A stretch of 64,000 nt of DNA from Candidatus Endomicrobium macrotermitis. GTDB taxonomy: Bacteria > Elusimicrobiota > Endomicrobiia > Endomicrobiales > Endomicrobiaceae. Positions within the stretch are counted from its first letter, which is position 1. Each line of letters begins with the position of its first letter. The notes under the pieces were generated by a model. That model was given only the letters and a program-made list of their open reading frames with translations, was not told the origin of the DNA and ran no database searches. This document shows positions 1 to 64,000 of this stretch, piece by piece. The stretch spans positions 36,149-100,148 of the forward strand of contig JAISVT010000039.1 of assembly GCA_031271405.1 (NCBI GenBank). Reading direction: 5' to 3'. The translations under genes were made by a program, and so were the position numbers.

Positions 1-1
1 T

Positions 2-982
2 ACTATCGGAAATTCCGCAAATAAAGAAACAGCGTTCGATAAAATAGTCAGGATATTTTTCAGGTGGTCGCTGTTTTTGGCGGCGGTTCTTGCGGTTTTT
101 ATCTGCGCCCAGATTTTTGTCGGAAAAATAGCATCGGCCAATATTGCCGCGGTACCCGTAGTAAAAATCCCCGCTTATCCGCGCGGCGAGCTGTTAAGCG
201 ACGCGGAAACCAGGCGCAAATATCTGGCTCCGAGAGTGAGGGACGTGAGATTTCGCGTTTATACCGTTAAACTCGGAGACAATCTCTGGAAACTTGCAAA
301 GCAAAACGGCTACTCGGTTCATACGCTTATAGGCAACAACCCCCAGCTTACCACTTACAATATCGACGCGGGGCAGAAAATTTTGATTCCTTCGTCCGGC
401 GGCTCTCTTCATCCGGTTCAGGAAAACGACACTTGGGAAACAATTTCGGAAAGATACGATGTTCCGGCGGCATCTTTAAAACTTACGAATTTCGGCATTT
501 TTGAACTTGTTGCGGGAGAATATGTTTTTATTCCCGGCAAATATCCGGCCGTAGATTTGATGAACGAATCGATGCAGGAAAAATACGCCCTTCGCGAACT
601 TTTTGTTTCGCCTCTGGGAGGCAGGCTTACCAGTTCTTTCGGCAAAAGGGTGCACCCGATGACCGGAAAAGTCAGCACGCACGGAGGAATAGACATAGCG
701 GTTCCCGAAGGAACATGGGTCGGCGCGGCTGCGGACGGGGTTGTGACCCTTGCAAGCGGCGGGGTAGGGCATTACGGCACCGCGGTTTATATCGATCATA
801 AAAACGGGTATGTCACTCATTACGGGCATCTGTCTTCGTTAAACGTAAAGACCGGGCAAAAAGTGAAAGCGCGCCAACTTATAGCAAAAAGCGGTTCTAC
901 GGGCAGGGCAACGGGTCCGCATCTTCATTTTACGGTAAAAAAAGGCTCGGCATCTTTGGATCCTTTGAAGTTTTTGTGGTAG
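2..982 (+). CDS. LysM-domain M23 family metallopeptidase (5'-partial; frame open from window edge)
   Basis: Two LysM-like repeats (YTVKLGDNLWKLA; HPVQENDTWETIS), M23 motifs HGGID and HYGHL/HLHF, N-terminal TM; frame has no stop from position 2. Confidence 0.9.
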   Translation, partial: TIGNSANKETAFDKIVRIFFRWSLFLAAVLAVFICAQIFVGKIASANIAAVPVVKIPAYPRGELLSDAETRRKYLAPRVRDVRFRVYTVKLGDNLWKLAKQNGYSVHTLIGNNPQLTTYNIDAGQKILIPSSGGSLHPVQENDTWETISERYDVPAASLKLTNFGIFELVAGEYVFIPGKYPAVDLMNESMQEKYALRELFVSPLGGRLTSSFGKRVHPMTGKVSTHGGIDIAVPEGTWVGAAADGVVTLASGGVGHYGTAVYIDHKNGYVTHYGHLSSLNVKTGQKVKARQLIAKSGSTGRATGPHLHFTVKKGSASLDPLKFLW

Positions 983-1004
983 GCGTACAATAAAGGAGGA
1001 AAGT

Positions 1005-1652
1005 ATGAGAATGAAATTTTTATCGATTGCGGTATTTTTTGCGGCGGTATTTTTTACGGCAGGCTGCGCAACGTCAAAAAGCGTTAAAGCGCAGGACGCC
1101 GCCGGAACTGCGGGGATTGACGCGGTTGCCGCGGCTGACACGGCAGTTATGAAATGCTGCGAAGGCATGCAGTGTAAAACGGCGGACGGCATGTGTTCCT
1201 GCGGGGAGCAGTGCGCTATGAAGGCCGCCTATAAGCCGCAGCCTCAGGATTTCGGCATTGTGAAAGGGAAAACCTGGAAACTTGCGCAAGCGCATACGCA
1301 TAGTTCGTCGGGCAGCGTAAAAAGCGTAAAATATGACGCTTCCAAACATGACAAAGCAAAAACCGGCGATACGTACACTTTACAGTTTGACGATAAGAAC
1401 ATTTCCGGAAAAGCCGCTCCGAACAGGTACACGGCTCCTTACTCTCTGGGAGAAGGCGGCGTGATTTCGGTTAAGCCTGCCGCAAGCACTTTGATGGCCG
1501 CGGTAGATGCCGCCATTGACGGATTAGGAGAGAAGGAATATCTCAGGATTTTGGAAAAAATATCAAGATGGGAACATAAAGAGAACAAGCTGTTCATATA
1601 CGGTACCGACGGCAACGTTTTGATTTTCGAAGAAATAGACTATAAGAAATAA
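1005..1652 (+). CDS. Lipoprotein with META (HslJ-like) domain and a Cys-rich linker
   Basis: SD aaggagg; lipobox TAGC; META-like GKTWKL...ISGKAAPNRYTAPY...STLMA pattern. Confidence 0.75.
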   Translation: MRMKFLSIAVFFAAVFFTAGCATSKSVKAQDAAGTAGIDAVAAADTAVMKCCEGMQCKTADGMCSCGEQCAMKAAYKPQPQDFGIVKGKTWKLAQAHTHSSSGSVKSVKYDASKHDKAKTGDTYTLQFDDKNISGKAAPNRYTAPYSLGEGGVISVKPAASTLMAAVDAAIDGLGEKEYLRILEKISRWEHKENKLFIYGTDGNVLIFEEIDYKK

Positions 1653-1663
1653 ACAGGGCAAAT

Positions 1664-1699
1664 AAAAAAGCGCGCGTAAATTTTTACGCGCGCTTTTTT
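1664..1699. terminator. Bidirectional intrinsic terminator
   Basis: aaaaaagcgcgcgtaa-(loop)-ttacgcgcgctttttt between convergent genes. Confidence 0.9.
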
Positions 1700-1715
1700 A
1701 TTTGTTTGTGGAAAA

Positions 1716-2369
1716 TTAAAGCAGCAAAGTCACTCCTATTCCCGCCGACTGTACTCCCTTTTTAAATTCGCTTTCCACATGCTCCGTGTTTGCGTTTCCG
1801 GTTTCAAAAGAGTTTTCTATTCCGGGTATGGAAAGATACGAATATTTAATGTTGACCAAAAGCCATTTCAAAAGTTTTACGCTTACTCCGGCCTGTACCT
1901 GCCATGAAAAACCGTTATCTTCCCTTTCTTTTTGCAAATCCGCTATGCTTAATTTCAGGTTCGGCGATCCGAGGCCGATTCCCGCTCCGATAAAAGGCGT
2001 TATCAGGTTGTTTTGTATATCCCAGAAGTCGTAAATCAGATTAGCAAATACCGCGTTTGCTTTGTACTTTATGTCGGAATTATTTTTATCGGTAGAAAAG
2101 CTGTTTGCGCTTATTATTATGTACTGCGCTTCAGCTCTGAGTTTGGAACCGAGCCTGTATCCGGCGGAAAAATCGTAGCGCGGGCCGTCCATTGCTTTTT
2201 CGGAATTCGATTCCCTGTTTAGAAAGTCGTCTATGAAAGAATCATATGAAAAGTCCGAAAAACTCTGCGATAAACTTCCGCTTATATATACGGTGCTGCT
2301 GTCCGAGTCGGCAAATGCCGCCGATGACAAAAACGCGGCGCAAAACGCCGCAAGTATCAATTTTTTCAT
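1716..2369 (-). CDS. Outer-membrane beta-barrel protein (OmpA-TM/opacity-like)
   Basis: Signal peptide ending AFA; alternating beta-strand patterns (GYRLGSKLRAEAQY, TPFIGAGIG, FSWQVQAGV). Confidence 0.75.
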   Translation of the reverse strand: MKKLILAAFCAAFLSSAAFADSDSSTVYISGSLSQSFSDFSYDSFIDDFLNRESNSEKAMDGPRYDFSAGYRLGSKLRAEAQYIIISANSFSTDKNNSDIKYKANAVFANLIYDFWDIQNNLITPFIGAGIGLGSPNLKLSIADLQKEREDNGFSWQVQAGVSVKLLKWLLVNIKYSYLSIPGIENSFETGNANTEHVESEFKKGVQSAGIGVTLLL

Positions 2370-2465
2370 AAACTCCCCCTGCTTTTTAGCGTACCTTAAT
2401 ATTATTGTTTTTGCGGATAATTGTCAACTTGATTTTTTCCGGTGGGCGCTGCGCTCGCCTGATGT

Positions 2466-2494
2466 TTGACAACATACCCTTAATAAAGTAGAAT
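2466..2494 (+). promoter_or_regulatory. Sigma70 promoter of the hydrogenase operon
   Basis: TTGACA-N17-TAGAAT about 40 nt upstream of the first operon gene. Confidence 0.75.
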
Positions 2495-2531
2495 CTTTGG
2501 GTATTTTTTAAAAAAATTGTAAAAAGTGTTT

Positions 2532-3986
2532 ATGGTAAATGAAATTGTTTTAATCCTCATAATTGCGGTCCCGATAATTTTTTCGTGCGCTCTTCCTTTA
2601 ATCGGGGCTTTTTCTTCGAATTTGATAAGAAATATTGCGGCTTTGTCCATTGCCGTCATTACTTTCGGGCTGTCCCTGTTTTTGGCTCCGGCCGTTTTTT
2701 CCGGAGAAATAATCAATTTTTATTACAGTTTGCCGTTCGGCATTAATTTTATATTAAGAGCCGACGCGTTCGCATTGTTTTGCGCTTTGGCTTCTTCGCT
2801 TGTAAGCGCGATTATAATTTTTTATTCGTTCGAATACATAAAACCTTATAAAAACCAGAACGAATACTATTTTATAGTGCTTTTGTTTTTGGGCTCAATG
2901 ATGGGCATAATTTTCAGCGCCAATCTTATTTTCCTTTATATGTTCTGGGAAATGACAGCGCTTGCCTCTTGGAGGCTTATAGGATTTTTCAGGAAAGAAG
3001 ATTTCATAAGGCGCGCAAATAAGGCTTTCATGGTCACGGCCGCGGGAGCTTTTTTAATGCTTATAGGCTTTATAATGGTTGCCGAACAGGCCGGGACTTT
3101 CGATTATCAGGGCATACGTACCGCGATAGAGCCCGGAGCCGTAAACAATATTGCCGTTATTTTGATACTTTGCGGGATTTTTGCCAAGTCCGCGACTTTT
3201 CCGTTCCATACATGGCTTGCCGATGCCGGCGTCGCTCCTTCTCCCGTTACGGCTTTGCTTCACGCTGCGGTTTTGGTGAAAATCGGCGTTTACGTTTACG
3301 CAAGGCTTTTCAGCGCGGTGATGATTCCTTCCGATGAAGTGAGAGCATTGGTTTTTTCAATAATAGCGCTCAGCGCTTTTGTGTCCGGCGGCGCGGCTTT
3401 GATAGAAAAAGACATAAAAAGGATTATAGCTTTTTCGACGGTAAGCCAGCTTGCTTTTATGTTTTTGGGTTTTGCGGCGGGGCAGCCTCTTGCTTTTGCG
3501 GCTTCAATGTTTTTTATACTTGTTCATTCGACTGCCAAAGCAGGTTTGTTTTTAAGCGCGGGAATCATAGAACATGAAACGCATACCAGAGATATAACCA
3601 AAATGGGCGGCCTTTTGACCGTTATTCCCGTGACCGCTTTTGCTTTTATATTGTGTATGATGTCTGTTATAGGCGTTCCCCCTTTGGGCGGGTTTTTTGC
3701 CAAATTTTTGGTAATTGCAGGCACTGCAAGGGCGGGTTTCGAAGCTGTTTCTTTTATCTTCGTTATAGCCGCCACGCTGACCCTGTTGTATATGCTGAGA
3801 CTTTTTTATAAAGTTTTCTTAAGCGCTCCGCAAGCTGAATTTCACGCTCATAAATCAAGCATATGGACTCCGATGAATTTCAGCGTATCGCTTTTGGCGG
3901 TATTGTCGCTTGTTTTCGGATTATGTTTCGGCAAAATTATCCGCATAGCGGAACTTGCCGCAAACCAGATGTTCGGTACATTATAA
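2532..3986 (+). CDS. Hydrogenase antiporter-like membrane subunit 1 (MrpA/D, NuoL/M/N family)
   Basis: Multi-TM; FWEMTALASWRLI, KSATFPFHTWL, ALLHAAVLVKIG, AFSTVSQL, PPLGGFFAK. Start may be GTG at 2526. Confidence 0.88.
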   Translation: MVNEIVLILIIAVPIIFSCALPLIGAFSSNLIRNIAALSIAVITFGLSLFLAPAVFSGEIINFYYSLPFGINFILRADAFALFCALASSLVSAIIIFYSFEYIKPYKNQNEYYFIVLLFLGSMMGIIFSANLIFLYMFWEMTALASWRLIGFFRKEDFIRRANKAFMVTAAGAFLMLIGFIMVAEQAGTFDYQGIRTAIEPGAVNNIAVILILCGIFAKSATFPFHTWLADAGVAPSPVTALLHAAVLVKIGVYVYARLFSAVMIPSDEVRALVFSIIALSAFVSGGAALIEKDIKRIIAFSTVSQLAFMFLGFAAGQPLAFAASMFFILVHSTAKAGLFLSAGIIEHETHTRDITKMGGLLTVIPVTAFAFILCMMSVIGVPPLGGFFAKFLVIAGTARAGFEAVSFIFVIAATLTLLYMLRLFYKVFLSAPQAEFHAHKSSIWTPMNFSVSLLAVLSLVFGLCFGKIIRIAELAANQMFGTL

Positions 3987-3988
3987 TT

Positions 3989-5746
3989 ATGAACAAAGAA
4001 ACTCTGACGCTTCTTATCTTTATGCCGTTATTATGCGCCGCGGTGCTTTTTTTTATTCCCGAAAAATACAGGAATTTTAAAAAAGGTTTTTTTATTCTTT
4101 CGGCGCTGCTTAATCTTGCCGCGGCATGCTGGTTTTTCAGCAACAACTTTATTGCATATTACGATTGGGCCGGGTTTGATTTTTCGTTTTCGGTAGTGAC
4201 ATCGATATTTAAGGTGTTTTTGCTGATAATACCCGCGTTTTTTGCCTTTCTTGTCTCCATATTTTCTTTAAGCAATATGAAAGATAAACCGAGAGCCTCT
4301 CTTTTTAGCGCTTCGGTTATGCTTGCCCTGTCCTGCGTTAACGGCGCTGTGCTGACCGACAGCCTTCTTTTCTTTTTGGTTTTTATCGAGGCACTTGCCA
4401 TACCTTTTGTGCTTATGATTATTTCTTCGGAAAACGACAACAAAAAACTCGCGGTAAAAGCTTTTGTAATCACTGCCGTTGCGGATTTGTTTTTAATGGC
4501 GGGCATAGCCATAACGTATGCGATCGCGGGAACTATGAATATTTCCGAAATTATGCTTGATTTGTCGGGCTCTTCGCGCATAGCGGCTTTTATTTTCATA
4601 GTTATAGGCGCAGCCGGAAAGCTCGGCGTTATGCCGTTTCACAGCTGGATTCCGGAAGCGGCGGAAAAAACGCCGGTGCCGTTTATGGTTTTTATGGCTA
4701 CGGCCGCGGAAAAAGTTTTGGGCATATATATATTTATAATAGCGTTGCAAATGTTTGACGCGGCTTCGTTCAATATCACGATTGTGCTGATGTCTCTTGC
4801 GGCGTTAAGCGCGGTAATCGCGGCGCTGCTTGCCAACAGCCAGAAAAGTTTTAAAAAAATGCTTGCCTACACAAGCATAAGCCAGGGAAGTTTTATGGCC
4901 GCGGCAATGCTGAGCGGTATTCCTTTGGCTATTGCTGGAGCGGTTTTGCATCTTTTGGCGCATACGGTTTACAAATCCTCTCTGTTTTTTGTTGCGGGGA
5001 TAATGGACGATACGAAAGCGGAAATCATTTCTTATAAGAACAATCCGTATATTTTTACGTGTTTTATTTTGACCGCAGCTTCTTTTATAGGCGTTCCGTT
5101 TTTTGCGGCTTTTGTTTCGAAAGAGTTCATTTATGACGGCATTCTTCATTTGAACGGTATTATGCTTGCCGTTATGATTATCGTGACTTTTTTCTGTTCA
5201 AGCGCGGTTTTAAACTGGTTCGGGAAAATATTTTTTACCAAAGACGGCGAACATGTGGAATATCCCGTGTCTTCCATGATCCCGGCACTGACAACGGCTT
5301 TGCTTTGCCTGTTGCTCGGCGTCTTTAAGAAAGTTCCTGTCGGGGCTTTGGAAAGCCTGATGGAGATTCATGAACATGCTCATTCGGTTTTGCTGATAAT
5401 TTCGGTTTCCGCGCTTGTCATCGCGCTTTTAAATTTTATAATAGGGTTTGCCAAATATAAAAACGGTTTGGGGTTTGTTTCGGGCATCGTGTCTGCGCTC
5501 GGCATAAACAAACTTGACGCTGCCGAAAGCGCGGATCCGTACAATATCGCTTTAAAAGCTTATGACGGTTTCGGGAGAGTTTCCTTTAACTTGGATAAAA
5601 GCCTAAACTGGATTTACGACGTTTTGATAGTCAAATCGGTCTTCAAGCTTTCCATTGTTTTTAAGGAAGCGCACAACGGAAGCCTGCCGCAATACGTTTT
5701 GTGGACCCTGTGCGGCATAGCGGTAATAATTTTATTTTTTGTATAA
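3989..5746 (+). CDS. Hydrogenase antiporter-like membrane subunit 2 (NuoL-like with C-terminal extension)
   Basis: GKLGVMPFHSWIP, LAYTSISQ, HTVYKSSLFF, FVSKEFI; ATG 2 nt after previous stop. Confidence 0.85.
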   Translation: MNKETLTLLIFMPLLCAAVLFFIPEKYRNFKKGFFILSALLNLAAACWFFSNNFIAYYDWAGFDFSFSVVTSIFKVFLLIIPAFFAFLVSIFSLSNMKDKPRASLFSASVMLALSCVNGAVLTDSLLFFLVFIEALAIPFVLMIISSENDNKKLAVKAFVITAVADLFLMAGIAITYAIAGTMNISEIMLDLSGSSRIAAFIFIVIGAAGKLGVMPFHSWIPEAAEKTPVPFMVFMATAAEKVLGIYIFIIALQMFDAASFNITIVLMSLAALSAVIAALLANSQKSFKKMLAYTSISQGSFMAAAMLSGIPLAIAGAVLHLLAHTVYKSSLFFVAGIMDDTKAEIISYKNNPYIFTCFILTAASFIGVPFFAAFVSKEFIYDGILHLNGIMLAVMIIVTFFCSSAVLNWFGKIFFTKDGEHVEYPVSSMIPALTTALLCLLLGVFKKVPVGALESLMEIHEHAHSVLLIISVSALVIALLNFIIGFAKYKNGLGFVSGIVSALGINKLDAAESADPYNIALKAYDGFGRVSFNLDKSLNWIYDVLIVKSVFKLSIVFKEAHNGSLPQYVLWTLCGIAVIILFFV

Positions 5747-5775
5747 GGAGCCGTTTTCGTAATAACGGTATTTAA

Positions 5776-7194
5776 ATGACAATTTCATTGATTTTCGTGC
5801 CTATCATTCTTGTAATTCTGCTTAATATCCCAAGGCTTTCGGGGAAGGCTGCCTATTACGCCGCTCTGGCGTTTTTTGCATGGCAGTTTCTTTCGGTATT
5901 TTTTCCGTTTCTGGGCTCTCAGCAGATTGCGGATCTGATAAGCAAATTTTTTAATTTAAATGTCTATGCGGACGGCATTTCAAAAATAATGATAATTTCC
6001 GCCGCCATAACCGCTTTCGTGTCTTTGATTACGTCAAAAGTTTTTGCAAAGCGCGACAGCCGCCTTTTTGCTCTTTCGAATTTAATGCTTCTTGCCGCTG
6101 CGGGAATAAACGGTCTGGTATTTGCCAGAGACTTGTTTACGATGTACGTTTTTATAGAAGTCATAGCGGTCGCTTCTTACATACTTATAGCGATTGACAA
6201 AAAAGACGGCGCGCTTGAAGGCGGTTTTAAATATCTTATAATTTCTTCCGTAGCTACGGTGATGATGCTGTTTTCGGCCGCTTTATTTTTTCTCGTTGCG
6301 GGTTCTACGGGTTTTGCGGAAATATCGCTTGCCGTTAAGGATTTCGGCGCAAATCCTTTGGTTTCGGCGGCTACGATGCTTTTTATAACTGCTTTGCTTA
6401 TAAAGGGCGGGATTATTCCTTTTCACGCGTGGCTTTCCGGCGCGTATGCCGAAGCGCCGGCCGGGGTTTCGGTGTTTTTGGGCGGGATAATTACAAAAAC
6501 CACCGGAATATTTACGCTGATAAGGTTTTTTTATTCGGTTGTCGGCTTTAGCGAAAATATAAAGACCGTTCTTTTGATCGCGGGTTCGCTTTCGATAGTT
6601 ATCGGAGCGCTTATAGCCGTGACGCAAAAAGATTTCAAAAGGGTTCTTGCTTATTCGAGTATCAGCCAGGTAGGCTATATAGTTCTGGCTTTGGGAGCCG
6701 GTACGGCTTTGGGGATAGGTGCGGCTTTATTTCACGTTTTTAACCACGCGGTATTTAAATCGCTTTTGTTCGTAAACTCAGCTTCCGTTGAAAAAGAGAC
6801 GGGAAGGCTTGACATAGATTCTTTCGGCGGGCTGGGTTACAAAATGCCCATAACTTCCGGAACTGCCGCGATAGCGTTTTTGTCGGCTGCGGGTATTCCT
6901 CCTTTTTCGGGTTTCTGGAGCAAACTTTTGATAATTCTGGCCTTATGGTCGGCAAACTGCAAAGGCTTTGCGGTTTTGGCGGTTCTGGCCAGCCTTTTTA
7001 CAATGGCTTATTTTTTAAATTTGCAGAAAAAAGTGTTTTTCGGCGAGCTTAATGCGCAGCTTGAAGACGTACGCGAAGCGCCGCTTGCTCTTACGCTTCC
7101 CGCAATGTTTTTATGCGCTTTGACCATAGGCGCGGGTTTGCTTTTCCCTTACGTTCTCAGGCTTCTGATTTTCCCGGCCGTGGGAATAGTTTAG
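5776..7194 (+). CDS. Hydrogenase antiporter-like membrane subunit 3 (MbhH/NuoN-like)
   Basis: YVFIEV, GGFKYL, KGGIIPFHAWL, LAYSSISQVGY, HAVFKSLLF, PPFSGFWSK. Confidence 0.88.
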   Translation: MTISLIFVPIILVILLNIPRLSGKAAYYAALAFFAWQFLSVFFPFLGSQQIADLISKFFNLNVYADGISKIMIISAAITAFVSLITSKVFAKRDSRLFALSNLMLLAAAGINGLVFARDLFTMYVFIEVIAVASYILIAIDKKDGALEGGFKYLIISSVATVMMLFSAALFFLVAGSTGFAEISLAVKDFGANPLVSAATMLFITALLIKGGIIPFHAWLSGAYAEAPAGVSVFLGGIITKTTGIFTLIRFFYSVVGFSENIKTVLLIAGSLSIVIGALIAVTQKDFKRVLAYSSISQVGYIVLALGAGTALGIGAALFHVFNHAVFKSLLFVNSASVEKETGRLDIDSFGGLGYKMPITSGTAAIAFLSAAGIPPFSGFWSKLLIILALWSANCKGFAVLAVLASLFTMAYFLNLQKKVFFGELNAQLEDVREAPLALTLPAMFLCALTIGAGLLFPYVLRLLIFPAVGIV

Positions 7195-7255
7195 ATGTAA
7201 AACCCGCGGTAAATGCAAAGCCGTTGCCGTGGGTCAATTGTTAAAAGAGGTCGGT

Positions 7256-7768
7256 ATGGATTTAATGTACGTTCACATTTTATTGCTTGCGCTGCTTGTT
7301 ATTTTTTCCGTTCTTGCGGCTGTAAATTTAAGAATTATAAGAGCGGCTATTTTGCTTGCCACGGTAAGCCTTGTAACGACGTTTATATTGTTTGCTTTAA
7401 AAACTCCGCTTGCCGCAATATTTGAGCTTTCGGTATGCGCGGGGCTTATAACGGTAATTTTTATAAGCGTTATCAGTTTGACAAACCCTTTGACTCGCGA
7501 AGAACGCGCCGATGAAAAAACGAAAATGTTTAAAAGGGCGGTTTTACTGCCGGTCATAGTTTTGGTTTGCGGCGGCGCGTTTTATATGCTTACCAAAGGC
7601 GTGGACTTTATTCCGGTTGCGGCGGGTGCCGTTTCCAAGCCCGAGCAGGGCGGAATGTGGAACATGCGGCAATTGGATTTGGTCGGCCAGGTTATAATTA
7701 TTTTGGCCGGAGTTTTCGGCGTGGCCGCGCTTTTTAAAGACAATAAAGACGACGGCGGTGAAAAATGA
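7256..7768 (+). CDS. NuoJ-like small membrane subunit
   Basis: Hydrophobic; AIFELSVCAGLITVIF motif; SD gaggt before ATG 7256; operon position. Confidence 0.75.
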   Translation: MDLMYVHILLLALLVIFSVLAAVNLRIIRAAILLATVSLVTTFILFALKTPLAAIFELSVCAGLITVIFISVISLTNPLTREERADEKTKMFKRAVLLPVIVLVCGGAFYMLTKGVDFIPVAAGAVSKPEQGGMWNMRQLDLVGQVIIILAGVFGVAALFKDNKDDGGEK

Positions 7769-8085
7769 GTTTCGAATCGCTTATTCTTTTCAAATGTTAC
7801 CTTATAACCGCGCCGGTTTTGTTTGTAATCGGGATATACGCCATCGGCACGACAAGAAACATAATAGCCATGATCATAGGGCTTGAAATTATGACCAAAG
7901 GCGTTACGGTTTTGCTTGCCGCGGCAGGCTATTTTAACGGAAAACCGCAGATTGTCGAGCCTTTGATTATAACCATGATAGTAGTCGAAGTCGTAATTTT
8001 GACTATTTCTGCGGCATACATAATAAACATAGTCAAAAAGCATGATTCGCTTGACACGCATAATATAAACAAATTGAAAGGTTAA
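7765..8085 (+). CDS. NuoK/MbhG-like membrane subunit
   Basis: Three TM; RNIIAMIIGLEIM, VVEVV; ATGA overlap with the previous gene. Confidence 0.8.
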   Translation: MSFESLILFKCYLITAPVLFVIGIYAIGTTRNIIAMIIGLEIMTKGVTVLLAAAGYFNGKPQIVEPLIITMIVVEVVILTISAAYIINIVKKHDSLDTHNINKLKG

Positions 8086-8088
8086 AAA

Positions 8089-8442
8089 ATGGAACTGTCG
8101 TTTTTGCTTATTTATCCTCCGATAGCTTTTGCGGTAATATTTATGGCTTTGCTTATAATTTCTTATTTTACCGGAAAAATGTCGTATAAAAATCCGGCTA
8201 ACCCGTGCGGAAAAATAAAAGCTTACGCCTGCGGCGAAGATGTGCCGGATCACAGAATAAAACCGAATTACGCCGAATTTTTTCCGGTCGCTTTCTTTTT
8301 TACGATAATGCACGTTATAACTCTTATGATTGCCGCGGCGCCCGAAAAAATAACGATAAACTCTTTGGGAGTGATCGCGCTTTTTATCATAACGGCATAT
8401 TTGAGCATTCTTATAATTTTCAGGAGAGAAAGGAATGATTAA
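8089..8442 (+). CDS. NuoA/MbhI-like membrane subunit
   Basis: TM-loop-TM-TM with KAYACGE loop motif. Confidence 0.72.
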   Translation: MELSFLLIYPPIAFAVIFMALLIISYFTGKMSYKNPANPCGKIKAYACGEDVPDHRIKPNYAEFFPVAFFFTIMHVITLMIAAAPEKITINSLGVIALFIITAYLSILIIFRRERND

Positions 8443-8917
8443 ATCGGTTCAAAAGCTTATCAACTGGTCACGCCTTAAATCTCCGTGGGTCATACATTTT
8501 AATACGGGCGCCTGTAATGCCTGCGATATAGAAATAGTAGCGGCTTTGACTCCCGTTTACGATTTGGAAAGGTTCGGAGTGCAGCTTAAAGGCACGCCGA
8601 GACATGCCGACGTTCTTTTGTGTTCGGGCCCGGTTACAAGGCTTATCAAAGACAGGCTTGTCAGAATTTACGAACAAATGCCCGAACCTAAATTTGTGGT
8701 CGCCGTAGGCACATGCGCATGCTCCGGCGGAGTGTTTGACGGATGTTATAATATGCTTTCGGGAATAGACGAGGCAATACCCGTGAACGCGTACATACCG
8801 GGATGCCCGGCAAGCCCCGACGCGATAATAGACGGCGTTACAAAATTGTTAAAGAGTTTTGAAGAAGGCGAAGCGAAAAAACTTGAGAGCAGCGGGGAAT
8901 CGGCAGTCAGAAGTTAG
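8435..8917 (+). CDS. Group 4 [NiFe]-hydrogenase small subunit (MbhJ/EchC/NuoB-like)
   Basis: GACNACDIE, SGPVT, GTCACSGG, PGCP: four-Cys Fe-S ligands. Confidence 0.93.
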   Translation: MIKSVQKLINWSRLKSPWVIHFNTGACNACDIEIVAALTPVYDLERFGVQLKGTPRHADVLLCSGPVTRLIKDRLVRIYEQMPEPKFVVAVGTCACSGGVFDGCYNMLSGIDEAIPVNAYIPGCPASPDAIIDGVTKLLKSFEEGEAKKLESSGESAVRS

Positions 8918-8977
8918 GAACGAACGGCTTTCGCCGCAATGACAAAGGCGCGCAGTTGTCGTTCCAAAGAGGGTAAA

Positions 8978-9472
8978 ATGGAAAATAATCATCCTATTGT
9001 CGAGAAAATAAGGTCTGCATATCCGCAGGTTGCGGAAAGCATTAAAGTCCAAAGGGAAAACAGAATTTGGATGAAGATAGATTATGCGGATTTCAGAAAA
9101 TTTCTTGAGTTTGCGGCGTCGGATTTAAAAACCGGCATTTTTTGCATGCTTACGGGGCTTGACGATAAAGAGAACTTTTCTTTCATATATCATATGGCGG
9201 ACTTAAATGGGATCATGCTCAATATAGAAACGTCCGTCCCGAAAACGAACGCTTCCATAGCCACGGTCACCGATATGTTCCCGGCTGCGGAACTTCAGGA
9301 AAGGGAGCTTACGGATTTGCTCGGAGTCGCTATCGAAGGATTGCCGGAAGGGCAAAGGTATCCTCTGCCTGACAACTGGCCTGACGGCGAGTACCCGTTA
9401 AGAAAAGACTGGGATGAGAGCCGCCTCGAAAAAAATCCGTTGAAAGAAAAAGCGGAGGACTGCAATGTCTAA
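8978..9472 (+). CDS. NuoC/MbhK/EchD-like subunit
   Basis: FPAAELQERELTDLLG, YPLRKDW; SD gaggg before ATG 8978. Confidence 0.85.
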   Translation: MENNHPIVEKIRSAYPQVAESIKVQRENRIWMKIDYADFRKFLEFAASDLKTGIFCMLTGLDDKENFSFIYHMADLNGIMLNIETSVPKTNASIATVTDMFPAAELQERELTDLLGVAIEGLPEGQRYPLPDNWPDGEYPLRKDWDESRLEKNPLKEKAEDCNV

Positions 9473-10673
9473 AAAACTTGTCATTCCCATAGGTCCCCAA
9501 CACCCCGCTTTAAAAGAGCCGGCGAGTTTTGACGTTACTTTGCAGGGCGAAAAAGTCGAAAATATACTTGTAAAACTCGGTTACAATCACAGGGGAATAG
9601 AAAAAGCCTGCGAAAGCAAACCTTATTTGCACGATTTATATTTGATAGAAAGAGTCTGCGGGATATGTTCGCATTCGCATGCGACTTGTTTTTTGCAGGC
9701 TGTCGAAGAAATAGCGGGCTTGAACATTCCGATGAGGGCTAAATATATCCGTTCGCTGATAGGCGAAATGGAGAGAATACACAGCCATCTTTTGTGGCTT
9801 GGAGTGGCGGCTCACGAAATAGGCTTTGACACGCTTTTGATGTACACCTGGAGAGACAGGGAAATAATAATGGACCTGCTCGCGCTTCTTACCGGAAACA
9901 GGGTAAATTATGCGGTCAATGTGCTCGGAGGCGTAAGAAAAGATATTTCCGAAGAAGAGAAAGGCCAGATTTTAAAAGCCATGGATGTTTTGGAAGAAAG
10001 GACGAAATATTACGCGCATGTTACGACCGAAGAAATAACGATAAAGAAAAGACTTTCGAAAGTAGGCTATTTGTCGCCGGAAGACGCGGTAAAAATGGGC
10101 GCGGTAGGGCCTACGGGCAGAGCGTCGAAAATAAAGAGAGATATAAGAGCCGAAGACAAATACGCGGCTTACGGAGAAGTGGATTTTAAAGTGGTATCGG
10201 ACGACAATTGCGACGTTTACGGAAGGGCTTTGGTGCGCGTGGGCGAGCTTATGGAAGCGTATTCCATAATCAGGCAGCTTATAAAAAAACTTCCCGACAC
10301 TCCTTTAAAAGTTCCGGCTCCTTTAAAAATTCCCGCGGGCGAAGCCATAAGCAGGTACGAAGCGCCGCGCGGCGAAGACGTTCATTATGTGCGCGCAAAC
10401 GGGACGGATAAACCCGAAAGAGTGAAACTCAGAGCGCCGACTCTGGCAAACGTTCAGGCGGTGTCCACAATGCTTAAAAAAGGCTACCTTGCCGACGTTA
10501 CTATAGTAATTGCCGCCATAGATCCGTGTTTTTCATGTACTGACAGAATGATAATCGCGGTTGACGGAAAGTCCGAAATGACATGGAAACAGTTAAGAGA
10601 GCACAGCATAAACTGGTATAAGAAAAACAGAGGCGTGGACTTTACGAAAGTTAAGTTGGGAATGAAAGAATGA
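9465..10673 (+). CDS. Group 4 [NiFe]-hydrogenase large catalytic subunit (MbhL-like)
   Basis: GPQHP, HRGIEK, L1 motif ERVCGICSHSH, L2 motif DPCFSCTDR followed by a 41-aa cleavable tail. Confidence 0.95.
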   Translation: MSKKLVIPIGPQHPALKEPASFDVTLQGEKVENILVKLGYNHRGIEKACESKPYLHDLYLIERVCGICSHSHATCFLQAVEEIAGLNIPMRAKYIRSLIGEMERIHSHLLWLGVAAHEIGFDTLLMYTWRDREIIMDLLALLTGNRVNYAVNVLGGVRKDISEEEKGQILKAMDVLEERTKYYAHVTTEEITIKKRLSKVGYLSPEDAVKMGAVGPTGRASKIKRDIRAEDKYAAYGEVDFKVVSDDNCDVYGRALVRVGELMEAYSIIRQLIKKLPDTPLKVPAPLKIPAGEAISRYEAPRGEDVHYVRANGTDKPERVKLRAPTLANVQAVSTMLKKGYLADVTIVIAAIDPCFSCTDRMIIAVDGKSEMTWKQLREHSINWYKKNRGVDFTKVKLGMKE

Positions 10674-10707
10674 TGTTCAGATGCATCGCCGTTATAAAGG
10701 ATTTTAA

Positions 10708-11649
10708 ATGATTTTATCGTTAATCAAAATTTTAATTTTTCCGGGATTTTTATTCGTGTTTGTTCTCGCGCTGGCTGCGGAATATGCGGACAGAAAACTT
10801 TACGCGAGAATGCAGACAAGGATCGGGCCTCCGTGGTTTCAGCCTTTTGCGGATTTTGTAAAACTTTTGTCTAAAGAACTCATTATTCCGGAACTTGCAG
10901 ACAGGACTATTTTTAGAATACTGCCTCTTGTAGCTTGCGCCGCGGTCGCGGCCGCGTTTTTGTTTATTCCGGTGTATAATCCCGAAAGCCTGTTTTCGTT
11001 TAAAGGAAATATTGTTGCCGTAATATATATTCTTACTATACCCACGCTTACGTACTTTTTGGCCGGCTGGTATTCAAGATCTTTATATTCCCTCATAGGC
11101 TCTATGCGCGTTTTGACTCAGATGTTTTCTTATGAAGTGCCGCTTTTGATGGCGGTTTTGGCGCCCGGAATTTTGGCAAGTTCATGGACATTTTCCGAAG
11201 TTATAGCCTTTTACGGCTCAAAAGGCTCATTGTTTTGTATAAATGTTATTTCTTTCGTAGTTGCGGTAATAGCCGTGCAGGGAAAACTTGAGAAAGTTCC
11301 GTTTGACATACCCGAAGCCGAAACCGAAATAGTCGCGGGAACTTTCACCGAATATACGGGTCCTTTATACGCATATTTCAAACTTGCGATGAATATACAG
11401 ACGGTTTCGGCAGCCGCGCTTTTGGCCGCGGTTTTTATGCCGTTCGGTTATAATCTCGGGTTTATTTTGGGTATAATAATTTTTCTTTTGAAGATATTTT
11501 TAATAATAGTGATTTTAGCGGTCGTAAGAACCATATTCGCAAGAATCAGAATGGATCAAATGGTAATGTTCTGCTGGAAATACCTGACTCCGCTGGCATT
11601 GCTCCAGATTTTAATAAATATCATTATAAAAGCGGCGGCGGCACAATGA
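10708..11649 (+). CDS. NuoH/MbhM/EchB-like membrane subunit
   Basis: RKLYARMQTRIGP, DFVKLLSKE, PFDIPEAETEIVAG...EYTG. Confidence 0.92.
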   Translation: MILSLIKILIFPGFLFVFVLALAAEYADRKLYARMQTRIGPPWFQPFADFVKLLSKELIIPELADRTIFRILPLVACAAVAAAFLFIPVYNPESLFSFKGNIVAVIYILTIPTLTYFLAGWYSRSLYSLIGSMRVLTQMFSYEVPLLMAVLAPGILASSWTFSEVIAFYGSKGSLFCINVISFVVAVIAVQGKLEKVPFDIPEAETEIVAGTFTEYTGPLYAYFKLAMNIQTVSAAALLAAVFMPFGYNLGFILGIIIFLLKIFLIIVILAVVRTIFARIRMDQMVMFCWKYLTPLALLQILINIIIKAAAAQ

Positions 11650-12134
11650 AAAATATAGGAACAATTTTATTTGAAGCGTTAAAGTCGTTTTTTAAAAAGC
11701 CCGCCACCTCGCGTTATCCTTATGAAAAGCGCGGCATACACAAAAGTTTTGCGGGAATGATTTCGTTTGAGCAAAACAAATGCATAGGCTGCCAGATTTG
11801 CGTGAGGAATTGTCCCGCTAAAGCGATTAAAATAAGTAAAGCCGCGGATAAAATTTTCAGCTGCGAGCTTTACCTTGCAAATTGTATTTTTTGTTCGCAA
11901 TGCGTTATGTCGTGCCCCAAAAAGGCTTTGCACACTACCGACAATTTTGAACTTGCCCAAACGGACAAATCAAAACTTACGGTAAAACTTGAAGAACTTT
12001 CGCCGGAAAGCAAGGCTGACGTTAAACCCGAAGCCGGGAAAACGGCCGAATCCGTACAGTCTAATCAGGATGAATCCGCCGCGGATAAAGAAGCGAAAAC
12101 TTCCGGCGGGCAGCTTTCTTTACCGAACGAGTAA
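11646..12134 (+). CDS. 2x[4Fe-4S] ferredoxin-like subunit (NuoI/MbhN/EchF-like)
   Basis: CIGCQICVRNCP and CIFCSQCVMSCP. Confidence 0.93.
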   Translation: MKNIGTILFEALKSFFKKPATSRYPYEKRGIHKSFAGMISFEQNKCIGCQICVRNCPAKAIKISKAADKIFSCELYLANCIFCSQCVMSCPKKALHTTDNFELAQTDKSKLTVKLEELSPESKADVKPEAGKTAESVQSNQDESAADKEAKTSGGQLSLPNE

Positions 12135-12629
12135 ATGGATAAAATACGCGATAAAATAAAACGCTTTTTAAAAGATTCGAAAAACACGGTTTTTCTTTCA
12201 ATCGGATCTGAACTTCGCGGAGACGACGGCGCGTCTGTTTTGACCGCAAACGAACTTCTGAAAAAAGACCTTCCTTCAAATTTTAAAGTACTGCTCGGCT
12301 ATACGGCGCCCGAAAACCTTACAGGCGAAATAAAAAGAATAAAACCCACCCATATGATAATATGCGACGCGGCAAACGGCGGGCTTAAGCCCGGCGAAAT
12401 AGGCGTTATTTCCGTCAGCGACGTTGACGGCGCGGCTTTTTCGACGCATATGATGCCGATGAACGTTTTTATCGATTATATATCGCGCGATAACCCTTGT
12501 AAAACTTTGATTTTGGGCATACAGCCCGGCAGCGTGGAATTCGGGGCTGATATAACGGAAGAAGTCCGCGAAACCGCGATTGCTCTTGCGGACGCGGTTT
12601 TTGAGATTGTCAAACCCAAGAAAAAATAG
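12135..12629 (+). CDS. hycI: Hydrogenase maturation protease (HycI-like)
   Basis: IGSELRGDDG, PENLTG, ICDAA, STH; last gene of the operon. Confidence 0.9.
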   Translation: MDKIRDKIKRFLKDSKNTVFLSIGSELRGDDGASVLTANELLKKDLPSNFKVLLGYTAPENLTGEIKRIKPTHMIICDAANGGLKPGEIGVISVSDVDGAAFSTHMMPMNVFIDYISRDNPCKTLILGIQPGSVEFGADITEEVRETAIALADAVFEIVKPKKK

Positions 12630-12669
12630 ATATAATTACTTTCAAAATACGTTTTTAAGCGGAGGACGG

Positions 12670-13257
12670 ATGAAAAAAATACTGTTTGTTTGCTTTGCTT
12701 TGATTTTTGCCTCGGCCGGCGCGCAGGCTGTCAGCCTGATTCCGAAAATCGGCGTTGATATTCCTTCCACTATGGGTTATGAATACGAGCCGGATCAGGA
12801 TACTAAAATAGGCTATAACGCGGCTCTTGAGGTCCGCGGCGCAATATCCGGCTATTTTTCCTGGGGCGCGGGAGTGGAGTGTAATTTCCCGAGAGGGTTA
12901 GCCAATGTAGGCGGCGACACGGATTTTTCTTTTATTCCGGTATATGTTTCGCTTATGTTTTCGCCGCTTAAAACGTGGGGCGAGGGAGACGCCAGACCTT
13001 ATTTTAAAGCGAATGTCGGATACAGCGAATACGCTGTAAGCGATATAGGCGAAAATCCGGCCGGAGGATTGTATTACGGCGGCGGAGTAGGGACTGAATA
13101 TAAGGATTTCGTAATGGAACTTACGGCTTCCCGCTATTTCGGAAGTTATGAGAATCCCGGCACAGTAAATATCGATTATATGAAAATAAGCGTAAGTATC
13201 GGATACAAATTAGATCTGTCGAAAAACTCGGGAGATCCGGAAGAACCGGAAGAATAA
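12670..13257 (+). CDS. Outer-membrane beta-barrel protein
   Basis: SD ggagg; signal peptide AQA; beta-strand motifs FIPVYVS, PYFKANVGY, YYGGGVG, SIGYK. Confidence 0.7.
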   Translation: MKKILFVCFALIFASAGAQAVSLIPKIGVDIPSTMGYEYEPDQDTKIGYNAALEVRGAISGYFSWGAGVECNFPRGLANVGGDTDFSFIPVYVSLMFSPLKTWGEGDARPYFKANVGYSEYAVSDIGENPAGGLYYGGGVGTEYKDFVMELTASRYFGSYENPGTVNIDYMKISVSIGYKLDLSKNSGDPEEPEE

Positions 13258-13281
13258 TATAAACGCGTATAAGGGAACAAA

Positions 13282-14928
13282 ATGGCTAAATTTAAGCTTA
13301 CCGAAACTCCACAGTGGAAAAATCTTGAAAAACACAGAGAAGCAAATAAAAATCTTCACATGAGAGATTTGTTTAAAGATGACGGAAGGTTTAACGAATT
13401 TTCAATAGCAGACGAAGATTTGGGGATAACATTCGATTATTCTAAAAACATAATAAATTCCGAAACGTTTAAGCTGCTTATGGATTTCGCAAAGGCGGCA
13501 GGCGTAAACGAATACGCAAAAAAAATGTTTTCCGGAGAAAAAATCAACTGGACGGAAAAAAGGGCGGTGCTTCACACCGCATTAAGAAACGGAAGCGATA
13601 AACCGGTTTATGCGGACGGCAAAGACATTATGCCCGAAATAAACGCCGTGCTTGAAAAAATGAAGGTTTTCAGCGAAAACGTGAGAAGCGGAACATGGCT
13701 TGGCGCCACGGGCAAAAAAATCACCGACATTATAAATATAGGGATAGGCGGCTCGGATTTGGGGCCTAAAATGGTCTGCGAAGCGTTAAAATATTACGCG
13801 GACGGCCCGAACGTTCATTTTGTGTCGAATATAGACGGCGCGGATATTTACGAAACGCTGAAGAAAATAAATCCCGAAACGTCTCTTTTTATAGTCGCTT
13901 CCAAAACGTTTACGACTCTTGAGACGATGACCAACGCTTTCAGCGCGAAAAAATGGCTTACGGAAAAGCTCGGAGACAACGCGGTGGCAAGCCATTTTGC
14001 CGCTTTGTCCACAAACGGAAAAAAAGTGAAAGAGTTCGGCATAGACGAAAAAAATATGTTTGAGTTTTGGGATTTTGTCGGCGGCAGGTATTCCCTTTGG
14101 TCTGCAATAGGCCTGCCTATCGCATGTTCGGTCGGTTTTAGCAAATTTGCCGAACTGCTCGAAGGCGCCCGTTATATGGACAATCATTTTTTAAACGCGC
14201 CTTATGAAAAAAATATGCCCGTAATCATGGCCGCGCTCGGATTTTGGTATAACAACTTTTTCGGCGCGCAAAGCCACGCGGTTTTGCCTTACAGCCAGTA
14301 TCTGCACAGATTTACGGCGTATTTGCAGCAGGGCGATATGGAGTCCAACGGGAAAACCGTAAATATCGAAGGCGACAGGGTCGATTATGAAACGGGACAG
14401 ATAATTTGGGGCGAGCCCGGCACAAACGGGCAGCATTCTTTTTACCAGCTTATACATCAGGGGACGAAATTGATTCCCTGCGATTTTATAGGATTTGTGA
14501 ACCCTCCGCAAAGAGTCGAAGATCATCATGAAAAACTTATGGCAAACTTTTTTGCCCAGCCAGAAGCTTTGGCTTTCGGACTTACAAAAGAGCATGTTAT
14601 AGAAAATCTGACAAAAGCGGGACTTTCAAAAGAAGACATAGCAATGCTTGCGCCGCATAAAGAGTTTGAGGGAAATAAGCCCACAAACAGCATTTTAATC
14701 AATGAATTGACGCCAAAGACTTTGGGAGCGTTGATAGCTTTGTACGAACATAAGATTTTTACGCAGGGCGTGTTCTGGCGGGTCAACAGTTTTGACCAAT
14801 GGGGCGTGGAACTCGGCAAAGTTCTGGCAAACGCGATTCTTCCGGAGCTTCAGGGCAAAGCGGACAATTCGCATGACGTATCGACAAAAAATCTGATTAA
14901 AACATTCAAAGAAAAGAAAAAAATCTGA
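13282..14928 (+). CDS. pgi: Glucose-6-phosphate isomerase
   Basis: [64 protein letters not shown]. Confidence 0.98.
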
Positions 14929-14957
14929 TTTTTTCACATTTTTTTCACATCAAAAAG

Positions 14958-14986
14958 TTGCCTGTCGGTTTTTTTTGATGTATAGT
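14958..14986 (+). promoter_or_regulatory. Sigma70 promoter with T8 tract in the spacer; likely leaderless transcript
   Basis: TTGCCT-N17-TATAGT with extended TG; ATG at 14993 lies at the expected +1; no SD. Confidence 0.55.
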
Positions 14987-14992
14987 TTAATT

Positions 14993-15487
14993 ATGAAAAT
15001 CAGAAAAATTATATCTATTATGATTATTTCTCTGATGATTTTGCCGTCTCTGGCAAAATCCGTTAGCGCCGATTCCGCCGTAAATCTATACGTAAACAGC
15101 GGAATAGCGGGTTATTATAATTCCATATCCAAAGCCGCGTTCGATATGACGCACAGGGTTTTGCAGGAACTCGGCGTTTCCTCGGAGCAAACTTCCAAAA
15201 AAGAAGTTCCGGCAAAAAATGAAACAGAAAACAATGATGAAGCGCAGGCCGTTATTTTAGACAATGCCTCGAAAAAGTCGGTTAAAACCATAGTTTCTTT
15301 TACTCCCGTTTTTTATGAAACGGCAAACAATTTTGAAAAGCCGGCGGTTTCGGCAAATTTTGATTTTCTTTTTGCGGGTTGGATGCTGTTTTTCGTACTG
15401 ATGTGTATTTTTTCCGTAAGAAAGAAAGATGATTGCGGAGTTTATTTCAATTATTACTATATAAGCAGACGCCCGATTGTATTATAG
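14993..15487 (+). CDS. Small hypothetical membrane protein upstream of the giant gene
   Basis: N-terminal signal/anchor (MKIRKIISIMIISLMILPSLAKSVSA) and C-terminal TM (LFAGWMLFFVLMCIFSV-RKK). Confidence 0.7.
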   Translation: MKIRKIISIMIISLMILPSLAKSVSADSAVNLYVNSGIAGYYNSISKAAFDMTHRVLQELGVSSEQTSKKEVPAKNETENNDEAQAVILDNASKKSVKTIVSFTPVFYETANNFEKPAVSANFDFLFAGWMLFFVLMCIFSVRKKDDCGVYFNYYYISRRPIVL

Positions 15488-15505
15488 ATCGGGCGTTTTC
15501 TTTTT
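15469..15505 (+). terminator. Terminator-like hairpin overlapping the stop codon of the small gene
   Basis: acgcccgat-N10-atcgggcgt followed by tttcttttt. Confidence 0.6.
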
Positions 15506-15554
15506 GCATATAAAGCATAAAAACTAAAATTTGCTGCCTTGAAAGGGGGAAAAG

Positions 15555-18500
15555 ATGTCTAAGATTATCAAGATGTTAAACTTTAAAAAGATTGTTTCCG
15601 CGGTTACGGCGGTTTGTTTCACTTTTTCGATTTTTTCGGCGAACGCTTTTGCGGCGCCCGCGCAAAGCGCGGCTCCGGCGCTTCAAACGGTCAATGCTTC
15701 TCCGGCGTTAAACCCTTCGAACTTTGTCGTTCCTTTTAACATAGGAAGGGTCACGGATTCCGTAAATTTTAAAAGCGATAAAGTTATAGTGCAAATTCAG
15801 GATTTGCACGCGCACGAGGAAACCCAGAGAAACATAGCCGGCATCCTCTCCCTTTTAGATTCAAAATATGGAATAAGCAAAGTATATGTTGAGGGCGCGG
15901 TCGGCGGCGTTGACACGTCGTGGCTTGCCGGCATTTCAAATGAAAGTTTGAAAAGCTCCATAACGGATTCGCTTCTTGCCGAAGGCGTTTTGACAGGGTC
16001 GGAATTATTTTCCGTCAATTCCGGGAAAACAAATATACTGAAAGGCATTGAAGACAGAAAAGCGTATTTGGATAATTTCCAAAGGCTTATAACGATAGAT
16101 TCGCAAAGAGACGAAATAAAATCGCTGTTTCCCGAAATCAGAATGATTCTTTCGTATTTGGCTGACAGACATTACGGGAAAGAAAACAGAAGGATCGGCT
16201 CGATCGTAAACAGATACAGGAACGGCAAAATTTCTTTTGACAAATATTTTTCTTTCCTGGTCAAAAAAGCGAAACAGCAAAACGTTTATTTCGGTTTCTA
16301 CCCTTCGATAGTTTTGTTGGCCGATATTATGAAAGTCCAAAACAGGCTCAATAAAAATAAAATTAATTCGCAGATAGCGGGCTTTTTGGAAGAACTCAAA
16401 TCCGAACTCGCGTATTCGGAGTATAAGGAACTGATAGAGTATTCGTCAAAGCCCGAAACCGAAGGAGTATTTTATTTTAAACTCGCCGAGTTTTACAATA
16501 AAGGAAATTACGGCGGAAAATATCCGGAACTTGCGAAATTTTTGCAGTTTATAGACCTTAACCAGACAATAAACCCGATAAATCTCGTAAATGAAGAAAG
16601 AGCTTTGCTGTGGGAAGTCAAAAACAAGGCCGCTGTAAACGGCAAAGAAAAAGAACTTATTTATTTGAGTTCTTTTATCGATTTGCTGGAAGGCTTTCTT
16701 GAAAACAAAATTACCGCTCCGGAATATCAGTATTTTGAAAGAGAGCTGCCTAAATTTAAAACTTTGTGGACAAAATATACCAGAATGACGGAACTTCCTG
16801 CGCTTGAACGGTATTATTCCCTGTTTGAAAGTTTTTACAAAGTCAATGTTGAGAGAAACAATATATTCGTAAAAGAAATAAGCGGCAATTTACCCGGCAC
16901 GAAAGCCTCGAATATGACGTTTTCAGGCGATATGGTGATGACCGATGCGGCGGGGCTTCTTGAAAGCGCAAAAGAAGTTGAAGTTGTAGTAACCGGAGGT
17001 TTTCACACTCAGGACGTTTCGAGAATTTTGCAAAACGCCCGCCAAAGCTATATTGTAATAACCCCAAACGTAACCCGGGACGCTGACCTTGCCGATAAAC
17101 TGTTTGCCGAAGACGTAATAAGAATTTCCAAATATATCCCGACAAATACTTTTCAGAAAGCTCTTCAGTCTGCCCGTCTGGATTTGACTGACGGCAGTGT
17201 TAAAAGCGCTGTGGGGATTTTCTTTCAAAAAGCCGTAATAGACGCTTTTAAGGCAGAAGCCGAGAAACAGCTGCAAGACAACGGTATTGACCCGTCAAAA
17301 GTCAGCGCTGCGGAATTATCGGAAGGCATAACGGAAGGCATAGAAAATTCTTCGATAAAATCGGAACTCAGTAAAAAAGGAGTCGAAGATTTTACAATCA
17401 AAGGGGTCGCCGTTAACAGTGACGGCAGTTATCTGGTAACCGTTGAATCTAAAGGGATTGAGACGGTATATTTAGTTGCTGAATCGGGCATTTCCGACGC
17501 GTCCGCAGATACCGGAAGCGCTGAAGAAAAGCCGAACGTAATTATAGCAATTGCCGGCGACATAGCTGAAGGTTTATCAAACGCGGTAAATAATATAGGT
17601 GAATTTTTCGGTTTGGCTGACAACCGCGCCGGATCTACGATAAATTTCCTTATCGCTTATGACAATTATAAAGCTTTGCCCGCGGGTTCGCAAAACAATC
17701 AAGCATACGCGGAAAACCTGAAAAGCGCCATAGATGAAGTGGAAAAACTCGGAGATAGAGTTTCGGATTCTTTAAGGCAGCAGGTTGAAGAAGCAAAAGT
17801 TCAGACCGGCTGGACGCCGGCTGCGCCGTTGCTGACTGCCGATTCCACTAAAAAAGCGTTCAGCAGGTTTTTCGGCGAGCGGTTTACAAATACGATTGTC
17901 GGACGGTTTATCGTTTCCGTCATAATTGCACCCTTCTATGAAAGAAGTAAGTTGATGGAAATTTACGAACTTCGCGGTATGGCCGATAATCCCGGACTCA
18001 ATGAAGAAGAAAGCGCGGACATTAGAAGACAGGCTGACGAGGCCCTCAGAGATTTCTTGATGGACCATGAAGATTATAAGATGGGAGAGTATGACGAAAG
18101 GGCGGCGTACAGAGCCGCATCTTCAAATATTTTCAGGATTTCCGGAAGGGCATATATAGCCGTTTTAAGAGTTACAAAAATAGAGGCATTGGCAAATTTA
18201 GCGGCAAATATTGCAAATGTGGCTGCTCATATGGCGTCGAATTTCGCGGGGATAACAAAAGGCGGAATTGTTTTGACAAGAGACGCGGAAGCAGTCGCAG
18301 TGCCGAATGAGCAGCAAATTTCCGCGTTATTGTCATCTATGAATTTAAGCGCGGAAAATGAAAGAACATTCAGAGAGATTATAGGGATATTGATCGAATT
18401 GAATGATACAAATGCTTTGGACGCAATATTTAACAAAGCAAATAACGAAAATAGAATTGAGCTGCTTTCCGCATTGGCTGAATTGAACAACCGCCGCAGT

Positions 18501-21500
18501 CTGGCCGAATATGTCGAAACGTTTAAAACAATTGCCGCAAGTTCAAAAGAAGGAGTGAATCCGACTACCGGAAAAACGACAAACCCCGTAAAAGAGAAGT
18601 CTGCAAAACAGATCGGAGGCTTTGAAGACCGGCAATACCAGAGATATTCCGATGAAGGGTTAAAGCACGCTGACGAACTGGCTGTCGTTTTAGTTGCAGG
18701 CGGAGTCGGAGACAGGCTGCGTTATAAGGTCAGAAATGAAAAAGGCGAACTTGTTGACGGTATTAAAATAGGCATACAGCCGAGTATAATAGACCAGCAA
18801 AGCTATCTTGAAAACGTGCTTAGTGAAATGGACGGATATGCATTGCAGCAAGGGAACAATGCGCATCCGATCCTTACGATAATGACGAGCGACAGCACTC
18901 ATGATATGACGGTCAAGTTTATTACCGAGAAGCTCGGATACACGCTTAAAGAAGTTGAAGTCGCGCCCGGCATTGTGAGAGTTGAATTGACCAATAATGC
19001 GAGGCCTACCGATAAGATATACATAATGACTCAAAAAAATGTGCCGGGGATTTTGGGCCCTGACGGAAGGCTTGCGATTGCCGAAGATAAAGATGAAGCG
19101 GGCAATCCTACCGGACATTACTCCCTCGAGACAAAACCGCACGGGCACGGAGACGTCCACGAATTGATGTACAGGACGGGCGTTGCGGGCGAATTGCAAA
19201 AGGCCGGAAAAAGCAAACTGATGTTTATACAAGACACAAACGGCGCGGTTATGAATACGGCGCTTTCTATGACCGGAATGATGTTTGAAGAAGGCAAGAA
19301 ACTTGCTGTTGGCACCGTTGCCATAGATCCCGGTGTTGACGCCGTAGGCTCCCTCATAGAAGTAACCGATCCCGAGACCGGAAGAACGTATGTGTTTAAT
19401 TTAGAATACAATTACGTAAAAGAGATGATAAAAAACGGGACGATAAAACAAGAGGATGTACCGAATTACATAAACGGAAATGTCAATATATTTGCGGTTG
19501 ACGTGGGCGCGTATATCGGTATTTTGGAAAGAACGGAGGGGAAAGTCGGAGAATTTACGAACCCTAAGCCTTCTTCGGACCCCAATACGTATAAATCTAC
19601 TGCCAGAATAGAAACCGAAATGCAGAGAATATATACGGAATTTGCCGAAGATGAAGTCGGCATAATAAATTTTCATGACAGGCCGTTTGCTTTCACTACG
19701 GCAAAGAACGGGATAAGAAATGCCGACGGCAGTTTTGTTGAGGGCGAACAAAAAGAAACTCTTCCTTCTTCCGAAGAAGATATCAATGAAAATTACAGAA
19801 AGATTTTGAGATTCGCCGGAGTTGAAGTTTCTGAAGCAGGAGAGGAAATAACTCTCGGACAGCAATATAAGAGAGGCTCTCAGATAAAGTTAAGGAATTG
19901 GGGATATACGCCCGATTCCGTGAAGGCCAGATTCAGCGGAAAAAATACAATAAGCGCAAGAAGCGCCGTCAGGTTGGACGGAAATGTGGGCTTTAACGGC
20001 CTTTCTGTTGACGGAGCCGTTAATGTCGTTGCCGCAAAAGGCGTAAGCGTAAGATTAAACGGCGCTATACAAAATGACGGCTACAGGACCGTTATGTATG
20101 CGGATGACGGTGAAAAAGCAAGAGAATTGCTTGAGCAGAAGCAATATGACCTTATGTCGCAATACGGCGTAAGGGGATATTACGCCGAGAAACTTCAGGA
20201 ACTGGACATAAAAATAACCCGTCCGGGTAACTATGAAGTATCGGTTGCCGGCAATAGAGTTATTGTAAGAGATACGGCCAGCGGAAGAGTCGCAATATTT
20301 GATTCCCTGAATGTTGAGGTTGACTCAAAAACAGAATTTACCGAAATGGAATCAATCGGCGAGGCAGAGCAACCGCAAGCCGGCGCGGTGCGGGCAAAAA
20401 CAGAACCTTTAACAAAAACGAATATTTGGCAGTCATTGAAAAGAGCTTACGACATAATGAAGAGAACGACAATAGCGGAATTGTACAAAAACGACCCCGA
20501 CAGGCAAACGAGAGAGTTGAGAGAGCGCAATTATACTATGTCGTTAAACGGCGAAAGTACGAATATGAGGTTTGATTTCGGTTTTAACAATCTTACTCAA
20601 GACGAAATTTCTCTGTTGTTGGATTTGGCCAGAGACAGGGACGTAAAAGGTTTTATAAGAGATATGATGAGCGGCGTAAAAATAAACACGTCCGAAAACA
20701 GGGCGGTTTTGCATACGGCTTTAAGAAACGTAAAAATGGAAAACGGCAAAATTGTAAGTTTAGGCCCTGTTTACGTTGACGGACAAGATGTTATGCCGCA
20801 GATAATACGCGAGCTGGAAAAAGCAAGAAATTTCGTAAACAGGTTGCACGGCGGCGAACTGAAAGGCGCCACGGGCAAACCTATTAAAACCATAGTAAGC
20901 ATAGGAATAGGCGGTTCGGACTTGGGGCCGAGAATGGCCTCGGAAGCATTGGAAAAATACAGAAAAGAGGGAATAGAGGTTAAATATATATCTAACGTTG
21001 AACCGAGGGCGGTTCAGAAAATTATTGAAAGCATAGACGACCTGGAAACTACTTTAATAATAGTCGAATCAAAAACGTTTACCACTCAAGAGACTACAAC
21101 TAATGCGCAAGCTGTAAAGGAACAGTTGATTGAAAAACTTAAAGCAAGCGCTGCTCTGGAAGCGGTTGTAACAAAAATGTCGGGAGACCAAATGTATGTA
21201 ATGGAGTTCGAATTGGTTCAAGCCGGAGAAGAAGGACACCGGATACCGATGGAAGATATTGAAAGTATTCAGGAGCGTGCCGAAAAAAGGCTTGCCGAAA
21301 GAAATATTAACGTTGCGCAGCTCAAAGCCGAAAAATATGAAGAGCGTGTAAAGTTTTATCTTGAAGAGAGAAAACGCAAATATGCGGAAGAAAAGGCCTC
21401 TGTGGGAGAAACGGTCAGCCAGGCAGATCTGGACAGTATAAGAGTGCCGTTATATGTTGATGAAAAGGCGGCGGAGCTTGATACTATGCGCTGGTATCTC

Positions 21501-24500
21501 GATTATATAAGCAAAGAGTATCAGGAAGAGCTTTCGGATTATATAGTTTCCAGGCATTTTGTCGCCGTGTCAACGGCAAAACAGCTGGTGGATGAGTTCG
21601 GCATAGATTCCGACAACAATATGTTTGAATTCTGGGATTTTGTCGGCGGCAGATACTCAATATGGTCAACGATAGGGCTGCCTTTGATGTGTTCCATAGG
21701 GTTTGACAACTTTATGGATATGTTGAAAGGCGCAAATACCATGGATCGCCACACTCTGGAAGCCGATTACGAAGATAATATCCCGATGAGGCTGGCATTA
21801 ATATGGATGTGGTACAGCAATTTCTACGGGTATGATCTCCATGCCGTAATTTCTTACAGCGAAGATTTGGCCAAGTTTGCGAAATATCTGCAGCAGCTGT
21901 ATATGGAAAGTCTTGGGAAATTTGTGGACAAAGACGGGAACCCCGTAGATTATAAAACGGGAGTGGCCGTTTTTGGAGAACCCGGAACGGATTCACAGCA
22001 CTCTTTCTTCCAGTTATTTCATCAGGGAACCGTAATAACTCCTATCGATTTCATCGGTTTTGTCATAGCTCCTGCGATAAAAGAAAATATGCCTATGGAA
22101 GAGCGTAGAAAAATACAGGGAAGACACGATATATTTATGTCGAATCTTTACGCGCAGCGCGAAGCAATGGCATTCGGTAAAGATTATGAGCAGGTTAAAG
22201 CCGAAACGGAAGCTTTAAGAGATGAAGTTGTAAATAAAATGAAAGCAGAAAACGCGTTATACGCCGACATAGAGTTTGAAATAGCGAGATGGAACGCAAT
22301 TGTTCCGCAAAAAGCATTTGAAGGAAACAGGCCTTCAAACTTAATTTTATTTGACAGATTAACTCCCGAAGCTTTGGGAATGAATATCGCATTGTATGAG
22401 CATTTAACGGCAATTCAGTCCGCGATATGGAACATAAACGCATTTGACCAATGGGGAGTTGAACTAGGCAAATCCCTTGCGAAAATATTGCAGCCGTTTA
22501 TGGGATTGGGCAAAGAGGCGGCTAAATTAGCAGGAAAAGTCAGCGGCACAACTTTAGACAATGTCGGATATTACAACAATGTGCTTGAAAATGCCCCCGA
22601 GTTTGCCCAAGCCGCGGCAGAGCCTTTCAACCGCGGCGGCATAGTTGCCCGTACAGCCGAAGCATGGCTGGGCAGGATGCAGGCGATGTTTACTAAAAAA
22701 GAAACAGAAAAAGCAGAGGCAGAAAAAGACTCGGAAAAAAAGCAAATATTGGAAGCGAAAATAGGCGAAGGCGCGGCGCTTACGGAAAGGCTTTTTGCAC
22801 AGTTTGAAATTTTGACCAGGACAGCGTTGGCGGAAGAAATGTCAGCCGAACAAATAGTGGATCTTTTTGCCAATAGAGATATCGAGATAGAAGTTGACGG
22901 AGTTAAAAAGACGGTCAAAGGGCTTACGAAAGAAGAAGCCGAAAAAATGAAGGCAACGTCTCTCAATCCCGAAAGCGAGGATAGAATTAAGTTCGGTACC
23001 GCGGGATACAGAAAACAATTCGGTCCGATGTTTAATTATGTTCATGCTATGGTAATCGCCCAGGCTGATGCTATGCGGCTGAAAGCAAAGAAAAGAATTC
23101 CCAGAGTGCTTATAGGGTATGATACGAGATTTATGTCTAAAGAGATTGCGGAAATTTATGCCGGCGTACTTTCCGCAAACGGAATCAACGTATATTTAAG
23201 CGACAAAGACATCCCTACTCCGGTAATTTCGTACTTGTTAAAACTCGGGGGATACGACAGCGCGGTCAATATAACCGCAAGCCATAACGCTTTTGACAAT
23301 AACGGCATCAAAATAAACGAAGCAAACGGAGGACAGGCTGTTCAGGAAACGACAAGCGCTTTAGAAAGAAATATAACCGACATAGTTTCAAACGGCGTAA
23401 AAATCAGGTATATACCTGCTGAGCAAGGCAAGAGGATTGCCAGGAGAGGAGTCGGCAGAATTAATGTATTGACGGATAAAGAGGCTATGGACGTATATTT
23501 GAGCGGTTTGGAAGCAATGCTGGAAGGGCTGGGTATAGATAAAACAGACGGAAATCTTAAAGGAAATGCCGCCGGAAGTTTCCTTGCGGTTGACACGAAA
23601 AGCGGAACCTCTCCCGCCTATTTCAAAAGAATGCTCGAGATGTTCGGAATTACGGAAGCCAACGGCAATCTTTCCATGATCAACGATGAATTCGATCCGA
23701 CTTTCCAAGGCGAAGATCCTAACCCCGACAGAAACATTGACAAATTGGTTGAAACCGTTACGGAAGCATTTAATCGCGGCAGGCTTTCTGTCGGAATTGC
23801 TACGGATCCTGACGCGGACAGGCTGGGTTTTACAGTTAACGGCATACGTTATACTACCGATCAGTTGATTTTTGCCGTAACCAGCGAAACATTGATGAAT
23901 GCTATCAGGGAATATGACGCTACCGGCAGAAAACAGGTCTTTGCGGAAGTTATAAACCAGCCTACAAGCGCTTCGACGGAATCTTTGAGGGATAATCTCG
24001 AAAACGCCGCCGGCATAATAGCCGATGAAAAAGGATTGACGGGGCAGGCAAAAGCCGACTTCATAAATGAAGTAAAAAATAACGTAACGTTTGAAGTTGT
24101 GCGCACCCCCGTAGGATTCAAGTGGATTGCTCCGGAACTGGAAGCTCTTGAAAAGAGAGCCGCGAAAGGCGAAACCGATTATTGGATTATCGGCGCGGAA
24201 GAATCCGGCGCTCTTGTTTTGGGCAAGAACAAAGTCCTTACTTACGATAAAGACGGTATTTTTATCATGCTCTATCTGGCGCTTCTCACCATTAAGACCG
24301 GCAAAAGCATGGCCGAAATGCTTGAAACGGCTGATAAAATCACGGGCTGGACTCCGGAAAAATATTTACAGAATATAGGGCTCGGCGAACTTTCTCAGCT
24401 TGCCGTGGTCAAAGAATATTTGAGGAATGCTTCAATTCCGGGCGCTGCACAATCGAGCTTTATAGATTCTTTAGCCGAAATAATGGAAAAATACGGCGCT

Positions 24501-26726
24501 AAAATTACCGGAGTTAAAGACGTAAATATTATTAACGGAGTGAAAGTTGACGAAGATTCCACAAAGGCAAAAGACGATAAAGACCAGCCTTTCGAAGGAG
24601 TGGAAATAACTACCGATAAAGGTATTAGGGTAATTGTGAGGCTTTCGGGTACGGAACCTATAGTAAAAGCTTATGTCGATACGGATTATGCCGAAGTCGG
24701 GAGCGAAGTGAAAAACGGAAAGACGGTTCCCGTAACTAAAGCCCAAGATATTGCCAAATCTTTTGAAAAGGTTGTTAAAGATGTGGCTTCACCGGAAACC
24801 GCGCAGCAAGAAACCGAATCCGGTATTCAAAAAATCATAAGCGACATTATCAAAGCTATCGCCGGGCTTTTGGGGATAAATTTGAGGAGCACTTATATTT
24901 CTAAAAACGCTTCGGAGCTTATCGGCAAGGAAGATACTATAATCCTCGGGGAATATTCCGACGATCAGTCTTTGTTCGACAATGCCGCCGAAAAAGCCGC
25001 GCTCGGCAAGAACGTAAATATAATTATGCCTTACGGCGCCGCGGCGGAAACAATCGAATCCGTAGGAAACACCGGTTCAAGGCATATTTACAAAAAGACT
25101 ATTACTCAGGATAACGGTTACTCGGTCAATGTCTGGTACTATTCCGGCGAAGTAACGGATTCGGCCGCGGCTTATGACGCTTTCAATTATGTGGCAAACG
25201 AGATCGGAGGAAATATCGGGATAGTGGAAAACGCGTCGAATATTTCTCTTAACGATATTACCGTTGCCGCGCCGCTGGCCGCAGTTTTCAAAGTAACGTC
25301 TAATGCCGCCGAAGACATTCAGGCGAAAAACGAAGGATATCAGAATTTTACCAACGGGATGTCCGAAGAAGACAAAGTCAAAGTTTTGGCCGGCAGGCAA
25401 AAAGAAGACAGGGAAGGCGACAATATGAGAAACCAGCTTCCGCTGATAACCAATGTCGGCGCAGCGCAAATAAAAAATACGGATATGATCGCGTCTCTTA
25501 TGACTACGGTGTTTTCCGTAGAGATTGCGTCCGTTTCCGAATTTGAGCAAAATGCCGGCGACCTGATAAATTTTATCAGAGCGGCTCACGCGGCGGATAA
25601 AAGAGTAGTTTTGAATTTTAAACCCGCGAACGCGCAGGAAGCTGGAAAGATTATGGAAATGATAAACGGCAAAGGATTAAGGGGCTTGAGAATCAGCTTG
25701 ACGGAAAACGGAGTAAGATCGGGCATCGACGGAGTAATGTTTGATTTCGATTCGCTCGGCAGCGAAGAATTCAATAAGATCGCAGGCAGCCTGGCAACAG
25801 CCGCTTCCGCGGTAAAGAGAGAAAATTCCGGCGCGATAATATCCGTTAAGTCCGATTTTTACGCGCAGCGCATCGCCGGCATCGACAACTATAACGAATA
25901 TATCAACATAAGCGGAAATTACAATGAGAATACGGTTGACGTAAACGAAATTGCGCAATCCGCCAAAGACGCCATTGAAAGAGGGGCAAAGGCTTTGGTC
26001 ATAGACTACGAAGTTTTAGAGCTTTTGCAAACGCGCGGAATAAATGTCGATATATACGGCCTTTTCCTGGGGATAGTTGCAGCATGGACTTCGTATGTAA
26101 AGAAAACGCCGGAAGGCATTTACAGAAACGCAAGGCGTTCGGGATATAAAGAGAATATAAATTTGACTCCCGAGCAGGAAAGCGGATTGTATGAAGCGTT
26201 GAGAGAATTAAATGCCGGAAACAAAGCCGCGGTGCAAACGGTTTCCGAAATTTTGCAAACGTCCAAAGCGAATGTTTTGGACAAAGAAGAAACGGCGGAA
26301 GCAAGAGGCTACGTACAGGGCGTTCTTGAACAGTTTTTGGTTAAGAATTTCGGCGAAAAGACGTTTGAATATAAAACAAACGCGGACGTTTACAGAATCG
26401 CTTTGGTAATGGCGAAAATGAACGGGATGAGCGACGATGCCGTAAAAAGCGCGCTGGACAGTGATTCCGAAAAAATAGCGCAAATGCTTGTCAGGCTCGA
26501 TATAGACGACGTATCTGCCGGACAGGTGCAAAAAGACGTACAGGAAGGAATTAACGTTCTCATTTCGGATTTGGAAGATAACAGGATTGACAATGACGGA
26601 AAACCTCAGGCGATTACCGACTTGCTGGCTATGCTCGGCATAGCTCAAACTACCGAAGTCAAAATGGAACAGGTTAAATTTGACGATCAGCGCGCGGGAA
26701 TTGTCGCAATTTTGTCCGCAGCGTAA
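15555..26726 (+). CDS. Giant (3723 aa) signal-peptide protein: N-terminal QDLH/EG/GGFH domain, UDP-sugar pyrophosphorylase, glucose-6-phosphate isomerase, phosphoglucomutase-family domain, C-terminal domain
   Basis: Uninterrupted 11.2 kb ORF, SD gaaagggg, signal peptide ending ANAFA, enzyme motifs listed in the domain features. Confidence 0.93.
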   Translation: MSKIIKMLNFKKIVSAVTAVCFTFSIFSANAFAAPAQSAAPALQTVNASPALNPSNFVVPFNIGRVTDSVNFKSDKVIVQIQDLHAHEETQRNIAGILSLLDSKYGISKVYVEGAVGGVDTSWLAGISNESLKSSITDSLLAEGVLTGSELFSVNSGKTNILKGIEDRKAYLDNFQRLITIDSQRDEIKSLFPEIRMILSYLADRHYGKENRRIGSIVNRYRNGKISFDKYFSFLVKKAKQQNVYFGFYPSIVLLADIMKVQNRLNKNKINSQIAGFLEELKSELAYSEYKELIEYSSKPETEGVFYFKLAEFYNKGNYGGKYPELAKFLQFIDLNQTINPINLVNEERALLWEVKNKAAVNGKEKELIYLSSFIDLLEGFLENKITAPEYQYFERELPKFKTLWTKYTRMTELPALERYYSLFESFYKVNVERNNIFVKEISGNLPGTKASNMTFSGDMVMTDAAGLLESAKEVEVVVTGGFHTQDVSRILQNARQSYIVITPNVTRDADLADKLFAEDVIRISKYIPTNTFQKALQSARLDLTDGSVKSAVGIFFQKAVIDAFKAEAEKQLQDNGIDPSKVSAAELSEGITEGIENSSIKSELSKKGVEDFTIKGVAVNSDGSYLVTVESKGIETVYLVAESGISDASADTGSAEEKPNVIIAIAGDIAEGLSNAVNNIGEFFGLADNRAGSTINFLIAYDNYKALPAGSQNNQAYAENLKSAIDEVEKLGDRVSDSLRQQVEEAKVQTGWTPAAPLLTADSTKKAFSRFFGERFTNTIVGRFIVSVIIAPFYERSKLMEIYELRGMADNPGLNEEESADIRRQADEALRDFLMDHEDYKMGEYDERAAYRAASSNIFRISGRAYIAVLRVTKIEALANLAANIANVAAHMASNFAGITKGGIVLTRDAEAVAVPNEQQISALLSSMNLSAENERTFREIIGILIELNDTNALDAIFNKANNENRIELLSALAELNNRRSLAEYVETFKTIAASSKEGVNPTTGKTTNPVKEKSAKQIGGFEDRQYQRYSDEGLKHADELAVVLVAGGVGDRLRYKVRNEKGELVDGIKIGIQPSIIDQQSYLENVLSEMDGYALQQGNNAHPILTIMTSDSTHDMTVKFITEKLGYTLKEVEVAPGIVRVELTNNARPTDKIYIMTQKNVPGILGPDGRLAIAEDKDEAGNPTGHYSLETKPHGHGDVHELMYRTGVAGELQKAGKSKLMFIQDTNGAVMNTALSMTGMMFEEGKKLAVGTVAIDPGVDAVGSLIEVTDPETGRTYVFNLEYNYVKEMIKNGTIKQEDVPNYINGNVNIFAVDVGAYIGILERTEGKVGEFTNPKPSSDPNTYKSTARIETEMQRIYTEFAEDEVGIINFHDRPFAFTTAKNGIRNADGSFVEGEQKETLPSSEEDINENYRKILRFAGVEVSEAGEEITLGQQYKRGSQIKLRNWGYTPDSVKARFSGKNTISARSAVRLDGNVGFNGLSVDGAVNVVAAKGVSVRLNGAIQNDGYRTVMYADDGEKARELLEQKQYDLMSQYGVRGYYAEKLQELDIKITRPGNYEVSVAGNRVIVRDTASGRVAIFDSLNVEVDSKTEFTEMESIGEAEQPQAGAVRAKTEPLTKTNIWQSLKRAYDIMKRTTIAELYKNDPDRQTRELRERNYTMSLNGESTNMRFDFGFNNLTQDEISLLLDLARDRDVKGFIRDMMSGVKINTSENRAVLHTALRNVKMENGKIVSLGPVYVDGQDVMPQIIRELEKARNFVNRLHGGELKGATGKPIKTIVSIGIGGSDLGPRMASEALEKYRKEGIEVKYISNVEPRAVQKIIESIDDLETTLIIVESKTFTTQETTTNAQAVKEQLIEKLKASAALEAVVTKMSGDQMYVMEFELVQAGEEGHRIPMEDIESIQERAEKRLAERNINVAQLKAEKYEERVKFYLEERKRKYAEEKASVGETVSQADLDSIRVPLYVDEKAAELDTMRWYLDYISKEYQEELSDYIVSRHFVAVSTAKQLVDEFGIDSDNNMFEFWDFVGGRYSIWSTIGLPLMCSIGFDNFMDMLKGANTMDRHTLEADYEDNIPMRLALIWMWYSNFYGYDLHAVISYSEDLAKFAKYLQQLYMESLGKFVDKDGNPVDYKTGVAVFGEPGTDSQHSFFQLFHQGTVITPIDFIGFVIAPAIKENMPMEERRKIQGRHDIFMSNLYAQREAMAFGKDYEQVKAETEALRDEVVNKMKAENALYADIEFEIARWNAIVPQKAFEGNRPSNLILFDRLTPEALGMNIALYEHLTAIQSAIWNINAFDQWGVELGKSLAKILQPFMGLGKEAAKLAGKVSGTTLDNVGYYNNVLENAPEFAQAAAEPFNRGGIVARTAEAWLGRMQAMFTKKETEKAEAEKDSEKKQILEAKIGEGAALTERLFAQFEILTRTALAEEMSAEQIVDLFANRDIEIEVDGVKKTVKGLTKEEAEKMKATSLNPESEDRIKFGTAGYRKQFGPMFNYVHAMVIAQADAMRLKAKKRIPRVLIGYDTRFMSKEIAEIYAGVLSANGINVYLSDKDIPTPVISYLLKLGGYDSAVNITASHNAFDNNGIKINEANGGQAVQETTSALERNITDIVSNGVKIRYIPAEQGKRIARRGVGRINVLTDKEAMDVYLSGLEAMLEGLGIDKTDGNLKGNAAGSFLAVDTKSGTSPAYFKRMLEMFGITEANGNLSMINDEFDPTFQGEDPNPDRNIDKLVETVTEAFNRGRLSVGIATDPDADRLGFTVNGIRYTTDQLIFAVTSETLMNAIREYDATGRKQVFAEVINQPTSASTESLRDNLENAAGIIADEKGLTGQAKADFINEVKNNVTFEVVRTPVGFKWIAPELEALEKRAAKGETDYWIIGAEESGALVLGKNKVLTYDKDGIFIMLYLALLTIKTGKSMAEMLETADKITGWTPEKYLQNIGLGELSQLAVVKEYLRNASIPGAAQSSFIDSLAEIMEKYGAKITGVKDVNIINGVKVDEDSTKAKDDKDQPFEGVEITTDKGIRVIVRLSGTEPIVKAYVDTDYAEVGSEVKNGKTVPVTKAQDIAKSFEKVVKDVASPETAQQETESGIQKIISDIIKAIAGLLGINLRSTYISKNASELIGKEDTIILGEYSDDQSLFDNAAEKAALGKNVNIIMPYGAAAETIESVGNTGSRHIYKKTITQDNGYSVNVWYYSGEVTDSAAAYDAFNYVANEIGGNIGIVENASNISLNDITVAAPLAAVFKVTSNAAEDIQAKNEGYQNFTNGMSEEDKVKVLAGRQKEDREGDNMRNQLPLITNVGAAQIKNTDMIASLMTTVFSVEIASVSEFEQNAGDLINFIRAAHAADKRVVLNFKPANAQEAGKIMEMINGKGLRGLRISLTENGVRSGIDGVMFDFDSLGSEEFNKIAGSLATAASAVKRENSGAIISVKSDFYAQRIAGIDNYNEYINISGNYNENTVDVNEIAQSAKDAIERGAKALVIDYEVLELLQTRGINVDIYGLFLGIVAAWTSYVKKTPEGIYRNARRSGYKENINLTPEQESGLYEALRELNAGNKAAVQTVSEILQTSKANVLDKEETAEARGYVQGVLEQFLVKNFGEKTFEYKTNADVYRIALVMAKMNGMSDDAVKSALDSDSEKIAQMLVRLDIDDVSAGQVQKDVQEGINVLISDLEDNRIDNDGKPQAITDLLAMLGIAQTTEVKMEQVKFDDQRAGIVAILSAA
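18600..20270 (+). other. Domain: UDP-sugar pyrophosphorylase (USP/UGPase family)
   Basis: VVLVAGGVGDRL, TKPHGHGDVH, FIQDTN, NLEYN, GNVN, EFTNPK, TARIETEMQ, then a beta-helix-like tail (LSVDGAV). Boundaries approximate. Confidence 0.85.
20410..22590 (+). other. Domain: glucose-6-phosphate isomerase with ~130-aa insertion
   Basis: [65 protein letters not shown]. Boundaries approximate. Confidence 0.95.
22980..24790 (+). other. Domain: alpha-D-phosphohexomutase (PGM/PMM)
   Basis: FGTAGYR, GYDTR, phosphoserine loop ITASHN, metal loop TDPDADR, TPVGFKWI, GAEESG, DKDG, RLSGTEP. Boundaries approximate. Confidence 0.95.
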
Positions 26727-26747
26727 AAACAGCTTGCTTTTTCCGGA

Positions 26748-26787
26748 CCGGCAGCCCGAAGATATTCGGGCTGCCGGCTTTTTTATT
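26748..26787 (+). terminator. Intrinsic terminator after the giant gene
   Basis: ccggcagcccgaa-gata-ttcgggctgccgg followed by a T-run. Confidence 0.9.
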
Positions 26788-26841
26788 TATAAAGATATAT
26801 TGAAAAATCAATCATTTTGTGTTATAAATATAATCTATCTT

Positions 26842-28230
26842 ATGAATATGAATATTACTGTTCCGGACAAATTTGCCGGCATAATAGACAAAATTCTGCA
26901 GACTGCCGTTGAAAAAGGGTACGAAACGTACGCTGTCGGAGGGTTTGTCAGGGATTTGTTTATAGGCAGAGAACCGAAAGATCTGGATATTATGGTCGAA
27001 AACATAAACGACCGCGCAGACAGGCTTGCCGGAATAAATTTCTCCAGACAAATCGCCGCGAAATTCGATCTGGGCGAGCCGGTAGTCTTCGAAAGGTTCG
27101 GCACGGCAAAACTTTTTATAGACGGCGAAGAAGTGGAATTTGTCATGCCGCGCAAAGAATATTACGACAGCAGTTCCAGAAATCCGGATACGGAAATCGG
27201 GACGCTCGGGCAAGACGCTTTAAGAAGGGATTTTACGGTCAACGCTTTGTTTTTAAGCCTGAACGATATGCGCGTTTTGGATTTTACGTCCAAAGGGCTT
27301 AAAGACATAGAAGATAAAATCATAAGGATCGCGGATCCCTCCAATTCCGCGGTAATATTTAATCAGGATCCGCTGCGGATTTTGCGCGCCGTGCGGCAAA
27401 GCCTTCAGCTGGGGTTTTCAATAGAAACCGAAACTTATAAAGAAATGAAAGTTTCGCCGGAGCGCATCAAAATAGTTTCTCCCGAGAGAGTAAGAGACGA
27501 AATAAACAAAATACTTGCCGAAAAAAAGCCGTCGGAAGCCTTTAAAATGCTTGACGATATAGATCTTCTCGGCGAGATTTTGCCCGAAATTTCAAGGCTT
27601 AAAAATTTAAAGCAGCCCGAAAAATACCACGCTGACGACGTTTATAACCATACTCTGAAAGTTTTGGACAGGACGGAACCGGAACTCGTTTTAAGAATGT
27701 CGGCGCTGCTTCACGACAGCGGAAAATTCAACGCGTATAAAGAAACCGGCGGAAAAATCACTTTTTACGGCCACGAAAACGAAAGCGTTAAAATCGCCGG
27801 AGACGTTTTAAAGAGGTTAAAGTATCCGAAAGAGTTTGCGCAGAAAGTTTCCGCGGTAATAAAAAACCATATGTATCCGAAAACGTATTCCCCGCAATGG
27901 GGCGACGCGGCGGTAAGAAGATTCGCAAAAGCCGCGGGCGAAAATCTGGAATCGATACTTGCCCTGTCGAGAGCCGATTACGGAAAAACCGGCGGCGAAT
28001 CAAAAATAGGCGAACTTATAAGCAGAATGGAAAATCTGAAAACCGCGGGGCTCTTGTGCCTGAAAGACGAGCTTGTAAACGGCGCGGAAATACTGAAATA
28101 TTTCAATATGCCGCGCGGAGCCTGGGTCGGCGAAGTTAAAAACAAAATAGAGGAATTGCGGCTTGAAAATCCGAAAATAACTAAAAAAGAAGCGTTGGAG
28201 ACCGTAAAAACTCTATTAAAAATCAAATAA
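26842..28230 (+). CDS. cca: CCA tRNA nucleotidyltransferase / poly(A) polymerase family protein with HD domain
   Basis: VGGFVRD..DLD, DALRRDFTVNA, DPLRILRA, ERVRDE, HT...LLHD. CCA vs A-/CC-adding not distinguishable by eye. Confidence 0.88.
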   Translation: MNMNITVPDKFAGIIDKILQTAVEKGYETYAVGGFVRDLFIGREPKDLDIMVENINDRADRLAGINFSRQIAAKFDLGEPVVFERFGTAKLFIDGEEVEFVMPRKEYYDSSSRNPDTEIGTLGQDALRRDFTVNALFLSLNDMRVLDFTSKGLKDIEDKIIRIADPSNSAVIFNQDPLRILRAVRQSLQLGFSIETETYKEMKVSPERIKIVSPERVRDEINKILAEKKPSEAFKMLDDIDLLGEILPEISRLKNLKQPEKYHADDVYNHTLKVLDRTEPELVLRMSALLHDSGKFNAYKETGGKITFYGHENESVKIAGDVLKRLKYPKEFAQKVSAVIKNHMYPKTYSPQWGDAAVRRFAKAAGENLESILALSRADYGKTGGESKIGELISRMENLKTAGLLCLKDELVNGAEILKYFNMPRGAWVGEVKNKIEELRLENPKITKKEALETVKTLLKIK

Positions 28231-28263
28231 AAATGATATAATCTCAAGTCTAAAGAGGGGATA

Positions 28264-28503
28264 ATGAGAGACGAATTAGACCGTCAGGCTCAGGATCGCA
28301 ATAAAAGTTCTCCTGATGAGGATTTGCAGGAGAAGAAAGAAAATATCCAAAACACTTATGATGTCGAAGGCCTTTTGGGCGGCGGGCTTGCCGGACTCGT
28401 GGTAGGCATCATAATATCTTTTGACGCGATTTTTGCTATGGAAATAGGAATGTTTGTAGGTTTGATAATAGGAACGCGGTTCAAAAAAAATAATAATAAT
28501 TAG
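28264..28503 (+). CDS. Small membrane protein with glycine-zipper TM
   Basis: SD gagggg; GLLGGGLAGLVVG and second TM. Confidence 0.65.
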   Translation: MRDELDRQAQDRNKSSPDEDLQEKKENIQNTYDVEGLLGGGLAGLVVGIIISFDAIFAMEIGMFVGLIIGTRFKKNNNN

Positions 28504-28512
28504 CGGGGAATA

Positions 28513-31500
28513 ATGGCTATTAATTATTTTACGGGCATTAAGAAATACATTAACAATTTTTTTGAAAGAGTCGAGTTTCATGCCGAAGACATGAATATTC
28601 TTTTTACGAAATCAAAAAGGGAAGAATACGACAAACTTTTAGAGTTCTACAATACCACGGTCAAGCAAAATCCCACCGACGCGTCGGCGTATTACAACCG
28701 CGGGCAGATACATCACAAAAAAGGAAAATACGAAGACGCCATAAGAGAGTTTACGAAAGCCATAGAATTGGACCCCAATTATTCTTTTGCATATGTCGCA
28801 AGGGGAGAGTCTTACGCCGCTCTCGAACAATTCGATATTTCTCTTGAAGATTTCCGCAAGGCCGTAGAGCTGAATCCCAAAAATTCTACGGTTTTCAGCG
28901 GACTCGGCAACGTTTACAGGCGGCAGGGAAACTACGGCGAAGCGATCCGTTATTTTGACGAAGCGCTGGAGCTCGGCAAGGAAAACGCGGCGGCATATTA
29001 CGGAAGGGCTATGGCGTACAGATACAAGGGAGAAACCGAAAAATCCATAGCCGATTTTACAAAATCGATAGAGCTTAACCCGAACGACGATTATTCCTAC
29101 ACCAACAGAGGCATAGCTTACAGAAACGCGGAAGATTTGGACAATGCGCTGAAAGATTTTAACAAATCTCTCGAAATAGAGCCCGGAAATTCTTTCACTT
29201 TGACCAACAGAGGCATAGCTTACAGGATAATGCTTGACGAAGACGCGGCGGAAAAAGATTTTAAAGACGCCGTTGCAAGCAATCCCGAAGATACGTTTGC
29301 CCATTATAATCTTGCAAACCTGTATAAGTACAAAGGCTTTCCCGATAAGGCTTTCAAGGAAATAGAAAAAGCCATAGAAGTCGATTATAAATTCGCTCCG
29401 GCGTTTTTAATGAGAGCCTATATGTACTGCGAACAGGGCGAATACGATACCGCCATCGAAGATGCCGAGCAGGCTATAGAATTTATGCCGGAAGTGGCGT
29501 TCGCGCGTTTTTTCAAAGGCTATATACAGCACGTAATGAAAGATTTTAACGGCGCGGTGGAAAGTTACCGGATCGCCGTTGACATTAAAGACAATGTTCC
29601 GGAAATATTATACGCTTACGGGCTTTCTGCTTTGGCCGGAAAAGATTTTCAGCTTGCGGATTCGAATTTTACGCGCGCCTTAGAGCTCGGCTTCAAACCC
29701 GCGGAAATATATGTGGCAAGAGGGCAGTCCTTTCTGTCGGTGAAAAACAATCTTCTCGCCGTAAAAGATTTTAACGAAGCTTTAAACAAAGACAACGGCA
29801 TAATCGAAGTTCATTATATGAGAGGGGAAGCTTATTTTAACCTCAAAGAATATAAAAGCGCGGTAAAGGAATTTATTGAATGCGCGGAAAACAATTATCA
29901 GAAAGCCGAGTCGTTTTATTTTGCCGCAGCCGCGTATTTCGAGCTTGAAAAATACAGGGATGCCGCGTCTTTTTTTACAAAAGCGAAAGATGCGGGGTAT
30001 TCGGTTTCGGAAATATATAAACGCCGTGCGAAAGCTTATCTGAAAATTGACGAAAAAAAAGAAGCTCTTGACGATTTGCAAAGAGCCGTTAAAGAAACCC
30101 CGCAGAATCCTTCCCTGTACAAAACCCTTGCCGAAGTTATGATCGACGAAAAGAAATACGAAGAGGCTTTGGGATACGCCGATGAAGCCGTAAGTTTGTC
30201 GCAAAATGACGAGACGGCTTATTATTTGAGAGCTAAAATAAAATTCGCGCAGAAAGATTTCAAAGGGGCGATTGAAGACTGCGAAAAAGCCGGCGAATTG
30301 TCTCCGGATTACGCAGACGCCATTCTTTTGAAAGCCGACGCGCATATGTACGAGGGGAATCTTGAACAGGCGGAAAAAGATTACGATTCCGTTTTGGTTT
30401 TAAGGCCTACCAGCGGCGACGCGTATCTTAAAAGAGCGTTGTTTTTCCTTAAAACGGGAAAGTTTGAAAGATCTCTCACCGATATTGACGAAGCGCTGGC
30501 GATAGACGACAACAATCCTTCGGCCTATCTTTACAAAGGCGTCATATACAGAAATATGGGAAATTTCGGAGACTCTCTCAAAAATTACGATATGGCTTTG
30601 AAAATATATTCGAACGATAAAGTCATAAAAAGCAGCAAAGGGATGTTTGAGTTCAAAGATTATTATAAAAGCCATTCCGGGGATCTTGCGGGTCTTCACG
30701 GCGACATAGAAAAGATTAACCAGGAAATACCGGGTTACGATAAAGTCATAAAAGCGGATCTTTTTGAAGAGAGCGGCGTTACTCTTTCGGGCGGAGAAAA
30801 AAAGAAAACCGCGTACGACTCTCCCGAAATGCCTAAAGAGTTGTCGGAAATAACCAAACTTAAAACTCTCAAGCCCGAGAAACTTTCCGCTGAAAGGGGT
30901 TCCTCTGCGGCTAAACATGAAAGTCTGAAGAATGAAGACGATGAATTCGAAATTTCGGCGCCGAAAAAGAGAGAATCCGAAGACGATGAAGATATTTTCG
31001 ATATTTCCGTTCCGGCCGCTCCAAAAAGCGGCGGCAGAGAAGAAAAATCCGGAGATGCCGCTGATGACGATTCGGACGGCGGAGCGGACGGCGATGCGGT
31101 TGTCGCCGGCGGATTGAAAGATAAACTTAAAGACATAGACGAACTGATAAAAAACTTTAAAAACAAAAGCGGCCCGCAAAAATCTTCCGACCCTGTGCCC
31201 GAAAGAAAAAAAGAAGAGAGTTTGCTTGACGATATAAAAGAAAAGAGCCCCCGCCGCGAAACCCCCGCGCCCAAGCCTGCCGCGGATACGGATGAGGAAG
31301 AATCGGGAATGAGCGCGAGCGAGAGTTTAAAGCAGAAGCTTGCCAATATCGACAAGGTGTTAAAAGACAGCCCTCAGCAGCTTATTCAAAGAGCGGAAAA
31401 GAAAAGAACCATTTTTATAGAAGAAGATAAAAAACCCGAAGCAAAGAAGGACTTTTCCAATATAACGACTTTCGGCGAAGCGATAGAAGCAATAAAAGCC

Positions 31501-34500
31501 GAGCCTGACAATTATAAGCATTATATGGCGAGAGCCGCGCTTTATCTGAAAAAAGAGGATTATGAAAACGCTCTTGAAGATTATAAGCGCGCCGAGAAAG
31601 CTACGGCTTCCAAAGACGTATCCGTCTTAAAAGAAACGGGCGACCTGTACTTTATGCTCGGCAAAAACGAGGAAGCCGAGTCCGTCTATACAAAAGCTTT
31701 GGAAATAGACTCCGAAAATTCGGAAATGTTTATCAAAAGGGCGCAGGTTTACGAAGTTATGGGCAGGGAAAAAGATTTTTACAGGGATATAGCCGCGGCC
31801 ATCGAGTCCGACCCGAATAACGTTCAGCCTTTTGCTATGCGCGCCGAGTATAATGTCGGCAAAAACGCTTTTCATGACGCTTTGAGCGACATTAACGAAG
31901 TCATTAAGGCTTACCCCGATAATCCGAGCACCAGATATTTCAGAGGTTTCGTTTATTTCAATCTCGAAAAATACCGCGACTGCTTCGATGAAATGCAGAT
32001 AGCTTTGCAGCTGAAAACGGAAGAACCGGAAGTATATAAGTATTTGGGAATAAGCAGTTTTAAGATGTTCAAATATCCCGAAGCCGAGGATTTCTTCAAA
32101 CAGGCCGTGGACGCGGGAGTAAAAGACAAGGATGTTTTTTATTATAAAGCCAGAACCGAGTTCAGAATCGGCGACTTTGACAAATCCACCGAAGATATTT
32201 CCGCGGCGATAGAGCTTGACGCGCAGGATTATAAAAACTACGTTCTCAGAGCCAGAAATTACGATAAAAAAGGAAATTTTGAGAAAGGGAACAGGGATTA
32301 TGAAAAGGCCGTTAAGCTAAATCCGTCTGACGCGGCTTTGCTTACCGAAAAAGCGGATTATATGTTTAAAAACGAAAAATATGCAGTCGCGCTTAAAGAT
32401 TATTCCACCGCTATAGAACTCGATGAGTTTAACGCCGAACTGTATAGAAAGCGCGGTCTGACAAATCAAAAACTCGACAAACCGAAAATAGCCCAGGAAG
32501 ATTTTGCAAAAGCCTACAGTTTAAATCCCGATATAGACGTGCCTCTTGAAAGGGAAAAAGTCGTATTAAGGCCTGCGGGAAAGAAAGTTCCCGGAAGGCC
32601 TGCTTTGGATTTGAAAGGGCCGAAAGCCGCCAGAGTTGCGTCTTCTGCGCCTGAAGAGCCCGTAAAGGAAAAGCCGGAACCGGACTCCTCTCAAAAAAAG
32701 GAAAGTATTTTTGAAGAGCCAGAACAGCAGCAGTCCGGGCCTGCGCCTGTAAATATTGAGCCGGAAAACGGCTCCGTAAAAGAGCAGGAACCCGAACCGC
32801 AAACAGAATCTGAAAAAGGGATCGATATTGCCGCCTCGCAGACAGACGATATTATTACTGCGAAAGAACCGGTAAATATTGAAGATACGCCCGAATATGC
32901 CGTAGAAATTATTGATCCGAATAAGCCCGAACCCGCGCAGTCTCAATCCGGGGATAATGAAAACTTCGAAGTATTTGAACCGGTGGTTCCCTCACGGCTT
33001 GCATCCAAGGAACAACAGCCCGAGCCCGGTTTCCAAACTTTTGAAGCAGAATCCGCGCAGCCCCAGCCTGCGGATAATGAAAAGTTCGAAGTGTTCGGGT
33101 CCGCGGTTACCGCACAGCCTGCGTCCGAAGAACAGCAACAGCCCGAGCCCGGTTTTCAAACTTTTGAAACAGAATCCGCGCAGCCTCAGCCTGCGGATAA
33201 TGAAAAGTTCGAAGTATTCGGGTCTGCGGCTCCGGCACAGCCTGCGCCCGAAGTACAACAACAACAGCCGGAACCGGGTTTCAATGCTTTCGGGGCTAAA
33301 ATCGAGCCTCAGCCTGAAATGCCTGTAAAGCGGGAAACGGTAAGGGAAGAAAGGCCGAAGCCCGAGAAAATGAAAACTATTTCCACGGTCATAGAACAGA
33401 CCATGGATGTCGAATTGTGTCCCGCGTCCGAAGAAGATTTGCAGTTTTTTAGCGACAGTATAATGTCTGTCGTGCAGGGTAACGATAATTCGAAAGGATA
33501 CGCGCAGCAAACCATAGATTCCATACGCGGCGGCGATTATTCCGCCGCTCTTGAAAATATAAACAAGGTAACGGATTTTCATCCTGAAGACGCCAAGATA
33601 AAGTACATAAGAGGGTTTATTTATTACAATCTCAAAAATTTTAAAAGCGCGTATGAAGATATGTACAGGGTATTGATATTGGATCCCGAAGGAAACAGAA
33701 GTAAAAACGAATCCGCGATTTACAGATTTTTGGGAATAAGCAGTTTTATGATTTTTAAATTTTTAGACGCCGTGAAATATTTGAATCAGGCTGTGAGTTT
33801 CGGGTTTGCCGATAAAGACGTTTACTATTTTAAAGCCGAGTCCGAATATAAAACCGGCGATATGGAAGCCGCTATAGACGATATCACGAAAGCAATAGGA
33901 ATAGATCCGGACGATTACAGGCTCTATGTTTCAAGAGCCAGAAGTTATTCGAGAAAGAATATTTTCGATAAAGCGAATAAAGATTACGAGAAAGCCGTCA
34001 AATTGCGTTCCGGCGATACGAAAGTGCTTATCGAAAAGGCAAAATTTCTTTATAAGTTTGCCAAGTATTCCGACGCTCTTGAAGATTATACGTCAGCCAT
34101 AGAGATAGATCCGTTCAATAAGGAAACATACAAAAAACGCGCCGAGACATATCTTAAATTAAACAAGCCTAAACAGGCTGACGATGATTTTAGAAGGGCA
34201 GGCATTGACGATGCTTCCGTCGGCGGTTTGACGGCCGGAGCGGATTTGTCAAGAAGCGAGGATGCCGGAGGAAAAGCGCCCGCCGGCGAAAACGGCGGCT
34301 CGAAACCGCGCGGCGGCGTTCCCGTTCAAAAAGTCGAGTCTGTCTATGAAGAGCCTCCTGCGGAACAATCTTCCGGCTTTTTCGGAAAACTTTTCGGAAA
34401 GAAAGAGAAACTTAAAGAGGTCATAAAACCGACGGACAGCAGAGTGAGCGAAGTAAACCGTCCTTCCCAGCCTGCCGCTGCGCCTCAGGCTAAAGGCAAA

Positions 34501-35001
34501 AACGGCGTTTTGGGCGCTGCGCCGGCAGCCAGTGTCAAATTGGATATCCCCACTCTTTTTACAAGGGCTAACGTCAACTTCAAAAATAAAAAATACGATT
34601 TGGCTTTGGACGATTTGTCCAAAATACTGGACGAGGATAAAAACAACGCGCAGTACTATATTCTGAGGGCGGATGTCTATGCCAATACCGGCAAAAAAGA
34701 CAAGGCTTTGGAAGATCTCGATAAAGCCTTAAGGGTTTCTCCGGAAACGTTCGCCGCCTATTTTAAAAGAGGCGAAATATATTATTCGGAAAATAAAATA
34801 GACGAAGCGCTTGCAGATTATAAAAAAACAATTTCGCTCAACCCCAAACACGGCGGAGCTCATTTCGGAATAGGAAACGTATACGCGCAAAAAGGCGATA
34901 AAACCGCGGCCGTGGAAAGTTATAAAGAAGCGAAAAAATCGGACATAAAATACGGGAAACCCGCGGACACGGAAATACAAAAATTGACGGGCGGCAATTA
35001 G
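28513..35001 (+). CDS. Large tetratricopeptide-repeat protein (2162 aa) with acidic/Pro-rich linkers
   Basis: Many 34-aa TPR units (e.g. AYYNRG...A..DF.KAIEL.P); no signal peptide. Confidence 0.9.
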   Translation: MAINYFTGIKKYINNFFERVEFHAEDMNILFTKSKREEYDKLLEFYNTTVKQNPTDASAYYNRGQIHHKKGKYEDAIREFTKAIELDPNYSFAYVARGESYAALEQFDISLEDFRKAVELNPKNSTVFSGLGNVYRRQGNYGEAIRYFDEALELGKENAAAYYGRAMAYRYKGETEKSIADFTKSIELNPNDDYSYTNRGIAYRNAEDLDNALKDFNKSLEIEPGNSFTLTNRGIAYRIMLDEDAAEKDFKDAVASNPEDTFAHYNLANLYKYKGFPDKAFKEIEKAIEVDYKFAPAFLMRAYMYCEQGEYDTAIEDAEQAIEFMPEVAFARFFKGYIQHVMKDFNGAVESYRIAVDIKDNVPEILYAYGLSALAGKDFQLADSNFTRALELGFKPAEIYVARGQSFLSVKNNLLAVKDFNEALNKDNGIIEVHYMRGEAYFNLKEYKSAVKEFIECAENNYQKAESFYFAAAAYFELEKYRDAASFFTKAKDAGYSVSEIYKRRAKAYLKIDEKKEALDDLQRAVKETPQNPSLYKTLAEVMIDEKKYEEALGYADEAVSLSQNDETAYYLRAKIKFAQKDFKGAIEDCEKAGELSPDYADAILLKADAHMYEGNLEQAEKDYDSVLVLRPTSGDAYLKRALFFLKTGKFERSLTDIDEALAIDDNNPSAYLYKGVIYRNMGNFGDSLKNYDMALKIYSNDKVIKSSKGMFEFKDYYKSHSGDLAGLHGDIEKINQEIPGYDKVIKADLFEESGVTLSGGEKKKTAYDSPEMPKELSEITKLKTLKPEKLSAERGSSAAKHESLKNEDDEFEISAPKKRESEDDEDIFDISVPAAPKSGGREEKSGDAADDDSDGGADGDAVVAGGLKDKLKDIDELIKNFKNKSGPQKSSDPVPERKKEESLLDDIKEKSPRRETPAPKPAADTDEEESGMSASESLKQKLANIDKVLKDSPQQLIQRAEKKRTIFIEEDKKPEAKKDFSNITTFGEAIEAIKAEPDNYKHYMARAALYLKKEDYENALEDYKRAEKATASKDVSVLKETGDLYFMLGKNEEAESVYTKALEIDSENSEMFIKRAQVYEVMGREKDFYRDIAAAIESDPNNVQPFAMRAEYNVGKNAFHDALSDINEVIKAYPDNPSTRYFRGFVYFNLEKYRDCFDEMQIALQLKTEEPEVYKYLGISSFKMFKYPEAEDFFKQAVDAGVKDKDVFYYKARTEFRIGDFDKSTEDISAAIELDAQDYKNYVLRARNYDKKGNFEKGNRDYEKAVKLNPSDAALLTEKADYMFKNEKYAVALKDYSTAIELDEFNAELYRKRGLTNQKLDKPKIAQEDFAKAYSLNPDIDVPLEREKVVLRPAGKKVPGRPALDLKGPKAARVASSAPEEPVKEKPEPDSSQKKESIFEEPEQQQSGPAPVNIEPENGSVKEQEPEPQTESEKGIDIAASQTDDIITAKEPVNIEDTPEYAVEIIDPNKPEPAQSQSGDNENFEVFEPVVPSRLASKEQQPEPGFQTFEAESAQPQPADNEKFEVFGSAVTAQPASEEQQQPEPGFQTFETESAQPQPADNEKFEVFGSAAPAQPAPEVQQQQPEPGFNAFGAKIEPQPEMPVKRETVREERPKPEKMKTISTVIEQTMDVELCPASEEDLQFFSDSIMSVVQGNDNSKGYAQQTIDSIRGGDYSAALENINKVTDFHPEDAKIKYIRGFIYYNLKNFKSAYEDMYRVLILDPEGNRSKNESAIYRFLGISSFMIFKFLDAVKYLNQAVSFGFADKDVYYFKAESEYKTGDMEAAIDDITKAIGIDPDDYRLYVSRARSYSRKNIFDKANKDYEKAVKLRSGDTKVLIEKAKFLYKFAKYSDALEDYTSAIEIDPFNKETYKKRAETYLKLNKPKQADDDFRRAGIDDASVGGLTAGADLSRSEDAGGKAPAGENGGSKPRGGVPVQKVESVYEEPPAEQSSGFFGKLFGKKEKLKEVIKPTDSRVSEVNRPSQPAAAPQAKGKNGVLGAAPAASVKLDIPTLFTRANVNFKNKKYDLALDDLSKILDEDKNNAQYYILRADVYANTGKKDKALEDLDKALRVSPETFAAYFKRGEIYYSENKIDEALADYKKTISLNPKHGGAHFGIGNVYAQKGDKTAAVESYKEAKKSDIKYGKPADTEIQKLTGGN
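32932..33290 (+). repeat. Coding tandem repeat, period 123-126 bp (QPEPGFQTFE...ADNEKFEVFGSA)
   Basis: cagcc(c/g)ga(g/a)cc units start at 33016, 33139 and 33265; degenerate partial copy from ~32932. Confidence 0.9.
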
Positions 35002-35041
35002 CCGCGCACGTAAAACGGCGTAATTTCAACGGAGGCGTAAA

Positions 35042-35200
35042 ATGGAAAAATGGAAATGTGCGGCTTGCGGTTTTGTATATGATCCCGCCAAAGGAGATCC
35101 CGATTCCGGCATAGCTGCAGGAACTCCTTTCGAAAAACTTCCCGAAGATTGGTCTTGTCCCGTATGCGGGGCGGCCAAGGACGCTTTTGAGAAAGAATGA
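35042..35200 (+). CDS. Rubredoxin (52 aa; not in the supplied ORF track)
   Basis: [52 protein letters not shown]; SD ggagg. Confidence 0.97.
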
Positions 35201-35283
35201 TTACGGCAGGCGAATAGAGGCGTAGGCGCATGGACGCACGGCAAAAACAAAAAGTTTTTCCATGCGTCTGTGCATCTTTTAAT

Positions 35284-36531
35284 ATGAAACAAATATATTT
35301 GGACAACCAGTCTAATACCGTTCTTGACGAAAAAGTTTTTGAAGCGATGAAACCGTATTTTTTTGAAAACTACGGAAATCCTCAAAGCATATATTCTTTG
35401 GGCGGCCGCTCTAAAGACGCCCTTGAAACCGCAAGAAAGCAGGTCGCGCAGCTTATAAACGCAAACCCTTCCGAAATAATTTTTACTTCGTGCGCAACGG
35501 AATCCAACAATCTGGCAATAAAAGGCATAGCGGACGCTTATAAGGATAGAGGCAGACATATAATAGTGTCTGCCATAGAGCATTTTTCGGTTTTAAATCC
35601 CGTAAAAAGGCTTGAAAAAGAAGGGTTTGAAGTCACTTATATTCCCGTTGACAATAAAGGGAACGTAAACGAAGCGGAGTTACGGAAAGCTTTAAGAGCC
35701 GATACCGTTTTAGCGTCTATCCAGTTTGCAAACCCCGAAACGGGGACTATACAGAATATAAAAAGGCTTGCGGAGCTGGTCAAAAACGGAAGCAATGCGC
35801 TCTTTCATACCGACGCGGTAAGCGCGTGCGGGACGATACCGGTTGACGTTTCCGATTCGGGCGTTGACGCTTTAACTTTTTCGGCTTCCGTAATGTACGG
35901 CCCGAAAGGCGCGGCTGCTTTATATCTTAAAAAAGGCGTAAGAATAACGCCGCAAATAGAAGGCGGAGTTCAGGAAAACTCGAAACGTTCCGGAACGGAA
36001 AATATTCCCGCAATAGCCGGTTTCGGCAAAGCATGCGAAACGGCAAAATCGGAACTTGCGCAAAACGCGGAAAAAATTAAAGTTTTAAGAGACAAACTCA
36101 TTTCGGGACTTACGGAAAGAATAGAGCATATTTATTTGAACGGCGCGCTTCAAAATGAAAACCGCCTGCCCGTAAACGTGAACTTTTCCATAGAATTTGT
36201 AGAGGGAGAATCGTTGTTTTTGTTATTGGACGCCAAGGGCATTATGGCGGCTTCGGGCTCTGCGTGCGCAAATAAAAACCTGAAACTTTCCCACGTTTTA
36301 AACGCGATGGGCGTTGACACGGCTGTCGGACAAGGGTCTATTTTATTTACGCTTTCAAAGTACAATACGCAAGAAGAGATAGATTGCGTTTTGGAAGAAT
36401 TTCCGAAAATAGTGCAAAGGCTGAGAGACATGTCGCCTTTATATTCTTATTTCGTTAAAACCGGCGAAAGAAAACCGGCCGGACCGGGAACCGATTATGA
36501 CGTGCACGATCACTGCGAAACGCAAGAGTGA
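35284..36531 (+). CDS. iscS: IscS/NifS-like cysteine desulfurase family protein lacking the PLP lysine
   Basis: YLDN, FTSCATESNN, IEH, HTDAV, YGPKG, RSGTEN, SGSAC; SAHK motif reads SASV. Confidence 0.88.
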   Translation: MKQIYLDNQSNTVLDEKVFEAMKPYFFENYGNPQSIYSLGGRSKDALETARKQVAQLINANPSEIIFTSCATESNNLAIKGIADAYKDRGRHIIVSAIEHFSVLNPVKRLEKEGFEVTYIPVDNKGNVNEAELRKALRADTVLASIQFANPETGTIQNIKRLAELVKNGSNALFHTDAVSACGTIPVDVSDSGVDALTFSASVMYGPKGAAALYLKKGVRITPQIEGGVQENSKRSGTENIPAIAGFGKACETAKSELAQNAEKIKVLRDKLISGLTERIEHIYLNGALQNENRLPVNVNFSIEFVEGESLFLLLDAKGIMAASGSACANKNLKLSHVLNAMGVDTAVGQGSILFTLSKYNTQEEIDCVLEEFPKIVQRLRDMSPLYSYFVKTGERKPAGPGTDYDVHDHCETQE

Positions 36532-36668
36532 AAAGTGAAAATATTGCCGTTCGTACTGTAAGATTGTATAAGTCTTTATGCGGAAAGAAGAATGTTGCCG
36601 GCTGCAGCAAACACGATGCGGAGTCAAAAGAGTAAAGTTTAATTTTTGTTGAGGATATCTTCACTCTC
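36526..36668. repeat. Intergenic element with gagtgaa heptamer arms (inverted ends)
   Basis: Left gagtgaaaagtgaaaata, right tatcttcactctc. Confidence 0.6.
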
Positions 36669-36687
36669 ATCTCCGGAGGAGATAATA

Positions 36688-37059
36688 ATGGCGTTTTATT
36701 CGGATAAAGTTATGGATCATTTCGCGAATCCGCGCAATGTCGGCGAAATAAAAGATGCGGACGGCGTAGGCGAAATAGGAAACCCCGTTTGCGGCGATAT
36801 GATGACCTTTTACATTAAAGTAAAAGGCGATAAAATAGAAGACGTGAAATTTAAAACTTTCGGCTGCGGAGCCGCCATAGCCGTTTCGTCCATGGTTTCG
36901 GAAATGGCCAAAGGAAAAACTCTCGACGAAGCTCTTTCCATTACAAACGCCGACGTCGCAAAAGAACTCGGAGGGCTTCCTCCGAACAAAATGCACTGTT
37001 CAAACCTCGGGGCGGACGCTCTTCACAGGGCAATTGAAGATTATAAGAAAAAACAATAA
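36688..37059 (+). CDS. iscU: Fe-S cluster scaffold IscU/NifU-N
   Basis: YSDKVMDHFANPRNVG, CGD, FGCGAAIA, KMHCSNL; SD ggagg. Confidence 0.95.
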   Translation: MAFYSDKVMDHFANPRNVGEIKDADGVGEIGNPVCGDMMTFYIKVKGDKIEDVKFKTFGCGAAIAVSSMVSEMAKGKTLDEALSITNADVAKELGGLPPNKMHCSNLGADALHRAIEDYKKKQ

Positions 37060-37286
37060 TGAAAAAAGAAGAAACGGGAACCGAAAGCCGTTTTTGCGGA
37101 AACTGTAAAAACGGTTCCGGCTGCAATATTTGTCAGACAAAGAAAAATATAAAAATTTGCCCGGCCTGCAAGGCCGAATATCTTGCGCAGTACGGCGAAT
37201 GTCCGTCGTGTTCGGCGGACAAAAAGGAGCGAGGTTATGTCCGCGCGTTTAATAAAAGAGGGGATTTACTCTGTCGGCGCAGTTGA
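37059..37286 (+). CDS. Small Cys-rich (4x CxxC) double-zinc-ribbon-like protein
   Basis: CGNC, CNIC, CPAC, CPSC; starts at the iscU stop; overlaps fprA by ~50 nt. Confidence 0.55.
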   Translation: MKKEETGTESRFCGNCKNGSGCNICQTKKNIKICPACKAEYLAQYGECPSCSADKKERGYVRAFNKRGDLLCRRS

Positions 37287-38430
37287 CTGGAACGAAAGGC
37301 ATTTTCACGGACACACTTACGTTACAAAAAGAGGCGTGACATATAATTCTTACCTGATTATCGACGATAAAATCACTTTGATAGACACCGTCCGCAAAGG
37401 TTTTGAAAAAGAGTTCATAGACAATATCAAAAGCGTAGTCGACCCGTCAAAAATAGACGCCGTGATAATAAACCATATAGAACCGGATCATTCCGGCGCG
37501 TTTCCGGAAATATTAAAACTTTGTCCTGACGCAAATTTTTACGGCACGGAAAAAGCAAAACAGGGTTTGTTCAAATATTACGGCGTTACGGCCAAAAACT
37601 GGACTTCGGTAAAATTCGGGCAAAATATAAATATCGGCAAAAGGACTCTTGAGTTTATAGACGTTCCCATGGTGCACTGGCCGGACAGCATGTTTACTTA
37701 TTCGGCTTACGACAAAGCGCTGTTTTCAAATGACGGTTTCGGCCAGCATTACGCGACCGACAAACTTTTTGACGACGAGGCCGATTTTGCCGTTTTGATG
37801 GAAGAATCGCAAAAGTATTACGCCAATATTTTATGGCCGTTTAACGGCCTTGTGGCGTCAAAACTTGCGGCGATACAAAAATTGAATCTCCCGCTGGAAC
37901 TCGTGCTTCCCAGCCACGGCCTTATCTGGCGCAAACACATATCCGCAATTTTTCAGAAATATCTTTACTGGTCGTCGCACTCATGCCAAAACAAAGTCGC
38001 GATAGTTTATGAAACCATGTGGCAGTCTACCGAAAAAATGGCAAGAAAAATACTTGAAGGAATAATGTCCGAAGGCGTCGAAGCCGCTTTGTTCGACGTT
38101 ACAAAAAACGACAGGACCGACATTTCTTCTTATATGCTTGACGCGAAAGGCTGGGTGTTCGGTTCGTCAACGCATGACGGCGAGATGCTTCCCGCAATAG
38201 CGGGGTTTTTGTGTTTTTTAAAAGGTTCAAAAGCAAAAGGCCGCAAGGCGTTTGCCTTCGGCTCTTACGGCTGGAGCGGCGAAGCGGCAAAAGAAATAGA
38301 AAATACGGCTTCAGGCGTGGCGTCTTTTGAGCCGCCGGTAAAAGCGGTTTTTAATCCTTCGCAAGAAGAACTGCAAAAATGTTTCGAAGCCGGCAAAGAG
38401 TTCGCTAAAAAAATAAAGAGTGCAGAGTGA
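37237..38430 (+). CDS. fprA: Flavodiiron protein (FprA; O2/NO reductase)
   Basis: NHIEPDHSG, HWPD, NDGFGQH, flavodoxin domain YETMWQSTEKMA and FGSYGWSGEA. Confidence 0.95.
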   Translation: MSARLIKEGIYSVGAVDWNERHFHGHTYVTKRGVTYNSYLIIDDKITLIDTVRKGFEKEFIDNIKSVVDPSKIDAVIINHIEPDHSGAFPEILKLCPDANFYGTEKAKQGLFKYYGVTAKNWTSVKFGQNINIGKRTLEFIDVPMVHWPDSMFTYSAYDKALFSNDGFGQHYATDKLFDDEADFAVLMEESQKYYANILWPFNGLVASKLAAIQKLNLPLELVLPSHGLIWRKHISAIFQKYLYWSSHSCQNKVAIVYETMWQSTEKMARKILEGIMSEGVEAALFDVTKNDRTDISSYMLDAKGWVFGSSTHDGEMLPAIAGFLCFLKGSKAKGRKAFAFGSYGWSGEAAKEIENTASGVASFEPPVKAVFNPSQEELQKCFEAGKEFAKKIKSAE

Positions 38431-38472
38431 AGCTGAAGTGTTTTCGCTCTTGTAGTTAAAAAGGAGGCGTAA

Positions 38473-38907
38473 ATGAAAGGATTGGTCTGCAAGTTTTGCG
38501 GCTACGTTGCTCTTGACGGAAAAACCGACGTTTGTCCGGTCTGCCATATGAAAAACGCTTTTGAAGAAAAAGAAGACGCTTATAAAACGCCTGATTTTAA
38601 AGCGGAGAAAGGCGAAAGCGAAAAGAAGCACATTCCTTTTTTTGCTCCGGTAAATGAAAGCGGATTGATACCCGGGACAAAATGCGTCAGGGTAAAGATC
38701 GGCGAAATTCTTCATCCTTCGCTTCCCGAACATTTTATTGCGAACATAACTTTTTATCTGGACAATAAATTTCTGGCACGTATGCAGCTTACGCCGGACG
38801 TCAACCCTGCGGCAGCGGTTCATTTGAAAGAAGGGTCAAAAGGAAAAGTGCAGGTTATAGAAAACTGCAACATTCACGGAAAATGGTATAACGAAACAGA
38901 AATTTAA
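38473..38907 (+). CDS. Superoxide reductase (desulfoferrodoxin family) with N-terminal rubredoxin-like CxxC..CxxC domain
   Basis: CKFC...CPVC; EKKHIP, HPSLPEHFI, CNIHG. Confidence 0.9.
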   Translation: MKGLVCKFCGYVALDGKTDVCPVCHMKNAFEEKEDAYKTPDFKAEKGESEKKHIPFFAPVNESGLIPGTKCVRVKIGEILHPSLPEHFIANITFYLDNKFLARMQLTPDVNPAAAVHLKEGSKGKVQVIENCNIHGKWYNETEI

Positions 38908-38912
38908 TAAGA

Positions 38913-38993
38913 CGGAGTGAAAAGTTAAAAGTGAAGAGTGAAGATAATTCGGTTTCAGAGGAGCTGAAACACAACAACTCAACTCTTCACTCT
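38913..38993. repeat. Intergenic element with gagtgaa heptamer arms
   Basis: cggagtgaaaagttaaaagtgaagagtgaag ... caactcttcactct; another left arm at 39601-39631. Confidence 0.65.
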
Positions 38994-39015
38994 TTTTCTA
39001 AAAAGGGAGGAAGCA

Positions 39016-39594
39016 ATGTCAAAATCGGTTAAAGGAACGCAGACGGAAAAAAATTTGATGCAGTCTTTTGCGGGCGAATCGCAGGCCAGAATGAGGTACA
39101 CCTATTTCGCTTCAAAAGCGAAAAAAGAAGGTTTTGAGCAGATTTCCGCAATTTTTACCGAAACGGCGGACAATGAAAAAGAGCATGCCGAAAGATTTTT
39201 TAAATTTTTGGAAGGCGGAACGGTTGAAGTAAAAGCCTCTTTTCCCGCGGGAATTATAGGGCCTACCACGGAAAACCTTAAAGCCGCGGCGGCAGGCGAA
39301 AATGAAGAACACACTAAGCTTTATCCGGAATTTGCCGATATTGCCGATAAAGAAGGGTTTCCGGAAATAGCCGAATGCTGGAGAAGGGTTTCGGTTGCCG
39401 AAAAACATCATGAAGCCAGATATTTGTACCTTTTAGACAATCTTGATAACGGCAGGGTTTTCAAAAAAGATATGGAAGTCAGATGGAAATGCCGCAACTG
39501 CGGATACGTTTATACGGCGAAAGAAGCCGTAGAAAAATGCCCCGCATGCCTGCACCCGAAAGCCTATATGGAAGAATTGGCAGACAACTTCTAA
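39016..39594 (+). CDS. rbr: Rubrerythrin
   Basis: AGESQARMRY, NEKEHA, GENEEH, EKHHE, C-terminal CRNC...CPAC. Confidence 0.97.
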   Translation: MSKSVKGTQTEKNLMQSFAGESQARMRYTYFASKAKKEGFEQISAIFTETADNEKEHAERFFKFLEGGTVEVKASFPAGIIGPTTENLKAAAAGENEEHTKLYPEFADIADKEGFPEIAECWRRVSVAEKHHEARYLYLLDNLDNGRVFKKDMEVRWKCRNCGYVYTAKEAVEKCPACLHPKAYMEELADNF

Positions 39595-39634
39595 AAAACA
39601 GAGTGAAGAGTTAAAAGTGAAGAGTGAAGATTTT

Positions 39635-39663
39635 GTTTTCGCGGGATTTTATCCCGCGAAAAC
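39635..39663. terminator. Hairpin / terminator after rbr
   Basis: gttttcgcgggat-ttt-atcccgcgaaaac. Confidence 0.7.
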
Positions 39664-39669
39664 GGGTAA

Positions 39670-40500
39670 AACTTTTTCTGCGGTACTAAGTTTCGCAGAA
39701 AGATAATATTTTCACTAGATATTCGGGAAGTATCTATTAATGATATTATAGAACGTATTATTATCGGCGGTTGGCCTGTTAACATCAACAAGACCGAAAC
39801 TGCCGCAAAAAGATTAAATAAATCTTATACCGATTTGCTGGCCGATGTGGATTTGTCAAAGGTTTCCAAAGTATCGCGCGATTCCGGTAAAATAAGAGCT
39901 TTGTTGAAATCTTTGGCGAGAAATATTTCGACGCCTGCAAATATACAGACTTTGACCGATGACGCAAAACAAGATTCCGATACGCTTTCGCGTATAACCG
40001 TAAACGAGTGTTTGGACGCGCTGGAACGCCTTATGATAATTGAAAATCAGCCGGCCTGGAATACTCATATACGCTCGTCTGCGGAATTACGCAAAACCCC
40101 GAAAAGACATTTTGCCGACGTTTCTTTGGCTGTAAGCGTTTTGGGTTTAGACAAGGAATCCATATTGAACGATCCCAAGTATTTAGGTTTTTTATTCGAA
40201 TCTTTGGCGGTCCATAATTTGAGAGTTTATTCGCAGGCAAATGACGCGAGTGTTTACCACTACCGCGATTCAAACAATGATGAAATAGACGCGGTTGTGC
40301 AAAACCGGGCAGGGGAATGGGCAGCTTTTGAGGTCAAACTCGGTTCAGGCGCTTTTGACGAAGCCGCTGAAAATCTGATACGTATCACAAAGAATATTTC
40401 CAAAAAATGCTCTTCGCTTAATATCATTACCGGGACAGGAAACACTTATACCCGTCCTGACGGAGTAAATGTCGTATCTTTGTCGTCTTTGGGAGTATAG
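39670..40500 (+). pseudogene. 5'-truncated AAA+ ATPase / DUF4143 gene fragment
   Basis: IGGWP, TPKRHFAD, GFLFES, YRDSNNDEIDAVV, FEVKLG; in-frame stop at 39667 and no N-terminal ATPase domain. Confidence 0.75.
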
Positions 40501-40526
40501 CTTCCGTCATGAAAGCAGTAAGTTAA

Positions 40527-43500
40527 ATGAGCAAAACATATTTGTCGCAAGCCGGGGGCGCGGGTAAGGCCCATTATCTTTTTAAACGCATTTTTGAGGA
40601 ACAGGGTGCCGGGGGTACCCCCGATACAAAATTGCGCGTTTTTGCTTTTGTCAAAGACGAAGAACTTAATTCCTTTTACGATGACGTTAAGGCATTCTTC
40701 CAGTCTTCCGGTTTTCCCGTCTTAATTTTTCCTTCCGATGACGTTCAGCAAAGGACTTTTGCGGCCGATAAAATCAAAAAATTGAACGGTTTTATTCTTT
40801 GCGCGTCCGATATTTCCATAAACGCGCCGGTTTCCGCGCCTGATGCCGACGAAGGCATAACCCTGCGTAAAAATGTGAATTTTAAGTTTGCGGATTTTAT
40901 ATCCGCTTTGGTCAAAATCGGTTATGAACGCGTTCATTTTGCCGAAGATAAATGCCAGTTTGCGGTGCGCGGAGACATTGTCGATATCTGGCCTGCCGCA
41001 AGCGATACTCCCGTAAGAGTATTGTTCGAATACGACAATATAGACGCCGTCAGAGCCTTTGATCCCGGCACGCAGCTTTCCAATAATTTCATAGACGAAA
41101 TAAAGATTTTGCCCGTAAAAGAAACGGGGCACGGTTTTACGATTAAAGACTATTTTAAATGGCGGAGCGAAGAGCGGGGAGTGAAGAGTGTAGATGAAGA
41201 CAATGGATTGCTTCTTCCGGCTAAAACATTCGAGGGCGGGCTTTCCAGCAATGACGGCCGAAAAGGGGTTATTCCCCCTGAGGGGTCTGCCGTTAACGCC
41301 GCGCTTCTTTTCTTTGACTATCCTTTGTCCAAAGAAGAAGAAAAACAATATGAAAACGGCGAAGTTATCATAAACGACCCGTTAAATCCGAAATCGCAGT
41401 CCCAGGGGTATAAAAGTTTTACGGGTTTGGCGGGCGGTTTTCAGGGAAACATCAAATATTTTGTAGAAACAGTAAAGGGGTTTGCCGAAAATAAAGTCAA
41501 GATAAAAATATACTGCGCAAACGACGGGGAAAGGGAAAGAATCGCGGATATTTTTCATGAAAGCGGGTGGGAAGGAAAACCGCCGGAATTTGTTTACGGC
41601 AATCTTTCTCAGGGGTTTTATTTAGAAAAAGAAAACCTTGCCGCAATATCAAGCCGCGAAATGCTTTATAAGAAAAAGCCGGTAAGTTTTCCCAAAATCA
41701 AGGGCGGCAGGAGATTAGAAGGAATTTGGGAAATATCGGCAGGCGATTATGTAGTGCACGAAAAATACGGGATAGGGCGTTATAAAGGATTAAAAACCAT
41801 TTCGCGCCATGACAAAACTTCCGAATATCTTTGCATAGAATACACAAAAGGCGACAAACTTTATGTTCCGCCGGAAGAAATAAAAACCGTAAAAAAATAT
41901 ATAGGCGTTGAAGGAGTGAAGCCGAAACTTTATTCTATGGACACCTTCGCGTGGGAAAGGGTCAAATCCAGAGCGCGCGAAGCTGCCGCGGAGTTTGCCA
42001 AAGAACTTTTAAAGCTCTACGCCGAAAGAAGTAAAATAAAAAGGACGCCTTTTGCCCGCGAAACTCCGTGGGAAAAAGAACTCGAAGACGCTTTCCCTTA
42101 TGACGAAACCCCCGATCAGCTTAAAGCCATAGAAGACGTAAAAAGCGATTTTTTAAAGCCTTACCCTATGGAAAGGCTTGTCTGCGGCGACGTAGGCTAC
42201 GGGAAAACCGAAGTTGCGGTGCGAGCCGCGTTTAAAGCCGTTCAGGAAAATTTTCAGGCCGCCGTTTTGGTGCCGACAACGGTTTTGGCGCAGCAGCATT
42301 TTAACACTTTTTACAACAGGCTCTCGCCTTTCCCTACAAGGGTGGAAGTTTTAAGCAGGTTTCAGTCTAAAGCAAACCAAAAAAAGCTCATAGCCGAACT
42401 TGAGCAGGGCAAAATAGATATTATTGTAGGCACGCACCGGCTTTTGCAAAAAGACGTCAAATTTAAAAATCTCGGTATTTTGATAGTTGACGAAGAGCAC
42501 CGTTTCGGCGTAAAGCAGAAAGAAAAAATCAAAACCATGAAGAAAAACATAGATATTTTAATGCTTTCGGCAACGCCTATTCCCAGAACATTGTCATCGG
42601 CTTTGTCGGGTTTTAGGGATTTGTCGGTAATAGAAACTCCTCCTTTCGGAAGGCTTCCGATAGAAACGTCCCTTTCTGCGTACGACGAAAAACTTGTTAA
42701 AAACATAATACAGGCGGAACTTGCGCGAAACGGACAGGTTTTTTACGTTTATAATAAAGTTGAAACCATCCTTACCAAAGCCGAACAAATCAAAAAACTC
42801 GTGCCGGACGCAAAGCTCGGAGTCATTCACGGCCAGATGCACGCAAAAGACATAGAAAACATAATGTGGAAATTTACGAATATGGAACTCGATATTTTAA
42901 TCGCCACTACAATAATAGAGTCCGGCCTTGATATTCCTTCGGTCAATACGATGATTATAGAAGAATCTGAAAATTTCGGCCTTTCCCAGCTTTACCAGCT
43001 TCGCGGGAGAATAGGCAGGGACAGGAAAAAGGCGTACTGCTATCTTTTTTATAAAGACAAAACTTTAAGCGGCGAAGCGGTAAAAAGGCTTGAAGCCATG
43101 AAAGAGTTCAGCGAGCTTGGCTCGGGTTTCAGGCTTGCGCTTAAAGACCTTGAAATAAGGGGCGCCGGCGGGATACTTTCCGCAAACCAGCACGGTTTTG
43201 TGCGCGATATAGGCTACGATATGTTTTCCAAACTTCTTGAAGAAGAGGGCAAAAAAATAAAAGGCGAAAGCGCAAGCAAAACTTCCGCAAAAGAAAACGG
43301 CGAAATAGATTTGAAAGTCAACGCGTTAATACCCCAAACCTATATTGAAGACGAAGACATAAGAATACTGTTTTACAGAAAGCTTTCGGACGCGCGAAAC
43401 GCCGAAACTCTGGACAAAGTCAAAGAAGAACTGACAGACCGTTTCGGAAAACTTCCGCAAGAAGTCAAAACGCTCTTTGAAATTACGGCGTTAAGGCTTA

Positions 43501-43745
43501 AAGCCCGGGAATTCGATATCGAAAGGATATCGGAAGACAACAACTATATATATGTGTATTTTTCGAATGAAGCCGATTTCTCAAGCGCCGATATACCCAT
43601 GCTTATAAAGAATTATTCAAAAGAGATTGAATTTATAAACGGAAAAGGCTACGCTTTCAAACTCAAGAAATACGAAATAAGCGTTCCCGCTTTGGAATAT
43701 ATAAAGGCGCTTCTTGCAAAGCTGGGGAATTATTTTAAAAAATGA
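40527..43745 (+). CDS. mfd: Transcription-repair coupling factor
   Basis: FAVRGDIVDIWP, GDYVVHEKYGIG, ETPDQ, CGDVGYGKTEVA, VDEEHRFGV, SATPIPRT, QLRGRIGR. Confidence 0.96.
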   Translation: MSKTYLSQAGGAGKAHYLFKRIFEEQGAGGTPDTKLRVFAFVKDEELNSFYDDVKAFFQSSGFPVLIFPSDDVQQRTFAADKIKKLNGFILCASDISINAPVSAPDADEGITLRKNVNFKFADFISALVKIGYERVHFAEDKCQFAVRGDIVDIWPAASDTPVRVLFEYDNIDAVRAFDPGTQLSNNFIDEIKILPVKETGHGFTIKDYFKWRSEERGVKSVDEDNGLLLPAKTFEGGLSSNDGRKGVIPPEGSAVNAALLFFDYPLSKEEEKQYENGEVIINDPLNPKSQSQGYKSFTGLAGGFQGNIKYFVETVKGFAENKVKIKIYCANDGERERIADIFHESGWEGKPPEFVYGNLSQGFYLEKENLAAISSREMLYKKKPVSFPKIKGGRRLEGIWEISAGDYVVHEKYGIGRYKGLKTISRHDKTSEYLCIEYTKGDKLYVPPEEIKTVKKYIGVEGVKPKLYSMDTFAWERVKSRAREAAAEFAKELLKLYAERSKIKRTPFARETPWEKELEDAFPYDETPDQLKAIEDVKSDFLKPYPMERLVCGDVGYGKTEVAVRAAFKAVQENFQAAVLVPTTVLAQQHFNTFYNRLSPFPTRVEVLSRFQSKANQKKLIAELEQGKIDIIVGTHRLLQKDVKFKNLGILIVDEEHRFGVKQKEKIKTMKKNIDILMLSATPIPRTLSSALSGFRDLSVIETPPFGRLPIETSLSAYDEKLVKNIIQAELARNGQVFYVYNKVETILTKAEQIKKLVPDAKLGVIHGQMHAKDIENIMWKFTNMELDILIATTIIESGLDIPSVNTMIIEESENFGLSQLYQLRGRIGRDRKKAYCYLFYKDKTLSGEAVKRLEAMKEFSELGSGFRLALKDLEIRGAGGILSANQHGFVRDIGYDMFSKLLEEEGKKIKGESASKTSAKENGEIDLKVNALIPQTYIEDEDIRILFYRKLSDARNAETLDKVKEELTDRFGKLPQEVKTLFEITALRLKAREFDIERISEDNNYIYVYFSNEADFSSADIPMLIKNYSKEIEFINGKGYAFKLKKYEISVPALEYIKALLAKLGNYFKK
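41159..41297 (+). repeat. Repeat-derived in-frame insertion in mfd
   Basis: cggagcgaagag...gagtgaagagtg, ggattgcttc...gcaatgac, tctgccgttaac; segments shared with the ispE insertions. Confidence 0.7.
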
Positions 43746-43831
43746 GATGTTTCGCGGCATTTCTGCATACTTTTTGAACGTCTGCAAAAAGTACGGCAGG
43801 GGCCGGTGGGCGCGCAGCGCTCCCTGTCAAA

Positions 43832-43860
43832 TTGACTAATATTTCCTAAAATAGTAACAT
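43832..43860 (+). promoter_or_regulatory. Sigma70 promoter of the foldase-pdxA-ispE block
   Basis: TTGACT-N17-TAACAT. Confidence 0.55.
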
Positions 43861-43899
43861 TTACGAATTAGCAGATTGTAATTAAAAGGAGCAGTAACG

Positions 43900-44820
43900 A
43901 TGAAGAAAATTTTATTGTTTGCGGCGTTTGCCGTGCTGGGGCTTGGAGCCTGCAAGGATGGCGGCAATCTTGTCGCAAAAGTAGGCGGAACTAAAATAAC
44001 CGAAGCGGCTCTTGAAGAAAAGCTTGCGGCAACGCCTCCGTCTTATCAAAGTTACGTAAATACTCCCGCCGGCAGAAAGCAGTTTGTAGATTCTGTCATA
44101 AGGGAAGCCATAGTGGTAGAGTCGGCGAAACAGGCCGGAGCGGAAAAGAAGAAAGAGTATTCCGAGGCTTTGAAAGAATTTAAGGCCGAACAGGAAAGGC
44201 AGTACGAAGAATATAAAAACGGGCTTTTGATAGAAACTTACATAAGAGAAGTCCATAACGGCATAGCGGCAAGCGACGAAGAAATTAACGCTTACTATGA
44301 AGCCAATAAAGAGCAGTTTGAAAAACCGGTCGCGTTTACCGTAAAACACATTTTAGTTTCCGATAAAGCCGAAGCCGAAGCCGCTTACGCAAGGCTTGAA
44401 AAAGGCGAAAATTTCGATAAAGTGGCCAAAGAAGTTTCACAGGACAAAGCTTCCGCTCAAACCGGCGGTCTTATAGGGCCGTTCAGAAAGGGCGAACTTG
44501 TTCCCGAATTCGAGCAAGCGGCTTTAAATCTTAAAAAGAACGAAATGTCGGGGCTTGTCGAAACGCTTTACGGTTATCACATAATACTTAAAGTTTCCGA
44601 TCAGGTTCTTCCGGCCATTCCCCTTGAAGACGCAAAGGCCGAAATCAGAAGAACGCTCGAAAAAGACAGATTTGAGAAATGGTTTGAAGATAAGAGAAAA
44701 AGCCTCGGCGTACAGGTAAACTACGATTTGCCCATAGTTTCAGGCGCGGTTATTCCGCAGGAAGAAAGCGAAATAATCGAAGTTGAAGAAGAAGCGGCAG
44801 CAACACCTGCGGTAAAATAA
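43900..44820 (+). CDS. PrsA/PpiC-type parvulin foldase lipoprotein
   Basis: Lipobox LGAC; KHILV, FDKVAKEVSQD, GGLIG, PEFEQAA, YGYHII. Confidence 0.88.
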   Translation: MKKILLFAAFAVLGLGACKDGGNLVAKVGGTKITEAALEEKLAATPPSYQSYVNTPAGRKQFVDSVIREAIVVESAKQAGAEKKKEYSEALKEFKAEQERQYEEYKNGLLIETYIREVHNGIAASDEEINAYYEANKEQFEKPVAFTVKHILVSDKAEAEAAYARLEKGENFDKVAKEVSQDKASAQTGGLIGPFRKGELVPEFEQAALNLKKNEMSGLVETLYGYHIILKVSDQVLPAIPLEDAKAEIRRTLEKDRFEKWFEDKRKSLGVQVNYDLPIVSGAVIPQEESEIIEVEEEAAATPAVK

Positions 44821-44838
44821 AAAATACGGGAGCGGAAA

Positions 44839-45894
44839 ATGACTAGAAGAAATCTGACGGCTGTTTTAGTATCGGTTTTTTTTGCGGCCAACGTCTTTGC
44901 GGCGTCCGAAGTCGTAGACCAGACGATTGCCGTAGTAAACGGAGAGCCTATTTTTACGTCGGAATTTAATGCCGTACTTATGCCTATGATCGAACAGTAC
45001 AAACAGACGGTTCCCGCGGCGGAACAGTCTGACGCTAAAATCAACGAACTTAAAGATAACGTTTTGAACCAGAAAGTTGACGACACTCTTTTGAAACAGG
45101 AAGTTAAAAAACAGAAAGTTAAAGTTTCGAAGAAAGAGATTCAGGAGGGAGTCGCCCAGATAAAGCAAAGGTTTGCAAACGAATCCGAATTTGCGGCCGA
45201 ACTTAAAAAAGAAAATATGTCGGTTTCCGCGTTCGAAAAGAAACTTGAAGAGCAGCTTGCCGTTATGAAGCTTGTAAGGCAAACGGTGGATTCGAAAGTT
45301 AAACCCCCGACCGAAGCGGAAGTGAAAAGTTTTTACGATCAGGTCCTGATAAAAATGAAAGGCGGAGTATCGGGGCTTTCCGCGGAAGAAGACGCGTTGG
45401 CCGCCAACCTTTCGGTTTTTCTTAAAAGAATGTCCGGCGAGCAGGTAAGAATAAGGCAGATCTTCATAAACAGCCCGAAAACCGCAACTCCCGAAGAAGC
45501 AAAAGCCGCGCAGTCGAGAGTAAGCGCTGTTAAAAAGGCGCTTCAGGGCGGTGAAGGTTTTGCAGAAGCCGCGGGCAAGTATTCCGAAGATGCTGCTTCC
45601 AAAGCCAGAAACGGAGACCTCGGCATAGTGGTCAAAGGCGATTTGCTTCCCGAAATAGACAAAAAAGTTTTTGCAATGTCGGTAGGCGATTATACGAAAG
45701 AACCGATCAAGACCGACACCGGGTACCACTTTATAAGAGTCGAAGAAAAAAGAGCGAGCAAAGATTATTCTTTTGACGAAGTGAAAAGCGACATAGGCGA
45801 GCTTTTGTATCAGAACAGCGCAAGACAGGCATACGCGAACTATATAAAAGATTTGAGAGCGAATGCCAATATAAAAGAAAATAAATCCTGGTAA
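44839..45894 (+). CDS. surA: SurA-like periplasmic chaperone/parvulin
   Basis: Signal peptide; VDQTIAVVNGEPI; IRQIFI, YSED, GDLG, TGYHFIRV; adjacent to pdxA. Confidence 0.8.
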   Translation: MTRRNLTAVLVSVFFAANVFAASEVVDQTIAVVNGEPIFTSEFNAVLMPMIEQYKQTVPAAEQSDAKINELKDNVLNQKVDDTLLKQEVKKQKVKVSKKEIQEGVAQIKQRFANESEFAAELKKENMSVSAFEKKLEEQLAVMKLVRQTVDSKVKPPTEAEVKSFYDQVLIKMKGGVSGLSAEEDALAANLSVFLKRMSGEQVRIRQIFINSPKTATPEEAKAAQSRVSAVKKALQGGEGFAEAAGKYSEDAASKARNGDLGIVVKGDLLPEIDKKVFAMSVGDYTKEPIKTDTGYHFIRVEEKRASKDYSFDEVKSDIGELLYQNSARQAYANYIKDLRANANIKENKSW

Positions 45895-45899
45895 ATAAT

Positions 45900-46946
45900 A
45901 TGAGCGGGACAGTGTCCCAAAAACCGCGTATCGCAATAACTTTAGGCGATCCCGCGGGCATAGGAAGCGAAATAGTTTTAAGGGCTGTAAATTCTTTGGA
46001 AGTCCAAAGGGTTTGCAGCCCTGTCATTTTCGGAGACGAAGCGGCAGTTAAAAATTATGAATTACGAATTACGAATTACGATTTTGTTTCAACTTCGAAT
46101 GTCGGCAAAATAATGCTTTGCAAACCTTCGAAAAAGTCCGGAATAGCGGCTTTTAACGCAATAAAAGCGGCGGTGCAGTTTTGCCTTGACGGCAAAGCCG
46201 GCGCTTTGGTCACGGCTCCGGTATCGAAAGAATCGTTAAAACTTGCCGGAGTCAAATATCCGGGACATACCGAACTTTTGGCGGCTTTGACAAAAAGCCG
46301 CGATGTTGCCATGCTTATGGCATGCGGCGAAATTTTAAGCGTAATGGTAACAAGGCACATACCTCTTTCGCAGGTTTCGAAGAAATTAAAAACCGCAGAT
46401 ATAGTAAAAACGGTCCGTATTGCCGCTGATTTCCTGTCCGTCATTACGACGGGCAAAGCCCCGAAGCAATCCGGGGCGGTTGATTCCGCGCTTCGCTCTT
46501 TAAACTCCAAACTGCCTTTAAAAGTTGCTCTCTGCGCCCTAAACCCTCATGCAGGCGACAACGGCATTTTAGGCAATGAAGAAAAGAAAATAATCTATCC
46601 CGCTTGCGGGCTTTTAAAAAAAATGAAAATAGACGTTTCGGCTCCGATACCGGCGGATTCCGCCTGGCTTAAAACGAAAAACGGCGAATTTGACCTTATA
46701 TGCGGAATGTATCACGATCAAATAATGATACCTCTGAAATGCATAGACGCAAAAAAAATAGTAAACGTCACGGCAGGCCTGCCTTTCGTAAGAACTTCCC
46801 CGGGGCACGGCACGGCGTTTGACATAGCCGGCAAAGGCAAAGCCGATCCGTCGGCTATGATAGAAGCTATACTTTTTGCCGCAAAAGCCGTAAAGAACAA
46901 AGCGCAGATATGCGCGGGCAAAAGGATTTTTAATGGAACTCGTTGA
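45900..46946 (+). CDS. pdxA: 4-hydroxythreonine-4-phosphate dehydrogenase
   Basis: GDPAGIG, TAPVSK, PGHTE, LNPHAG, MYHDQ, RTSPGHGTAFDIAG. Confidence 0.93.
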   Translation: MSGTVSQKPRIAITLGDPAGIGSEIVLRAVNSLEVQRVCSPVIFGDEAAVKNYELRITNYDFVSTSNVGKIMLCKPSKKSGIAAFNAIKAAVQFCLDGKAGALVTAPVSKESLKLAGVKYPGHTELLAALTKSRDVAMLMACGEILSVMVTRHIPLSQVSKKLKTADIVKTVRIAADFLSVITTGKAPKQSGAVDSALRSLNSKLPLKVALCALNPHAGDNGILGNEEKKIIYPACGLLKKMKIDVSAPIPADSAWLKTKNGEFDLICGMYHDQIMIPLKCIDAKKIVNVTAGLPFVRTSPGHGTAFDIAGKGKADPSAMIEAILFAAKAVKNKAQICAGKRIFNGTR

Positions 46947-47376
46947 GTTCTCGCCGGATTTTTTAAATGATATAATAGCCATAGAAAACGAGTCTTTCCC
47001 GAATCCCTGGAAAGAAAAAATGTTTCTCGATTCCGCGGCCAACCGGCTTGTAGAGTTTAAAGTAGCCGTTGAAAACGGAAAAACCGCGGGGTACTGTTTG
47101 TTTTGGGTCGCGGGAGACCAGTCCGAAATATTAAGCATTGCCGTTTCTTTGCAGTTCAGGCGTCGATCTTTCGCGAAACAAATGCTTGAATATATAATCG
47201 GGCGTTCAAAAGAAAAAGGCGCGCAGTGCGTTTTTCTTGATGTCAGGGCGGGAAATGCCGCGGCGGTCAAGCTGTACGATTCTTTCGGTTTTGAAAAAAC
47301 CGGCATCAGAAAAAAATATTATCCGGGCGCGGGCGGCGGCGAAGACGCGTTAATTTTAAGGAAAAAATTGAAATGA
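46933..47376 (+). CDS. rimI: RimI-like GNAT acetyltransferase
   Basis: IENESFPNPW, EILSIAV, LDVRAGN..A..LY..FGF...G.RKKYY, EDALI. Confidence 0.9.
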   Translation: MELVEFSPDFLNDIIAIENESFPNPWKEKMFLDSAANRLVEFKVAVENGKTAGYCLFWVAGDQSEILSIAVSLQFRRRSFAKQMLEYIIGRSKEKGAQCVFLDVRAGNAAAVKLYDSFGFEKTGIRKKYYPGAGGGEDALILRKKLK

Positions 47377-49568
47377 AAAAAAGCATAGCTTTAGCTTTAG
47401 GGTTTATATTTTTTGCGCAAAGCGCGGCGTTTGCGTCTAATTTCGAAGCGTATAAGTCTTACCTTAAAGGCGTTTTGGCTTTGAAAGACGGAGAAATCGA
47501 GGAAGCCAGAAAAGAATACGAAAAAACGGTTTCTTCGGATGAGCGGGCTTTGGCTGTGTCCAAAGATTTGGTTTATATGTACTGGCAGGCCGGAAATAAA
47601 GACAAGGCTTTTCAAACCGCGGAAAAAATAGAAAAAGCTGACGGAAACAATCCCCAGACGTCGATTTTTCTGGGCGTGTTTTATCTTGTCGCAAACGAAC
47701 CCGACAAAGCCAAACGGCATTGGCAGGAAACCCTGCGCCTTGACCCGGAAAACGAAACCGCTACGGCTTACCTTGCCGCCTATTATTATTCGGACAACAA
47801 ACTGAAGGAGTCAGCCGAATACTGGAACAAATTTTTAGCCCGGCAGCCGGATTCGGCCTCGGGCTATCTGCAGCTTGCTTTGGTTCAGGAAAAACTGGGC
47901 AAAACCGAAGAGGCTTTGAAATCTTTCGACAAAGTCATATCTTTAAAACCCGAAGCGAGGGAAGCTTACCTTTCTAAAGCGAGAATATACGAAACGAATA
48001 AGCAATACGACTCGGCGATCAAAGAGTATGAAGAGTATGTAAAATTTTTCCCGGACAATATTTACGTTTTGATGTATCTGGGGAAATGTTATTTTGATAA
48101 GGGCGATTATCCGTCAGCCGAAAAAATATTTTTAAAAACGAAAAAAGCGCTTGGTTCCGATATAACATCAAGCTATTGGCTGGGAGTCGCATACGAAAAA
48201 TCCGGAAAAATAGACAAAGCGGCCGCGGAATTCGAAGACGTGTATAAGAAAGAAAAGGGTATCGAGATACTTGCGCGTCTGGGCTATTATTACTCGCTTC
48301 TTAAAGATTACTCGAAAGCCGACAGGGAGTTCAAATCCGCTTTGGACGAAGAACCGTTCAACCACGAGCTTTTGTACCTGAGGGCGTTAAATTATATGGA
48401 TTGGGAAAGGTACGATAATGCCGTCCGGTACTTTATAAAAACAATCGAATTAAAGCCCGATTTTGCCGACGCGTATTTCTTTTTGGGTTCCGCACATGAA
48501 AAAAACGGACATTTTGACAATGCCGAAAAAGCGTTTTTACAGGCTTTAGAAATAGATCCCGACCACACAAGAGCATTGAATTATCTGGGATATATGTATG
48601 CGGACAGAGACATAAAGCACGAAGAGGCCGAACGGTATTTGACAAGGGCGCTGACTCTTGAGCCGCAAAACGGCGCGTATCAGGATTCGCTCGGCTGGCT
48701 TTATTACAGACAGGGCAAATACGAAAGCGCCGCGCAGGTTTTGCTGTCCGCGTCAACACTTACCAGAGACCCTCTGGTTTACGACCATTTAGGCGATGTC
48801 TATGTGGCGCTCGGCAGGATAGGCGACGCATGGGTGGCGTACGCTTTGTCTTACGATATAAAAGCCGACAAAAACGTTAAAAAGAAACTCAATATGACGC
48901 AGGAGAATATTCCGAAAGACGAGCTGTATAAGCAGATGCTTTTAAGAAGCGAAAGCAATTATCTTAAATTGTTTTCTTTTAAAACCGGCTTTGTTTCAAA
49001 ATTCAGTTCCGGAGTTTTGAGTTTAAAAACCTACATCCCTTTCAATTATGTTAAAAATGAAGGCATAAGCCTGGAAATTCCCGGAAGGTTTATTCCGGGC
49101 GGGGCGGCAGCGTATATGGAAAACGGCGAAGTGTCGTATATGCCTAAAGCCGTAGGGGATTCCGTGCCCGCCGAAATGGCGGAAATGATAGATTTTGCCG
49201 CGTCCGTTTTTAATAAAGATTTTTACGGACATTTCGCCGACGCGCAAATCGAACATAAAGGCAAAAGAATCATTTACTCGGCGGCTGACGGTTCGCAGCT
49301 GGTTTTAAACTCCGAAAACGCTTTGATAGAAAAAATCTCGAAAAACGGCATAACCGTAAAGATTTCCGAATATAAAAGTTTCGCGGTTTCCAAACTTCCG
49401 TCAAAAATTACGGTCAAATCCGAAAATTTGAAAGTGAAAGCTGCTTTTGAAGCCGGAAAATTTTCTTTTTCGGACAAAACACATATAAAAGGCATCGCAT
49501 TGCCGGCGGCTGAACCGCCGCAGGCGGAAGAAAATGAACCTGACAATAAAGACTCCGGCAAAAATTAA
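47373..49568 (+). CDS. Exported TPR protein with C-terminal LolB/LolA-like beta domain
   Basis: Signal peptide; TPRs incl. ALNYLGYMYAD and YQDSLGWLYY..G; beta-rich C-terminus. Confidence 0.85.
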   Translation: MKKSIALALGFIFFAQSAAFASNFEAYKSYLKGVLALKDGEIEEARKEYEKTVSSDERALAVSKDLVYMYWQAGNKDKAFQTAEKIEKADGNNPQTSIFLGVFYLVANEPDKAKRHWQETLRLDPENETATAYLAAYYYSDNKLKESAEYWNKFLARQPDSASGYLQLALVQEKLGKTEEALKSFDKVISLKPEAREAYLSKARIYETNKQYDSAIKEYEEYVKFFPDNIYVLMYLGKCYFDKGDYPSAEKIFLKTKKALGSDITSSYWLGVAYEKSGKIDKAAAEFEDVYKKEKGIEILARLGYYYSLLKDYSKADREFKSALDEEPFNHELLYLRALNYMDWERYDNAVRYFIKTIELKPDFADAYFFLGSAHEKNGHFDNAEKAFLQALEIDPDHTRALNYLGYMYADRDIKHEEAERYLTRALTLEPQNGAYQDSLGWLYYRQGKYESAAQVLLSASTLTRDPLVYDHLGDVYVALGRIGDAWVAYALSYDIKADKNVKKKLNMTQENIPKDELYKQMLLRSESNYLKLFSFKTGFVSKFSSGVLSLKTYIPFNYVKNEGISLEIPGRFIPGGAAAYMENGEVSYMPKAVGDSVPAEMAEMIDFAASVFNKDFYGHFADAQIEHKGKRIIYSAADGSQLVLNSENALIEKISKNGITVKISEYKSFAVSKLPSKITVKSENLKVKAAFEAGKFSFSDKTHIKGIALPAAEPPQAEENEPDNKDSGKN

Positions 49569-50553
49569 TTTATTTCTTGAAATAACGGAAAAAAGGCCTG
49601 ACGGTTACCATAACCTGGAATCTATAATGCAAACCGTAGGCCTCTGCGACGAATTGTCCTTTGAACCGGCGGAAAAAGACATAGCGTTATCCGTCATCGG
49701 CTCCGGACGGAATCCGGGTTCGCCCGTCATTCCCGAAATTCACGGCCGTGAATCTGCCGTTAACTCAATTGCATCTCTTCCAACGGAACAAAACATCGTT
49801 TTCAAAGCAGCCAAGGCCTTAAAAGAAAACTTCAACGTACAAAAAGGCATAAAAATAACTTTAAAGAAAAACATACCTTCCGGCGCAGGTCTCGGCGGCG
49901 GCTCTTCGGACGCCGCGGCAACTGTCAATGCTCTTGTAAAACTTTGGGGCATAAAAGCCGAAAAGTCCGAACTTAATAAAATCGCCTCAAAACTCGGCGC
50001 CGACGTCCCGTTTTTCCTTACGGGCGGCACCGCATTGTGCGAAGGGATAGGAGACATTGTCTCGCCGTTGGCGGGACGGAGCGGAGAGTTAAGAGTGAAG
50101 AGTGAAAATAAATATGCCGCTGCGGGCGGAATTGAAAATTCCGCGGAGCAATCCGATGTTGCCGGTTCCGCGCTACGCGCTTCAAACTTCAAACTGAATG
50201 CGGTTCTCGTAAATCCCGGCTTCGGCGTTCCGACGCCGTCGGTGTATAAAAAGGTCAAACTCCCGTTTACAAATACGCGTAAAATTGATAAAATCAAAAA
50301 CCTGATTGAAAAAGGTTCTTTCAACGCCGAAAGCGCAAAAGAAGTATGTTTTAACAGGCTCGAAGACTTCGTCTTCGGCGATTATCCCGAGATAAAAAAA
50401 ATAAAAGATATTTTGGCGTCTTTGGGCTGCGCGAGCCTTATGTCCGGCTCCGGCGCAACGGTTTTCGGCATATACGATAAGCCGGTTGAGCAAAAAATCA
50501 AAGCCGGACTTGAAAAACATAATTGGAACTTTTGGTTTACGGAAACAATATAA
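49534..50553 (+). CDS. ispE: 4-diphosphocytidyl-2-C-methyl-D-erythritol kinase
   Basis: PAKINLFL, DGYHNLES, KNIPSGAGLGGGSSDAA, LGADVPFF, MSGSGATVF; two non-canonical insertions. Confidence 0.95.
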   Translation: MNLTIKTPAKINLFLEITEKRPDGYHNLESIMQTVGLCDELSFEPAEKDIALSVIGSGRNPGSPVIPEIHGRESAVNSIASLPTEQNIVFKAAKALKENFNVQKGIKITLKKNIPSGAGLGGGSSDAAATVNALVKLWGIKAEKSELNKIASKLGADVPFFLTGGTALCEGIGDIVSPLAGRSGELRVKSENKYAAAGGIENSAEQSDVAGSALRASNFKLNAVLVNPGFGVPTPSVYKKVKLPFTNTRKIDKIKNLIEKGSFNAESAKEVCFNRLEDFVFGDYPEIKKIKDILASLGCASLMSGSGATVFGIYDKPVEQKIKAGLEKHNWNFWFTETI

Positions 50554-50605
50554 TCGGTTTGTCCGTCATTTCCGAGCGTATCCCGCTTTTAACCCCTATG
50601 TCAAT

Positions 50606-50676
50606 TCCGGGATGGTGTAATGGTAGCACAAGGGATTTTGGATCCCTTTGTCTAGGTTCGAATCCTAGTCCCGGAG
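50606..50676 (+). tRNA. tRNA-Gln (anticodon TTG), no encoded CCA
   Basis: tccggga/tcccgga acceptor stem, D-arm ggtgtaatggtagcac, anticodon arm aggga-ttttgga-tccct, T-loop ggttcgaatcc. Confidence 0.95.
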
Positions 50677-50694
50677 TATCCTTTTTTGCTTTGC

Positions 50695-50919
50695 CTTTGA
50701 AGTTTTTACTTCCTTTTTACCGGGAGTTCAAACTTCCAAACAGTTTTCAATATAATACTAATCCGAATTATGCCATTACGCGCATTAGTAAGGTCTGTCA
50801 ATCCTGCGCGGCAGCCGCAGGATCTATAAATAACGCCTTTCCAATAGACCCTGCGACGGACGATTGCCCCCGCTGTCAATGGATAGCCATGATACTGATA
50901 ATAGATGTATGCGGCAATT
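50695..50919. repeat. Direct repeat copy 1 (palindromic atcctgcg..cgcaggat core)
   Basis: 50796-50919 matches 52709-52831 with about 6 differences; upstream 24-mer ctttgaagtttttacttccttttt also shared. Confidence 0.9.
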
Positions 50920-51099
50920 TTATGCCGTAAATGCCGCGTTTCAACAAAGTCCAAAAACTTATTAAGTTCGTTAAAAATGTAAAACAGTTCTAATTTCTTT
51001 AAACTTAAGAACTAAAATATAAAAATTGTTCTTATCTGGTTGTAAAATAGAACAAAATATGCTAATTTGTTCTTATCTTTTTATGAAAAGGAACAAATT

Positions 51100-52254
51100 A
51101 TGAAGAATTTAATAGGAACTTACCGCTTGCAGCCGGAAAGATTTATGGCTTTTATCCCAAATCCATTTCCTCCTAAACTTGATAATCTTCCGATTACAAT
51201 TATACAAAAACATACTGAAGCAGTTCGTCTTTTAGGTAAACTTGACGGAATAACGCAAATTTTACCGGATAAAGACTGCTTTTTAGAGATGTTTGTCCGC
51301 AAGGACGCTTCCAGTTCAAGCCAAATAGAAGGAACAAGAGCAACAATGATAGATGCCATTGAGGCACTTAACGTTGACAAGAGCAGTAATATACCTTCGG
51401 ATGTTGACGATATTTTGCACTATATAGATGCTTTAAATTACGGTTTAACACGCGCTGTTGATTTTCCGTTTACTTTGCGCTTTATAAAAGAACTTCATTC
51501 AAAACTTATGGTAGGCGCGCGTTCAACTCATCATGCTTATCCCGGAGAGTTTAGAAGCACTCAAAATTGGATTGGCGGAACGCGTCCCGATAACGCCCGT
51601 TTCGTGCCGCCGCCGGTGAGCGAAATGGTTTCGGCAATGAATGATTTTGAAAATTTTATACATGACGATAAAGATTTTATGCCTCTGATAAAGGCGGCAT
51701 TGCTGCACGCGCAATTTGAAACTATCCATCCCTTTGTAGATGGAAACGGCAGGACGGGCAGAATGATTGTAACTATGTATTTGTGGCATAAAAATTTTTT
51801 GGAATCGCCGGTTTTATATTTATCTGCATACTTTAAGCGCCACCAAGAAATTTATTATGAAAAGTTAGATAGTTATCACAATGATAAAAGCGATGTTTCC
51901 GGTTGGATTGATTTCTTTTTAGACGGGATAATTGATATTGCAAAAGAATCCATAGCAACTTGCCGTGAAATAATGTCTTTGCGGGAACAAGATATGCACA
52001 AACTGGCAAGCCTCGGTAAAGGGTCTGCCGAAAGCACAATGAAAGTTCTCAAAGAATTATATAGAATACCTACGGTAGGCGTTTCCGATATAGCAAAATG
52101 GACGGGGTTTACACAGCGCGGGGCAGATAAAGTTATTGAACGGTTGGAAAAAATGGGTATTTTAGAACCGCTTAATCCAAATGAAAACTATGCACGGAAA
52201 TTTATTTATAAAAAATACGTAAATTTGTTTTTTGATAAAAATAATACGCGTTAA
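51100..52254 (+). CDS. Fic family protein with N-terminal inhibitory motif
   Basis: HPFVDGNGRTGR; SSQIEG; C-terminal wHTH-like region. Confidence 0.92.
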   Translation: MKNLIGTYRLQPERFMAFIPNPFPPKLDNLPITIIQKHTEAVRLLGKLDGITQILPDKDCFLEMFVRKDASSSSQIEGTRATMIDAIEALNVDKSSNIPSDVDDILHYIDALNYGLTRAVDFPFTLRFIKELHSKLMVGARSTHHAYPGEFRSTQNWIGGTRPDNARFVPPPVSEMVSAMNDFENFIHDDKDFMPLIKAALLHAQFETIHPFVDGNGRTGRMIVTMYLWHKNFLESPVLYLSAYFKRHQEIYYEKLDSYHNDKSDVSGWIDFFLDGIIDIAKESIATCREIMSLREQDMHKLASLGKGSAESTMKVLKELYRIPTVGVSDIAKWTGFTQRGADKVIERLEKMGILEPLNPNENYARKFIYKKYVNLFFDKNNTR

Positions 52255-52309
52255 AAAGTTTTCGGTTATGATCGTGCCCAAGAGGAAGAAAAGTAAAAAG
52301 GAGATACTT

Positions 52310-52645
52310 ATGAGCAACAGAGCTTACTGCGGTCTTGACTGCGATAGCTGCGACGCATTTATCGCGACAAAAAACAATGACGACGCGCTGCGCGAAAAAA
52401 CGGCAAAAAGCTGGAGCGCTATGAACAATGTTGAAATTAAGCCCGAACATATAAACTGTACGGGCTGCAAATCTGACGGCGTGAAAACTTTTTTCTGCTC
52501 AAATCTCTGCGAAATAAGGAAGTGCAATATAGAAAGAAAAGCCGACAACTGCTCTTCCTGTGACAAATACCCCTGCGAGCCCGAAAATAACGTAGTAACA
52601 AGTTCTAAAGACGCCAAAGATTTTATAGAGTCTTTAAAGAAATAA
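52310..52645 (+). CDS. DUF3795-like Cys-rich protein
   Basis: AYCGLDCDSC, CTGC, CEIRKC, CSSC..YPC; SD aaggag. Confidence 0.8.
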   Translation: MSNRAYCGLDCDSCDAFIATKNNDDALREKTAKSWSAMNNVEIKPEHINCTGCKSDGVKTFFCSNLCEIRKCNIERKADNCSSCDKYPCEPENNVVTSSKDAKDFIESLKK

Positions 52646-52665
52646 ACCTGTAAAAATCTTATCCG

Positions 52666-52831
52666 CTTTGAAGTTTTTACTTCCTTTTTGCAAATATGCG
52701 TATTAGCATGTCATCCTGCGCGGCAGTCGCAGGATCTATAAATAACGCCTTTCCCATAGACCCTGCGATGGACGATTGTCCCCGCTGTCAATGGATAGCC
52801 ATGATACTGATAATAGGTGTATGCGGCAATT
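52666..52831. repeat. Direct repeat copy 2
   Basis: See copy 1. Confidence 0.9.
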
Positions 52832-52915
52832 CGTCAAAAAGAGTCCCGACCACGCGGTTATATCGGAATCCGTCAAGCAAAATTTCGGCTGTCCGTATAG
52901 TTCATTTTTTCGTTT

Positions 52916-53536
52916 TTACACTTTCAAAAAAATGCCTGTTTCAAACATTATCTTTAAGAAATCGGGGACAGTTTCTCGGCGGTTCCAGTCGCGCTGCAAT
53001 TCGCAGGCAAGCTGTGGTATGCTTATAAGGTTTGCTCCGGCTTGTTCTACTCTGCGCAGAGCGGTTTCGTGCGCAAGTACGGATGTTCCGCCTACGGCGT
53101 CAACTACGGGATAAACTTCATAGCCTTCTTTTAACGCGTCAAGCGTAGGGAAGGTAAGGCAGGCTTCCGTCCATAATGCGGTCATTATGAGTTTTTTGCG
53201 TTCCGTAGCTTTTACCGCTGCGTAAAATTCTTTGTCTTCCCACGCGTTGATGGAAGTCCTGTCATAAGATGGGATGTTTCCGAGTACGGCTTTTAAATCG
53301 GTTACGGTCTCTTTATTGTTTCCGGTTTGAACGTTCACGGTCGATAATACCACCGGCAGTTTGAACGCTTTTGCGATTTCTGCCACTGCGATGATATTCT
53401 TGAGAAGCTGAAATCTGTCCATCGAATTGATGGACTGTACTTGCGTAGGCTGGTAATCGATGATAATCAAGGCGCTGTTTTGCGGAGTTAACAAATGGTC
53501 TTTCTTTGAGTCCCTTACAGGCGAGATGCTTGTCAT
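52916..53536 (-). CDS. Isochorismatase/cysteine hydrolase family (YcaC-like)
   Basis: LIIIDYQP, DRTSINAW, ALWTEAC, VVDAVGG. Confidence 0.9.
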   Translation of the reverse strand: MTSISPVRDSKKDHLLTPQNSALIIIDYQPTQVQSINSMDRFQLLKNIIAVAEIAKAFKLPVVLSTVNVQTGNNKETVTDLKAVLGNIPSYDRTSINAWEDKEFYAAVKATERKKLIMTALWTEACLTFPTLDALKEGYEVYPVVDAVGGTSVLAHETALRRVEQAGANLISIPQLACELQRDWNRRETVPDFLKIMFETGIFLKV

Positions 53537-53704
53537 GCTATCCTCCTTTAGGCAACTGCTATGTTATACATCATAATACTTTTAGAAAGGAAAGTCATCT
53601 TAACAAGCACAAGAAATTAAAAACCGTGCATTTGACACGCTACCCGCATTATTGTTTAATTGCAATATCGGCAGTCAATTTTGTATTTCCGGATAAATAA
53701 AATT

Positions 53705-54751
53705 ATGAATGAAATATTTTTAATAATCATAGTTGTCTGCGTATTCGTTCTGCCGTTTTTTGTAAGAAAAATAGAAGAAAACCTTGAAATATTCTTATTT
53801 GTCTGCGGCGTTTTGGCGGCGACCGCCGCTTCTTTGTGGAGCAAAGAGTTAATTATAAGCGCTTTGGAAGCGCCCGTGCATATTTGCATAGTGCTGTTTT
53901 TTGTCAGCATTATATTTAAGCAATTTCACGGCTCTATATGCGCTTTGGCGGATTTTGCCGGCGAAAAGTGCGGCATAGCGGTAACGCTTGCGCTTATAGT
54001 GATAGTTTTAGGATTTTTATCAAGCGTCATAACGGCAATAGTGGCGGCTCTTATATTAAGCGAAATAGCAAGTATTTTGTGCATTACGCGCCGGGACCGC
54101 ATAAAACTTATAGTTTACAGCTGCTTTGCAATCGGCGCCGGCGCCGTGCTTTTGCCGGTAGGCGAGCCGCTCAGCACGATAACGATTTCTAAACTCGCCG
54201 AACCCCCGCACAACGCGGACGCTTTCTTTTTGCTGAAACTTTTGTGGCCTTATACCGTTTCAATCATACTGATAATGGCTTTTCTTGCCTATAAAATAGC
54301 CGATAAACCGACCGAGGGACCGACCTGCGAATTGGTACGCGGGATACACTCTTTCAAAGAAATTATAACCCGCACTTTAAGGGTGTATGTGTTTATTCTG
54401 GCGTTGGTTTTTTTAGGCGAAGCGCTGCAGCCGCTGGCTTCAAGATTTATTGTTTTTCTGTCGGCGCCGGTAATTTACTGGGTCAACCTTGTTGCGGCCG
54501 TTCTTGACAATGCCACGGTAGCGGCGATTGTCGTGGTGCCCGAAATGTCAAGGCAGTCTTTAACATATTTGCTTGTAAGCTTAATTGTCGGCGGCGGTAT
54601 GCTTGTGCCGGGCAATATCCCCAACATTATTTCCGCCTCAAAACTGCGCATAAAAAGCAAAGAATGGGCAAAAATAGCCATACCGCTCGGCATGATATTG
54701 TTTGTTTTGTATTTTGTAGCGCTGACAGTATGCTACGGTTTTTTTAATTAA
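53705..54751 (+). CDS. DUF1646 family membrane protein (putative transporter)
   Basis: IEENLEIFLF, PVGEPLSTI, DNAT, GGMLVPGNIPNIISA.KL...SKEWA. Confidence 0.8.
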   Translation: MNEIFLIIIVVCVFVLPFFVRKIEENLEIFLFVCGVLAATAASLWSKELIISALEAPVHICIVLFFVSIIFKQFHGSICALADFAGEKCGIAVTLALIVIVLGFLSSVITAIVAALILSEIASILCITRRDRIKLIVYSCFAIGAGAVLLPVGEPLSTITISKLAEPPHNADAFFLLKLLWPYTVSIILIMAFLAYKIADKPTEGPTCELVRGIHSFKEIITRTLRVYVFILALVFLGEALQPLASRFIVFLSAPVIYWVNLVAAVLDNATVAAIVVVPEMSRQSLTYLLVSLIVGGGMLVPGNIPNIISASKLRIKSKEWAKIAIPLGMILFVLYFVALTVCYGFFN

Positions 54752-54761
54752 AATACCGTAT

Positions 54762-55325
54762 TTATAGTTTGACGTCCGCGGGTTTTACGGCTGCTTCCTT
54801 TTCGTTTTCGGAAAGCTCGAAGAAAGGCTGTTTGGCGAAATTAAACATCTTCGCTATTATATTGCCCGGAAACTGCTCTCTTTTTGTATTAAAAATTAAA
54901 ACGTTAGCATTATAAAAACGCCTTGCCTTTTGGATTTTATCTTCCGTTTCCGTTAAATCTTCATGCAATTTCAAAAAGTTCTGATTTGCTTTGAGTTCGG
55001 GATACGCTTCCTGAAGCGCAAATAAGTTTTTTAAAACGCCGCTCAACGCATTTTCGTCTTCGGCTGTTTTTGCCACGCTGTTGTGTTCGGCCATGGCCGC
55101 GCTTCTTGCTTTTGTAACTTTTTCGAAAGTTTCAGCTTCATGGGATGCGTAGCCTTTAACAGTTTCTACAAGATTGGGTATTAAATCATATCGCCTTTTT
55201 AAGTGGGTATCTATATCGCTCCATGCTTCGGCAGTCTTGTTTTTAAGGCTGACAAATTTATTGTACGCCAGCATTACATATAATGCGCATACGGCAATAA
55301 CCGCAAAAATTATCGTTGTTATCAT
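54762..55325 (-). CDS. lemA: LemA family protein
   Basis: AWSDID..LKRRYDLIPNLVETVKGYA.HE, EAYPELKA, TEDKI..ARRFYN. Confidence 0.95.
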   Translation of the reverse strand: MITTIIFAVIAVCALYVMLAYNKFVSLKNKTAEAWSDIDTHLKRRYDLIPNLVETVKGYASHEAETFEKVTKARSAAMAEHNSVAKTAEDENALSGVLKNLFALQEAYPELKANQNFLKLHEDLTETEDKIQKARRFYNANVLIFNTKREQFPGNIIAKMFNFAKQPFFELSENEKEAAVKPADVKL

Positions 55326-55357
55326 TTTAAAAAGCTCCTTGCATATAGTGCCGCGTA

Positions 55358-57325
55358 TTAACGTCCCCGCCCGCCGCCGCCGCCAAATCCGCCGCCGCTC
55401 CTGCCTCTGCCTCCGCTTTCGGACCCTGACCTTAGAGACGAAATAAGAGTGCTTCTTGTTATTCTTCTCCCGTCGGCTATTTTTTTGTACCGGTATTCAT
55501 CAAAATTCGGAATCGCATTTTTAAAACGATTTACCCACTTATTTTCTATTCCGAAAACAAAAGCATATGGCAAATAATCCGTGAAAATCCGCTCGCTGTC
55601 GGTGGGTACGGACATCATTACCCTGTCTTTTTCGGCCGTATTCATATAGCGGTAAAAACCGCTGATTTCTTTAAAAAGTTCTTTGCCTTCGGAAGTAAAA
55701 ACATACAGCGCGTTATAATAAATAAAAAATGCCGCCGCAGATACAATAAAACACGCCGATATGATAAGCGATTCGGCAGAAATAAGCTTTACATCGACAA
55801 ACGCATTTATCCATGTGATTATGGAAAGAATAAGAAACGGAATCCTGAATTTCGGCAAAAAAAGTATTACAAATATAAAAAAATACACCCACATAATAAG
55901 ATAGTCAGTATTAAGAAGAACACTTATATCAAAGACTGTTAATATGCGGACAGTCAGGGCAAAAGCGCAAAGAAATACGAACTGTTGCGATAAATTTAAA
56001 AAAGCGGCGCGGAGATTGCCTGCTTTGGGGATCAGTGCCAGCAGAAAAGCTATGAAGCAGCCCATGCAAATTAAAAAAAACACTTCCGGATCTGACGAAT
56101 CCGCAATTATGTCTGACGTAACAGCGGTTACCGCGGCAAACATTAGCGCCGTTGTTATCGCCAGTGCCGGTATTCTGTAGAGCTTGTTTCCTTTAATATA
56201 TTTTGATTGCTCCCGCATAAATATCTTATGAATCATTTTTAAGCAGTCGTTAATTACGGGCCAATTTCTACTTTCTATTGTGATTCTATCGTTTTTGCCG
56301 AATAAAGAAGCGATAATGCATTTTTCTTCTTCGGGCAGGCCGGCCGTATCTCTGTCCAGTACTGTCAGCACGGCCTCTTTCCAAAATAACTTTCCTTCTT
56401 CCGTAATTTCTATTTTCCCTTTGATTATAAGGCTTAATACGGCATTTGCAAATATTTGCCGGGAGGAAGACTCTCTGTTCCACAACAGGCCAATAAGGGC
56501 AGGCGATAACCCTTGCGGCGGCGCAAACTGCGCAGTTGCCGTGCCGGTATATTTTTTTCCGCCGCCATAATAAGTTATAAACATATAAAGCAAAAGTATT
56601 ACAAGCAGCAGGAGCGATGTTTCTTTATTAATAAAGCGGTTTATTGCCGTATTTAGTTTGCTTGCTTTTGCAGGCTGAGCGTTTACGGCGCCCGCCGGCG
56701 GAATGTTTATAACGCCTTTCGTAAACGGAACGGCAACGGTAAAACCTTCTCCTTTATGCAGCGGGGCGGTTGTTTTAAAAAAATTGCCGTCCCTTACGGC
56801 GTGAGAATTTTTAGAACCCTTATATCCCGTATAAGTTGAAATAAGATTGTCTTTTATATCCGCGCCGTTTGGCAAAAGAATCCGAAATGCCGCGCTTTCA
56901 ATTGTAAAATCCCAGTCGTTGCCGGTTACGTTCCAATAGATCTCGTCGTAATCGCCGAAACTTCTTACAACATTTTTCATATTATAAGCCAGCGTGTAAG
57001 TATGTACGCCTTTCGGCAGATAATTATCGCCGCCGAAATATATGCTGAAAGTATTACCCTTTGTTTCCGCAAAAGAAGGGTGTTGCGCGCCGTCTTTAAG
57101 CAAAGAAACGAATGTTATGGGGGAACCGGAGACAAAAGGTATGTCTCTTATCAACCCTCGCCGTATTTTGATATGCTCCGCGTTGACGGCGATAGTTTCC
57201 GTAACGTTTACGCTTCCGTCGGTTTGCACTTTCATAACGGAATCGAAATTTAATATTTTTTCTTCCGCTCCGGCGCTTACGGCAAAGGCGCAAATCAATA
57301 ACGGCAAAAAAAAGATTTTTTTCAT
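55358..57325 (-). CDS. DUF2207 domain membrane protein
   Basis: DGSVNVTETI, EIYWNVTGNDW, YLPYA.VFG, C-terminal SGGGFGGGGGRGR; typical LemA partner. Confidence 0.88.
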   Translation of the reverse strand: MKKIFFLPLLICAFAVSAGAEEKILNFDSVMKVQTDGSVNVTETIAVNAEHIKIRRGLIRDIPFVSGSPITFVSLLKDGAQHPSFAETKGNTFSIYFGGDNYLPKGVHTYTLAYNMKNVVRSFGDYDEIYWNVTGNDWDFTIESAAFRILLPNGADIKDNLISTYTGYKGSKNSHAVRDGNFFKTTAPLHKGEGFTVAVPFTKGVINIPPAGAVNAQPAKASKLNTAINRFINKETSLLLLVILLLYMFITYYGGGKKYTGTATAQFAPPQGLSPALIGLLWNRESSSRQIFANAVLSLIIKGKIEITEEGKLFWKEAVLTVLDRDTAGLPEEEKCIIASLFGKNDRITIESRNWPVINDCLKMIHKIFMREQSKYIKGNKLYRIPALAITTALMFAAVTAVTSDIIADSSDPEVFFLICMGCFIAFLLALIPKAGNLRAAFLNLSQQFVFLCAFALTVRILTVFDISVLLNTDYLIMWVYFFIFVILFLPKFRIPFLILSIITWINAFVDVKLISAESLIISACFIVSAAAFFIYYNALYVFTSEGKELFKEISGFYRYMNTAEKDRVMMSVPTDSERIFTDYLPYAFVFGIENKWVNRFKNAIPNFDEYRYKKIADGRRITRSTLISSLRSGSESGGRGRSGGGFGGGGGRGR

Positions 57326-57760
57326 TACTTTTCCTTTTTGTGCATTAATTTATCCGCAACTTAAAATATATCAAATTAAACTTTAAAGCGGAATGAAAAA
57401 CCGCTTTTGACGGGCTTTAGGGGTAAAACAGTTTTAACGAAAACAATACCGTCTTTGATTGCCGGATTTTATTTTAATTGTAAATTTGTTATAATTTTCT
57501 TTAATAAAAAAAGCGCATATTTATGAAAACCGAGAAACCGCTTTTTTGTTAATGTTATTTTGATTTAGGTGCGCAGATTTCCTTATGCTTTCAATCGTAT
57601 CGGGAATATCGGGTTTTAAGAAAATCGCTCCGGCAGAGGTTTTAATGCCGAAGTTGTTTTTTGTTGCGCTGGTAATAAACGCAGATTATACTCTTACGGT
57701 ATAACCGTCTTTATATATTTTTCGTTTTTTAATTCGGATTTCAAGCCTTAAGGAGGCAGG

Positions 57761-60700
57761 ATGAAAATTAAGCAATGTATCATTATGTCGGTATTATCGG
57801 TATTTTGTTTGTCGGCAAGCCTTTTTGCGGCTGATTTAAAAATAGAAACAGGTAAAGAAGAAATAGTTCGTTTTAAAGGAGATTCAAGACAATTATTTAA
57901 TGATCAGGTCGTTTACGACAATGTAACTATAGGCGCAGGCACAAAAGTTTATTTGGACAATGAATTTCAGTACGTTGCGGTAAGTACATCAGAGAAAACT
58001 GATTATCGCCTGGAAGAAAGATATATAGGTTCCCGTGATCCTGTCACTGGAGAAGTTACAGTAACGTCTGTCTCTGTCTCTATTGCGGAAATTACTGTTG
58101 ATCATAATTACAGAAGGGATGAACAAATAGCAACTCTAGGAATTTCTAAAACCGGAACTTTGACTTTAAATGCCGGAAGCGAACTCGGAATAAGAAATGA
58201 ATACAATTTGGTAATTTCCACTCAAGATGCTTCTCTTGAGACATATAAATCCGGAACAAAGAGGGATGGCGGAGAAGATATAATTTCCATCAGAAACGGA
58301 GCCTTTTCAAATGAGCTTAACGCCTTAGACGGCGGCAACAGAAACTTAGCAGCATTATCTAGTTATGGAGCCATCAGTCCGAATAATCTTTTTACGGGAG
58401 ATATCGTATTTCAAGCCGGGGATGCCGCTACGATACTGTCTTTCCTTCCCGTTTCAATAAATCCTGCGGAGGCTCCTCATAAAATACCTGAAATGCCCGA
58501 TGATTTACATCTTGTAAGCGCTTCAAGTATGTCCGAGGTATATACAAAAAATCAGGTTCAAGAAATACCGGCAGGTGAGTTGAATAACGATGTAGCCAGA
58601 TTATCCAACAATTTCATTATTAACTCTAATAATGCTGTTTTAAATGTAATCGGAGAAAAACAAAATTTCGCTTATTTACCTGAGGACCCGAGAGCTGTTG
58701 TTTTAACCGGAAAATTTAGCGGTGACGGTACTGTTGTAAAAACCGGCGGCGGAGCAATGTATTTGTATGAGAGTACTAGAGCGGCAAACGCTTTGGATTT
58801 AACCGGAAACAATACGGGTTTTGCATGGAAAATAGAAGACGGCTGGTTAATTTCGTCCGGTCAGAATCAATTGGGCAAAGGTAATGTTTTTATAAGCTCC
58901 CAAGGTACACTGGGATTAAACGGCACAGTGGCATATGAAAATAAAATAGTCCTTGATTCCGGCGGAATTTCACTAGGCGGAGGCAGTTTGATTGAATTAA
59001 CGGGGCAAATAGTCACGGGAGATTCCGGCAATGCAAGACTTGCTCTTGGGGGGGGAGGTGCCGGATTAATACTAACGGGGGATAATGACGCAAAAATTTT
59101 CAATATTGATTTTTGGGATGACGGTAATTTTTTGCGGTCAAATGCAGCCGGGCTTGCAAGTGACGTTATAACTGCAGAGGGTCATTTTTGGGATACTGAC
59201 AGAAATCCTAATTTTCGCGATTTTACGCTGGAAATAAACGAAAGTTCCGATGCGGAATATAAAGGTTCATTACAAGGTGAGATGTATTTGCGTAAAACGG
59301 GAGCAGGTACGCTGACGCTCAGCGGAACAAGCACTTACGAAAAAGGCACTTTTATATCGGAAGGCGGCATAGCTATAACAAACGCTTATTCTTTAGGGAC
59401 TCCCGACGCTGCGGATCCGAATAAGGGCAAAATAATGTTTGACAGCAGCAGCACGTCGAAATTTGCGTCTTTACAGGTAGTGGAAGCGGCTTCAGGCTCA
59501 ATTGATTTGTATAACAATATCCACATAAACAAAGGCGCAGTATTCAACGTGTTCGCAAATCAAAAATTAACTCTTTTCGGAGATATAGTTAAATATGACT
59601 CAAGGCCCGGATATGACGCCGCGTTTTTTAAAGAAGGCTTCGGGCTTATGGAAATAGGAAATAATGTAATTTCTCCGACAAGAAACGTCAATATTTCCAC
59701 TTTCAACGTTAATGCCGGCGGTTTCAGGCTTGCCGAAAATGTCGTGCTAAAGTCGTCTTTTGAACTTAACGACGAATCGTCTTACCTTGAAATGGCGCAG
59801 GGAGCGGGAGTAAGCAATATTATAAATATAAACAAAGGCGACTTGAGGATATTTAACGATAAAAACATCTCGTCCGCTACGGTGAATTTCTTAAATACTT
59901 CTACCTCTTCCATGTCGAATTTTTATATCGCAAGCACGACGGTAATGTCGGCGGCTTCCATGTCTAAAGCCATAACGATTTCTTCGGGCATTAATTTTAT
60001 AAATGACGCCACGGTCACTATGTATTCGAATGTCGTTAATTTTTCGGGCGGAGCCAATACGGTAGTGCATAAATCGGGTGCCGGCAATTTGATATACAGC
60101 TCGACCGCGCCGTCCTTTCTTAATTTTGCCGAGCTTTCAGTTTATGACGGGCGTTTTACCGTAGTAAATTCAACGGCCAGTATTTCAAATGTCGTTGTTG
60201 ACGGCGGAATATTAATAATCAGCAGCGGGGCTTACCTGACTTCTCCGCAATCGGAAGTAACAATTTTGACCGGCGGCTTCGGCATTTATGACCATAGAAG
60301 CATCGATGAAAATATCTTATTGAATTTTGCCGGAACGGATTCGAACAATTTGGCGACTCTTGTCGTTGAAGCGAATAATGCGACTTTAAGCAACAATATA
60401 TTCGTAAAAACGGGTGTAATCGTTGAAAACGCGAATAACCTGACTATTGCCGGAGATTCCATTAATTTCGATTCCGCTTCAAGCGGGATATTCGCTAAAT
60501 CGGGGCTCGGTACCATGACAATTGCTCAAAGCGTGGGAGCAAGTTCATTCAATATGGGAGAACTCAGGGTTTTGGAAGGTCTGCTTGACGCAACTACCGA
60601 TGTTAACGTAAACAGATTGACATTGTCCGGGGCAAACACAGGCAGCGCTTTGATGGCGATAAGTAATAACTCGATAGTTAATGCGGGCAACGTAAATATT

Positions 60701-62323
60701 TCCAACGCAATGTTAACGGTAAACACGGGTTCGGATCTCAAATCGAATTCCATGAACGTAAATGGCGGAGGGCTTGTGCAGGGAGTAGGAAAAATAAGCG
60801 GTGTTGTTAATTTTAATAACGGTTCTTATTTACGCACTGGAACTTCGATGTCGGCTCCGAGCGAAACGGACCGGGGCGACGGCGTTTACGCGGACATGGA
60901 ACTGGACTCCGTTAACTTTAATTCCGGTTCGACTTTTATCGTAGATGTTTACAGCAGCGGCGGAATGCAGGAAAACGATATGCTGGTAGTTAGAAATAAT
61001 ACCATGATCGGCAATAACGTAAATTTGCAGGTTGACGCAAGGGGAGACGATTATTCCACTCAAAAGACTTTCCAAATTATACAAACCGGTTCTTTGGCGT
61101 ATAATCCGGGATCGGTATTTAACATTGACGTCAACGGCTCGGCGCGTTTAGTATCTTCGATTTATGTTAACGAGTCGCACAGAGGCGTTTTTCTCAATAT
61201 ACTGGAGAAATGGTCTTCTTATGTGATAGATATACCCGGCGCGACAAAAAACCAGCAGGCTATGATAAACGTATTAAACGATTTGGACAATGTTGCCGGA
61301 GGCGGTTCAAACTTCAGAAAGGAAGTTCTCGATTTAGTCGACAGCGCGTATGCGGAATATAATGACCACCTCAACAGTGCTCCGTTTTTGGCTATAACAT
61401 CGGATTTATCGGGCATAATGTATGCGAATACTTTTGAAGCGAGCCTTATGTCTTCAAAAGCGAATATAATCTATTCCGTATTATCTTCAAAAGATACGCT
61501 GTCGAGCAACCGTAATATATGGGCGCAAGTATATACGAACAGCAACAATATAAAAGCAAGCGAAGGCAGTCCTGAATTTGAAAACAGCATTTCGGGCATT
61601 ATCGCGGGATATGACGCGGTTACCGCAGACAATATGGTTTTCGGTTTTGCCGGATTTTACGGCGCAGGGCAATTCAAACAGCTTCAGGATTCGGCGGATA
61701 TTACGGATTTAGGCGTTAACGCGTACACGAATTACGATTATGAAAAATTCGTGGTCAGAGGCGTTGCGGGCTTAACTTTCAGAGACCACAAGTCTTCAAG
61801 AAGTTTGCAAACTATAAATAACTCAAGAATAGAATCCGATTATGCGGTAAACGTAATAAACATAGACGTCGAAGGAGCGTATAAATACGATTTGACCGAA
61901 TATTTTATTCTTAAACCGTTAGTCGGCATAAATTTTGCCGTCGCGATGAACGACGCAATTACGGAAAAAGGTTCGGCCGCGTACAGGTTAAAAATAGACG
62001 CTTCGAATTTTACAAAAGCGGAAATCAGAGCCGGCGCCGGACTGCAAAGCAACAGCGGTTCAAAACTTAACTGGTACGTAAACCTTGTGGCAAAACAGCT
62101 TGTCGGAGATGCAAAAGGCACTATGACGGCTTCTTTCGCGGAAATGCCCGGGCAAAAGTTTGAAATTGAAGGCACGGCTTTGGCAAAAACTGTTTTTTCC
62201 GGAAATGTCGGCTGCCAATACGGGCTAAACAATAACATAAGCCTGTTTGTGGATTTGTCGTCTGATATGGCTTCTAACGCCAGCGCGTTTTTAGGAAACA
62301 TCGGAGCTTCGTATAGGTGGTAA
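57761..62323 (+). CDS. Autotransporter (type V) with passenger-associated beta-strand repeats
   Basis: SD aaggagg; signal peptide; repeated KxGxG strands (KTGAGTLTLSGTSTY); C-terminal beta-barrel ending GASYRW. Confidence 0.92.
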   Translation: MKIKQCIIMSVLSVFCLSASLFAADLKIETGKEEIVRFKGDSRQLFNDQVVYDNVTIGAGTKVYLDNEFQYVAVSTSEKTDYRLEERYIGSRDPVTGEVTVTSVSVSIAEITVDHNYRRDEQIATLGISKTGTLTLNAGSELGIRNEYNLVISTQDASLETYKSGTKRDGGEDIISIRNGAFSNELNALDGGNRNLAALSSYGAISPNNLFTGDIVFQAGDAATILSFLPVSINPAEAPHKIPEMPDDLHLVSASSMSEVYTKNQVQEIPAGELNNDVARLSNNFIINSNNAVLNVIGEKQNFAYLPEDPRAVVLTGKFSGDGTVVKTGGGAMYLYESTRAANALDLTGNNTGFAWKIEDGWLISSGQNQLGKGNVFISSQGTLGLNGTVAYENKIVLDSGGISLGGGSLIELTGQIVTGDSGNARLALGGGGAGLILTGDNDAKIFNIDFWDDGNFLRSNAAGLASDVITAEGHFWDTDRNPNFRDFTLEINESSDAEYKGSLQGEMYLRKTGAGTLTLSGTSTYEKGTFISEGGIAITNAYSLGTPDAADPNKGKIMFDSSSTSKFASLQVVEAASGSIDLYNNIHINKGAVFNVFANQKLTLFGDIVKYDSRPGYDAAFFKEGFGLMEIGNNVISPTRNVNISTFNVNAGGFRLAENVVLKSSFELNDESSYLEMAQGAGVSNIININKGDLRIFNDKNISSATVNFLNTSTSSMSNFYIASTTVMSAASMSKAITISSGINFINDATVTMYSNVVNFSGGANTVVHKSGAGNLIYSSTAPSFLNFAELSVYDGRFTVVNSTASISNVVVDGGILIISSGAYLTSPQSEVTILTGGFGIYDHRSIDENILLNFAGTDSNNLATLVVEANNATLSNNIFVKTGVIVENANNLTIAGDSINFDSASSGIFAKSGLGTMTIAQSVGASSFNMGELRVLEGLLDATTDVNVNRLTLSGANTGSALMAISNNSIVNAGNVNISNAMLTVNTGSDLKSNSMNVNGGGLVQGVGKISGVVNFNNGSYLRTGTSMSAPSETDRGDGVYADMELDSVNFNSGSTFIVDVYSSGGMQENDMLVVRNNTMIGNNVNLQVDARGDDYSTQKTFQIIQTGSLAYNPGSVFNIDVNGSARLVSSIYVNESHRGVFLNILEKWSSYVIDIPGATKNQQAMINVLNDLDNVAGGGSNFRKEVLDLVDSAYAEYNDHLNSAPFLAITSDLSGIMYANTFEASLMSSKANIIYSVLSSKDTLSSNRNIWAQVYTNSNNIKASEGSPEFENSISGIIAGYDAVTADNMVFGFAGFYGAGQFKQLQDSADITDLGVNAYTNYDYEKFVVRGVAGLTFRDHKSSRSLQTINNSRIESDYAVNVINIDVEGAYKYDLTEYFILKPLVGINFAVAMNDAITEKGSAAYRLKIDASNFTKAEIRAGAGLQSNSGSKLNWYVNLVAKQLVGDAKGTMTASFAEMPGQKFEIEGTALAKTVFSGNVGCQYGLNNNISLFVDLSSDMASNASAFLGNIGASYRW

Positions 62324-62378
62324 AATAAAAAGCGGAGGAGCTTGTTAAAGCTGCCGCCGTTTTCATATGTAACATACC

Positions 62379-62418
62379 AAATAAAAACAGCCTGCTTGTA
62401 AGCAGGCTGTTTTTATTT
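62379..62418. terminator. Bidirectional terminator
   Basis: aaataaaaacagcctgctt-gt-aagcaggctgtttttattt (19-bp perfect IR); weaker hairpin at 62326-62363. Confidence 0.85.
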
Positions 62419-62434
62419 GCAGTTTAAAGATTTA

Positions 62435-62992
62435 CTATTTAATTACGCCGATTTGTTTCATAAACGCCTGATTGTCCCAGAACAAATATTCTTCCGTCAT
62501 TACGCCGTTTTCCCATACGCTGAAAGTTGCGAAAGAATATTTATATTTTTTGTTGGTGGGTTTTATAAATTTGCCGTTGCCTATGGGCATCGGCTTGGTA
62601 AAAGTTCCCTCGGCAACGCCTATGACGGCGGTATATTTTCCGGAACCTGTTTTTATAGGGTGTTGCGTCACTCTGGTGTCAGGCGCGAAAACAAAAGTTT
62701 TTTTAAGTTCCGCGATATGATCCGCCAATCCCGTCGTTGTGCTGCCGTCCGGGTAATAAACTACAATATTTTCGGCATGGCTTTCGCGCAGGCGGTCCCA
62801 TTCCTGATCCGAATACACGTCAAAATCGAGCGCGTCGAATGTTTCAATATGCTTTTGCACGGCTTCGCGTTCGGCCAAAAACGCGTTTAAGGTTTCTTTT
62901 TGCTCGTTTTTCAGGCTGCAGCAGGCGCCTAAAAACGCCATGAAAAATACGGAATACAGCCCAAAGAGTAAACTTCTTTTTACCGTGTTCAT
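62435..62992 (-). CDS. SnoaL-like ester cyclase family lipoprotein
   Basis: Lipobox FLGAC; FDALDFDVYS.Q.WDRL.ESHA, GTFTKPM, EEYLFWDN. Confidence 0.8.
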   Translation of the reverse strand: MNTVKRSLLFGLYSVFFMAFLGACCSLKNEQKETLNAFLAEREAVQKHIETFDALDFDVYSDQEWDRLRESHAENIVVYYPDGSTTTGLADHIAELKKTFVFAPDTRVTQHPIKTGSGKYTAVIGVAEGTFTKPMPIGNGKFIKPTNKKYKYSFATFSVWENGVMTEEYLFWDNQAFMKQIGVIK

Positions 62993-63212
62993 TTACTTTC
63001 CCCCTTGTATTGCCGATTTGTTGAAATCCGGCATTAACAGCCGGCATAACTGAATACTGACATATGCCTAAGGGCATGTCAAGCCCGTTTATGCGGCCGG
63101 GCGCTCTCGATTTGACTTATCGTTAAGACTATTGTTTAATTGAATATGCTGCGCCGCAGTAACAAAAGAGCGGAAAAACCGCATCGTGTTGAAACGCTTT
63201 CAAGGACTCAAA

Positions 63213-63776
63213 ATGCCGACGGAAAAACAAAAAATGCTTCAGGGACTGCCTTACGACGCTTCAGATCCGGAAATCAAAAAACAATTCCATAAAGCGAGAG
63301 CGCTTTTAGCGCGGTTTAATGTTACGGCTTCGACCGAAACTGAAAAGCGTTTGCGGATATTGAAACGGCTTTTGGGAAGCGCCGGCAAAAACCCTTATAT
63401 CGAGCCGCCGTTTTTTTGCGATTACGGAGAGAATATAATTTTCGGCGACAACGTATATTTAAACTTCAACTGTACTTTTTTGGACTGCAATAAAATTACC
63501 ATAGGAAATAACGTTTTATTTGCGCCGAATGTCCATATTTACTGCGCGTACCATCCGCTTGCCGCCGATGAGCGCGTAGTAAACGGTAAAATTGTAGACT
63601 TGGCCAAACCCGTTTCAATCGGTTCGGACGTTTGGGTAGGGGGCAACGTAACCATTCTTCCCGGGGTAACTGTCGGAAGCAATGTAGTAATAGGCGCGGG
63701 CTCCGTTGTGACTAAAAATATACCTTCAAATACAATAGCTTTCGGCAATCCCTGCAGAGTTATAAAGTCTTTTTAG
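63213..63776 (+). CDS. maa: Maltose/sugar O-acetyltransferase
   Basis: TEKQKMLQG..Y, IEPPFFCDYG.NI, hexapeptide repeats, WVGG, GAGSVV, GNPCRV. Confidence 0.88.
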   Translation: MPTEKQKMLQGLPYDASDPEIKKQFHKARALLARFNVTASTETEKRLRILKRLLGSAGKNPYIEPPFFCDYGENIIFGDNVYLNFNCTFLDCNKITIGNNVLFAPNVHIYCAYHPLAADERVVNGKIVDLAKPVSIGSDVWVGGNVTILPGVTVGSNVVIGAGSVVTKNIPSNTIAFGNPCRVIKSF

Positions 63777-63933
63777 CGAAGCGTTAAAGCCCGTAAACCG
63801 TTTTTCAGGCTTTCGGATTGAAAAATTAAACCGTTTTTGGTATCATTTACGGGTAATTTTTAATTCCCTCGCCTGATTGCCAATCTCGGGCGAGCGTCTT
63901 ATTTTATATTTATACTGGCAAAACGGATAATAA

Positions 63934-64000
63934 ATGAGAAATTTTTCTGTAGTAATACTTGCTGCGGGCGCCGGAACAAGAATGAAGTCTGCTTTGCCCA
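63934..64000 (+). CDS. glmU: Start of bifunctional UDP-GlcNAc pyrophosphorylase (3'-partial)
   Basis: MRNFSVVILAAGAGTRMKSALP matches the GlmU N-terminal nucleotide-binding motif. Confidence 0.8.
   Translation, partial: MRNFSVVILAAGAGTRMKSALP

Follow-up and report, generated by a model that had tools for sequence, protein, structure and literature searches.

A giant leader-bearing protein of Endomicrobium joining predicted UDP-sugar pyrophosphorylase, glucose-6-phosphate isomerase and phosphohexomutase modules in one chain

On which side of the cytoplasmic membrane do enzymes of sugar-phosphate and nucleotide-sugar metabolism act when they are strung together in one chain behind an export-type leader? 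The question is raised by a giant gene at positions 15555..26726 (plus strand) of the window, the 64,000-nucleotide stretch of DNA from a termite-gut Endomicrobium that was analysed here. Its product, P0001, is a protein of 3,723 residues with a head-cargo-tail architecture. The single open reading frame on which the original prediction was built is uninterrupted and contains no internal stop codon. The Sec-type leader and the three enzymes named in that prediction, a UDP-sugar pyrophosphorylase (USP), a glucose-6-phosphate isomerase (PGI) and a phosphohexomutase (PGM), can likewise all be recognised with their catalytic motifs, as judged from the sequence.

A Shine-Dalgarno sequence, AGGGGG, precedes the ATG by 6-7 nt, and the gene is directly followed by an intrinsic terminator (26748..26777, plus strand) with a 13-bp stem, containing 10 GC pairs, and a subsequent T-run. 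GC content is uniform along the gene. Upstream are a terminator-like hairpin at 15467-15498 and a small conserved open reading frame (14975..15487, plus strand), whose product, ~165 residues long when read from the ATG at 14993, has a leader and, at its C-terminus, a transmembrane (TM) segment. The latter has an orthologue at the equivalent position in Ca. Endomicrobium embiratermitis; searches of Pfam and NCBIfam with it returned no match.

The most N-terminal enzyme module (residues ~980-1469; 18492..19961, plus strand) is a predicted UDP-sugar pyrophosphorylase of the USP type. It scores 23 bits against the Pfam UDPGP model PF01704 (cut-off 22), and matches the solved UDP-sugar pyrophosphorylase 9uml over residues 109-570 of 600 (E 1.8e-38) and the Leishmania enzyme 3ogz (E 4e-18). 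The module resembles the plant, Leishmania and PVC-bacterial enzymes over its full length, down to the C-terminal beta-helix region, and has kept the motifs that bind nucleotide and sugar phosphate (LVAGGVGDRL, KPHGHGDVH, QDTNG and FTNPK). It differs from them in lying inside a giant chain behind a leader, and shares only 28-32% identity with stand-alone USPs of ~594 residues, over 92-100% of the query. The NB-loop reads GDRLRY, not GERLGY.

A predicted isomerase module follows at residues ~1618-2320 (20406..22514, plus strand). It scores 553 bits with PF00342 and 606 bits with NF001211, for which the glucose-6-phosphate isomerase equivalog cut-off is 492 bits. Both PROSITE signatures, PS00765 and PS00174, are present and the MES Glu, QHS His and ELGK Lys are kept. 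A charged helical insert of 131 residues (~1866-1996; 21150..21542, plus strand) is missing from the stand-alone pgi product and from the PGI of the relative P0014. The last enzyme module (residues 2478-3047; 22986..24695, plus strand) comprises domains I-IV of an alpha-D-phosphohexomutase of the PGM/PMM type (PF02878, PF02879, PF02880 and PF00408). Its loops read TASHNA, in which the final Pro is replaced by Ala, DPDADR, GAEESG and RLSGTE. Its top NCBIfam matches fall far below the equivalog cut-offs and do not set the substrate class. This module aligns co-linearly with P0004 (38% identity), and the alignment runs on into the C-terminal module.

A housekeeping pgi without a leader is found at 13282..14928 (plus strand; NF001211 at 824 bits), its 3' end 626 nt before the giant gene, matching the predicted distance of about 600 bp. 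Its product and the fused PGI align over their full length at 40-49% identity, and on account of this modest value a recent local duplication, or any close kinship between the neighbours, was rejected. Leaderless PGM-like, GlmM and nucleotidyltransferase genes also exist in the genome, in agreement with the earlier claim that the fused PGI goes beyond housekeeping needs. Since leaderless copies of both pgi and PGM are available, the fused set is accessory.

The leader occupies residues 1-33 (15555..15653, plus strand) and is made up of MSKIIKMLNFKK, a hydrophobic core and ANA/AFA sites. Four lysines precede the hydrophobic segment, A-N-A and A-F-A cleavage-type sites follow it, and there is no positive charge for ~30 residues downstream. 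The positive n-region, the hydrophobic h-region and the small residues at -3 and -1 are the features expected of a Sec leader processed by signal peptidase I, and such a leader is therefore predicted. The h-region is rather long, at ~20 residues, so that an uncleaved anchor is conceivable and could form here. A lipoprotein signal was rejected because no lipobox precedes Cys21, and prepilin and Tat leaders were rejected because both motifs are absent. Leaders of the same design, with typical A-x-A sites 25-35 residues in, are found on all ~19 paralogues in the genome, and a leader was detected in 146 of 178 family members.

Residues 13-31 are the sole membrane-grade segment of P0001 and the only window with a hydropathy above 1.6; the next-best windows reach at most 1.46 and lie inside the enzyme cores. 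The chain is also almost free of cysteine, with two in 3,723 residues, at position 21 within the leader and at position 2046; the fused PGI has replaced two of the three cysteines of its leaderless counterpart. Depletion extends to the whole family, in which cysteine makes up 0.20% of residues as against 1.20% in those open reading frames of the same genome that have neither leader nor hydrophobic segments. Other leader-only open reading frames of this genome have a share of 0.51%.

The leader is followed directly by a head of ~520 residues with the DLH...EG...GGxH set by which the family is recognised. The conserved module (residues ~57-525; 15723..17129, plus strand) consists of an alpha/beta core that a large helical insertion interrupts, and its invariant residues in alignment A1 are D83, L84, H85, Q91, E113, G114, E150, E166, N431, R434, G481, G482, H484 and P504. 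No significant sequence match was found in Pfam, NCBIfam or the PDB, and ChaN (PF04187) was matched by one of 17 head members at E 0.0098. An AF2 model of the head (pLDDT 77.5) gave EreC and Ere-like proteins as top Foldseek matches, which are non-significant (E 0.18, TM about 0.13-0.17). The modelled head is possibly an Ere/ChaN/Tiki-like hydrolase. Like this TraB-PrgY-GumN superfamily it has an alpha/beta core with a lid of helices, and the pattern H...E...H(GGxH) is invariant in it, but its helical insert of ~275 residues is far larger and no match reaches significance.

Between head and cargo lies a degenerate linker (17883..18269, plus strand) resembling CPBP proteins, with the motifs APFYER, FLMDH and AAHMASN. 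The stretch 760-899 aligns with the linkers of P0006, P0009 and P0010 at 31-41%, and the E/H/H-N motifs recur in true TM modules of the paralogues C1, C63, C24 and C33. Canonical CPBP motifs (LEESVFR, FTWAH and LLHSANN) are carried by C1. The P0001 linker departs from the CPBP (CAAX/Abi) pattern of EExxxR, FxxxH, HxxxN and four TM helices in having one Glu and non-hydrophobic helices. No match to PF02517 was obtained at 1e-4. Hydropathy in the linker, which is not membrane-grade, peaks at 1.44 over residues 777-795; this borderline hydrophobic stretch could be an overlooked membrane segment, although the distribution of charges in the sequence speaks against it.

At the other end of the chain, there is a subfamily module (residues ~3150-3718; 25002..26708, plus strand), the HMM of which matches only P0003-P0015 and the own-genome paralogue C49. 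The module has no Pfam match and just sub-threshold local matches to GH13-like PDB entries (AH..KVVIEF and GIDGV.FDF); its single-sequence AF2 model (pLDDT 40) is unusable. The protein then ends in I-L-S-A-A-COOH (26709..26723, plus strand). The corresponding pattern, [ILMVF]-L-x-[AS]-[AS]$, closes 19 of the 2,056 open reading frames of at least 150 residues in this genome, all of which are either paralogues with the head or fragments whose 5' part is cut off by the start of a contig, and a Φ-L-x-[AS]-[AS] end is found in most complete database relatives as well. This restriction of the motif to the head family within the genome is as expected for a recognition signal. The cargo of the type IX secretion system (T9SS) of Bacteroidota similarly combines an N-terminal leader with a conserved C-terminal signal limited to one cargo family; that signal is a beta-sandwich domain of ~80 residues, whereas P0001 has a free C-terminal pentapeptide on a loosely conserved tail of ~30 residues. 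One leader-bearing S41 C-terminal processing peptidase is encoded in the genome. ARAGORN found no tmRNA in its 64 contigs.

The suggestion that the protein belongs to a modular giant family with swappable enzyme cargo has held up well. The ~19 head-bearing paralogues take up at least 8% of the DNA of this 1.89-Mb genome. The same head with different cargo was seen in 37 database relatives and subsequently in 9,078 protein clusters of public data, in which the head was matched at residues 1-600; the named members are Endomicrobiia, other Elusimicrobiota and Omnitrophota. Similarity between P0001 and its nearest relatives breaks off sharply at residue ~650, which indicates that the cargo has been swapped. 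Cargo in the family includes PGK, PFK, iPGM, transaldolase, PPDK-type, CBM48/GH13, GlnA, SecA-like and GGDEF domains, together with further nucleotide-using units such as adenylate kinase and RelA/SpoT-like domains. Envelope-type cargo, for example CBM48 with a GH13-like domain, is found in paralogues, and GH8 is in the precomputed domain list of the relative P0008. The PGM and PGI pair recurs in P0014 and in the L003 neighbour. A single-protein locus scan returned just two Endomicrobium MAG loci. As read from its sequence, then, the gene is intact and accessory, and its product belongs to a very large head-cargo-tail family that is shared by Elusimicrobiota and Omnitrophota.

Part of this family has been met before. 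The original prediction regarded the fusion as uncharacterised, and literature searches on Endomicrobium giant proteins indeed found nothing; West-Roberts et al. 2023 (bioRxiv 10.1101/2023.11.21.568195) and a 2026 preprint (bioRxiv 10.64898/2026.06.07.730766) have, however, already mentioned PGI and PGM domains in Omnitrophota giants that bear a leader or TM segments. These sources describe long proteins that string together cytoplasm-type sugar enzymes, PGI and PGM/PMM among them, and raise the same localisation paradox. The head of P0001 is homologous to those of the Omnitrophota giants P0024 and P0026 (E 1e-23 to 1e-26). P0001 differs in coming from the Endomicrobiia (Elusimicrobiota) and in being far smaller (3.7 kaa). 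As it has no TM helix after the leader, an overlooked TM segment is a weaker escape from the paradox than in the Omnitrophota proteins. Term searches of the two preprints brought up neither the shared head nor the C-terminal pentapeptide nor the depletion of cysteine.

The enzymes might remain inside the cell, the N-terminal segment being a tether or unused and the fusion a channel between fructose-6-phosphate and UDP-hexose that feeds, for example, glycan or glycogen synthesis. The metabolites that the three enzymes use, and those used by most cargo of the family, are strictly cytoplasmic, and West-Roberts et al. suspect mis-called topology for such domains. Internal TM modules are present in 111 of 130 long relatives (the remaining 19 are TM-free like P0001) and could put cargo inside, and residues 777-795 are of borderline hydrophobicity. 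We consider this unlikely, though a serious contender: positive charges stand before the leader and none after it, A-x-A sites are found throughout the paralogues, the positive flank of 777-795 faces the head side, and the inspected TM modules look like hairpins or 4-helix CPBP-like units that leave both flanks on the same side. Moreover, the cytoplasmic job is already covered by leaderless paralogues, and the six-fold cysteine depletion would be left unexplained. With either location, the chain could be a polyprotein precursor that is cut into separate USP, PGI and PGM; the head, CPBP-like or HExxH modules, or the S41 peptidase would do the cutting. In relatives, HExxH motifs and CPBP-like E/H/H-N modules do lie between the cargo units, the head keeps its invariant D-H...E...E...H set, the tail is similar to the substrates on which C-terminal processing peptidases act, one such enzyme is encoded, and autoprocessing has already been proposed for Omnitrophota giants. 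P0001 itself has no TM or protease-like modules between its cargo, with nothing membrane-grade past residue 31, no HExxH module and the degenerate CPBP-like relic only; furthermore, no conserved linker or cleavage peptide was found among the paralogues of the genome, whose sole shared 5-mer is the terminal ILSAA. Such processing is therefore doubtful, to about the same degree.

A chain that is exported and then injected into a protist, bacterium or archaeon, there to rewire the sugar-nucleotide pool, is improbable. The model for it would be the MARTX toxins, in which constant N- and C-terminal parts likewise surround interchangeable enzyme modules with sharp breaks of similarity at their borders; nucleotide-dependent cargo would be sensible inside a target cell, and the Omnitrophota relatives are regarded as host-dependent. 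In contrast to MARTX proteins, P0001 has no RTX GGxGxD repeats, no cysteine protease domain (and one Cys in the mature chain, leaving none for a CPD-type protease), an N-terminal Sec-type leader in place of the leaderless design of T1SS substrates, and cargo of housekeeping-type metabolism, which would make odd effectors. Most relatives are multi-pass membrane proteins, and the only genes recurring beside the paralogues are histidine (sensor) kinases, with none for secretion or injection. The nearest relatives that carry a name are the MAGs Ca. Endomicrobium embiratermitis and Ca. E. neocapritermitis, called after Embiratermes and Neocapritermes; these belong to the higher termites, whose guts contain no flagellates. 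This makes delivery into a protist host unlikely and weakens the earlier proposal of delivery into a host cytoplasm. An assembly artefact joining separate genes, or a decaying copy with non-working enzyme domains, is less probable still. The exact order USP-PGI-PGM is unique to this contig among the relatives compared, the P-Ser loop of the PGM and the NB-loop of the USP are altered, and the loss of TM modules could be degenerative. Yet the frame is open over 11.2 kb of even composition, the gene has its own Shine-Dalgarno sequence and terminator, and the full sets of catalytic motifs are kept. Three of the four module junctions also recur co-linearly in other assemblies: head-then-linker in P0006, P0009 and P0010, PGI-then-PGM in P0014 and PGM-then-C-module in P0004.

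The reading that we prefer, tentatively and at somewhat short of even chances, places the chain beyond the cytoplasmic membrane, where it would interconvert UDP-hexose, hexose-1-phosphate and hexose-6-phosphate. The leader would carry the chain across the membrane; as there is no later membrane segment, head and cargo would share one compartment, placing the enzymes in the periplasm or beyond. The three linked enzymes may then run the reactions UDP-hexose + PPi <-> hexose-1-phosphate <-> glucose-6-phosphate <-> fructose-6-phosphate, of which the NTP-independent scavenging direction would be the more plausible. Head and tail would serve sorting, tethering or processing instead of sugar chemistry, and the tail is a possible ligand of the S41 peptidase. 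Scavenging of this kind has a precedent in UshA and Agp of E. coli, envelope enzymes that act on exogenous UDP-glucose and glucose-1-phosphate. These two are hydrolases, which do not retain the phosphate and require neither PPi nor NTP, whereas the enzymes of P0001 would conserve the phosphoester.

The points counted for export are the intact chain with its full motif sets, the conserved leader, the lack of any other membrane-grade segment, the depletion of cysteine, the family-exclusive tail, the leaderless duplicates, the envelope-type cargo of paralogues, the recurring PGM and PGI pair and the S41 peptidase. Counted against it are the needs of the cargo: USP requires UTP, or PPi and UDP-sugar, PGM requires a glucose-1,6-bisphosphate primer, and ATP or other nucleotides are required by adenylate kinase, PGK, PFK, PPDK-type, RelA/SpoT-like, GlnA and SecA-like units elsewhere in the family. 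A periplasm is not known to be a source of UTP, PPi, UDP-sugar, glucose-1,6-bisphosphate, ATP or the other nucleotides. Further points on this side are the non-significant fold assignment of the head and the borderline hydrophobic stretch at 777-795. The earlier idea that the products would be importable hexose phosphates has also lost ground: a crude screen of the incomplete genome found no UhpT/UhpC-like hexose-phosphate importer, a GlcP-type glucose porter being the only one seen.

The preferred reading can be extended to the family as a whole. Endomicrobia and Omnitrophota, both ultrasmall, would then send out a further set of sugar-phosphate and nucleotide-sugar enzymes, free of cysteine, under a dedicated two-ended address (leader plus head, and a Φ-L-x-A-A end), and part of their central sugar metabolism would take place in the envelope; we regard this as a speculative and rather unlikely proposal. 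The TM-free USP-PGI-PGM chain would be its cleanest case, because no hidden membrane helix could return the chain to the cytoplasm. With its short length, its lack of internal membrane helices and its three easily assayed enzymes, P0001 is a practical object on which to test the localisation paradox of the Omnitrophota giants.

If the enzymes work outside, it could no longer be assumed for two phyla of ultrasmall bacteria that the chemistry of sugar phosphates and nucleotide sugars takes place only in the cytoplasm, and the head and C-terminal pentapeptide would define an undescribed route of sorting or processing that uses at least 8% of the genome. Even if they work inside, the family, with over 9,000 clusters among which enzyme cassettes are freely exchanged, would constitute a natural library of fused metabolic lines.

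The giant gene (positions 15555-26726, forward strand) is a single stop-free ORF of 11,172 nt encoding 3,723 residues. A ribosome-binding site, AGGGGG, lies directly 5' of it, a strong terminator follows at 26748-26777, and neither GC content (0.42-0.46) nor strand skew varies markedly over its length. The original prediction of a leader-bearing giant carrying USP, PGI and PGM modules is confirmed, with the ORF uninterrupted and the catalytic motifs kept. The PGI module scores 553 bits in Pfam and 606 bits in NCBIfam, above the NCBIfam equivalog cut-off of 492 bits, and all four phosphohexomutase domains are matched at residues 2478-3047 (Pfam/NCBIfam). The UDPGP match in this search of the giant is marginal; taken alone, the region aligns across almost the whole of solved UDP-sugar pyrophosphorylases (9uml, E 1.8e-38; Leishmania 3ogz, E 4e-18), and the motifs LVAGGVGDRL, KPHGHGDVH, QDTNG and FTNPK are conserved. 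The stand-alone proteins closest to it, at 28-32% identity, are USPs of ~594 aa from Verrucomicrobiota, Pontiella, Omnitrophota and plants, which assigns the module to the USP type; a recent eukaryote-to-bacterium transfer would not need to be invoked.

An alignment of the fused PGI with the product of the neighbouring leaderless pgi extends from one end to the other, and the fused enzyme retains its catalytic residues (Glu, His, Lys) and the two PROSITE signatures. It also carries a charged insert of 131 residues (about 1866-1996), which is missing from the related fused PGI of P0014, a database relative with the same head. That the fused module is a recent local copy of pgi is ruled out by their identity of just 40-49%. 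The mutase keeps its phosphoserine (TASHNA, with Ala replacing Pro), metal (DPDADR), sugar (GAEESG) and phosphate (RLSGTE) loops; its sugar specificity is not readable from the NCBIfam/Pfam scores.

The first ~600 residues of the giant have about 19 paralogues in its own genome (1.887 Mb, 64 contigs), at 22-40% identity and E 1e-12 to 1e-121. All of them open with a stretch rich in Lys/Arg, then a hydrophobic core and sites of the A-x-A type; with 5'-cut fragments included, the family totals about 52,600 residues (8.4% of the genome). The tail pentapeptide, [ILMVF]-L-x-[AS]-[AS], ends 19 of the 2,056 own-genome ORFs of at least 150 aa, all of them head-bearing paralogues or 5'-cut fragments at contig starts; complete database relatives have the same tail or related small-residue ends. 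The ~600-aa C-module preceding the tail is limited to the subfamily P0003-P0015 and one own-genome paralogue, C49, and no linker peptide common to the own-genome members was found. Contigs C30, C19, C44 and C51 hold more giant ORFs (8,448, 4,420, 4,063 aa), cut at contig starts. The ends of those on C30 and C19 are identical (…DIRHARAVAQAA), as are those on C44 and C51 (…TLAVRNILAAA), which suggests that the assembly was broken by repeats or near-identical giant genes.

A word-based database search found 37 giants of 2.3-6.5 kaa in Endomicrobia and Omnitrophota, sharing the head and differing in cargo, which includes PGK, UDPGP+GH8, CBM48/alpha-amylase, PPDK_N, PGM+transaldolase, SecA-like domains, GlnA, GGDEF and PEP-utilisers. 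A head profile run against 1.84 billion representatives matched 9,078 clusters (5,243 at E <= 1e-30), nearly always at residues 1-600. Members with a name are MAGs of Endomicrobiia and Elusimicrobiota, and their annotations follow the cargo (6-phosphofructokinase, iPGM/NDP-sugar epimerase, GNAT, metallophosphoesterase).

Sequence comparison indicates that cargo is swapped among family members. The giant's head is 67-74% identical to the heads of P0002, P0003 and P0004 and to those at loci of two further MAGs, Ca. Endomicrobium embiratermitis and Ca. E. neocapritermitis; against P0002 and the Endomicrobium loci L001 and L002, similarity breaks off abruptly at residue ~650. The USP is matched by a tandem pair in P0011 (41-44%), PGI-then-PGM matches P0014, PGM with the C-module is co-linear with P0004 (38%), and the linker 760-899 matches P0006, P0009 and P0010. 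Three of the four module junctions recur independently in other sequences, which argues against a chimaeric assembly. The PGM+PGI pair recurs in P0014 and in the 4,970-aa neighbour of P0013; the latter gene, at 1-3943 of locus L003 (contig ERZ21831019:ctg34019c), has Pfam matches to adenylate kinase, PGM I/II and PGI. The modular giant-protein family with swappable cargo that had been proposed is strongly supported by the same head and tail on other cargo in paralogues and relatives. Recognised cargo in the own-genome paralogues comprises CofD together with HAD, PPDK_N together with PEP-utilisers, CBM48 alongside a GH13-like domain, and domains of the RelA/SpoT-like and metallophosphoesterase kinds; much of the rest matches no library.

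Among 17 aligned heads D83, L84, H85, Q91, E113, G114, E150, E166, N431, R434, G481, G482, H484 and P504 are invariant. The AF2 model (pLDDT 77.5, pTM 0.74) has a small alpha/beta core (strands 64-83, 107-119, 162-165, 474-481 and 498-504) interrupted by a helical insert, 168-443. In the PDB, Foldseek ranks the erythromycin esterase EreC and proteins like Ere highest, at a non-significant E of 0.18 and with a low TM-score, and one of the 17 heads touches the ChaN/Tiki Pfam model (E 0.0098). The initial idea of a ChaN/Ere/Tiki-like head would be plausible.

Directly upstream of the giant gene lies a small ORF of about 165-169 aa (14975-15487, forward strand), followed by a terminator-like hairpin (15467-15498). 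It encodes a leader and a C-terminal hydrophobic segment, then RKKDD; no family match was found, nor any paralogue adjoining other giants. The ORF is positionally conserved in Ca. Endomicrobium embiratermitis (L001 2272-2781), where the order pgi, ~169-aa ORF, giant gene is kept but a HipBA pair is interposed: a HipB-like HTH gene and a HipA kinase gene, both lacking from the window, lie between pgi and the small ORF (L001 638-2214). Downstream, a CCA-adding/poly(A) polymerase-family ORF (26680-28230, forward strand) is listed with a TTG start inside the giant gene and spans the terminator at 26748-26777; its true start is probably further downstream. Two genes downstream of the giant, 28513-35001 (forward strand) encodes a 2,162-aa protein of nearly all TPR repeats, likewise cysteine-poor (0.23%); TPR arrays are cargo in the distant head-bearing relatives P0022 and P0025. 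ORFs are confirmed at 2466-12629, earlier read as a putative Mbh-type group 4 hydrogenase cluster, and the ORF at 35230-36531, earlier read as a putative IscS-like protein without the PLP lysine, matches Aminotran_5.

The preferred reading, a tentative one, is that the giant, a TM-free member, may be extracytoplasmic and catalytically active. Its predicted leader is canonical, with charges following the positive-inside rule, and leaders of the same design occur on every own-genome paralogue. There is no second membrane-grade segment (the next-best windows reach at most 1.46, within enzyme cores), so the head cannot be in a different compartment from the cargo. Cysteine makes up 0.20% of the giant family in its own genome, 0.51% of other leader-only ORFs and 1.20% of ORFs without hydrophobic segments, a six-fold depletion relative to the last; database relatives contain 0.32% (488 kaa), and the mature giant chain has one Cys. 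The family-exclusive tail, a putative signal, is also counted for an extracytoplasmic location, as is a cytoplasm already supplied with leaderless equivalents (pgi, a PGM-like mutase, GlmM, a nucleotidyltransferase-mutase fusion and a G1P cytidylyltransferase). The family also includes some envelope-type cargo: a paralogue has CBM48 with a GH13-like domain, and P0008 has GH8 among its precomputed domains.

Against an outside location, USP requires UTP, or PPi and a UDP-sugar, and other family cargo requires ATP or other nucleotides. A crude own-genome screen showed no hexose-phosphate importer, a GlcP-type porter alone being seen. Residues 777-795 are borderline hydrophobic, although an Arg breaks them up and their positive flank is on the head side. 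Internal TM modules occur in 85% of long relatives; the ones inspected resemble hairpins or CPBP-like units of four helices and would bring the chain back to the side it came from. Enzymes at the cytoplasmic face, a placement favoured by the nucleotide needs, are nonetheless less likely given the orientation of the leader and the cysteine depletion. Processing of the chain into separate enzymes is a compatible option that fits other readings too. A single S41 C-terminal processing peptidase with a leader (TIGR00225, 332 bits) is encoded in the genome and is a candidate for recognising the small, non-polar tail. In the 64-contig assembly ARAGORN detected no tmRNA gene, which points to a divergent gene or to an incomplete assembly. 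Delivery of the giant into another cell, the host-feeding version of the original prediction, is weakened and now seems very improbable. Its closest named relatives are MAGs that take their names from Embiratermes and Neocapritermes, higher termites, which are not known to have gut flagellates; genes for injection or secretion do not recur in the neighbourhood of the own-genome paralogues, and the giant has neither RTX repeats nor a cysteine for CPD.

Giants of this kind are already in preprints: West-Roberts et al. (10.1101/2023.11.21.568195) raise the same doubt over localisation for PGI/PGM domains in Omnitrophota giants, and a 2026 preprint (10.64898/2026.06.07.730766) reports the same paradox. 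What is new is that the family extends to termite-gut Endomicrobia, where it has expanded to ~20 copies, together with the head profile across phyla, the C-terminal pentapeptide exclusive to the family within this genome, the cysteine statistics, and a USP-PGI-PGM member whose lack of TM segments suits it to a decisive test of topology.

Follow-up and report, generated by a model that had tools for sequence, protein, structure and literature searches.

A complete USP-type module, probably of a bacterial giant-protein branch, in a leader-bearing multi-enzyme protein of Candidatus Endomicrobium macrotermitis

UDP-sugar pyrophosphorylase (USP) is usually associated with plants and parasitic protists, and "a few bacterial species" are said to have it as well (review PMC6329318); another publication, PMC3938481, was discarded from the USP literature, as it concerns a different nucleotidyltransferase family. 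In a stretch of 64,000 nucleotides from Candidatus Endomicrobium macrotermitis (contig JAISVT010000039.1; hereafter, the window), the initial annotation described a pyrophosphorylase domain resembling the plant and protist enzyme, embedded in a secreted protein. The locus raises the question of where such a domain comes from and what it may do in such a protein. We consider it likely that it is a complete, probably active USP-type module from a bacterial branch of giant-protein modules, carried by a protein composed of a head, an enzyme cargo, and a tail.

Layout of the giant protein and family identity of the module

The domain lies in a giant open reading frame, in which Pfam matches to UDPGP, PGI, and PGM domains I-IV were found (Table 1). 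With its 3723 aa and an N-terminal signal peptide followed by UDPGP, PGI, and PGM, the protein fits the multi-enzyme giant type.

Table 1. Features of the giant gene and of its upstream neighbours, in window coordinates.
Feature	Position	Strand	Basis or remark
Stand-alone pgi, upstream of the giant gene	13282..14928	+	
170-aa ORF between pgi and the giant gene	14975..15487	+	no family match
Giant ORF, 3723 aa	15555..26726	+	single open frame; leader, head, USP, PGI, PGM, tail
Predicted Sec-type signal peptide, aa 1-33	15555..15653	+	read from sequence: KK, hydrophobic core, cleavage site AFA/AP
Conserved N-terminal head, aa 1 to ~545	15555..17204	+	identity to the heads of relatives
Full-length USP-type module, aa 929-1606	18339..20372	+	HMM envelope, PDB matches, AlphaFold model
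Nucleotide-binding loop VLVAGGVGDRL, then a 10-aa insertion unique to this protein	18684..18716	+	alignment
KPHGHGD motif (within TKPHGHGDVH)	19134..19154	+	translation and alignment
EFTNPK motif with invariant Lys1338	19551..19568	+	translation and alignment
PGI module, aa ~1619-2314, interrupted by a ~100-aa insertion	20409..22496	+	Pfam PGI, 8e-166
PGM/PMM module, domains I-IV, aa 2478-3047	22986..24695	+	Pfam
C-terminal tail, aa 3068-3723	24756..26726	+	no family match (no Pfam)

The domain had been placed at 18600-20270; it is indeed located there, but its true span is wider, with an HMM envelope covering profile positions 9-608 of 617. On sequence grounds, the domain is USP-type, as had been proposed, and neither GalU, UAP nor UGP. 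In a phmmer search against the PDB, the best match was "MbUSP" (9uml/9umk; E 8e-40 over 537 residues), followed at about 1e-17 by the remaining USP entries (Leishmania major 3ogz/3oh0, and 8tg2/8tgs), and no UAP or UGP was matched at E ≤ 1. The family profile gave scores of 1e-215 to 1e-131 for USPs, about 1e-31 for UAPs, and about 1e-15 for UGPs. No GalU-type (NTP_transferase) match was obtained, since Pfam at E ≤ 10 returned only UDPGP, besides noise.

All seven of the USP motifs initially claimed were present in the translation of window 18510-20420, where FIQDTN, NLEYN, GNVN, and TARIETEMQ accompany the three motifs listed in Table 1; their plant counterparts were retrieved in the USPs of Zea mays and Stylosanthes included in the alignment. 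This motif set is far beyond chance. Motif retention was judged by alignment columns, as strict regular expressions falsely implied losses in many giant modules. By this approach, the module was identical to the USPs of eukaryotes and to the stand-alone USPs of bacteria at all 25 invariant columns (AGGxGxRL, the Lys after the loop, KPHGHGD, QDTN, NxEYN, GNxN, EFxNPK, and KN), whereas a non-USP UDPGP outgroup deviated at most of them. Residues G1049, G1050, G1052, and R1054 of the nucleotide-binding loop belong to this invariant set. The loop itself reads GVGDRLRY, versus GLGERLGY in the family consensus; this sequence and the 10-aa insertion that follows may affect activity and were counted against the favoured explanation.

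The AlphaFold model of the module, built from an alignment, reached a pLDDT of 88 and a pTM of 0.88, versus a pLDDT of 33 when predicted from the single sequence alone. In this model, the three-part architecture (N-terminal helices, catalytic core, and C-terminal beta-helix) was complete, and the top fold matches corresponded to L. major USP (TM 0.76-0.82 over 624-665 columns).

Head, cargo and predicted location

The head had no Pfam match and no credible match in a sequence and profile search of the PDB. It is widespread among the genomes searched: it matched 21 places in its own 1.9-Mb genome and was found in 31 of 41 genomes (own included), with 5-36 matches per genome. These matches mostly begin open frames that measure 2,000-12,656 aa; others lie in shorter frames, part of which are cut at contig ends. 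Head identity was 39-45% to the giant proteins G021 and P0123, and 67-73% to the same-genus orthologues. At the other end of the protein, the tail shared 55% identity with one of these orthologues (G003) and 21% with P0123, and the second orthologue (G002) could be aligned at 38% over the part that runs from aa 2362 to the C-terminus.

Between these conserved ends, the cargo changes from one species of the genus to another. G003 carries PGK and a methyltransferase, G002 carries PGM alone, and neither contains USP. A weak PF01704 match in G002 was not retained as a USP module, because an hmmsearch with filters off found no degenerate USP in the same-genus orthologues. Across relatives, the domains carried included ADK, PGK, HAD, LOG/SLOG, Metallophos, and methyltransferase; moreover, USP, PGM, and PGI occur together in G010 and G021, in another order and with adenylate kinase. 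The giant protein follows a plan made of a Sec-type leader, a conserved head of ~540 aa, a variable enzyme cargo, and a conserved tail, with the cargo being swapped between species while head and tail stay. The peptide GGIV-x-R-x-AEA, present at aa 903 and aa 2361 on either side of the USP-PGI block, was rejected as a proven site of processing or recombination, because it was not conserved in six relatives and had no DNA-level repeat.

The fused PGI showed 40-49% identity to the neighbouring stand-alone pgi, which is comparable to its 48% identity with the fused PGI of G021 over the C-terminal part, and a recent local duplication was therefore rejected. The gene order, with pgi followed by small ORFs and then the giant gene, is common to this locus and G021.

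The predicted reaction of the USP module is UTP + sugar-1-phosphate <-> UDP-sugar + PPi. As PGI and PGM follow USP in the same chain, this chain could run F6P <-> G6P <-> G1P <-> UDP-glucose.

The predicted signal peptide, also kept in head relatives, is the sole strong hydrophobic segment of the giant protein (KD 1.71), and a hydrophobicity scan revealed no convincing membrane helix past it. The earlier description of the protein as secreted agrees with these features of its leader, from which export may be inferred. By a narrow margin, we favour a location of the cargo beyond the cytoplasm, in line with the leader, with most of the remaining weight on the cytoplasmic face. No secretion genes were seen among the scanned neighbours (pgi, the 170-aa ORF, a CCA/poly(A) polymerase-type gene, and a 2162-aa TPR protein). 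It is not obvious how enzymes acting on UTP and sugar phosphates would obtain their substrates when preceded by a signal peptide, which was counted against the favoured explanation.

The alternative that survives best, although we regard it as unlikely, is a housekeeping role on the cytoplasmic side, with the hydrophobic N-terminus serving as an anchor and a membrane-tethered USP-PGI-PGM chain making the cell's own UDP-glucose. The substrates are all cytoplasmic, no GalU was found in the genome above the model cut-off (best score 51 versus 326.8 bits), and cytoplasmic-face cargo has been predicted for nearly half of the Omnitrophota giants (10.64898/2026.06.07.730766). However, with its n-region lysines and AxA site, the N-terminus is consistent with a signal peptide that is cleaved off and leaves the chain outside, and none of the segments further along has the properties of a membrane helix. 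Moreover, the genome retains, besides the stand-alone pgi, three other PGM-type matches, and the USP module is dispensable in the genus, because three of its 99%-complete genomes lack both this module and GalU.

Somewhat less likely again, the protein may be an exported, species-variable cargo carrier, whose USP, PGM, and PGI would together draw on or redirect the UDP-sugars and hexose phosphates of another cell, host or prey, or of a surface compartment. The USP giant would then be one of the roughly 20 head-bearing giants per genome.

Relatives, origin and integrity of the module

A pattern scan of one genome per species (185,579 species) yielded at least 202 USP-type relatives, the majority being stand-alone genes of ~600 aa from Verrucomicrobiota and Kiritimatiellota, and 676 clusters at 50% identity matched the module. 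The "rare bacterial USP lineage" envisaged in the initial annotation is consequently not rare, while both the best matches and the tree agree with its being bacterial. The closest representative, P0123 (3071 aa), shared 48% identity with the module, and the next ones were 1100-4800 aa long; among ten representatives looked up, five carry names, all from Omnitrophota. In Elusimicrobiota, every open frame with a USP-type match measured 1,138-8,993 aa, except for a single frame of 693 aa located at the end of a contig. The giant modules also tend to be longer between the loop and KPHGHGD: 12 of the 19 rows of the giant set have a spacing of 123-146, whereas none of the 31 rows from stand-alone and eukaryotic USPs exceeds 119. 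This greater spacing results from an insertion that is common to the window and the Omnitrophota modules.

Phylogenetic analysis was performed on 66 USP-type rows, rooted with four Elusimicrobiota non-USP UDPGP proteins of ~353 aa, from which they were separated with a support of 100/100. The window was joined to P0123 (100/97), and these two to L013 and L074 from Endomicrobiaceae (100/100). Taken together, the giant-module set, whose members reside in giant proteins with a leader or membrane helices in Elusimicrobiota, Omnitrophota, and Planctomycetota, was weakly supported (38/91) and adjoins the very long outgroup branch. Stand-alone bacterial USPs formed their own clade (92/99), which in the rooted tree was sister to the eukaryotes (92/99) and not to the window. 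The window USP thus probably belongs to a bacterial branch of giant-protein modules, distinct from stand-alone ~600-aa and eukaryotic USPs. As the stand-alone PVC-type USPs stand beside the eukaryotes and the giant modules outside, eukaryotic USP may be part of an originally bacterial family.

This topology bears on the proposed horizontal exchange with a eukaryote, according to which an ancestor of the window's four-row clade would have captured a USP from a plant, alga, or protist, such as a host, before it was built into a giant protein. Plant USPs do match the module as well as stand-alone bacterial ones do (28-29% identity, E ~1e-50), and AU tests left room for this clade beside all eukaryotes (p 0.27), while its placement with the plant-containing subclade was marginally disfavoured (p 0.051). 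However, eukaryotic USPs formed one group (100/98) that left the window out in 100% of the bootstrap trees; in this tree, only 6 of the 22 "eukaryote" rows bear a eukaryotic name, and the sampling is without trypanosomatid USPs and without eukaryotic UAP or UGP sequences. The best matches are modules of bacterial giant proteins, the insertion is held in common with Omnitrophota modules, and no eukaryotic sequence among the matches exceeded ~31% identity. The G+C content at 18001-20000 (0.446) is the same as that of the window and ordinary for it (0.40-0.48 across it). We therefore judge such a capture improbable. A recent acquisition from a eukaryote is not supported, because the module appears to belong to a bacterial branch of swappable modules in giant proteins; a deep inter-domain transfer may nonetheless have occurred somewhere in the history of the USP family.

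Least probable of all is a catalytically dead module, serving in a surface protein to bind sugar nucleotides or in a purely structural capacity: invariant residues are lost in the giant-set members P0258, P0201, P0254, and P0233 and the insertion in the nucleotide-binding loop is unique, but all 25 invariant positions are intact in the window and its three nearest relatives, and the model is confident throughout the core. The module is probably a catalytically active UDP-sugar pyrophosphorylase.

These results remove a tempting account of eukaryote-to-bacterium transfer. Against the view of USP as a plant and protist enzyme that few bacteria possess, they set the bacterial relatives counted above and a separate branch of giant-protein modules. 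Multi-enzyme giant proteins have already been described in Omnitrophota; they gain here a concrete biochemical hypothesis to test, because USP, PGM, and PGI recur in shuffled order, the cargo turns over within a genus, and the catalytic residues are intact.

Comparison with known systems

The plant and trypanosomatid USPs (USPase, EC 2.7.7.64), together with the solved structures (L. major 3ogz/3oh0-4, 8tg2/8tgs, and "MbUSP" 9uml/9umk), agree with the module over its full length in the three-part fold, and also in the 25 invariant residues and the set of motifs; they are its best match in sequence and fold, yet with only 21-33% identity. A known USP is a cytosolic enzyme of ~600 aa, whereas the module described here is enclosed in a leader-bearing protein of 3723 aa, and contains, in addition to the 10 aa after the nucleotide-binding loop, a beta-hairpin of ~20 aa before KPHGHGD. 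Stand-alone bacterial USPs, found in Verrucomicrobiota, Kiritimatiellota (Pontiella), Lentisphaerota, and a few other phyla, belong to the same family and share the invariant residues, at ~30% identity, but are single-domain genes; NCBI and JGI label them UTP--glucose-1-phosphate uridylyltransferase or UDP-sugar pyrophosphorylase. Bacterial GalU (TIGR01099, NTP_transferase fold, ~300 aa) carries out the same overall reaction on glucose-1-phosphate, but represents a different, shorter family.

Regarding the giant protein, the closest descriptions are those of Omnitrophota, namely the multi-enzyme "Archaeovorins" (West-Roberts et al., bioRxiv 10.1101/2023.11.21.568195) and the "class 1 multi-enzyme metabolic clusters" (bioRxiv 10.64898/2026.06.07.730766), for which neighbouring type II/IV secretion or pilus genes have been reported. 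Both preprints name PGI and PGM/PMM as cargo, and a text search of the two found no mention of a USP module. The protein of the window shares with these giants a leader or membrane helix and a chain tiled by ordinary metabolic enzymes; it differs from them in its Elusimicrobiota origin, its smaller size (3.7 kaa), and its expanded head of ~540 aa.

A USP-type module in a giant protein

The domain that the initial annotation had ascribed to the eukaryotic-type UDP-sugar pyrophosphorylases (USPs), rather than to bacterial GalU, was located in a giant protein that also carries PGI and PGM/PMM enzyme modules. Pfam returned no match in the initial ~900 or final ~660 residues of this protein.

Features of the giant open reading frame (ORF) and its surroundings
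Feature	Window position (nt)	Strand	Residues of giant ORF	Basis and remarks
Stand-alone pgi	13282-14928			upstream of giant ORF
Giant ORF	15555-26726	+		3723 aa; single open frame, contains the initially annotated domain
Leader and head	15555-17204			~540 aa; motifs QDLHAHEETQ, VYVEGA, VVTGGFHT, ITPNVT
Peptide GGIV(L)TRDAEAV	18261-18299		903-915	first repeat copy
USP module	18339-20372		929-1606	family HMM, profile positions 9-608 of 617
UDPGP match, weak			1023-1253	Pfam
Fused PGI	20373-22640			Pfam 8e-166, interrupted by insertion
Peptide GGIVARTAEAW	22635-22670		2361-2372	second repeat copy
PGM/PMM domains I-IV			2478-3047	Pfam
TPR protein	28513-35001			2162 aa, nearly all TPR repeats
Autotransporter	57761-62323			1520 aa, with PATR repeat

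All seven motifs quoted in the initial annotation were found in the translation of the giant ORF, and the plant motifs it listed were found in the aligned USPs of Zea and Stylosanthes. When residues 986-1622 were searched against all PDB chains (phmmer), USPs exclusively were matched: 'MbUSP' (9uml/9umk) at 8e-40 over 537 residues, and the remaining deposited USPs (L. major 3ogz/3oh0; 8tg2/8tgs) at ~1e-17. Neither UAP nor UGP was found among these chains at E ≤ 1. A family profile built from 47 sequences ranked USPs (1e-215 to 1e-131) above UAPs (~1e-31) and UGPs (~1e-15). GalU-type models did not match the module. The domain is thus of the USP type, and its description as eukaryotic rather than GalU type was correct as a family assignment.

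Since the family HMM is covered almost from end to end, the module is full length, with N-terminal helices, a catalytic core and a C-terminal beta-helix. Its alignment-based AlphaFold model, a confident one (pLDDT 88, pTM 0.88), had the L. major USP entries as top PDB folds (TM 0.76-0.82 over 624-665 columns), with fungal and human UAPs ranking below them. All 25 family-invariant columns were retained, including the AGGxGxR loop, Lys1071, KPHGHGD, QDTN, NxEYN, GNxN, EFxNPK and KN; a non-USP UDPGP outgroup departs from most of the 25.

The fused PGI, which bears an insertion of ~100 aa, was rejected as a recent local duplicate of the neighbouring pgi, because the two are only 40-49% identical. 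The peptide repeat flanking the USP-PGI block, whose second copy marks where homology to the same-genus genome G002 starts again, showed no conservation in relatives and no repeat at the DNA level, and may be due to chance.

Distribution and phylogeny of related USPs

In a word-indexed search, 852 proteins were retrieved; the best matches (~30% identical) were plant USPs mixed with stand-alone proteins of ~600 aa from Verrucomicrobiota, Pontiella and Omnitrophota. Exhaustive comparison with 1.84 billion representatives yielded 676 clusters at E ≤ 1e-3, of which the closest were long proteins, P0123 (3071 aa, 48% identity) followed by others of 1100-4800 aa; five of the ten looked up were named, every one as Omnitrophota. 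Tandem USP-type modules were seen in certain giants (P0123, aa 1025-1654 and 1673-2366), and G087:C19:10686-13682 holds two UDPGP hits within one 2965-aa frame.

A pattern scan of 185,579 species, one genome each, yielded 202 relatives, the best 80 of which included Verrucomicrobiota (32), Kiritimatiellota (26), Omnitrophota (5), Elusimicrobiota (4), Planctomycetota (4) and Lentisphaerota (3). Those in open frames >900 aa (n = 10) belonged to Elusimicrobiota, Omnitrophota, Planctomycetota and one bin labelled Bacillota; two relatives were recorded as 'Endomicrobiaceae bacterium' and 'uncultured Elusimicrobiaceae'. Among 201 Elusimicrobiota genomes, USP-type UDPGP hits lay in frames of 1,138-8,993 aa, the sole exception being a 693-aa frame where a contig ends. 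Stand-alone UDPGP genes of ~353 aa occurred in a different set of Elusimicrobiota families; their proteins (L093-L104, families f19, f14 and f23) match PF01704 at ~1e-55 and lack most USP-invariant residues. According to a review (PMC6329318), USP occurs in 'a few bacterial species'; our data show a broad distribution in the PVC group plus a branch of giant-protein modules.

In a FastTree analysis of 158 rows, 70 bacterial rows were separated (98) from ~88 rows, of which all named ones were eukaryotes (plants, Heterosigma, Pythium, Tripos and EukProt entries). IQ-TREE (LG+C20 PMSF, 70 rows) was rooted on four of the ~353-aa Elusimicrobiota proteins. Eukaryotic USPs formed one group (100/98, in 100% of bootstrap trees) and stand-alone bacterial USPs another (92/99); these were sister groups (92/99), under a root that we distrust because the outgroup branch is very long. 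The giant-protein modules fell outside both, in a weakly supported set (38/91), where the window module paired with P0123 (100/97) and this pair joined Endomicrobiaceae L013 and L074 (100/100).

The proposed transfer from a eukaryote was therefore unsupported for the window gene, given the separate eukaryotic group and the pairing with P0123. AU tests did not firmly reject either alternative placement of the four-row clade that holds the window module: a position next to the eukaryotes as a whole cost 18 lnL (p 0.27), and one within the plant-containing subclade cost 46 lnL (p 0.051). A deep link to eukaryotic USPs may exist. Independent support for a bacterial giant-module affinity came from the shared architecture, the ordinary G+C of the USP stretch, and an insertion that widens the distance from the nucleotide-binding loop to KPHGHGD: this spacing is 123-146 in 12 of the 19 giant-set rows and ≤119 in every one of the 31 other rows.

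The bin labelled Bacillota (L074, JAEEHF010000003.1) encodes a giant, 3383 aa or longer, with Metallophos and USP. Within the four-row clade supported at 100/100, its USP module had an Endomicrobiaceae module as its sister (97-99 in both the quick and the FastTree trees), suggesting that the bin is mislabelled or that a transfer took place.

Cargo exchange, dispensability and predicted location

The leader and head were 39-45% identical among the window giant, the G021 giant and P0123; the head had no sequence match in Pfam or PDB. Searched alone, it was found at 21 places in the own 1.89-Mb genome (e.g., contigs C49, C41, C62, C18, C48 and C58), and at 5-36 per genome in 31 of the 41 genomes searched, the own one and relatives of the order. 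Most matches stand at the beginning of open frames 2,000-12,656 aa long; in some cases the frame is shorter, partly because a contig end truncates it.

The own genome (99.7% complete) holds a single USP module. Three same-genus genomes, each 99% complete, yielded no such module; it occurred in 4 of 40 relatives' genomes, every time within giant frames. Head and tail are both retained in the same-genus orthologues of the giant, at 67-73% identity for the head and, for the tail, 55% in G003 and 38% in G002 (aligned from aa 2362 to the end). In G003 (L114, G003:C3:94000-111500; 5222 aa) the cargo is PGK and a methyltransferase, and in G002 (L115, G002:C46:1-13638; 2908 aa) PGM alone; neither contains USP. 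This conservation of head and tail around differing cargo shows the USP module to be exchangeable cargo. Cargo content and order also varied: ADK, PGM, PGI, a membrane-helix pair and USP in G021 (4970 aa); ADK, PGM, USP, PGM and PGI in G010; SLOG/LOG domains and USP in G025; and HAD, USP and a uridine-kinase-like domain in an Omnitrophota giant. Immediately downstream of the G021 giant, a second giant gene (L008 1-8295, minus strand) encodes cytidine/dCMP deaminase and DUF218 domains in a product of 2765 aa or more.

No GalU exceeded the TIGR01099 cut-off in the own genome, G001-G003, G010 or G021 (best 51-59 bits versus 326.8), congeners without the USP module included. As these congeners have neither, and the own genome has a stand-alone pgi and three further PGM-type matches, the module is dispensable within the genus.

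The N-terminus of the giant protein is a textbook Sec leader and its sole strongly hydrophobic segment, so the USP-PGI-PGM cargo is predicted to lie outside the cytoplasm. Residues 777-795 were rejected as a membrane-helix candidate, owing to a mid-segment arginine with only 11 hydrophobic residues beyond it.

Comparison with known giant proteins

In two preprints on giant proteins (10.1101/2023.11.21.568195; 10.64898/2026.06.07.730766), text searching found no mention of UDPGP, uridylyltransferase or pyrophosphorylase. The kind of protein surrounding the USP module is already known from them: the same location puzzle is posed by Omnitrophota giants with PGI, PGM, TPI, FBPase and aldolase (10.1101/2023.11.21.568195), and by a 'multi-enzyme metabolic' class (10.64898/2026.06.07.730766).

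Follow-up and report, generated by a model that had tools for sequence, protein, structure and literature searches.

A lysine-less IscS homologue as the probable dedicated partner of the only standard IscU in an Endomicrobium genome

What role in Fe-S cluster assembly is left to a cysteine desulfurase homologue that has lost its Schiff-base lysine? The question is raised by a gene of Candidatus Endomicrobium macrotermitis that lies in the 64,000-nucleotide stretch of DNA analysed here, hereafter the window (GenBank assembly GCA_031271405.1, contig JAISVT010000039.1, positions 36,149 to 100,148 of the forward strand; all positions below are those of the window). The gene (35284-36531, + strand) encodes a type-I cysteine-desulfurase homologue of 415 aa, IscS/MisS-like and without the lysine, which is referred to below as the Lys-less IscS. 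It is considered to be probably a catalytically dead paralogue of the type-I desulfurases that has been selected as the dedicated partner of the only standard IscU of this genome.

The open reading frame runs intact and without a break, and its PF00266 match (E=9.7e-75) covers residues 4-368, i.e., the class-V aminotransferase fold is present. Scores against the NifS equivalog TIGR03402 and against TIGR02006 were 486.5 and 386.9, below the cut-offs of 530.75 and 643.2, respectively. The AF2 model had a pTM of 0.83 and was aligned by Foldseek with NFS1, IscS, NifS, and the Archaeoglobus fulgidus IscS at TM values of 0.84-0.94. An alternative start at 35230, with AGAGG upstream, was rejected as homologue lengths and alignments favour 35284.

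The bases TCG GCT TCC GTA ATG TAC GGC CCG AAA GGC at 35881-35910 (+) translate to S-A-S-V-M-Y-G-P-K-G, a degenerate form of the SxHKxYGPKG motif, and the best solved homologue reads FSAHKMYGPKG at this site. His205 is replaced by Ser and the Schiff-base Lys206 by Val (E. coli numbering). The original prediction that SAHK had become SASV, with loss of the lysine, was borne out by these bases and by all orthologues read: all 125 canonical homologues have Lys206 and none of 35 orthologues does, Q being found among the latter 25 times, V 7 times, and M once. The predicted change of DAVQ to DAVS was likewise recovered in the translation, where Ser stands for Gln183 (HTDAVS, not HTDAVQ). Asn155 is represented by Pro (NPE, not NNE), the DxxATTP of canonical enzymes reads DNQSNTV, and codon 354 (36343-36345, +) encodes Leu where the substrate-binding Arg354 is expected (GSILFT vs GSVRFS); this Arg was found in all 125 canonical homologues and in none of the 35 orthologues. 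The changes at Arg354, NNE, and DxxATTP had gone unnoticed in the original prediction.

At nine core positions, each with at least 80% conservation among the 125 canonical homologues, the 35 orthologues carry a replacement. Six of them are known residues of the PLP or substrate pocket or belong to the ATTP motif (Thr of ATTP, Asn155, Gln183, His205, Lys206, and Arg354), and the remaining three are either conservative changes or positions without a known role. In the same orthologues His104, Asp180, Glu77, Ser/Thr76, Ser203, Thr243', and Cys328 were kept at 95-100%. Judged by these alignments, the loss of the active site is targeted. Either Q183E or K206A suffices to abolish the activity of E. 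coli IscS, Gln183 and Lys206 both being indispensable (PMC9978102), and the K206A variant still binds some PLP. The Schiff-base lysine is gone, but to speak of lost PLP would be too strong in view of the conserved cofactor-holding residues, and PLP or PMP may still sit non-covalently in the pocket in a structural role.

The mobile ASGSAC loop (36250-36267, +) retains Cys328, which occurs in 35 of 35 Elusimicrobiota orthologues and in 21 of 21 other Lys-less homologues. Residues 322-333 around it had low pLDDT in the AF2 model, as expected of a mobile loop. Alignment and model further delimit a C-terminal extension (36445-36528, +) that reads ...KTGERKPAGPGTDY and then passes into a His/Asp/Cys-rich end. 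With the tail ...AGPGTDYDVHDHCETQE present in the ORF, the intact SGSAC, the uninterrupted frame, and the extra tail described in the original prediction were all recovered in the sequence. Across the 35 orthologues the AGPGTD[YF] motif of the extension shows at least 90% conservation; it falls into a gap in 86-98% of canonical homologues, and the tail end (residues 401-415) is disordered in the model. Cys in the tail is almost confined to Endomicrobiaceae. Also retained is the C-terminal helix through which E. coli IscS binds IscU.

The lysine was absent from 120 of 120 best database matches (67-85% identity) and from all 38 orthologues read, out of 37 Elusimicrobiota genomes. The dN/dS of the Lys-less IscS was 0.08-0.13, indicating purifying selection, which is the same as for the canonical paralogue, and mean pairwise identities across the same 11 genomes were 69.5% for the Lys-less IscS and 65.7% for the canonical desulfurase. 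The gene is retained even in endosymbiont genomes of 0.6-1.3 Mb and also occurs, with the same gene order, in E. proavitum, a cultured species of the same genus, whose IscS-IscU genes stand at 1432298-1434004 of CP009498. In the IQ-TREE ML tree the bacterial Lys-less clade (92/93) was set apart from the A. fulgidus-like clade by a 99/95 branch, and an AU test of one clade uniting the bacterial Lys-less proteins with the A. fulgidus type gave p=0.065, by which a common origin was not rejected. The window protein nests in a clade of copies borne on the cassette described below (support 99/98 to 100/99).

An IscU-type scaffold of 123 aa is encoded at 36688-37059 (+; PF01592 E=4.2e-52). It scored 210 against TIGR03419, above the cut-off of 187.9, and carries the full ligand set of Cys35, Asp37, Cys62, His104, and Cys105 as well as the LPPNK motif. 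This IscU is the sole full NifU_N match in the genome, which is 99.7% complete; a weak second match (L012), to a 248-aa protein adjoining a GGGtGRT-family gene, was rejected as an IscU. Neither SufBD nor a PF01521 match for an A-type carrier was found in this genome, and an Nfu-type carrier is encoded elsewhere in it. A two-gene unit of a desulfurase-like and an IscU-like protein without SUF (SufBD) or A-type carrier fits the description of a minimal ISC (MIS) system.

IscU adjoins the Lys-less gene in 27 of the 32 orthologues read with flanks. Outside Endomicrobiaceae the two genes were at most 230 nt apart in 26 of the 27 loci in which IscU was found, and 562 nt apart in the remaining one. 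The window IscU is 74-89% identical to those beside other Lys-less orthologues, and 14 fixed differences separate the IscU found next to Lys-less IscS from that found next to canonical IscS, among them the position preceding the N-terminal Tyr and the one that corresponds to E. coli Lys42. On the side of the Lys-less IscS, the clade-specific residues Asp345, Tyr387, and Phe390 lie in or next to the helices that Shi et al. named as contacting IscU. This apparent co-variation of the two proteins at their interface lends indirect support to a complex between them. Since it partners the sole Fe-S scaffold found in Endomicrobiaceae, the Lys-less IscS cannot be a dispensable spare.

As sources of sulfur, the original prediction had named free sulfide or a second desulfurase elsewhere. 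The genome search gave a canonical NifS away from the window (G000:C40, L001:1420-2616) with SAHK, DAVQ, and VRFS, which passes the TIGR03402 equivalog cut-off (534 vs 530.75). A third PF00266 match was rejected as a desulfurase and is a SerC/AGXT-like aminotransferase adjoining serA. Searches of the genome returned no match for a SufS-type second desulfurase and no CyuA-type cysteine desulfidase; MnmA is encoded. A second homologue was present in 71 of 71 genomes with a Lys-less copy, and all 19 second copies that were read, one each from 19 of these genomes, have His-Lys. At three loci of one genus, counted as one evolutionary event, the canonical gene stands in the cluster itself, downstream of IscU.

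Outside Endomicrobiaceae the Lys-less IscS belongs to a cassette with IscU, a zinc ribbon, DsrE2, and TusA, the last two following in 16 of 27 loci. The window's genome has no PF01206 match for TusA anywhere and no PF13686 or PF02635 match for DsrE2. Within Endomicrobiaceae both occur only as domains of a fusion protein of ~800 aa encoded elsewhere, in 13 of 43 genomes. The two persulfide carriers of the ancestral cassette speak for sulfur that arrives bound to protein, not for free sulfide alone. The second desulfurase of the original prediction was found, and its other option is narrowed by the DsrE2 and TusA of relatives' operons.

In the mechanism proposed here, the Lys-less IscS and IscU would form an (IscS-IscU)2 complex like that of A. 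fulgidus, and the Lys-less protein would make no persulfide itself. Its Cys328 loop would accept sulfur from an outside donor and would hand it to IscU and/or provide the nascent cluster with its fourth ligand. The DsrE2/TusA pair of the same operon would probably be that donor in relatives. In the window's genome the donor would most likely be the orphan NifS of canonical type, or alternatively free sulfide. More speculatively, metal and electrons might come from the His/Asp/Cys-rich tail and from the rubredoxin encoded next door.

It is conceivable, though we would not expect it, that the Lys-less IscS is purely a scaffold of the A. fulgidus type, which docks IscU and lends Cys328 as a ligand, with free sulfide coming from the anoxic gut and NifS used only for tRNA thiolation or other cofactors. 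The published proposal for A. fulgidus IscS is of this kind, and sulfide can feed Fe-S assembly in SMS systems (PMC12192291) and in desulfurase-deficient E. coli (PMC13015791). The loss of TusA and DsrE2 from the window's genome agrees with such a scaffold, as does MnmA, which offers the canonical NifS another job, so that NifS could serve MnmA/thio-cofactor pathways alone. The same account is at odds with the two persulfide carriers of the ancestral cassette, with the genus that has the canonical gene in the same cluster, and with a canonical desulfurase that, in this sample, was never lost where the Lys-less IscS is present. Moreover, no sulfide-producing cysteine desulfidase was found in the genome.

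The genes around the pair may bear on the supply of iron and electrons and include oxygen-defence genes. Directly upstream of the Lys-less IscS lies a rubredoxin of 52 aa (35042-35200, +; PF00301 E=2.9e-24). Its identity to the rubredoxins that E. proavitum and Rs-D17 encode at this position is 70-76%, and a rubredoxin also precedes the orthologue at two further loci. IscU is followed by a small Cys-rich, double-zinc-ribbon-like ORF of 75 aa (37059-37286, +) that is conserved in position and 62% identical (tblastn) to a 63-aa ORF of E. proavitum. It had no Pfam or NCBIfam match. Equivalent ORFs of 54-62 aa stand between IscU and DsrE2 at six loci, one of which gave a weak match to DZR PF12773 (E=4e-5, below cut-off). 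Next come an FprA-like flavodiiron protein (37234-38430, +) with ODP, Lactamase_B, and Flavodoxin_1 domains (NF008887 E=1e-126, below cut-off), a desulfoferrodoxin-family, superoxide-reductase-like protein (38473-38907, +; PF01880 E=8.6e-17), and a rubrerythrin (39016-39594, +; PF02915 E=1.3e-31 and PF21349), the latter two likewise placed in E. proavitum and Rs-D17. The order rubredoxin, Lys-less IscS, IscU, zinc ribbon, flavodiiron protein, superoxide reductase, and rubrerythrin is common to the window, E. proavitum, and Rs-D17, and the flavodiiron gene adjoins the cassette at six to seven further Elusimicrobiota loci, also in other families. A Fur-family gene lies upstream of the module in E. 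proavitum; no Fur/PerR homologue was found in the window's genome (tblastn, E ≤ 1e-3). Between 34.5 and 40 kb, an Rfam scan gave no family match, and consensus promoter and terminator sites were at or near shuffle level.

An extended scenario for Endomicrobiaceae, rather unlikely to hold in full, would divide the labour in a way that has so far not been described. Free-standing NifS would make the persulfide, the dead IscS would dock and relay it via Cys328 to IscU, and the tail, rubredoxin, and zinc ribbon would bring iron and electrons, replacing the ancestral DsrE2/TusA relay, with the module wired into the oxygen-defence cluster. It is improbable that the pair instead belongs to a stress module for cluster protection or repair under oxygen, co-regulated with rubredoxin, flavodiiron protein, superoxide reductase, and rubrerythrin, and has no housekeeping role. 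The shared gene order, with a Fur-family gene upstream in E. proavitum, and the link of FprA to the cassette in other families speak for such a module. A sole IscU in a 99.7% complete genome without a SUF scaffold means, however, that a housekeeping role is also required, and the stress context fits a dedicated IscU partner rather than being opposed to it.

That the Lys-less IscS is still an enzyme, with PLP or PMP held non-covalently or by another lysine (e.g., Lys331 or Lys334) and acting on cysteine or another substrate, is very improbable. The cofactor-holding residues are 95-100% conserved, Lys331 and Lys334 of the Cys loop are clade-specific, being invariant in the clade and rare in canonical enzymes, and some PLP binding survives in E. 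coli K206A. Gln183, Arg354, His205, and Asn155 are gone together with the lysine, however, Q183E or K206A singly kills E. coli IscS, and the residue at the lysine site varies in the family (V, A, S, T, L), as at a site without a remaining role. The D199K variant of A. fulgidus IscS is described in a review solely as PMP-bound, and regained activity was not reported there. Finally, an artefact or decaying pseudogene is practically negligible given the intact frame, a dN/dS of about 0.1, the identical losses in all 120 nearest database matches and 38 orthologues, and a Ser-Val that is four base changes away from His-Lys and is therefore not a single-base error; that all orthologues read share the loss makes it very unlikely that a sequencing or assembly error lies behind the missing lysine.

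Characterisation of an inactive IscS is confined to one archaeon, A. fulgidus, and IscS1 of Methanosarcina acetivorans, a second archaeal case, has been noted in passing. In the literature searched, no description of a bacterial Lys-less IscS, of Endomicrobium desulfurases, or of IscS-IscU-TusA-DsrE2 cassettes was found, and the reviews read that cover MIS/SMS are silent on Lys-less MisS in bacteria. The present analysis finds a pseudo-enzyme of this kind fixed throughout one bacterial class, with selection on it equalling that on the real enzyme, and more than 100 database entries labelled 'cysteine desulfurase' are probably not desulfurases. Candidate donors are laid out in a natural series, from the cassette with DsrE2/TusA and the cassette with an operon-borne canonical IscS to the reduced form with an orphan NifS. 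The cultured E. proavitum, with its same gene order, makes the function of the Lys-less IscS testable in a bacterium. Should labour be divided as outlined above, the question posed by A. fulgidus, namely how IscS-IscU can carry the building of a cluster when desulfurase chemistry is absent, would become directly testable there as well.

Among known systems, the parallel with A. fulgidus that the original prediction had drawn was supported by the same pattern of losses (4eb5) and by the complete IscU downstream. The A. fulgidus IscS2-IscU pair (PDB 4EB5, 4EB7, and 4HVK; D199K variant 4R5F) has the same type-I fold (45-47% identity, TM 0.84-0.94), and both IscS genes are paired with an IscU bearing the complete ligand set. 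A. fulgidus IscS is inactive, and its Cys is a ligand of the IscU [2Fe-2S] cluster (PMC7585200, PMC8918507, PMC13066941); its PMP is bound non-covalently. Like the window protein, it lost the Schiff-base Lys, His205, Gln183, and Arg354 (HK to ND, Gln to Ala, and Arg to Leu in 4eb5) and kept His104, Asp180, and the SGSAC Cys. It differs in having Asp instead of Val at the lysine site (Gln in most orthologues), in keeping NNE where the window protein has NPE, and in lacking the AGPGTDY and the His-rich tail. Unlike the A. fulgidus pair, the window pair is bacterial, includes the sole scaffold found in its genome, and co-occurs with a canonical NifS.

The isc1 cluster of M. acetivorans (IscS1 MA0808, IscU1 MA0807, and four genes of unknown function) also encodes an IscS1 without the PLP-binding residues, including the lysine (PMC7585200). 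As in the window, IscS1 is paired with IscU1, extra genes are clustered with them, and canonical IscS copies occur elsewhere in the genome. In contrast to the window protein, IscS1 is archaeal, and it formed inclusion bodies. M. acetivorans can dispense with isc1, as it carries SMS/SUF and two further isc clusters, whereas the Endomicrobium pair is the sole IscU system.

With the Lys-less IscS-IscU-DsrE2-TusA cassettes of other Elusimicrobiota the window shares the orthologous IscS, the IscU, the zinc-ribbon ORF, and the tail, but it lacks DsrE2 and TusA, has Val instead of Gln at the lysine site, and has gained the tail Cys. Judged by its gene content, the window locus is a reduced variant of this cassette. 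Compared with canonical NifS/IscS-IscU systems (MIS or ISC; E. coli 3LVL), the catalytic and substrate residues are missing and the equivalog cut-off is not reached, while the fold, the dimer-forming GTEN loop, the Cys328 loop, the C-terminal IscU-binding helix, and the adjoining IscU gene are held in common.

The open reading frame at 35284-36531 (+) is intact and translates into 415 residues with a class-V aminotransferase fold (Pfam, E=9.7e-75), scoring 486.5 against the NifS equivalog TIGR03402, under the cut-off of 530.75. Residue names such as Lys206 follow E. coli IscS numbering. The stretch 35881-35910 encodes SASVMYGPKG, where 9wep, the closest solved homologue (416 bits), reads SAHKMYGPKG. 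The DAVQ region reads HTDAVS instead of HTDAVQ, the Cys loop ASGSAC is unchanged, and the C-terminal end runs ...KTGERKPAGPGTDYDVHDHCETQE. Translation and alignment thereby bear out the intact frame, both altered motifs, the Cys loop and the tail listed in the original prediction, and the alignment adds three replacements absent from it: Leu at Arg354 (GSILFT vs GSVRFS), NPE where canonical type-I desulfurases (NifS/IscS with the Schiff-base Lys) have NNE, and DNQSNTV where they have DxxATTP. Judged from these residues, the protein is predicted to be incapable of standard PLP-Lys chemistry. Four base changes would be required to turn Ser-Val (TCC GTA) into His-Lys, and a sequencing error is strongly argued against by the conservation of the motif loss across homologues. 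An in-frame ATG at 35230, with AGAGG about 12 nt before it, would lengthen the protein by 18 residues (35230-35283); it is disfavoured since homologue lengths and alignments fit 35284, a start without an obvious Shine-Dalgarno sequence.

With 52 orthologues as input, AlphaFold2 gave a model of pTM 0.83, whose confidence is low at the N-terminus, in the loop of residues 226-238, in the Cys loop (322-333) and in the tail (401-415). Foldseek matched it to NFS1, E. coli IscS and A. fulgidus IscS at TM 0.84-0.94, the last having the highest identity of the three (45-47%).

The Lys-less IscS is a conserved family and not an accident. All of the 120 best matches in a collection of 5.8 billion proteins, mostly labelled Endomicrobium or Endomicrobiia and 67-85% identical, were without His and Lys at the motif. 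Homologues in 151 Elusimicrobiota genomes fell into two classes. Orthologues with 51-85% identity and the tail covered occurred in 71 genomes, including 44 of 44 sampled Endomicrobiaceae and most of the window's order and class, while matches at about 43-49% identity had SxHK, DAVQ and xRFS in every sequence read. Among 38 orthologues read from 37 genomes, Lys was absent in 38 (Gln in most, Val in Endomicrobiaceae), Arg354 in 38 and Gln183 in 37. In the Lys-less clade, replacements affect nine core positions whose conservation among 125 canonical homologues is 80% or more. Six of these belong to the known pocket or to the ATTP motif (Thr of ATTP, Asn155, Gln183, His205, Lys206, Arg354), and the remaining replacements are Met147 to Gln, Gly211 to Ala and the conservative Thr76 to Ser. 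The cofactor-holding His104, Asp180, Glu77, Ser/Thr76, Ser203 and Thr243' as well as Cys328 are 95-100% kept, and the loss was therefore aimed at the chemistry and not at the whole pocket.

Selection on the gene is strong. Its dN/dS against the two closest genomes was 0.13 and 0.08, and that of the canonical paralogue 0.07 and 0.08. Across 11 genomes with both genes, mean pairwise identity was 69.5% for the Lys-less and 65.7% for the canonical copy, the former being slightly better conserved in 48 of 55 pairs. It is also kept in endosymbiont genomes of 0.6-1.3 Mb.

Within the window, the gene is preceded by a 52-aa rubredoxin (35042-35200, +), which lies between it and a giant TPR gene. It is followed on the same strand by an IscU-type scaffold over the TIGR03419 cut-off with every ligand residue present (36688-37059), a 75-aa Cys-rich, zinc-ribbon-like ORF with four CxxC-like pairs (37059-37286), a flavodiiron protein (FprA, 37234-38430), a desulfoferrodoxin-family protein (38473-38907) and a rubrerythrin (39016-39594). 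The identical order occurs in Endomicrobium proavitum (genome G031, CP009498), with a Fur-family gene upstream, and in endosymbiont Rs-D17 (AP009510); homologue names, together with the identity of G031 and CP009498, assign the window genome to the same genus as E. proavitum. The rubredoxin keeps its position in both and in at least two more distant relatives, and could serve as electron donor to the flavodiiron protein, SOR, rubrerythrin or the IscU complex. IscU is immediately followed by the Cys-rich ORF, whose last 50 nt or so overlap the beginning of FprA. Its homologues, 54-63 aa long, occupy the same place in E. proavitum, and in other Elusimicrobiota they lie after IscU and before DsrE2; the copy at locus L019 matches the double-zinc-ribbon family only weakly. 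The ORF appears to be a conserved third cassette gene. The product of 38473-38907 is under both NCBIfam cut-offs (52 vs 61.9 and 36.5 vs 146.9), has an N-terminal rubredoxin-like CxxC...CxxC segment and is a divergent superoxide-reductase-like protein, conserved in the cluster.

IscU proteins beside a Lys-less IscS (n=23) showed 14 fixed differences from those beside a canonical IscS (n=9), with 74-89 and 66-71% identity to the window IscU, respectively, and every ligand kept in both groups. When the Cys37/Asp39 numbering of PMC7585200 is combined with the contacts listed by Shi et al., two of the 14 positions fall in IscU elements contacting IscS in the E. coli complex, namely the region of the N-terminal Tyr and residue 42 (Thr vs Arg here). 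On the IscS side, the clade-specific invariant Asp345, Tyr387 and Phe390 lie in or beside two helices that contact IscU according to the same list, α10 and the C-terminal α12, and the Cys loop gains basic charge from Lys331 and Lys334. The co-varying contact residues point indirectly to a physical pairing of the two proteins.

Outside Endomicrobiaceae, a 75-aa TusA (PF01206, E=4e-25) was located downstream of IscU in 16 of 27 loci. Among six loci read in detail, five carried a 156-aa DsrE2 (PF13686, E=4.5e-48) and all six a 54-62-aa double-zinc-ribbon ORF homologous to the small ORF of the window. No stand-alone TusA or DsrE2 was found in 43 Endomicrobiaceae genomes: 13 held these domains, side by side, only within a fusion protein of about 800 aa elsewhere (e.g., G085:C10:34562-35101 and G043:C1:836004-836711, with 11 other genomes, the window's not among them), and in 30, including the window's genome and E. 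proavitum, neither was found. Three loci from one genus of another family (L016, L034, L051) have the cassette without intact TusA or DsrE2 and a canonical IscS directly after IscU. In genome G091, the stretch immediately upstream of the Lys-less IscS (L034:5168-5343, -) holds a pair of short TusA-like fragments, each in a different frame, which may be a decaying TusA in the course of being replaced. Three genomes hold both a Lys-less and a canonical IscS-IscU pair. Taken together, these arrangements suggest, from few evolutionary events, that the Lys-less complex receives protein-bound sulfur from an interchangeable donor, either DsrE2/TusA or a true desulfurase.

Of the 71 genomes with a Lys-less copy, all 71 hold one or more additional homologues (E <= 1e-30), and the second copies read, from 19 of these genomes, were canonical in 19 of 19. 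Three strong PF00266 matches were found in the genome of the window, which is 1.89 Mb in size and 99.7% complete. Besides the Lys-less IscS, these are a SerC/AGXT-like aminotransferase adjoining serA and, on contig C40, a canonical NifS of 398 aa (SAHK, DAVQ, VRFS, GATTP), which at 534 is over the TIGR03402 cut-off and is the second desulfurase that the original prediction had offered as an alternative. It adjoins mltG, with no IscU beside it. An Nfu-type carrier and MnmA are present; SufB/SufD, an A-type carrier, TusA, DsrE or DsrE2, a CyuA-type cysteine desulfidase and a second true IscU were not found in this genome, in which the Lys-less IscS is the partner of the only standard scaffold found. 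A separate pair on contig C37 (L012:48-1893, -), a 248-aa protein with a weak NifU_N-like stretch adjoining a GGGtGRT-motif protein, is possibly of Fe-S relevance.

The replaced pocket residues, the selection and the IscU link support, with refinements, the earlier reading of a non-desulfurase IscU partner. The two proteins would form an (IscS-IscU)2 complex, in which the mobile Cys328 would accept outside sulfur and hand it on to IscU and/or ligate the nascent cluster. The most likely donor would be the orphan NifS, the only cysteine-sulfur mobiliser found in the genome; free sulfide is the alternative source. The tail consists of AGPGTD[YF] and then a His/Glu run (His/Asp/Cys in Endomicrobiaceae); it is disordered in the model and reaches past the IscU-binding helix. 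Metal delivery by this tail, electron donation to cluster assembly by the rubredoxin and a role of the zinc-ribbon protein are possible and speculative. E. proavitum, a cultured species of the genus, is available for testing.

Lys was missing in 20 of the 150 best 50%-identity cluster representatives, with Latescibacterota, Gemmatimonadota, Zixibacteria, a 'Proteobacteria' MAG and Odinarchaeota among the source names of their members. An IQ-TREE tree of 66 sequences, with trait columns removed, placed the Elusimicrobiota orthologues in a 24-member bacterial clade with 92/93 support, in which Arg354 and Gln183 are absent throughout. One of its members, the metagenomic protein P0123 (394 aa), keeps His-Lys with Gln183 and Arg354 gone, a combination suggesting that loss of the substrate-binding residues preceded that of the Schiff-base Lys. 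A 99/95 branch separates the A. fulgidus-like group from this clade. As an AU test of a single Lys-less clade gave p=0.065, independent origin of the two groups is favoured but not established.

Proteins of this kind are already known from archaea. A. fulgidus IscS has HK replaced by ND, Gln183 by Ala and Arg354 by Leu, with the Cys loop intact as in the window protein. It has no desulfurase activity, and its Cys is the fourth ligand of a [2Fe-2S] cluster on IscU (PMC7585200, PMC8918507, PMC13066941); it is described as binding PMP non-covalently, its sulfur source being unresolved in the literature. PLP-binding residues are likewise lacking in M. acetivorans IscS1, which is encoded alongside four genes of unknown function (PMC7585200). 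In E. coli IscS, Q183E and K206A each alone abolish activity (PMC9978102). No published description of the bacterial Lys-less proteins or their cassette was found in a literature search. New here are the breadth of the bacterial distribution, the strong selection, the role as partner of a sole scaffold, the constant co-occurrence with a canonical desulfurase, and the reduced, TusA/DsrE2-free, tail-bearing form set in an oxygen-defence cluster.

Follow-up and report, generated by a model that had tools for sequence, protein, structure and literature searches.

To our knowledge, Rickettsia is the only textbook case of selfish repeats lying in frame within essential genes. Short hairpins assembled into mosaics are known from REP/BIME and from Neisseria dRS3/NIME, REP and dRS3 being classically extragenic, and Elhai et al. 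(2008) are said to have described the nested small dispersed repeats of cyanobacteria. The Rickettsia palindromic elements (RPEs) are inserted in frame in genes (Ogata et al. 2000, as summarised in PMC10969869), and a 2024 review of MITEs considers a similar route of protein evolution merely conceivable in other prokaryotes (PMC10969869). Heptanucleotide tandem repeats include three in Calothrix PCC 7601 and GGGGAYT in Nostoc, occur also in xanthomonads and are reported as under-represented within coding sequence (PMC4692102). A literature search for links between Endomicrobium or Endomicrobia and such repeats found no paper, the matches to 'palindromic' being CRISPR mentions.

Here we describe ispE of Candidatus Endomicrobium macrotermitis, located in a window of 64,000 nt (the whole stretch of DNA analysed). 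The window belongs to contig 21 of a 64-contig bin of 1.89 Mb, 99.7% complete, from a termite-gut metagenome. This source genome (G000) was compared in particular with Endomicrobium proavitum (G001) and with two other genomes of the same genus, G002 and G003.

The ispE gene and its two inserts

The first-pass annotation had described an essential ispE carrying two in-frame repeat insertions. This description holds: the gene is present in a single copy, as judged by a homologue search of the 1.89-Mb genome, and both inserts are missing in most of 19 relatives, the 20-sequence alignment displaying two extra blocks in the present protein. Similarly, IspE of most of 40 related genomes matches in three pieces (~1-53, 80-180 and 220-339), skipping residues 54-79 and 181-219. 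The product is 339 aa long compared to about 283-295 in relatives. It carries the GHMP_kinases_N (E 1.8e-20) and GHMP_kinases_C domains of Pfam, and its PDB matches 1uek (4e-31) and E. coli 1oj4 are solved IspE structures. Homologues in a collection of 5.8 billion proteins are nearly all 280-295 aa long and named IspE of Endomicrobium or Endomicrobia; none closer than about 60% identity was found in this collection. The kinase motifs, reported earlier as intact, are indeed retained: an alignment of 39 sequences has 40 invariant columns, and the protein agrees with every one of them, among others K10, N12, the G-rich loop 119-125, D157 and SGSG 304-307.

The AF2 model of IspE has a mean pLDDT of 83.7, with 222 residues above 90, and its best Foldseek matches are the IspE structures 1uek and 2v2q (TM 0.85). 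As anticipated in the first-pass annotation, alignment and model place the inserts in predicted loops: pLDDT falls below 50 solely at residues 61-79 and 182-214, both without secondary structure in the model and flanked by conserved elements (strand 50-55 and helix 76-81 for the former, strands 175-178 and 222-227 for the latter). We consider it very probable that ispE is a working single-copy essential gene with two permissive surface loops occupied by repeat fragments. Directly 3′ of ispE lies a tRNA-Gln(ttg) gene (50605-50677), followed by a 24-mer and a ~119-nt repeat (50801-50919 and 52713-52831, 96% identity) bracketing the next genes (region 50695-52831).

Table 1. Positions in the window of ispE, its inserts and related repeat copies
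Feature	Position	Strand	Description
ispE	49534-50553	+	4-diphosphocytidyl-2-C-methyl-D-erythritol kinase, 339-aa ORF; Pfam, PDB, AF2 and Foldseek matches
Insert 1	49693-49764	+	72 nt, V54-N77, read as VIGSGRNPGSPVIPEIHGRESAVN; from 19-relative protein alignment and congener DNA
Hairpin unit 1 of insert 1	49693-49715	+	GTCATCGGCTCCGGACGGAATCC; GTCATC...GGAATCC, degenerate, stem TCCGTC/GACGGA
Hairpin unit 2 of insert 1	49726-49755	+	GTCATTCCCGAAATTCACGGCCGTGAATCT; GTCATTCCCGAAAT...GTGAATCT
Element end of insert 1	49753-49764	+	TCTGCCGTTAAC, read S-A-V-N
Insert 2	50077-50190	+	114 nt, 38 aa, R182-F219, read as RSGELRVKSENKYAAAGGIENSAEQSDVAGSALRASNF; boundaries versus G003
Left heptamer arm of insert 2	50079-50109	+	GAGCGGA GAGTTAA GAGTGAA GAGTGAA AAT; 31 nt, (GAGYKRA)4
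Central hairpin of insert 2	50126-50144	+	GCGGAATTGAAAATTCCGC, small; centroid structure
Right half of insert 2	50141-50196	+	Shared with pdxA, same frame
pdxA sibling copy	46459-46514	+	Read as PKQSGAVDSALRSLNSKL
(AATTAYG)4 array in pdxA	46053-46080	+	Read NYELRITNY; second heptamer family
Intergenic reference copy	38915-38995	+	Both heptamer arms still pair, z = -2.6
Arm copy at ORF end	36526-36543	+	1 mismatch to GAGTGAAGAGTGAAAATA; partner arm near 36655-36668
Composite element in mfd	41164-41297	+	Heptamer arm, inner modules, TCTGCCGTTAAC end; Mfd by Pfam

Both inserts proved shorter than first described, while their repeat content stands. Insert 1, initially given as ~49690-49775 (~25 aa), covers about 22-24 aa in all, with a net gain over the E. 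proavitum IspE of about 22 aa (Table 1). Its two hairpin units both fit the pattern GTCATY-N8-30-GAATCY, which occurs in 58 copies in the 1.89-Mb genome compared to 2 for the reversed control. Covarying stems were observed in 30 copies (CTGCG/CGCAG, CCCGA/TCGGG, CCGGC/GCCGG and CCGTG/CACGG). Unit 1 is a weak member of the family, with a similar 22-mer at C19:12273, and unit 2 contains a perfect 16-nt palindrome at 49738-49753. The best sibling of unit 2 together with the TCTGCCGTTAAC end was found at C29:4749(-); its local score is 39, the highest among 3000 random windows being 32. This TCTGCCGTTAAC end also terminates the mfd insert, and the rsmA and fabF inserts owe their 'SAVN/SAVI' peptides to it. 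Inverted, it corresponds to ACGGCAGAG, which is located ahead of many heptamer arms. At C29 ~4700-4750 (-), the hairpin module of insert 1 lies in frame in a 317-aa ORF and is read in the same frame as in ispE (VIPEICNWESAVS versus VIPEIHGRESAVNS). By eye, we take this ORF to be a candidate CRISPR RAMP-type protein (GYGKKASSGYGHFEV).

Insert 2, initially placed at ~50071-50195 (~40 aa), is missing from the same-genus genomes G003 and G001. Its left arm matches the profile of the arm family (nhmmer E=6e-4) and shares an exact 23-mer with C59:42619-42641. The 18-mer at 50093-50110 (GAGTGAAGAGTGAAAATA) has six matches in the window with up to three mismatches, compared to 0.12 expected by chance, and the intergenic occurrence of this arm at 36526, pointed out previously, was recovered. 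The ORF 35230-36531 ends within this copy and has its TGA stop inside the repeat; its reading frame apparently takes its terminus from the element. The earlier assignment of the right arm to pdxA was likewise confirmed: an ungapped comparison of 50141-50196 with the pdxA copy gave 42/56 identities (75%) and a score of 47, the maximum for 3000 random genome windows being 26. The shared stretch encodes frame-matched peptides, SALRASNFKL and SALRSLNSKL, and on the ispE side closes with a reverse heptamer arm in degenerate form (50173-50196, CTACGCG CTTCAAA CTTCAAA CTG). For the centre of insert 2, no other copy was found in the genome.

Repeat families and the reading-frame constraint

The modules found in ispE are dispersed throughout the genome. 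The 16-mer AGTGAAGAGTGAAGAT (up to two mismatches) is present in 78 copies compared to 3 for its reversed control. With the arm profile, 62 sites were detected at E≤1, many of them in plus/minus pairs 2-100 nt apart which fold into long hairpins. Tandem units of period 7 identified by TRF in the source genome include AAGAGTG (33 arrays), AATTACG (18) and AAAAGTG (16), other units being found in E. proavitum. The GAGTGAA arm is also abundant in G002 (58 copies versus 1 for the control) and to a lesser extent in G003 (35 versus 13), and is at background in E. proavitum and in 37 genomes of other genera. Two other modules occur in all four congeners with zero control copies: (AATTACG)3 with 49, 11, 171 and 49 copies and CTCGCCCCTTGCGGGAGAGG with 19, 11, 19 and 28 copies.

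These results suggest a repertoire of four recognisable kinds of modules from which the elements are assembled: (a) 7-base arrays of GAGTGAA or AATTACG type, whose intergenic copies are arranged in inverted pairs and fold into extended hairpins; (b) short hairpins of the form GTCATT-stem-loop-stem-AATCC, the stems of which covary; (c) the CTCGCCCCTTGCGGGAGAGG hairpin; and (d) putative ends, ACGGCAGAG and CTCTGCCGT. Roughly one strong arm in three is preceded by the former end, and several elements are closed by the latter; not every element has such ends, and part of the 10-mer enrichment is due to base composition. At C2:44440-44760 of the source genome, three tandem copies ~65 nt apart, each starting with TTAACGGCAGA, carry GGAAGYY-type heptamers and their inverse, a further heptamer family. 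An excess of AACGGCA (1037 versus 186 expected) was rejected as compositional, since many CG-rich heptamers, such as GCCGCCG and CGGCAAA, reach 10-16 times the prediction from base composition in a zero-order model of this genome. For motifs containing GC, expectations calculated in this simple way can therefore not be relied upon in this case.

At least eight genes contain a heptamer arm in frame: mfd, ispE, rsmA, tyrA, miaA, valS, fabF and one unknown. The corresponding proteins are Mfd, IspE, RsmA/KsgA, prephenate dehydrogenase, MiaA, ValS, beta-ketoacyl synthase and the product of an unknown 599-aa ORF. The named hosts were confirmed by Pfam, with domain matches split or stretched; in particular, the C-terminal domain match of the fabF product is split by the insert. 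All eight coding copies (8/8) yield the same kind of peptide from the arm, (S)EE[LW][RG][VLA]KS[EVG][DN]. This can be traced to the reading frame. Runs of GAGTGAA place a TGA in every frame unless the units vary, and among the 62 arms, frame 0 alone is open in 29 and no frame is open in 16. Coding arms use frame 0 in every case (8/8), and in six of them it is the sole open frame. Eight unrelated proteins thus share a peptide because the heptamer arm has a single stop-free frame.

The first-pass annotation had viewed the inserts as products of a genome-wide repeat family creating new peptide loops in core enzymes. The dispersed modules, the eight in-frame hosts and the low-confidence loops of the model support this view. 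A count of coding and non-coding copies, also suggested at that stage, gave about 13% of intragenic heptamer arms (8/62 with the profile), and 14/89 arrays are located inside ORFs for which E. proavitum has an orthologue, although some of these are doubtful. A ~70-aa insert is present both in the beta-ketoacyl synthase at C58:49649-50986 (-) and in RsmA at C29:34616-35581 (-). Their inner peptide is near-identical (PSPLAGGSPRNNEDES.AGARCERPGSEEKRGE...GEGSAV), which indicates that one long composite element is present in both genes.

At the genome-wide level, insertions of at least 8 aa relative to E. proavitum show no overall excess (96 versus 92), and inserted segments with BLAST-detectable copies elsewhere number 21/96 compared to 13/95 for control segments. 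This count is an underestimate and is not taken as support here, as the strict gap definition on which it relied passed over the large inserts of fabF, rsmA and mfd. Given the absence of an excess and the weak BLAST detection, the recognisable phenomenon concerns about a dozen genes, not hundreds.

A function of the inserts at the RNA level was considered and rejected: the two ispE inserts fold no better than shuffled sequences (z 0.23 and 0.05), unlike the intergenic copy at 38915-38995 (Table 1). No Rfam family besides tRNA-Gln was found in 36000-51500. Searches of the genome found no RAYT and no IS110 transposase. The sole Y1 transposase is an IS200-like TnpA (C32:54459-54815, 171-aa ORF, PF01797 130 bits). 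An interpretation of the repeats as REPs mobilised by a RAYT was discarded, as the flanks of this TnpA hold none of the modules and its ends are not shared. No target-site duplication was found, no pair with an empty site being near enough to read one.

Origin and history of the inserts

Our reading, in which we have considerable confidence, is that permissive loops of IspE underwent an RPE-like colonisation by mosaic, Endomicrobium-specific repeats, which would have arrived in frame and would be translated and tolerated. Survivorship is the best-supported account of the pattern: among insertions, those that are in frame, stop-free and tolerated in a loop would remain, a logic already described for the RPEs (PMC10969869). 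A genic copy would persist only if its length were a multiple of three bases, if it introduced no stop in the host frame and if it fell in a tolerant loop. Retained inserts would then be inherited with the host gene and translated into disordered loops, of ~22 and ~38 residues in IspE, while drifting and losing their capacity to fold into hairpins. The ispE inserts are probably neutral passengers.

Comparison of the same sites in congeners is informative about the history of the inserts. In IspE, sites 1 and 2 of G002 are both filled with (AATTACG)n, site 1 of G003 contains a CTCGCCCC hairpin and its site 2 is empty, and both sites are empty in E. proavitum. The Mfd site is occupied in 4/4 congeners by four different units (GAGTGAA-type in G000, AATTACG in G002, GGAGGAA in G003 and AAGTGAA in E. 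proavitum, where the in-frame array reads ...RQSEKRKVESENN...). The pdxA sites resemble it in being occupied in most congeners with differing content; at the site of the pdxA sibling copy, E. proavitum is empty and G002 holds a complete heptamer hairpin. Five insertion events within 10 kb had been proposed initially. Five occupied sites are indeed present, yet they should not be counted as five events in this lineage, since all or most congeners also have something inserted at the mfd and pdxA sites.

In addition, unrelated inserts of 35-50 aa were observed at IspE site 2 in G019 and G005, from another genus, one of them bounded by GGCGCATTCGCGCC palindromes which read GAFAP at each end. In E. 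proavitum, in-frame heptamer arms (QSEKWKVESEI, repeated) occur at 1,332,532-1,335,515 in adjacent ORFs of 365 and 510 aa. Another arm lies in frame at 607,335-607,460 in a 746-aa ORF, and the DNA of this insert has 32 further copies in the genome.

A competing view of this history and its mechanism, which leaves the repeat origin of the inserts unaffected, is that a single ancestral colonisation of the IspE, mfd, pdxA and rsmA sites was followed by repeated overwriting, with repeats preferentially inserting into existing repeats or recombining with them, as on a landing pad. We find this quite possible, if somewhat short of an even chance. The occupation of the same sites by different modules in each congener, most strikingly at the Mfd site, speaks in its favour, as do the rsmA-like ORFs of the source genome and E. 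proavitum (1,332,532-1,333,626 in the latter), where in each case arms follow immediately on the motif FLKLQS, the orthology of the two ORFs being judged from position and motif. The source genome and G002 inserts at IspE site 2 also have the right end CAAACTG in common, which hints at the overwriting of an old insertion. However, the clean, empty IspE site 2 of G003 and E. proavitum could equally reflect a later independent gain or a loss, selection of permissive loops alone would also cluster independent insertions, and nested or intermediate forms were not reconstructed. A stronger version, rather doubtful to us, would have the heptamer-array hairpin elements of Endomicrobium spread without a conventional transposase, re-target sites already holding repeats and quickly swap the content of fixed landing pads in essential genes. 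If true, structure-directed insertion and replacement would be continually rewriting the surface loops of core enzymes.

It is quite improbable, on the other hand, that the inserts serve IspE as lineage-specific loops with a function, for instance in regulation or partner binding, and are repeat-like by chance or long domesticated. An essential gene keeps them in frame and open, and the peptide motif common to eight proteins could in principle serve as a recognition tag; nevertheless, this peptide is forced by the lone stop-free frame, both loops are predicted to be disordered, and at the DNA level they resemble intergenic copies and pdxA far more than chance would allow. Insert sequences are not conserved even within the genus, and the differing or empty content of the sites in congeners shows that the inserts of ispE do not count among the conserved features of the protein. 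The first-pass annotation had named one finding that would contradict it, namely inserts that are ancient, conserved and without relation to intergenic repeats; this is not what was observed.

Finally, although repeats in a 64-contig metagenome bin are classic sites of mis-assembly, a chimera or a pseudogene has a negligible likelihood here, as the reading frame of one and the same gene continues on both sides of each insert, the contig of a second assembler (same run; 4,536 nt, depth 10) spans 49400-50700 with 0 differences and no alternative joints, and the sole ispE of a 99.7% complete genome keeps all invariant residues. DNA of the organism was located in the source sequencing run alone, and no insert-less form of ispE was detected among the contigs of that run, which drop rare variants.

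The colonisation of permissive loops, which remains our preferred reading, has practical consequences. Proteins are lengthened by such inserts and their domain matches interrupted, and both annotation and phylogenomics can be led astray. Since E. proavitum, a cultured type strain with a closed genome, has in-frame arrays in Mfd and in the RsmA-like ORF, translation, tolerance and turnover are amenable to bench experiments.

Comparison with known systems

Like the cyanobacterial heptamers, those of Endomicrobium comprise several dispersed tandem families per genome, mostly intergenic and near gene ends. Unlike them, the Endomicrobium arrays form inverted hairpin pairs, are joined to other modules and lie for a fraction in frame in genes. 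The GTCATT-stem-loop-stem-AATCC units resemble REP/BIME and dRS3/NIME in their conserved flanks, covarying stems and mosaic assembly, and differ from REP and dRS3 in that no RAYT or IS110/Piv-type gene was found.

The closest parallel is with the RPEs. Both are small palindromic repeats dispersed in intergenic regions and in frame in unrelated housekeeping genes. In both, the inserted copy is stop-free in the host frame, yields a recurring peptide, occupies a position tolerated by the fold and degrades after insertion. The differences are nonetheless substantial. The Endomicrobium elements are found in Elusimicrobiota (class Endomicrobiia), in a gut-associated genus that counts one free-living cultured species among its members and in a phylum distinct from that of the RPE hosts. 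They are mosaics of 7-base arrays and hairpins of 23-37 nt, whereas RPEs are units of ~100-150 bp with family-wide conservation. About 13% of Endomicrobium arms are intragenic, compared to nearly half in some RPE families, and orthologous sites hold differing modules in sister species. Homology to RPE families 1-10 is therefore unlikely, the Endomicrobium elements being set apart by phylum and by module structure. The Elusimicrobiota case thus parallels that of Rickettsia with a different and far more modular element, and with a loop content that varies between sister species.
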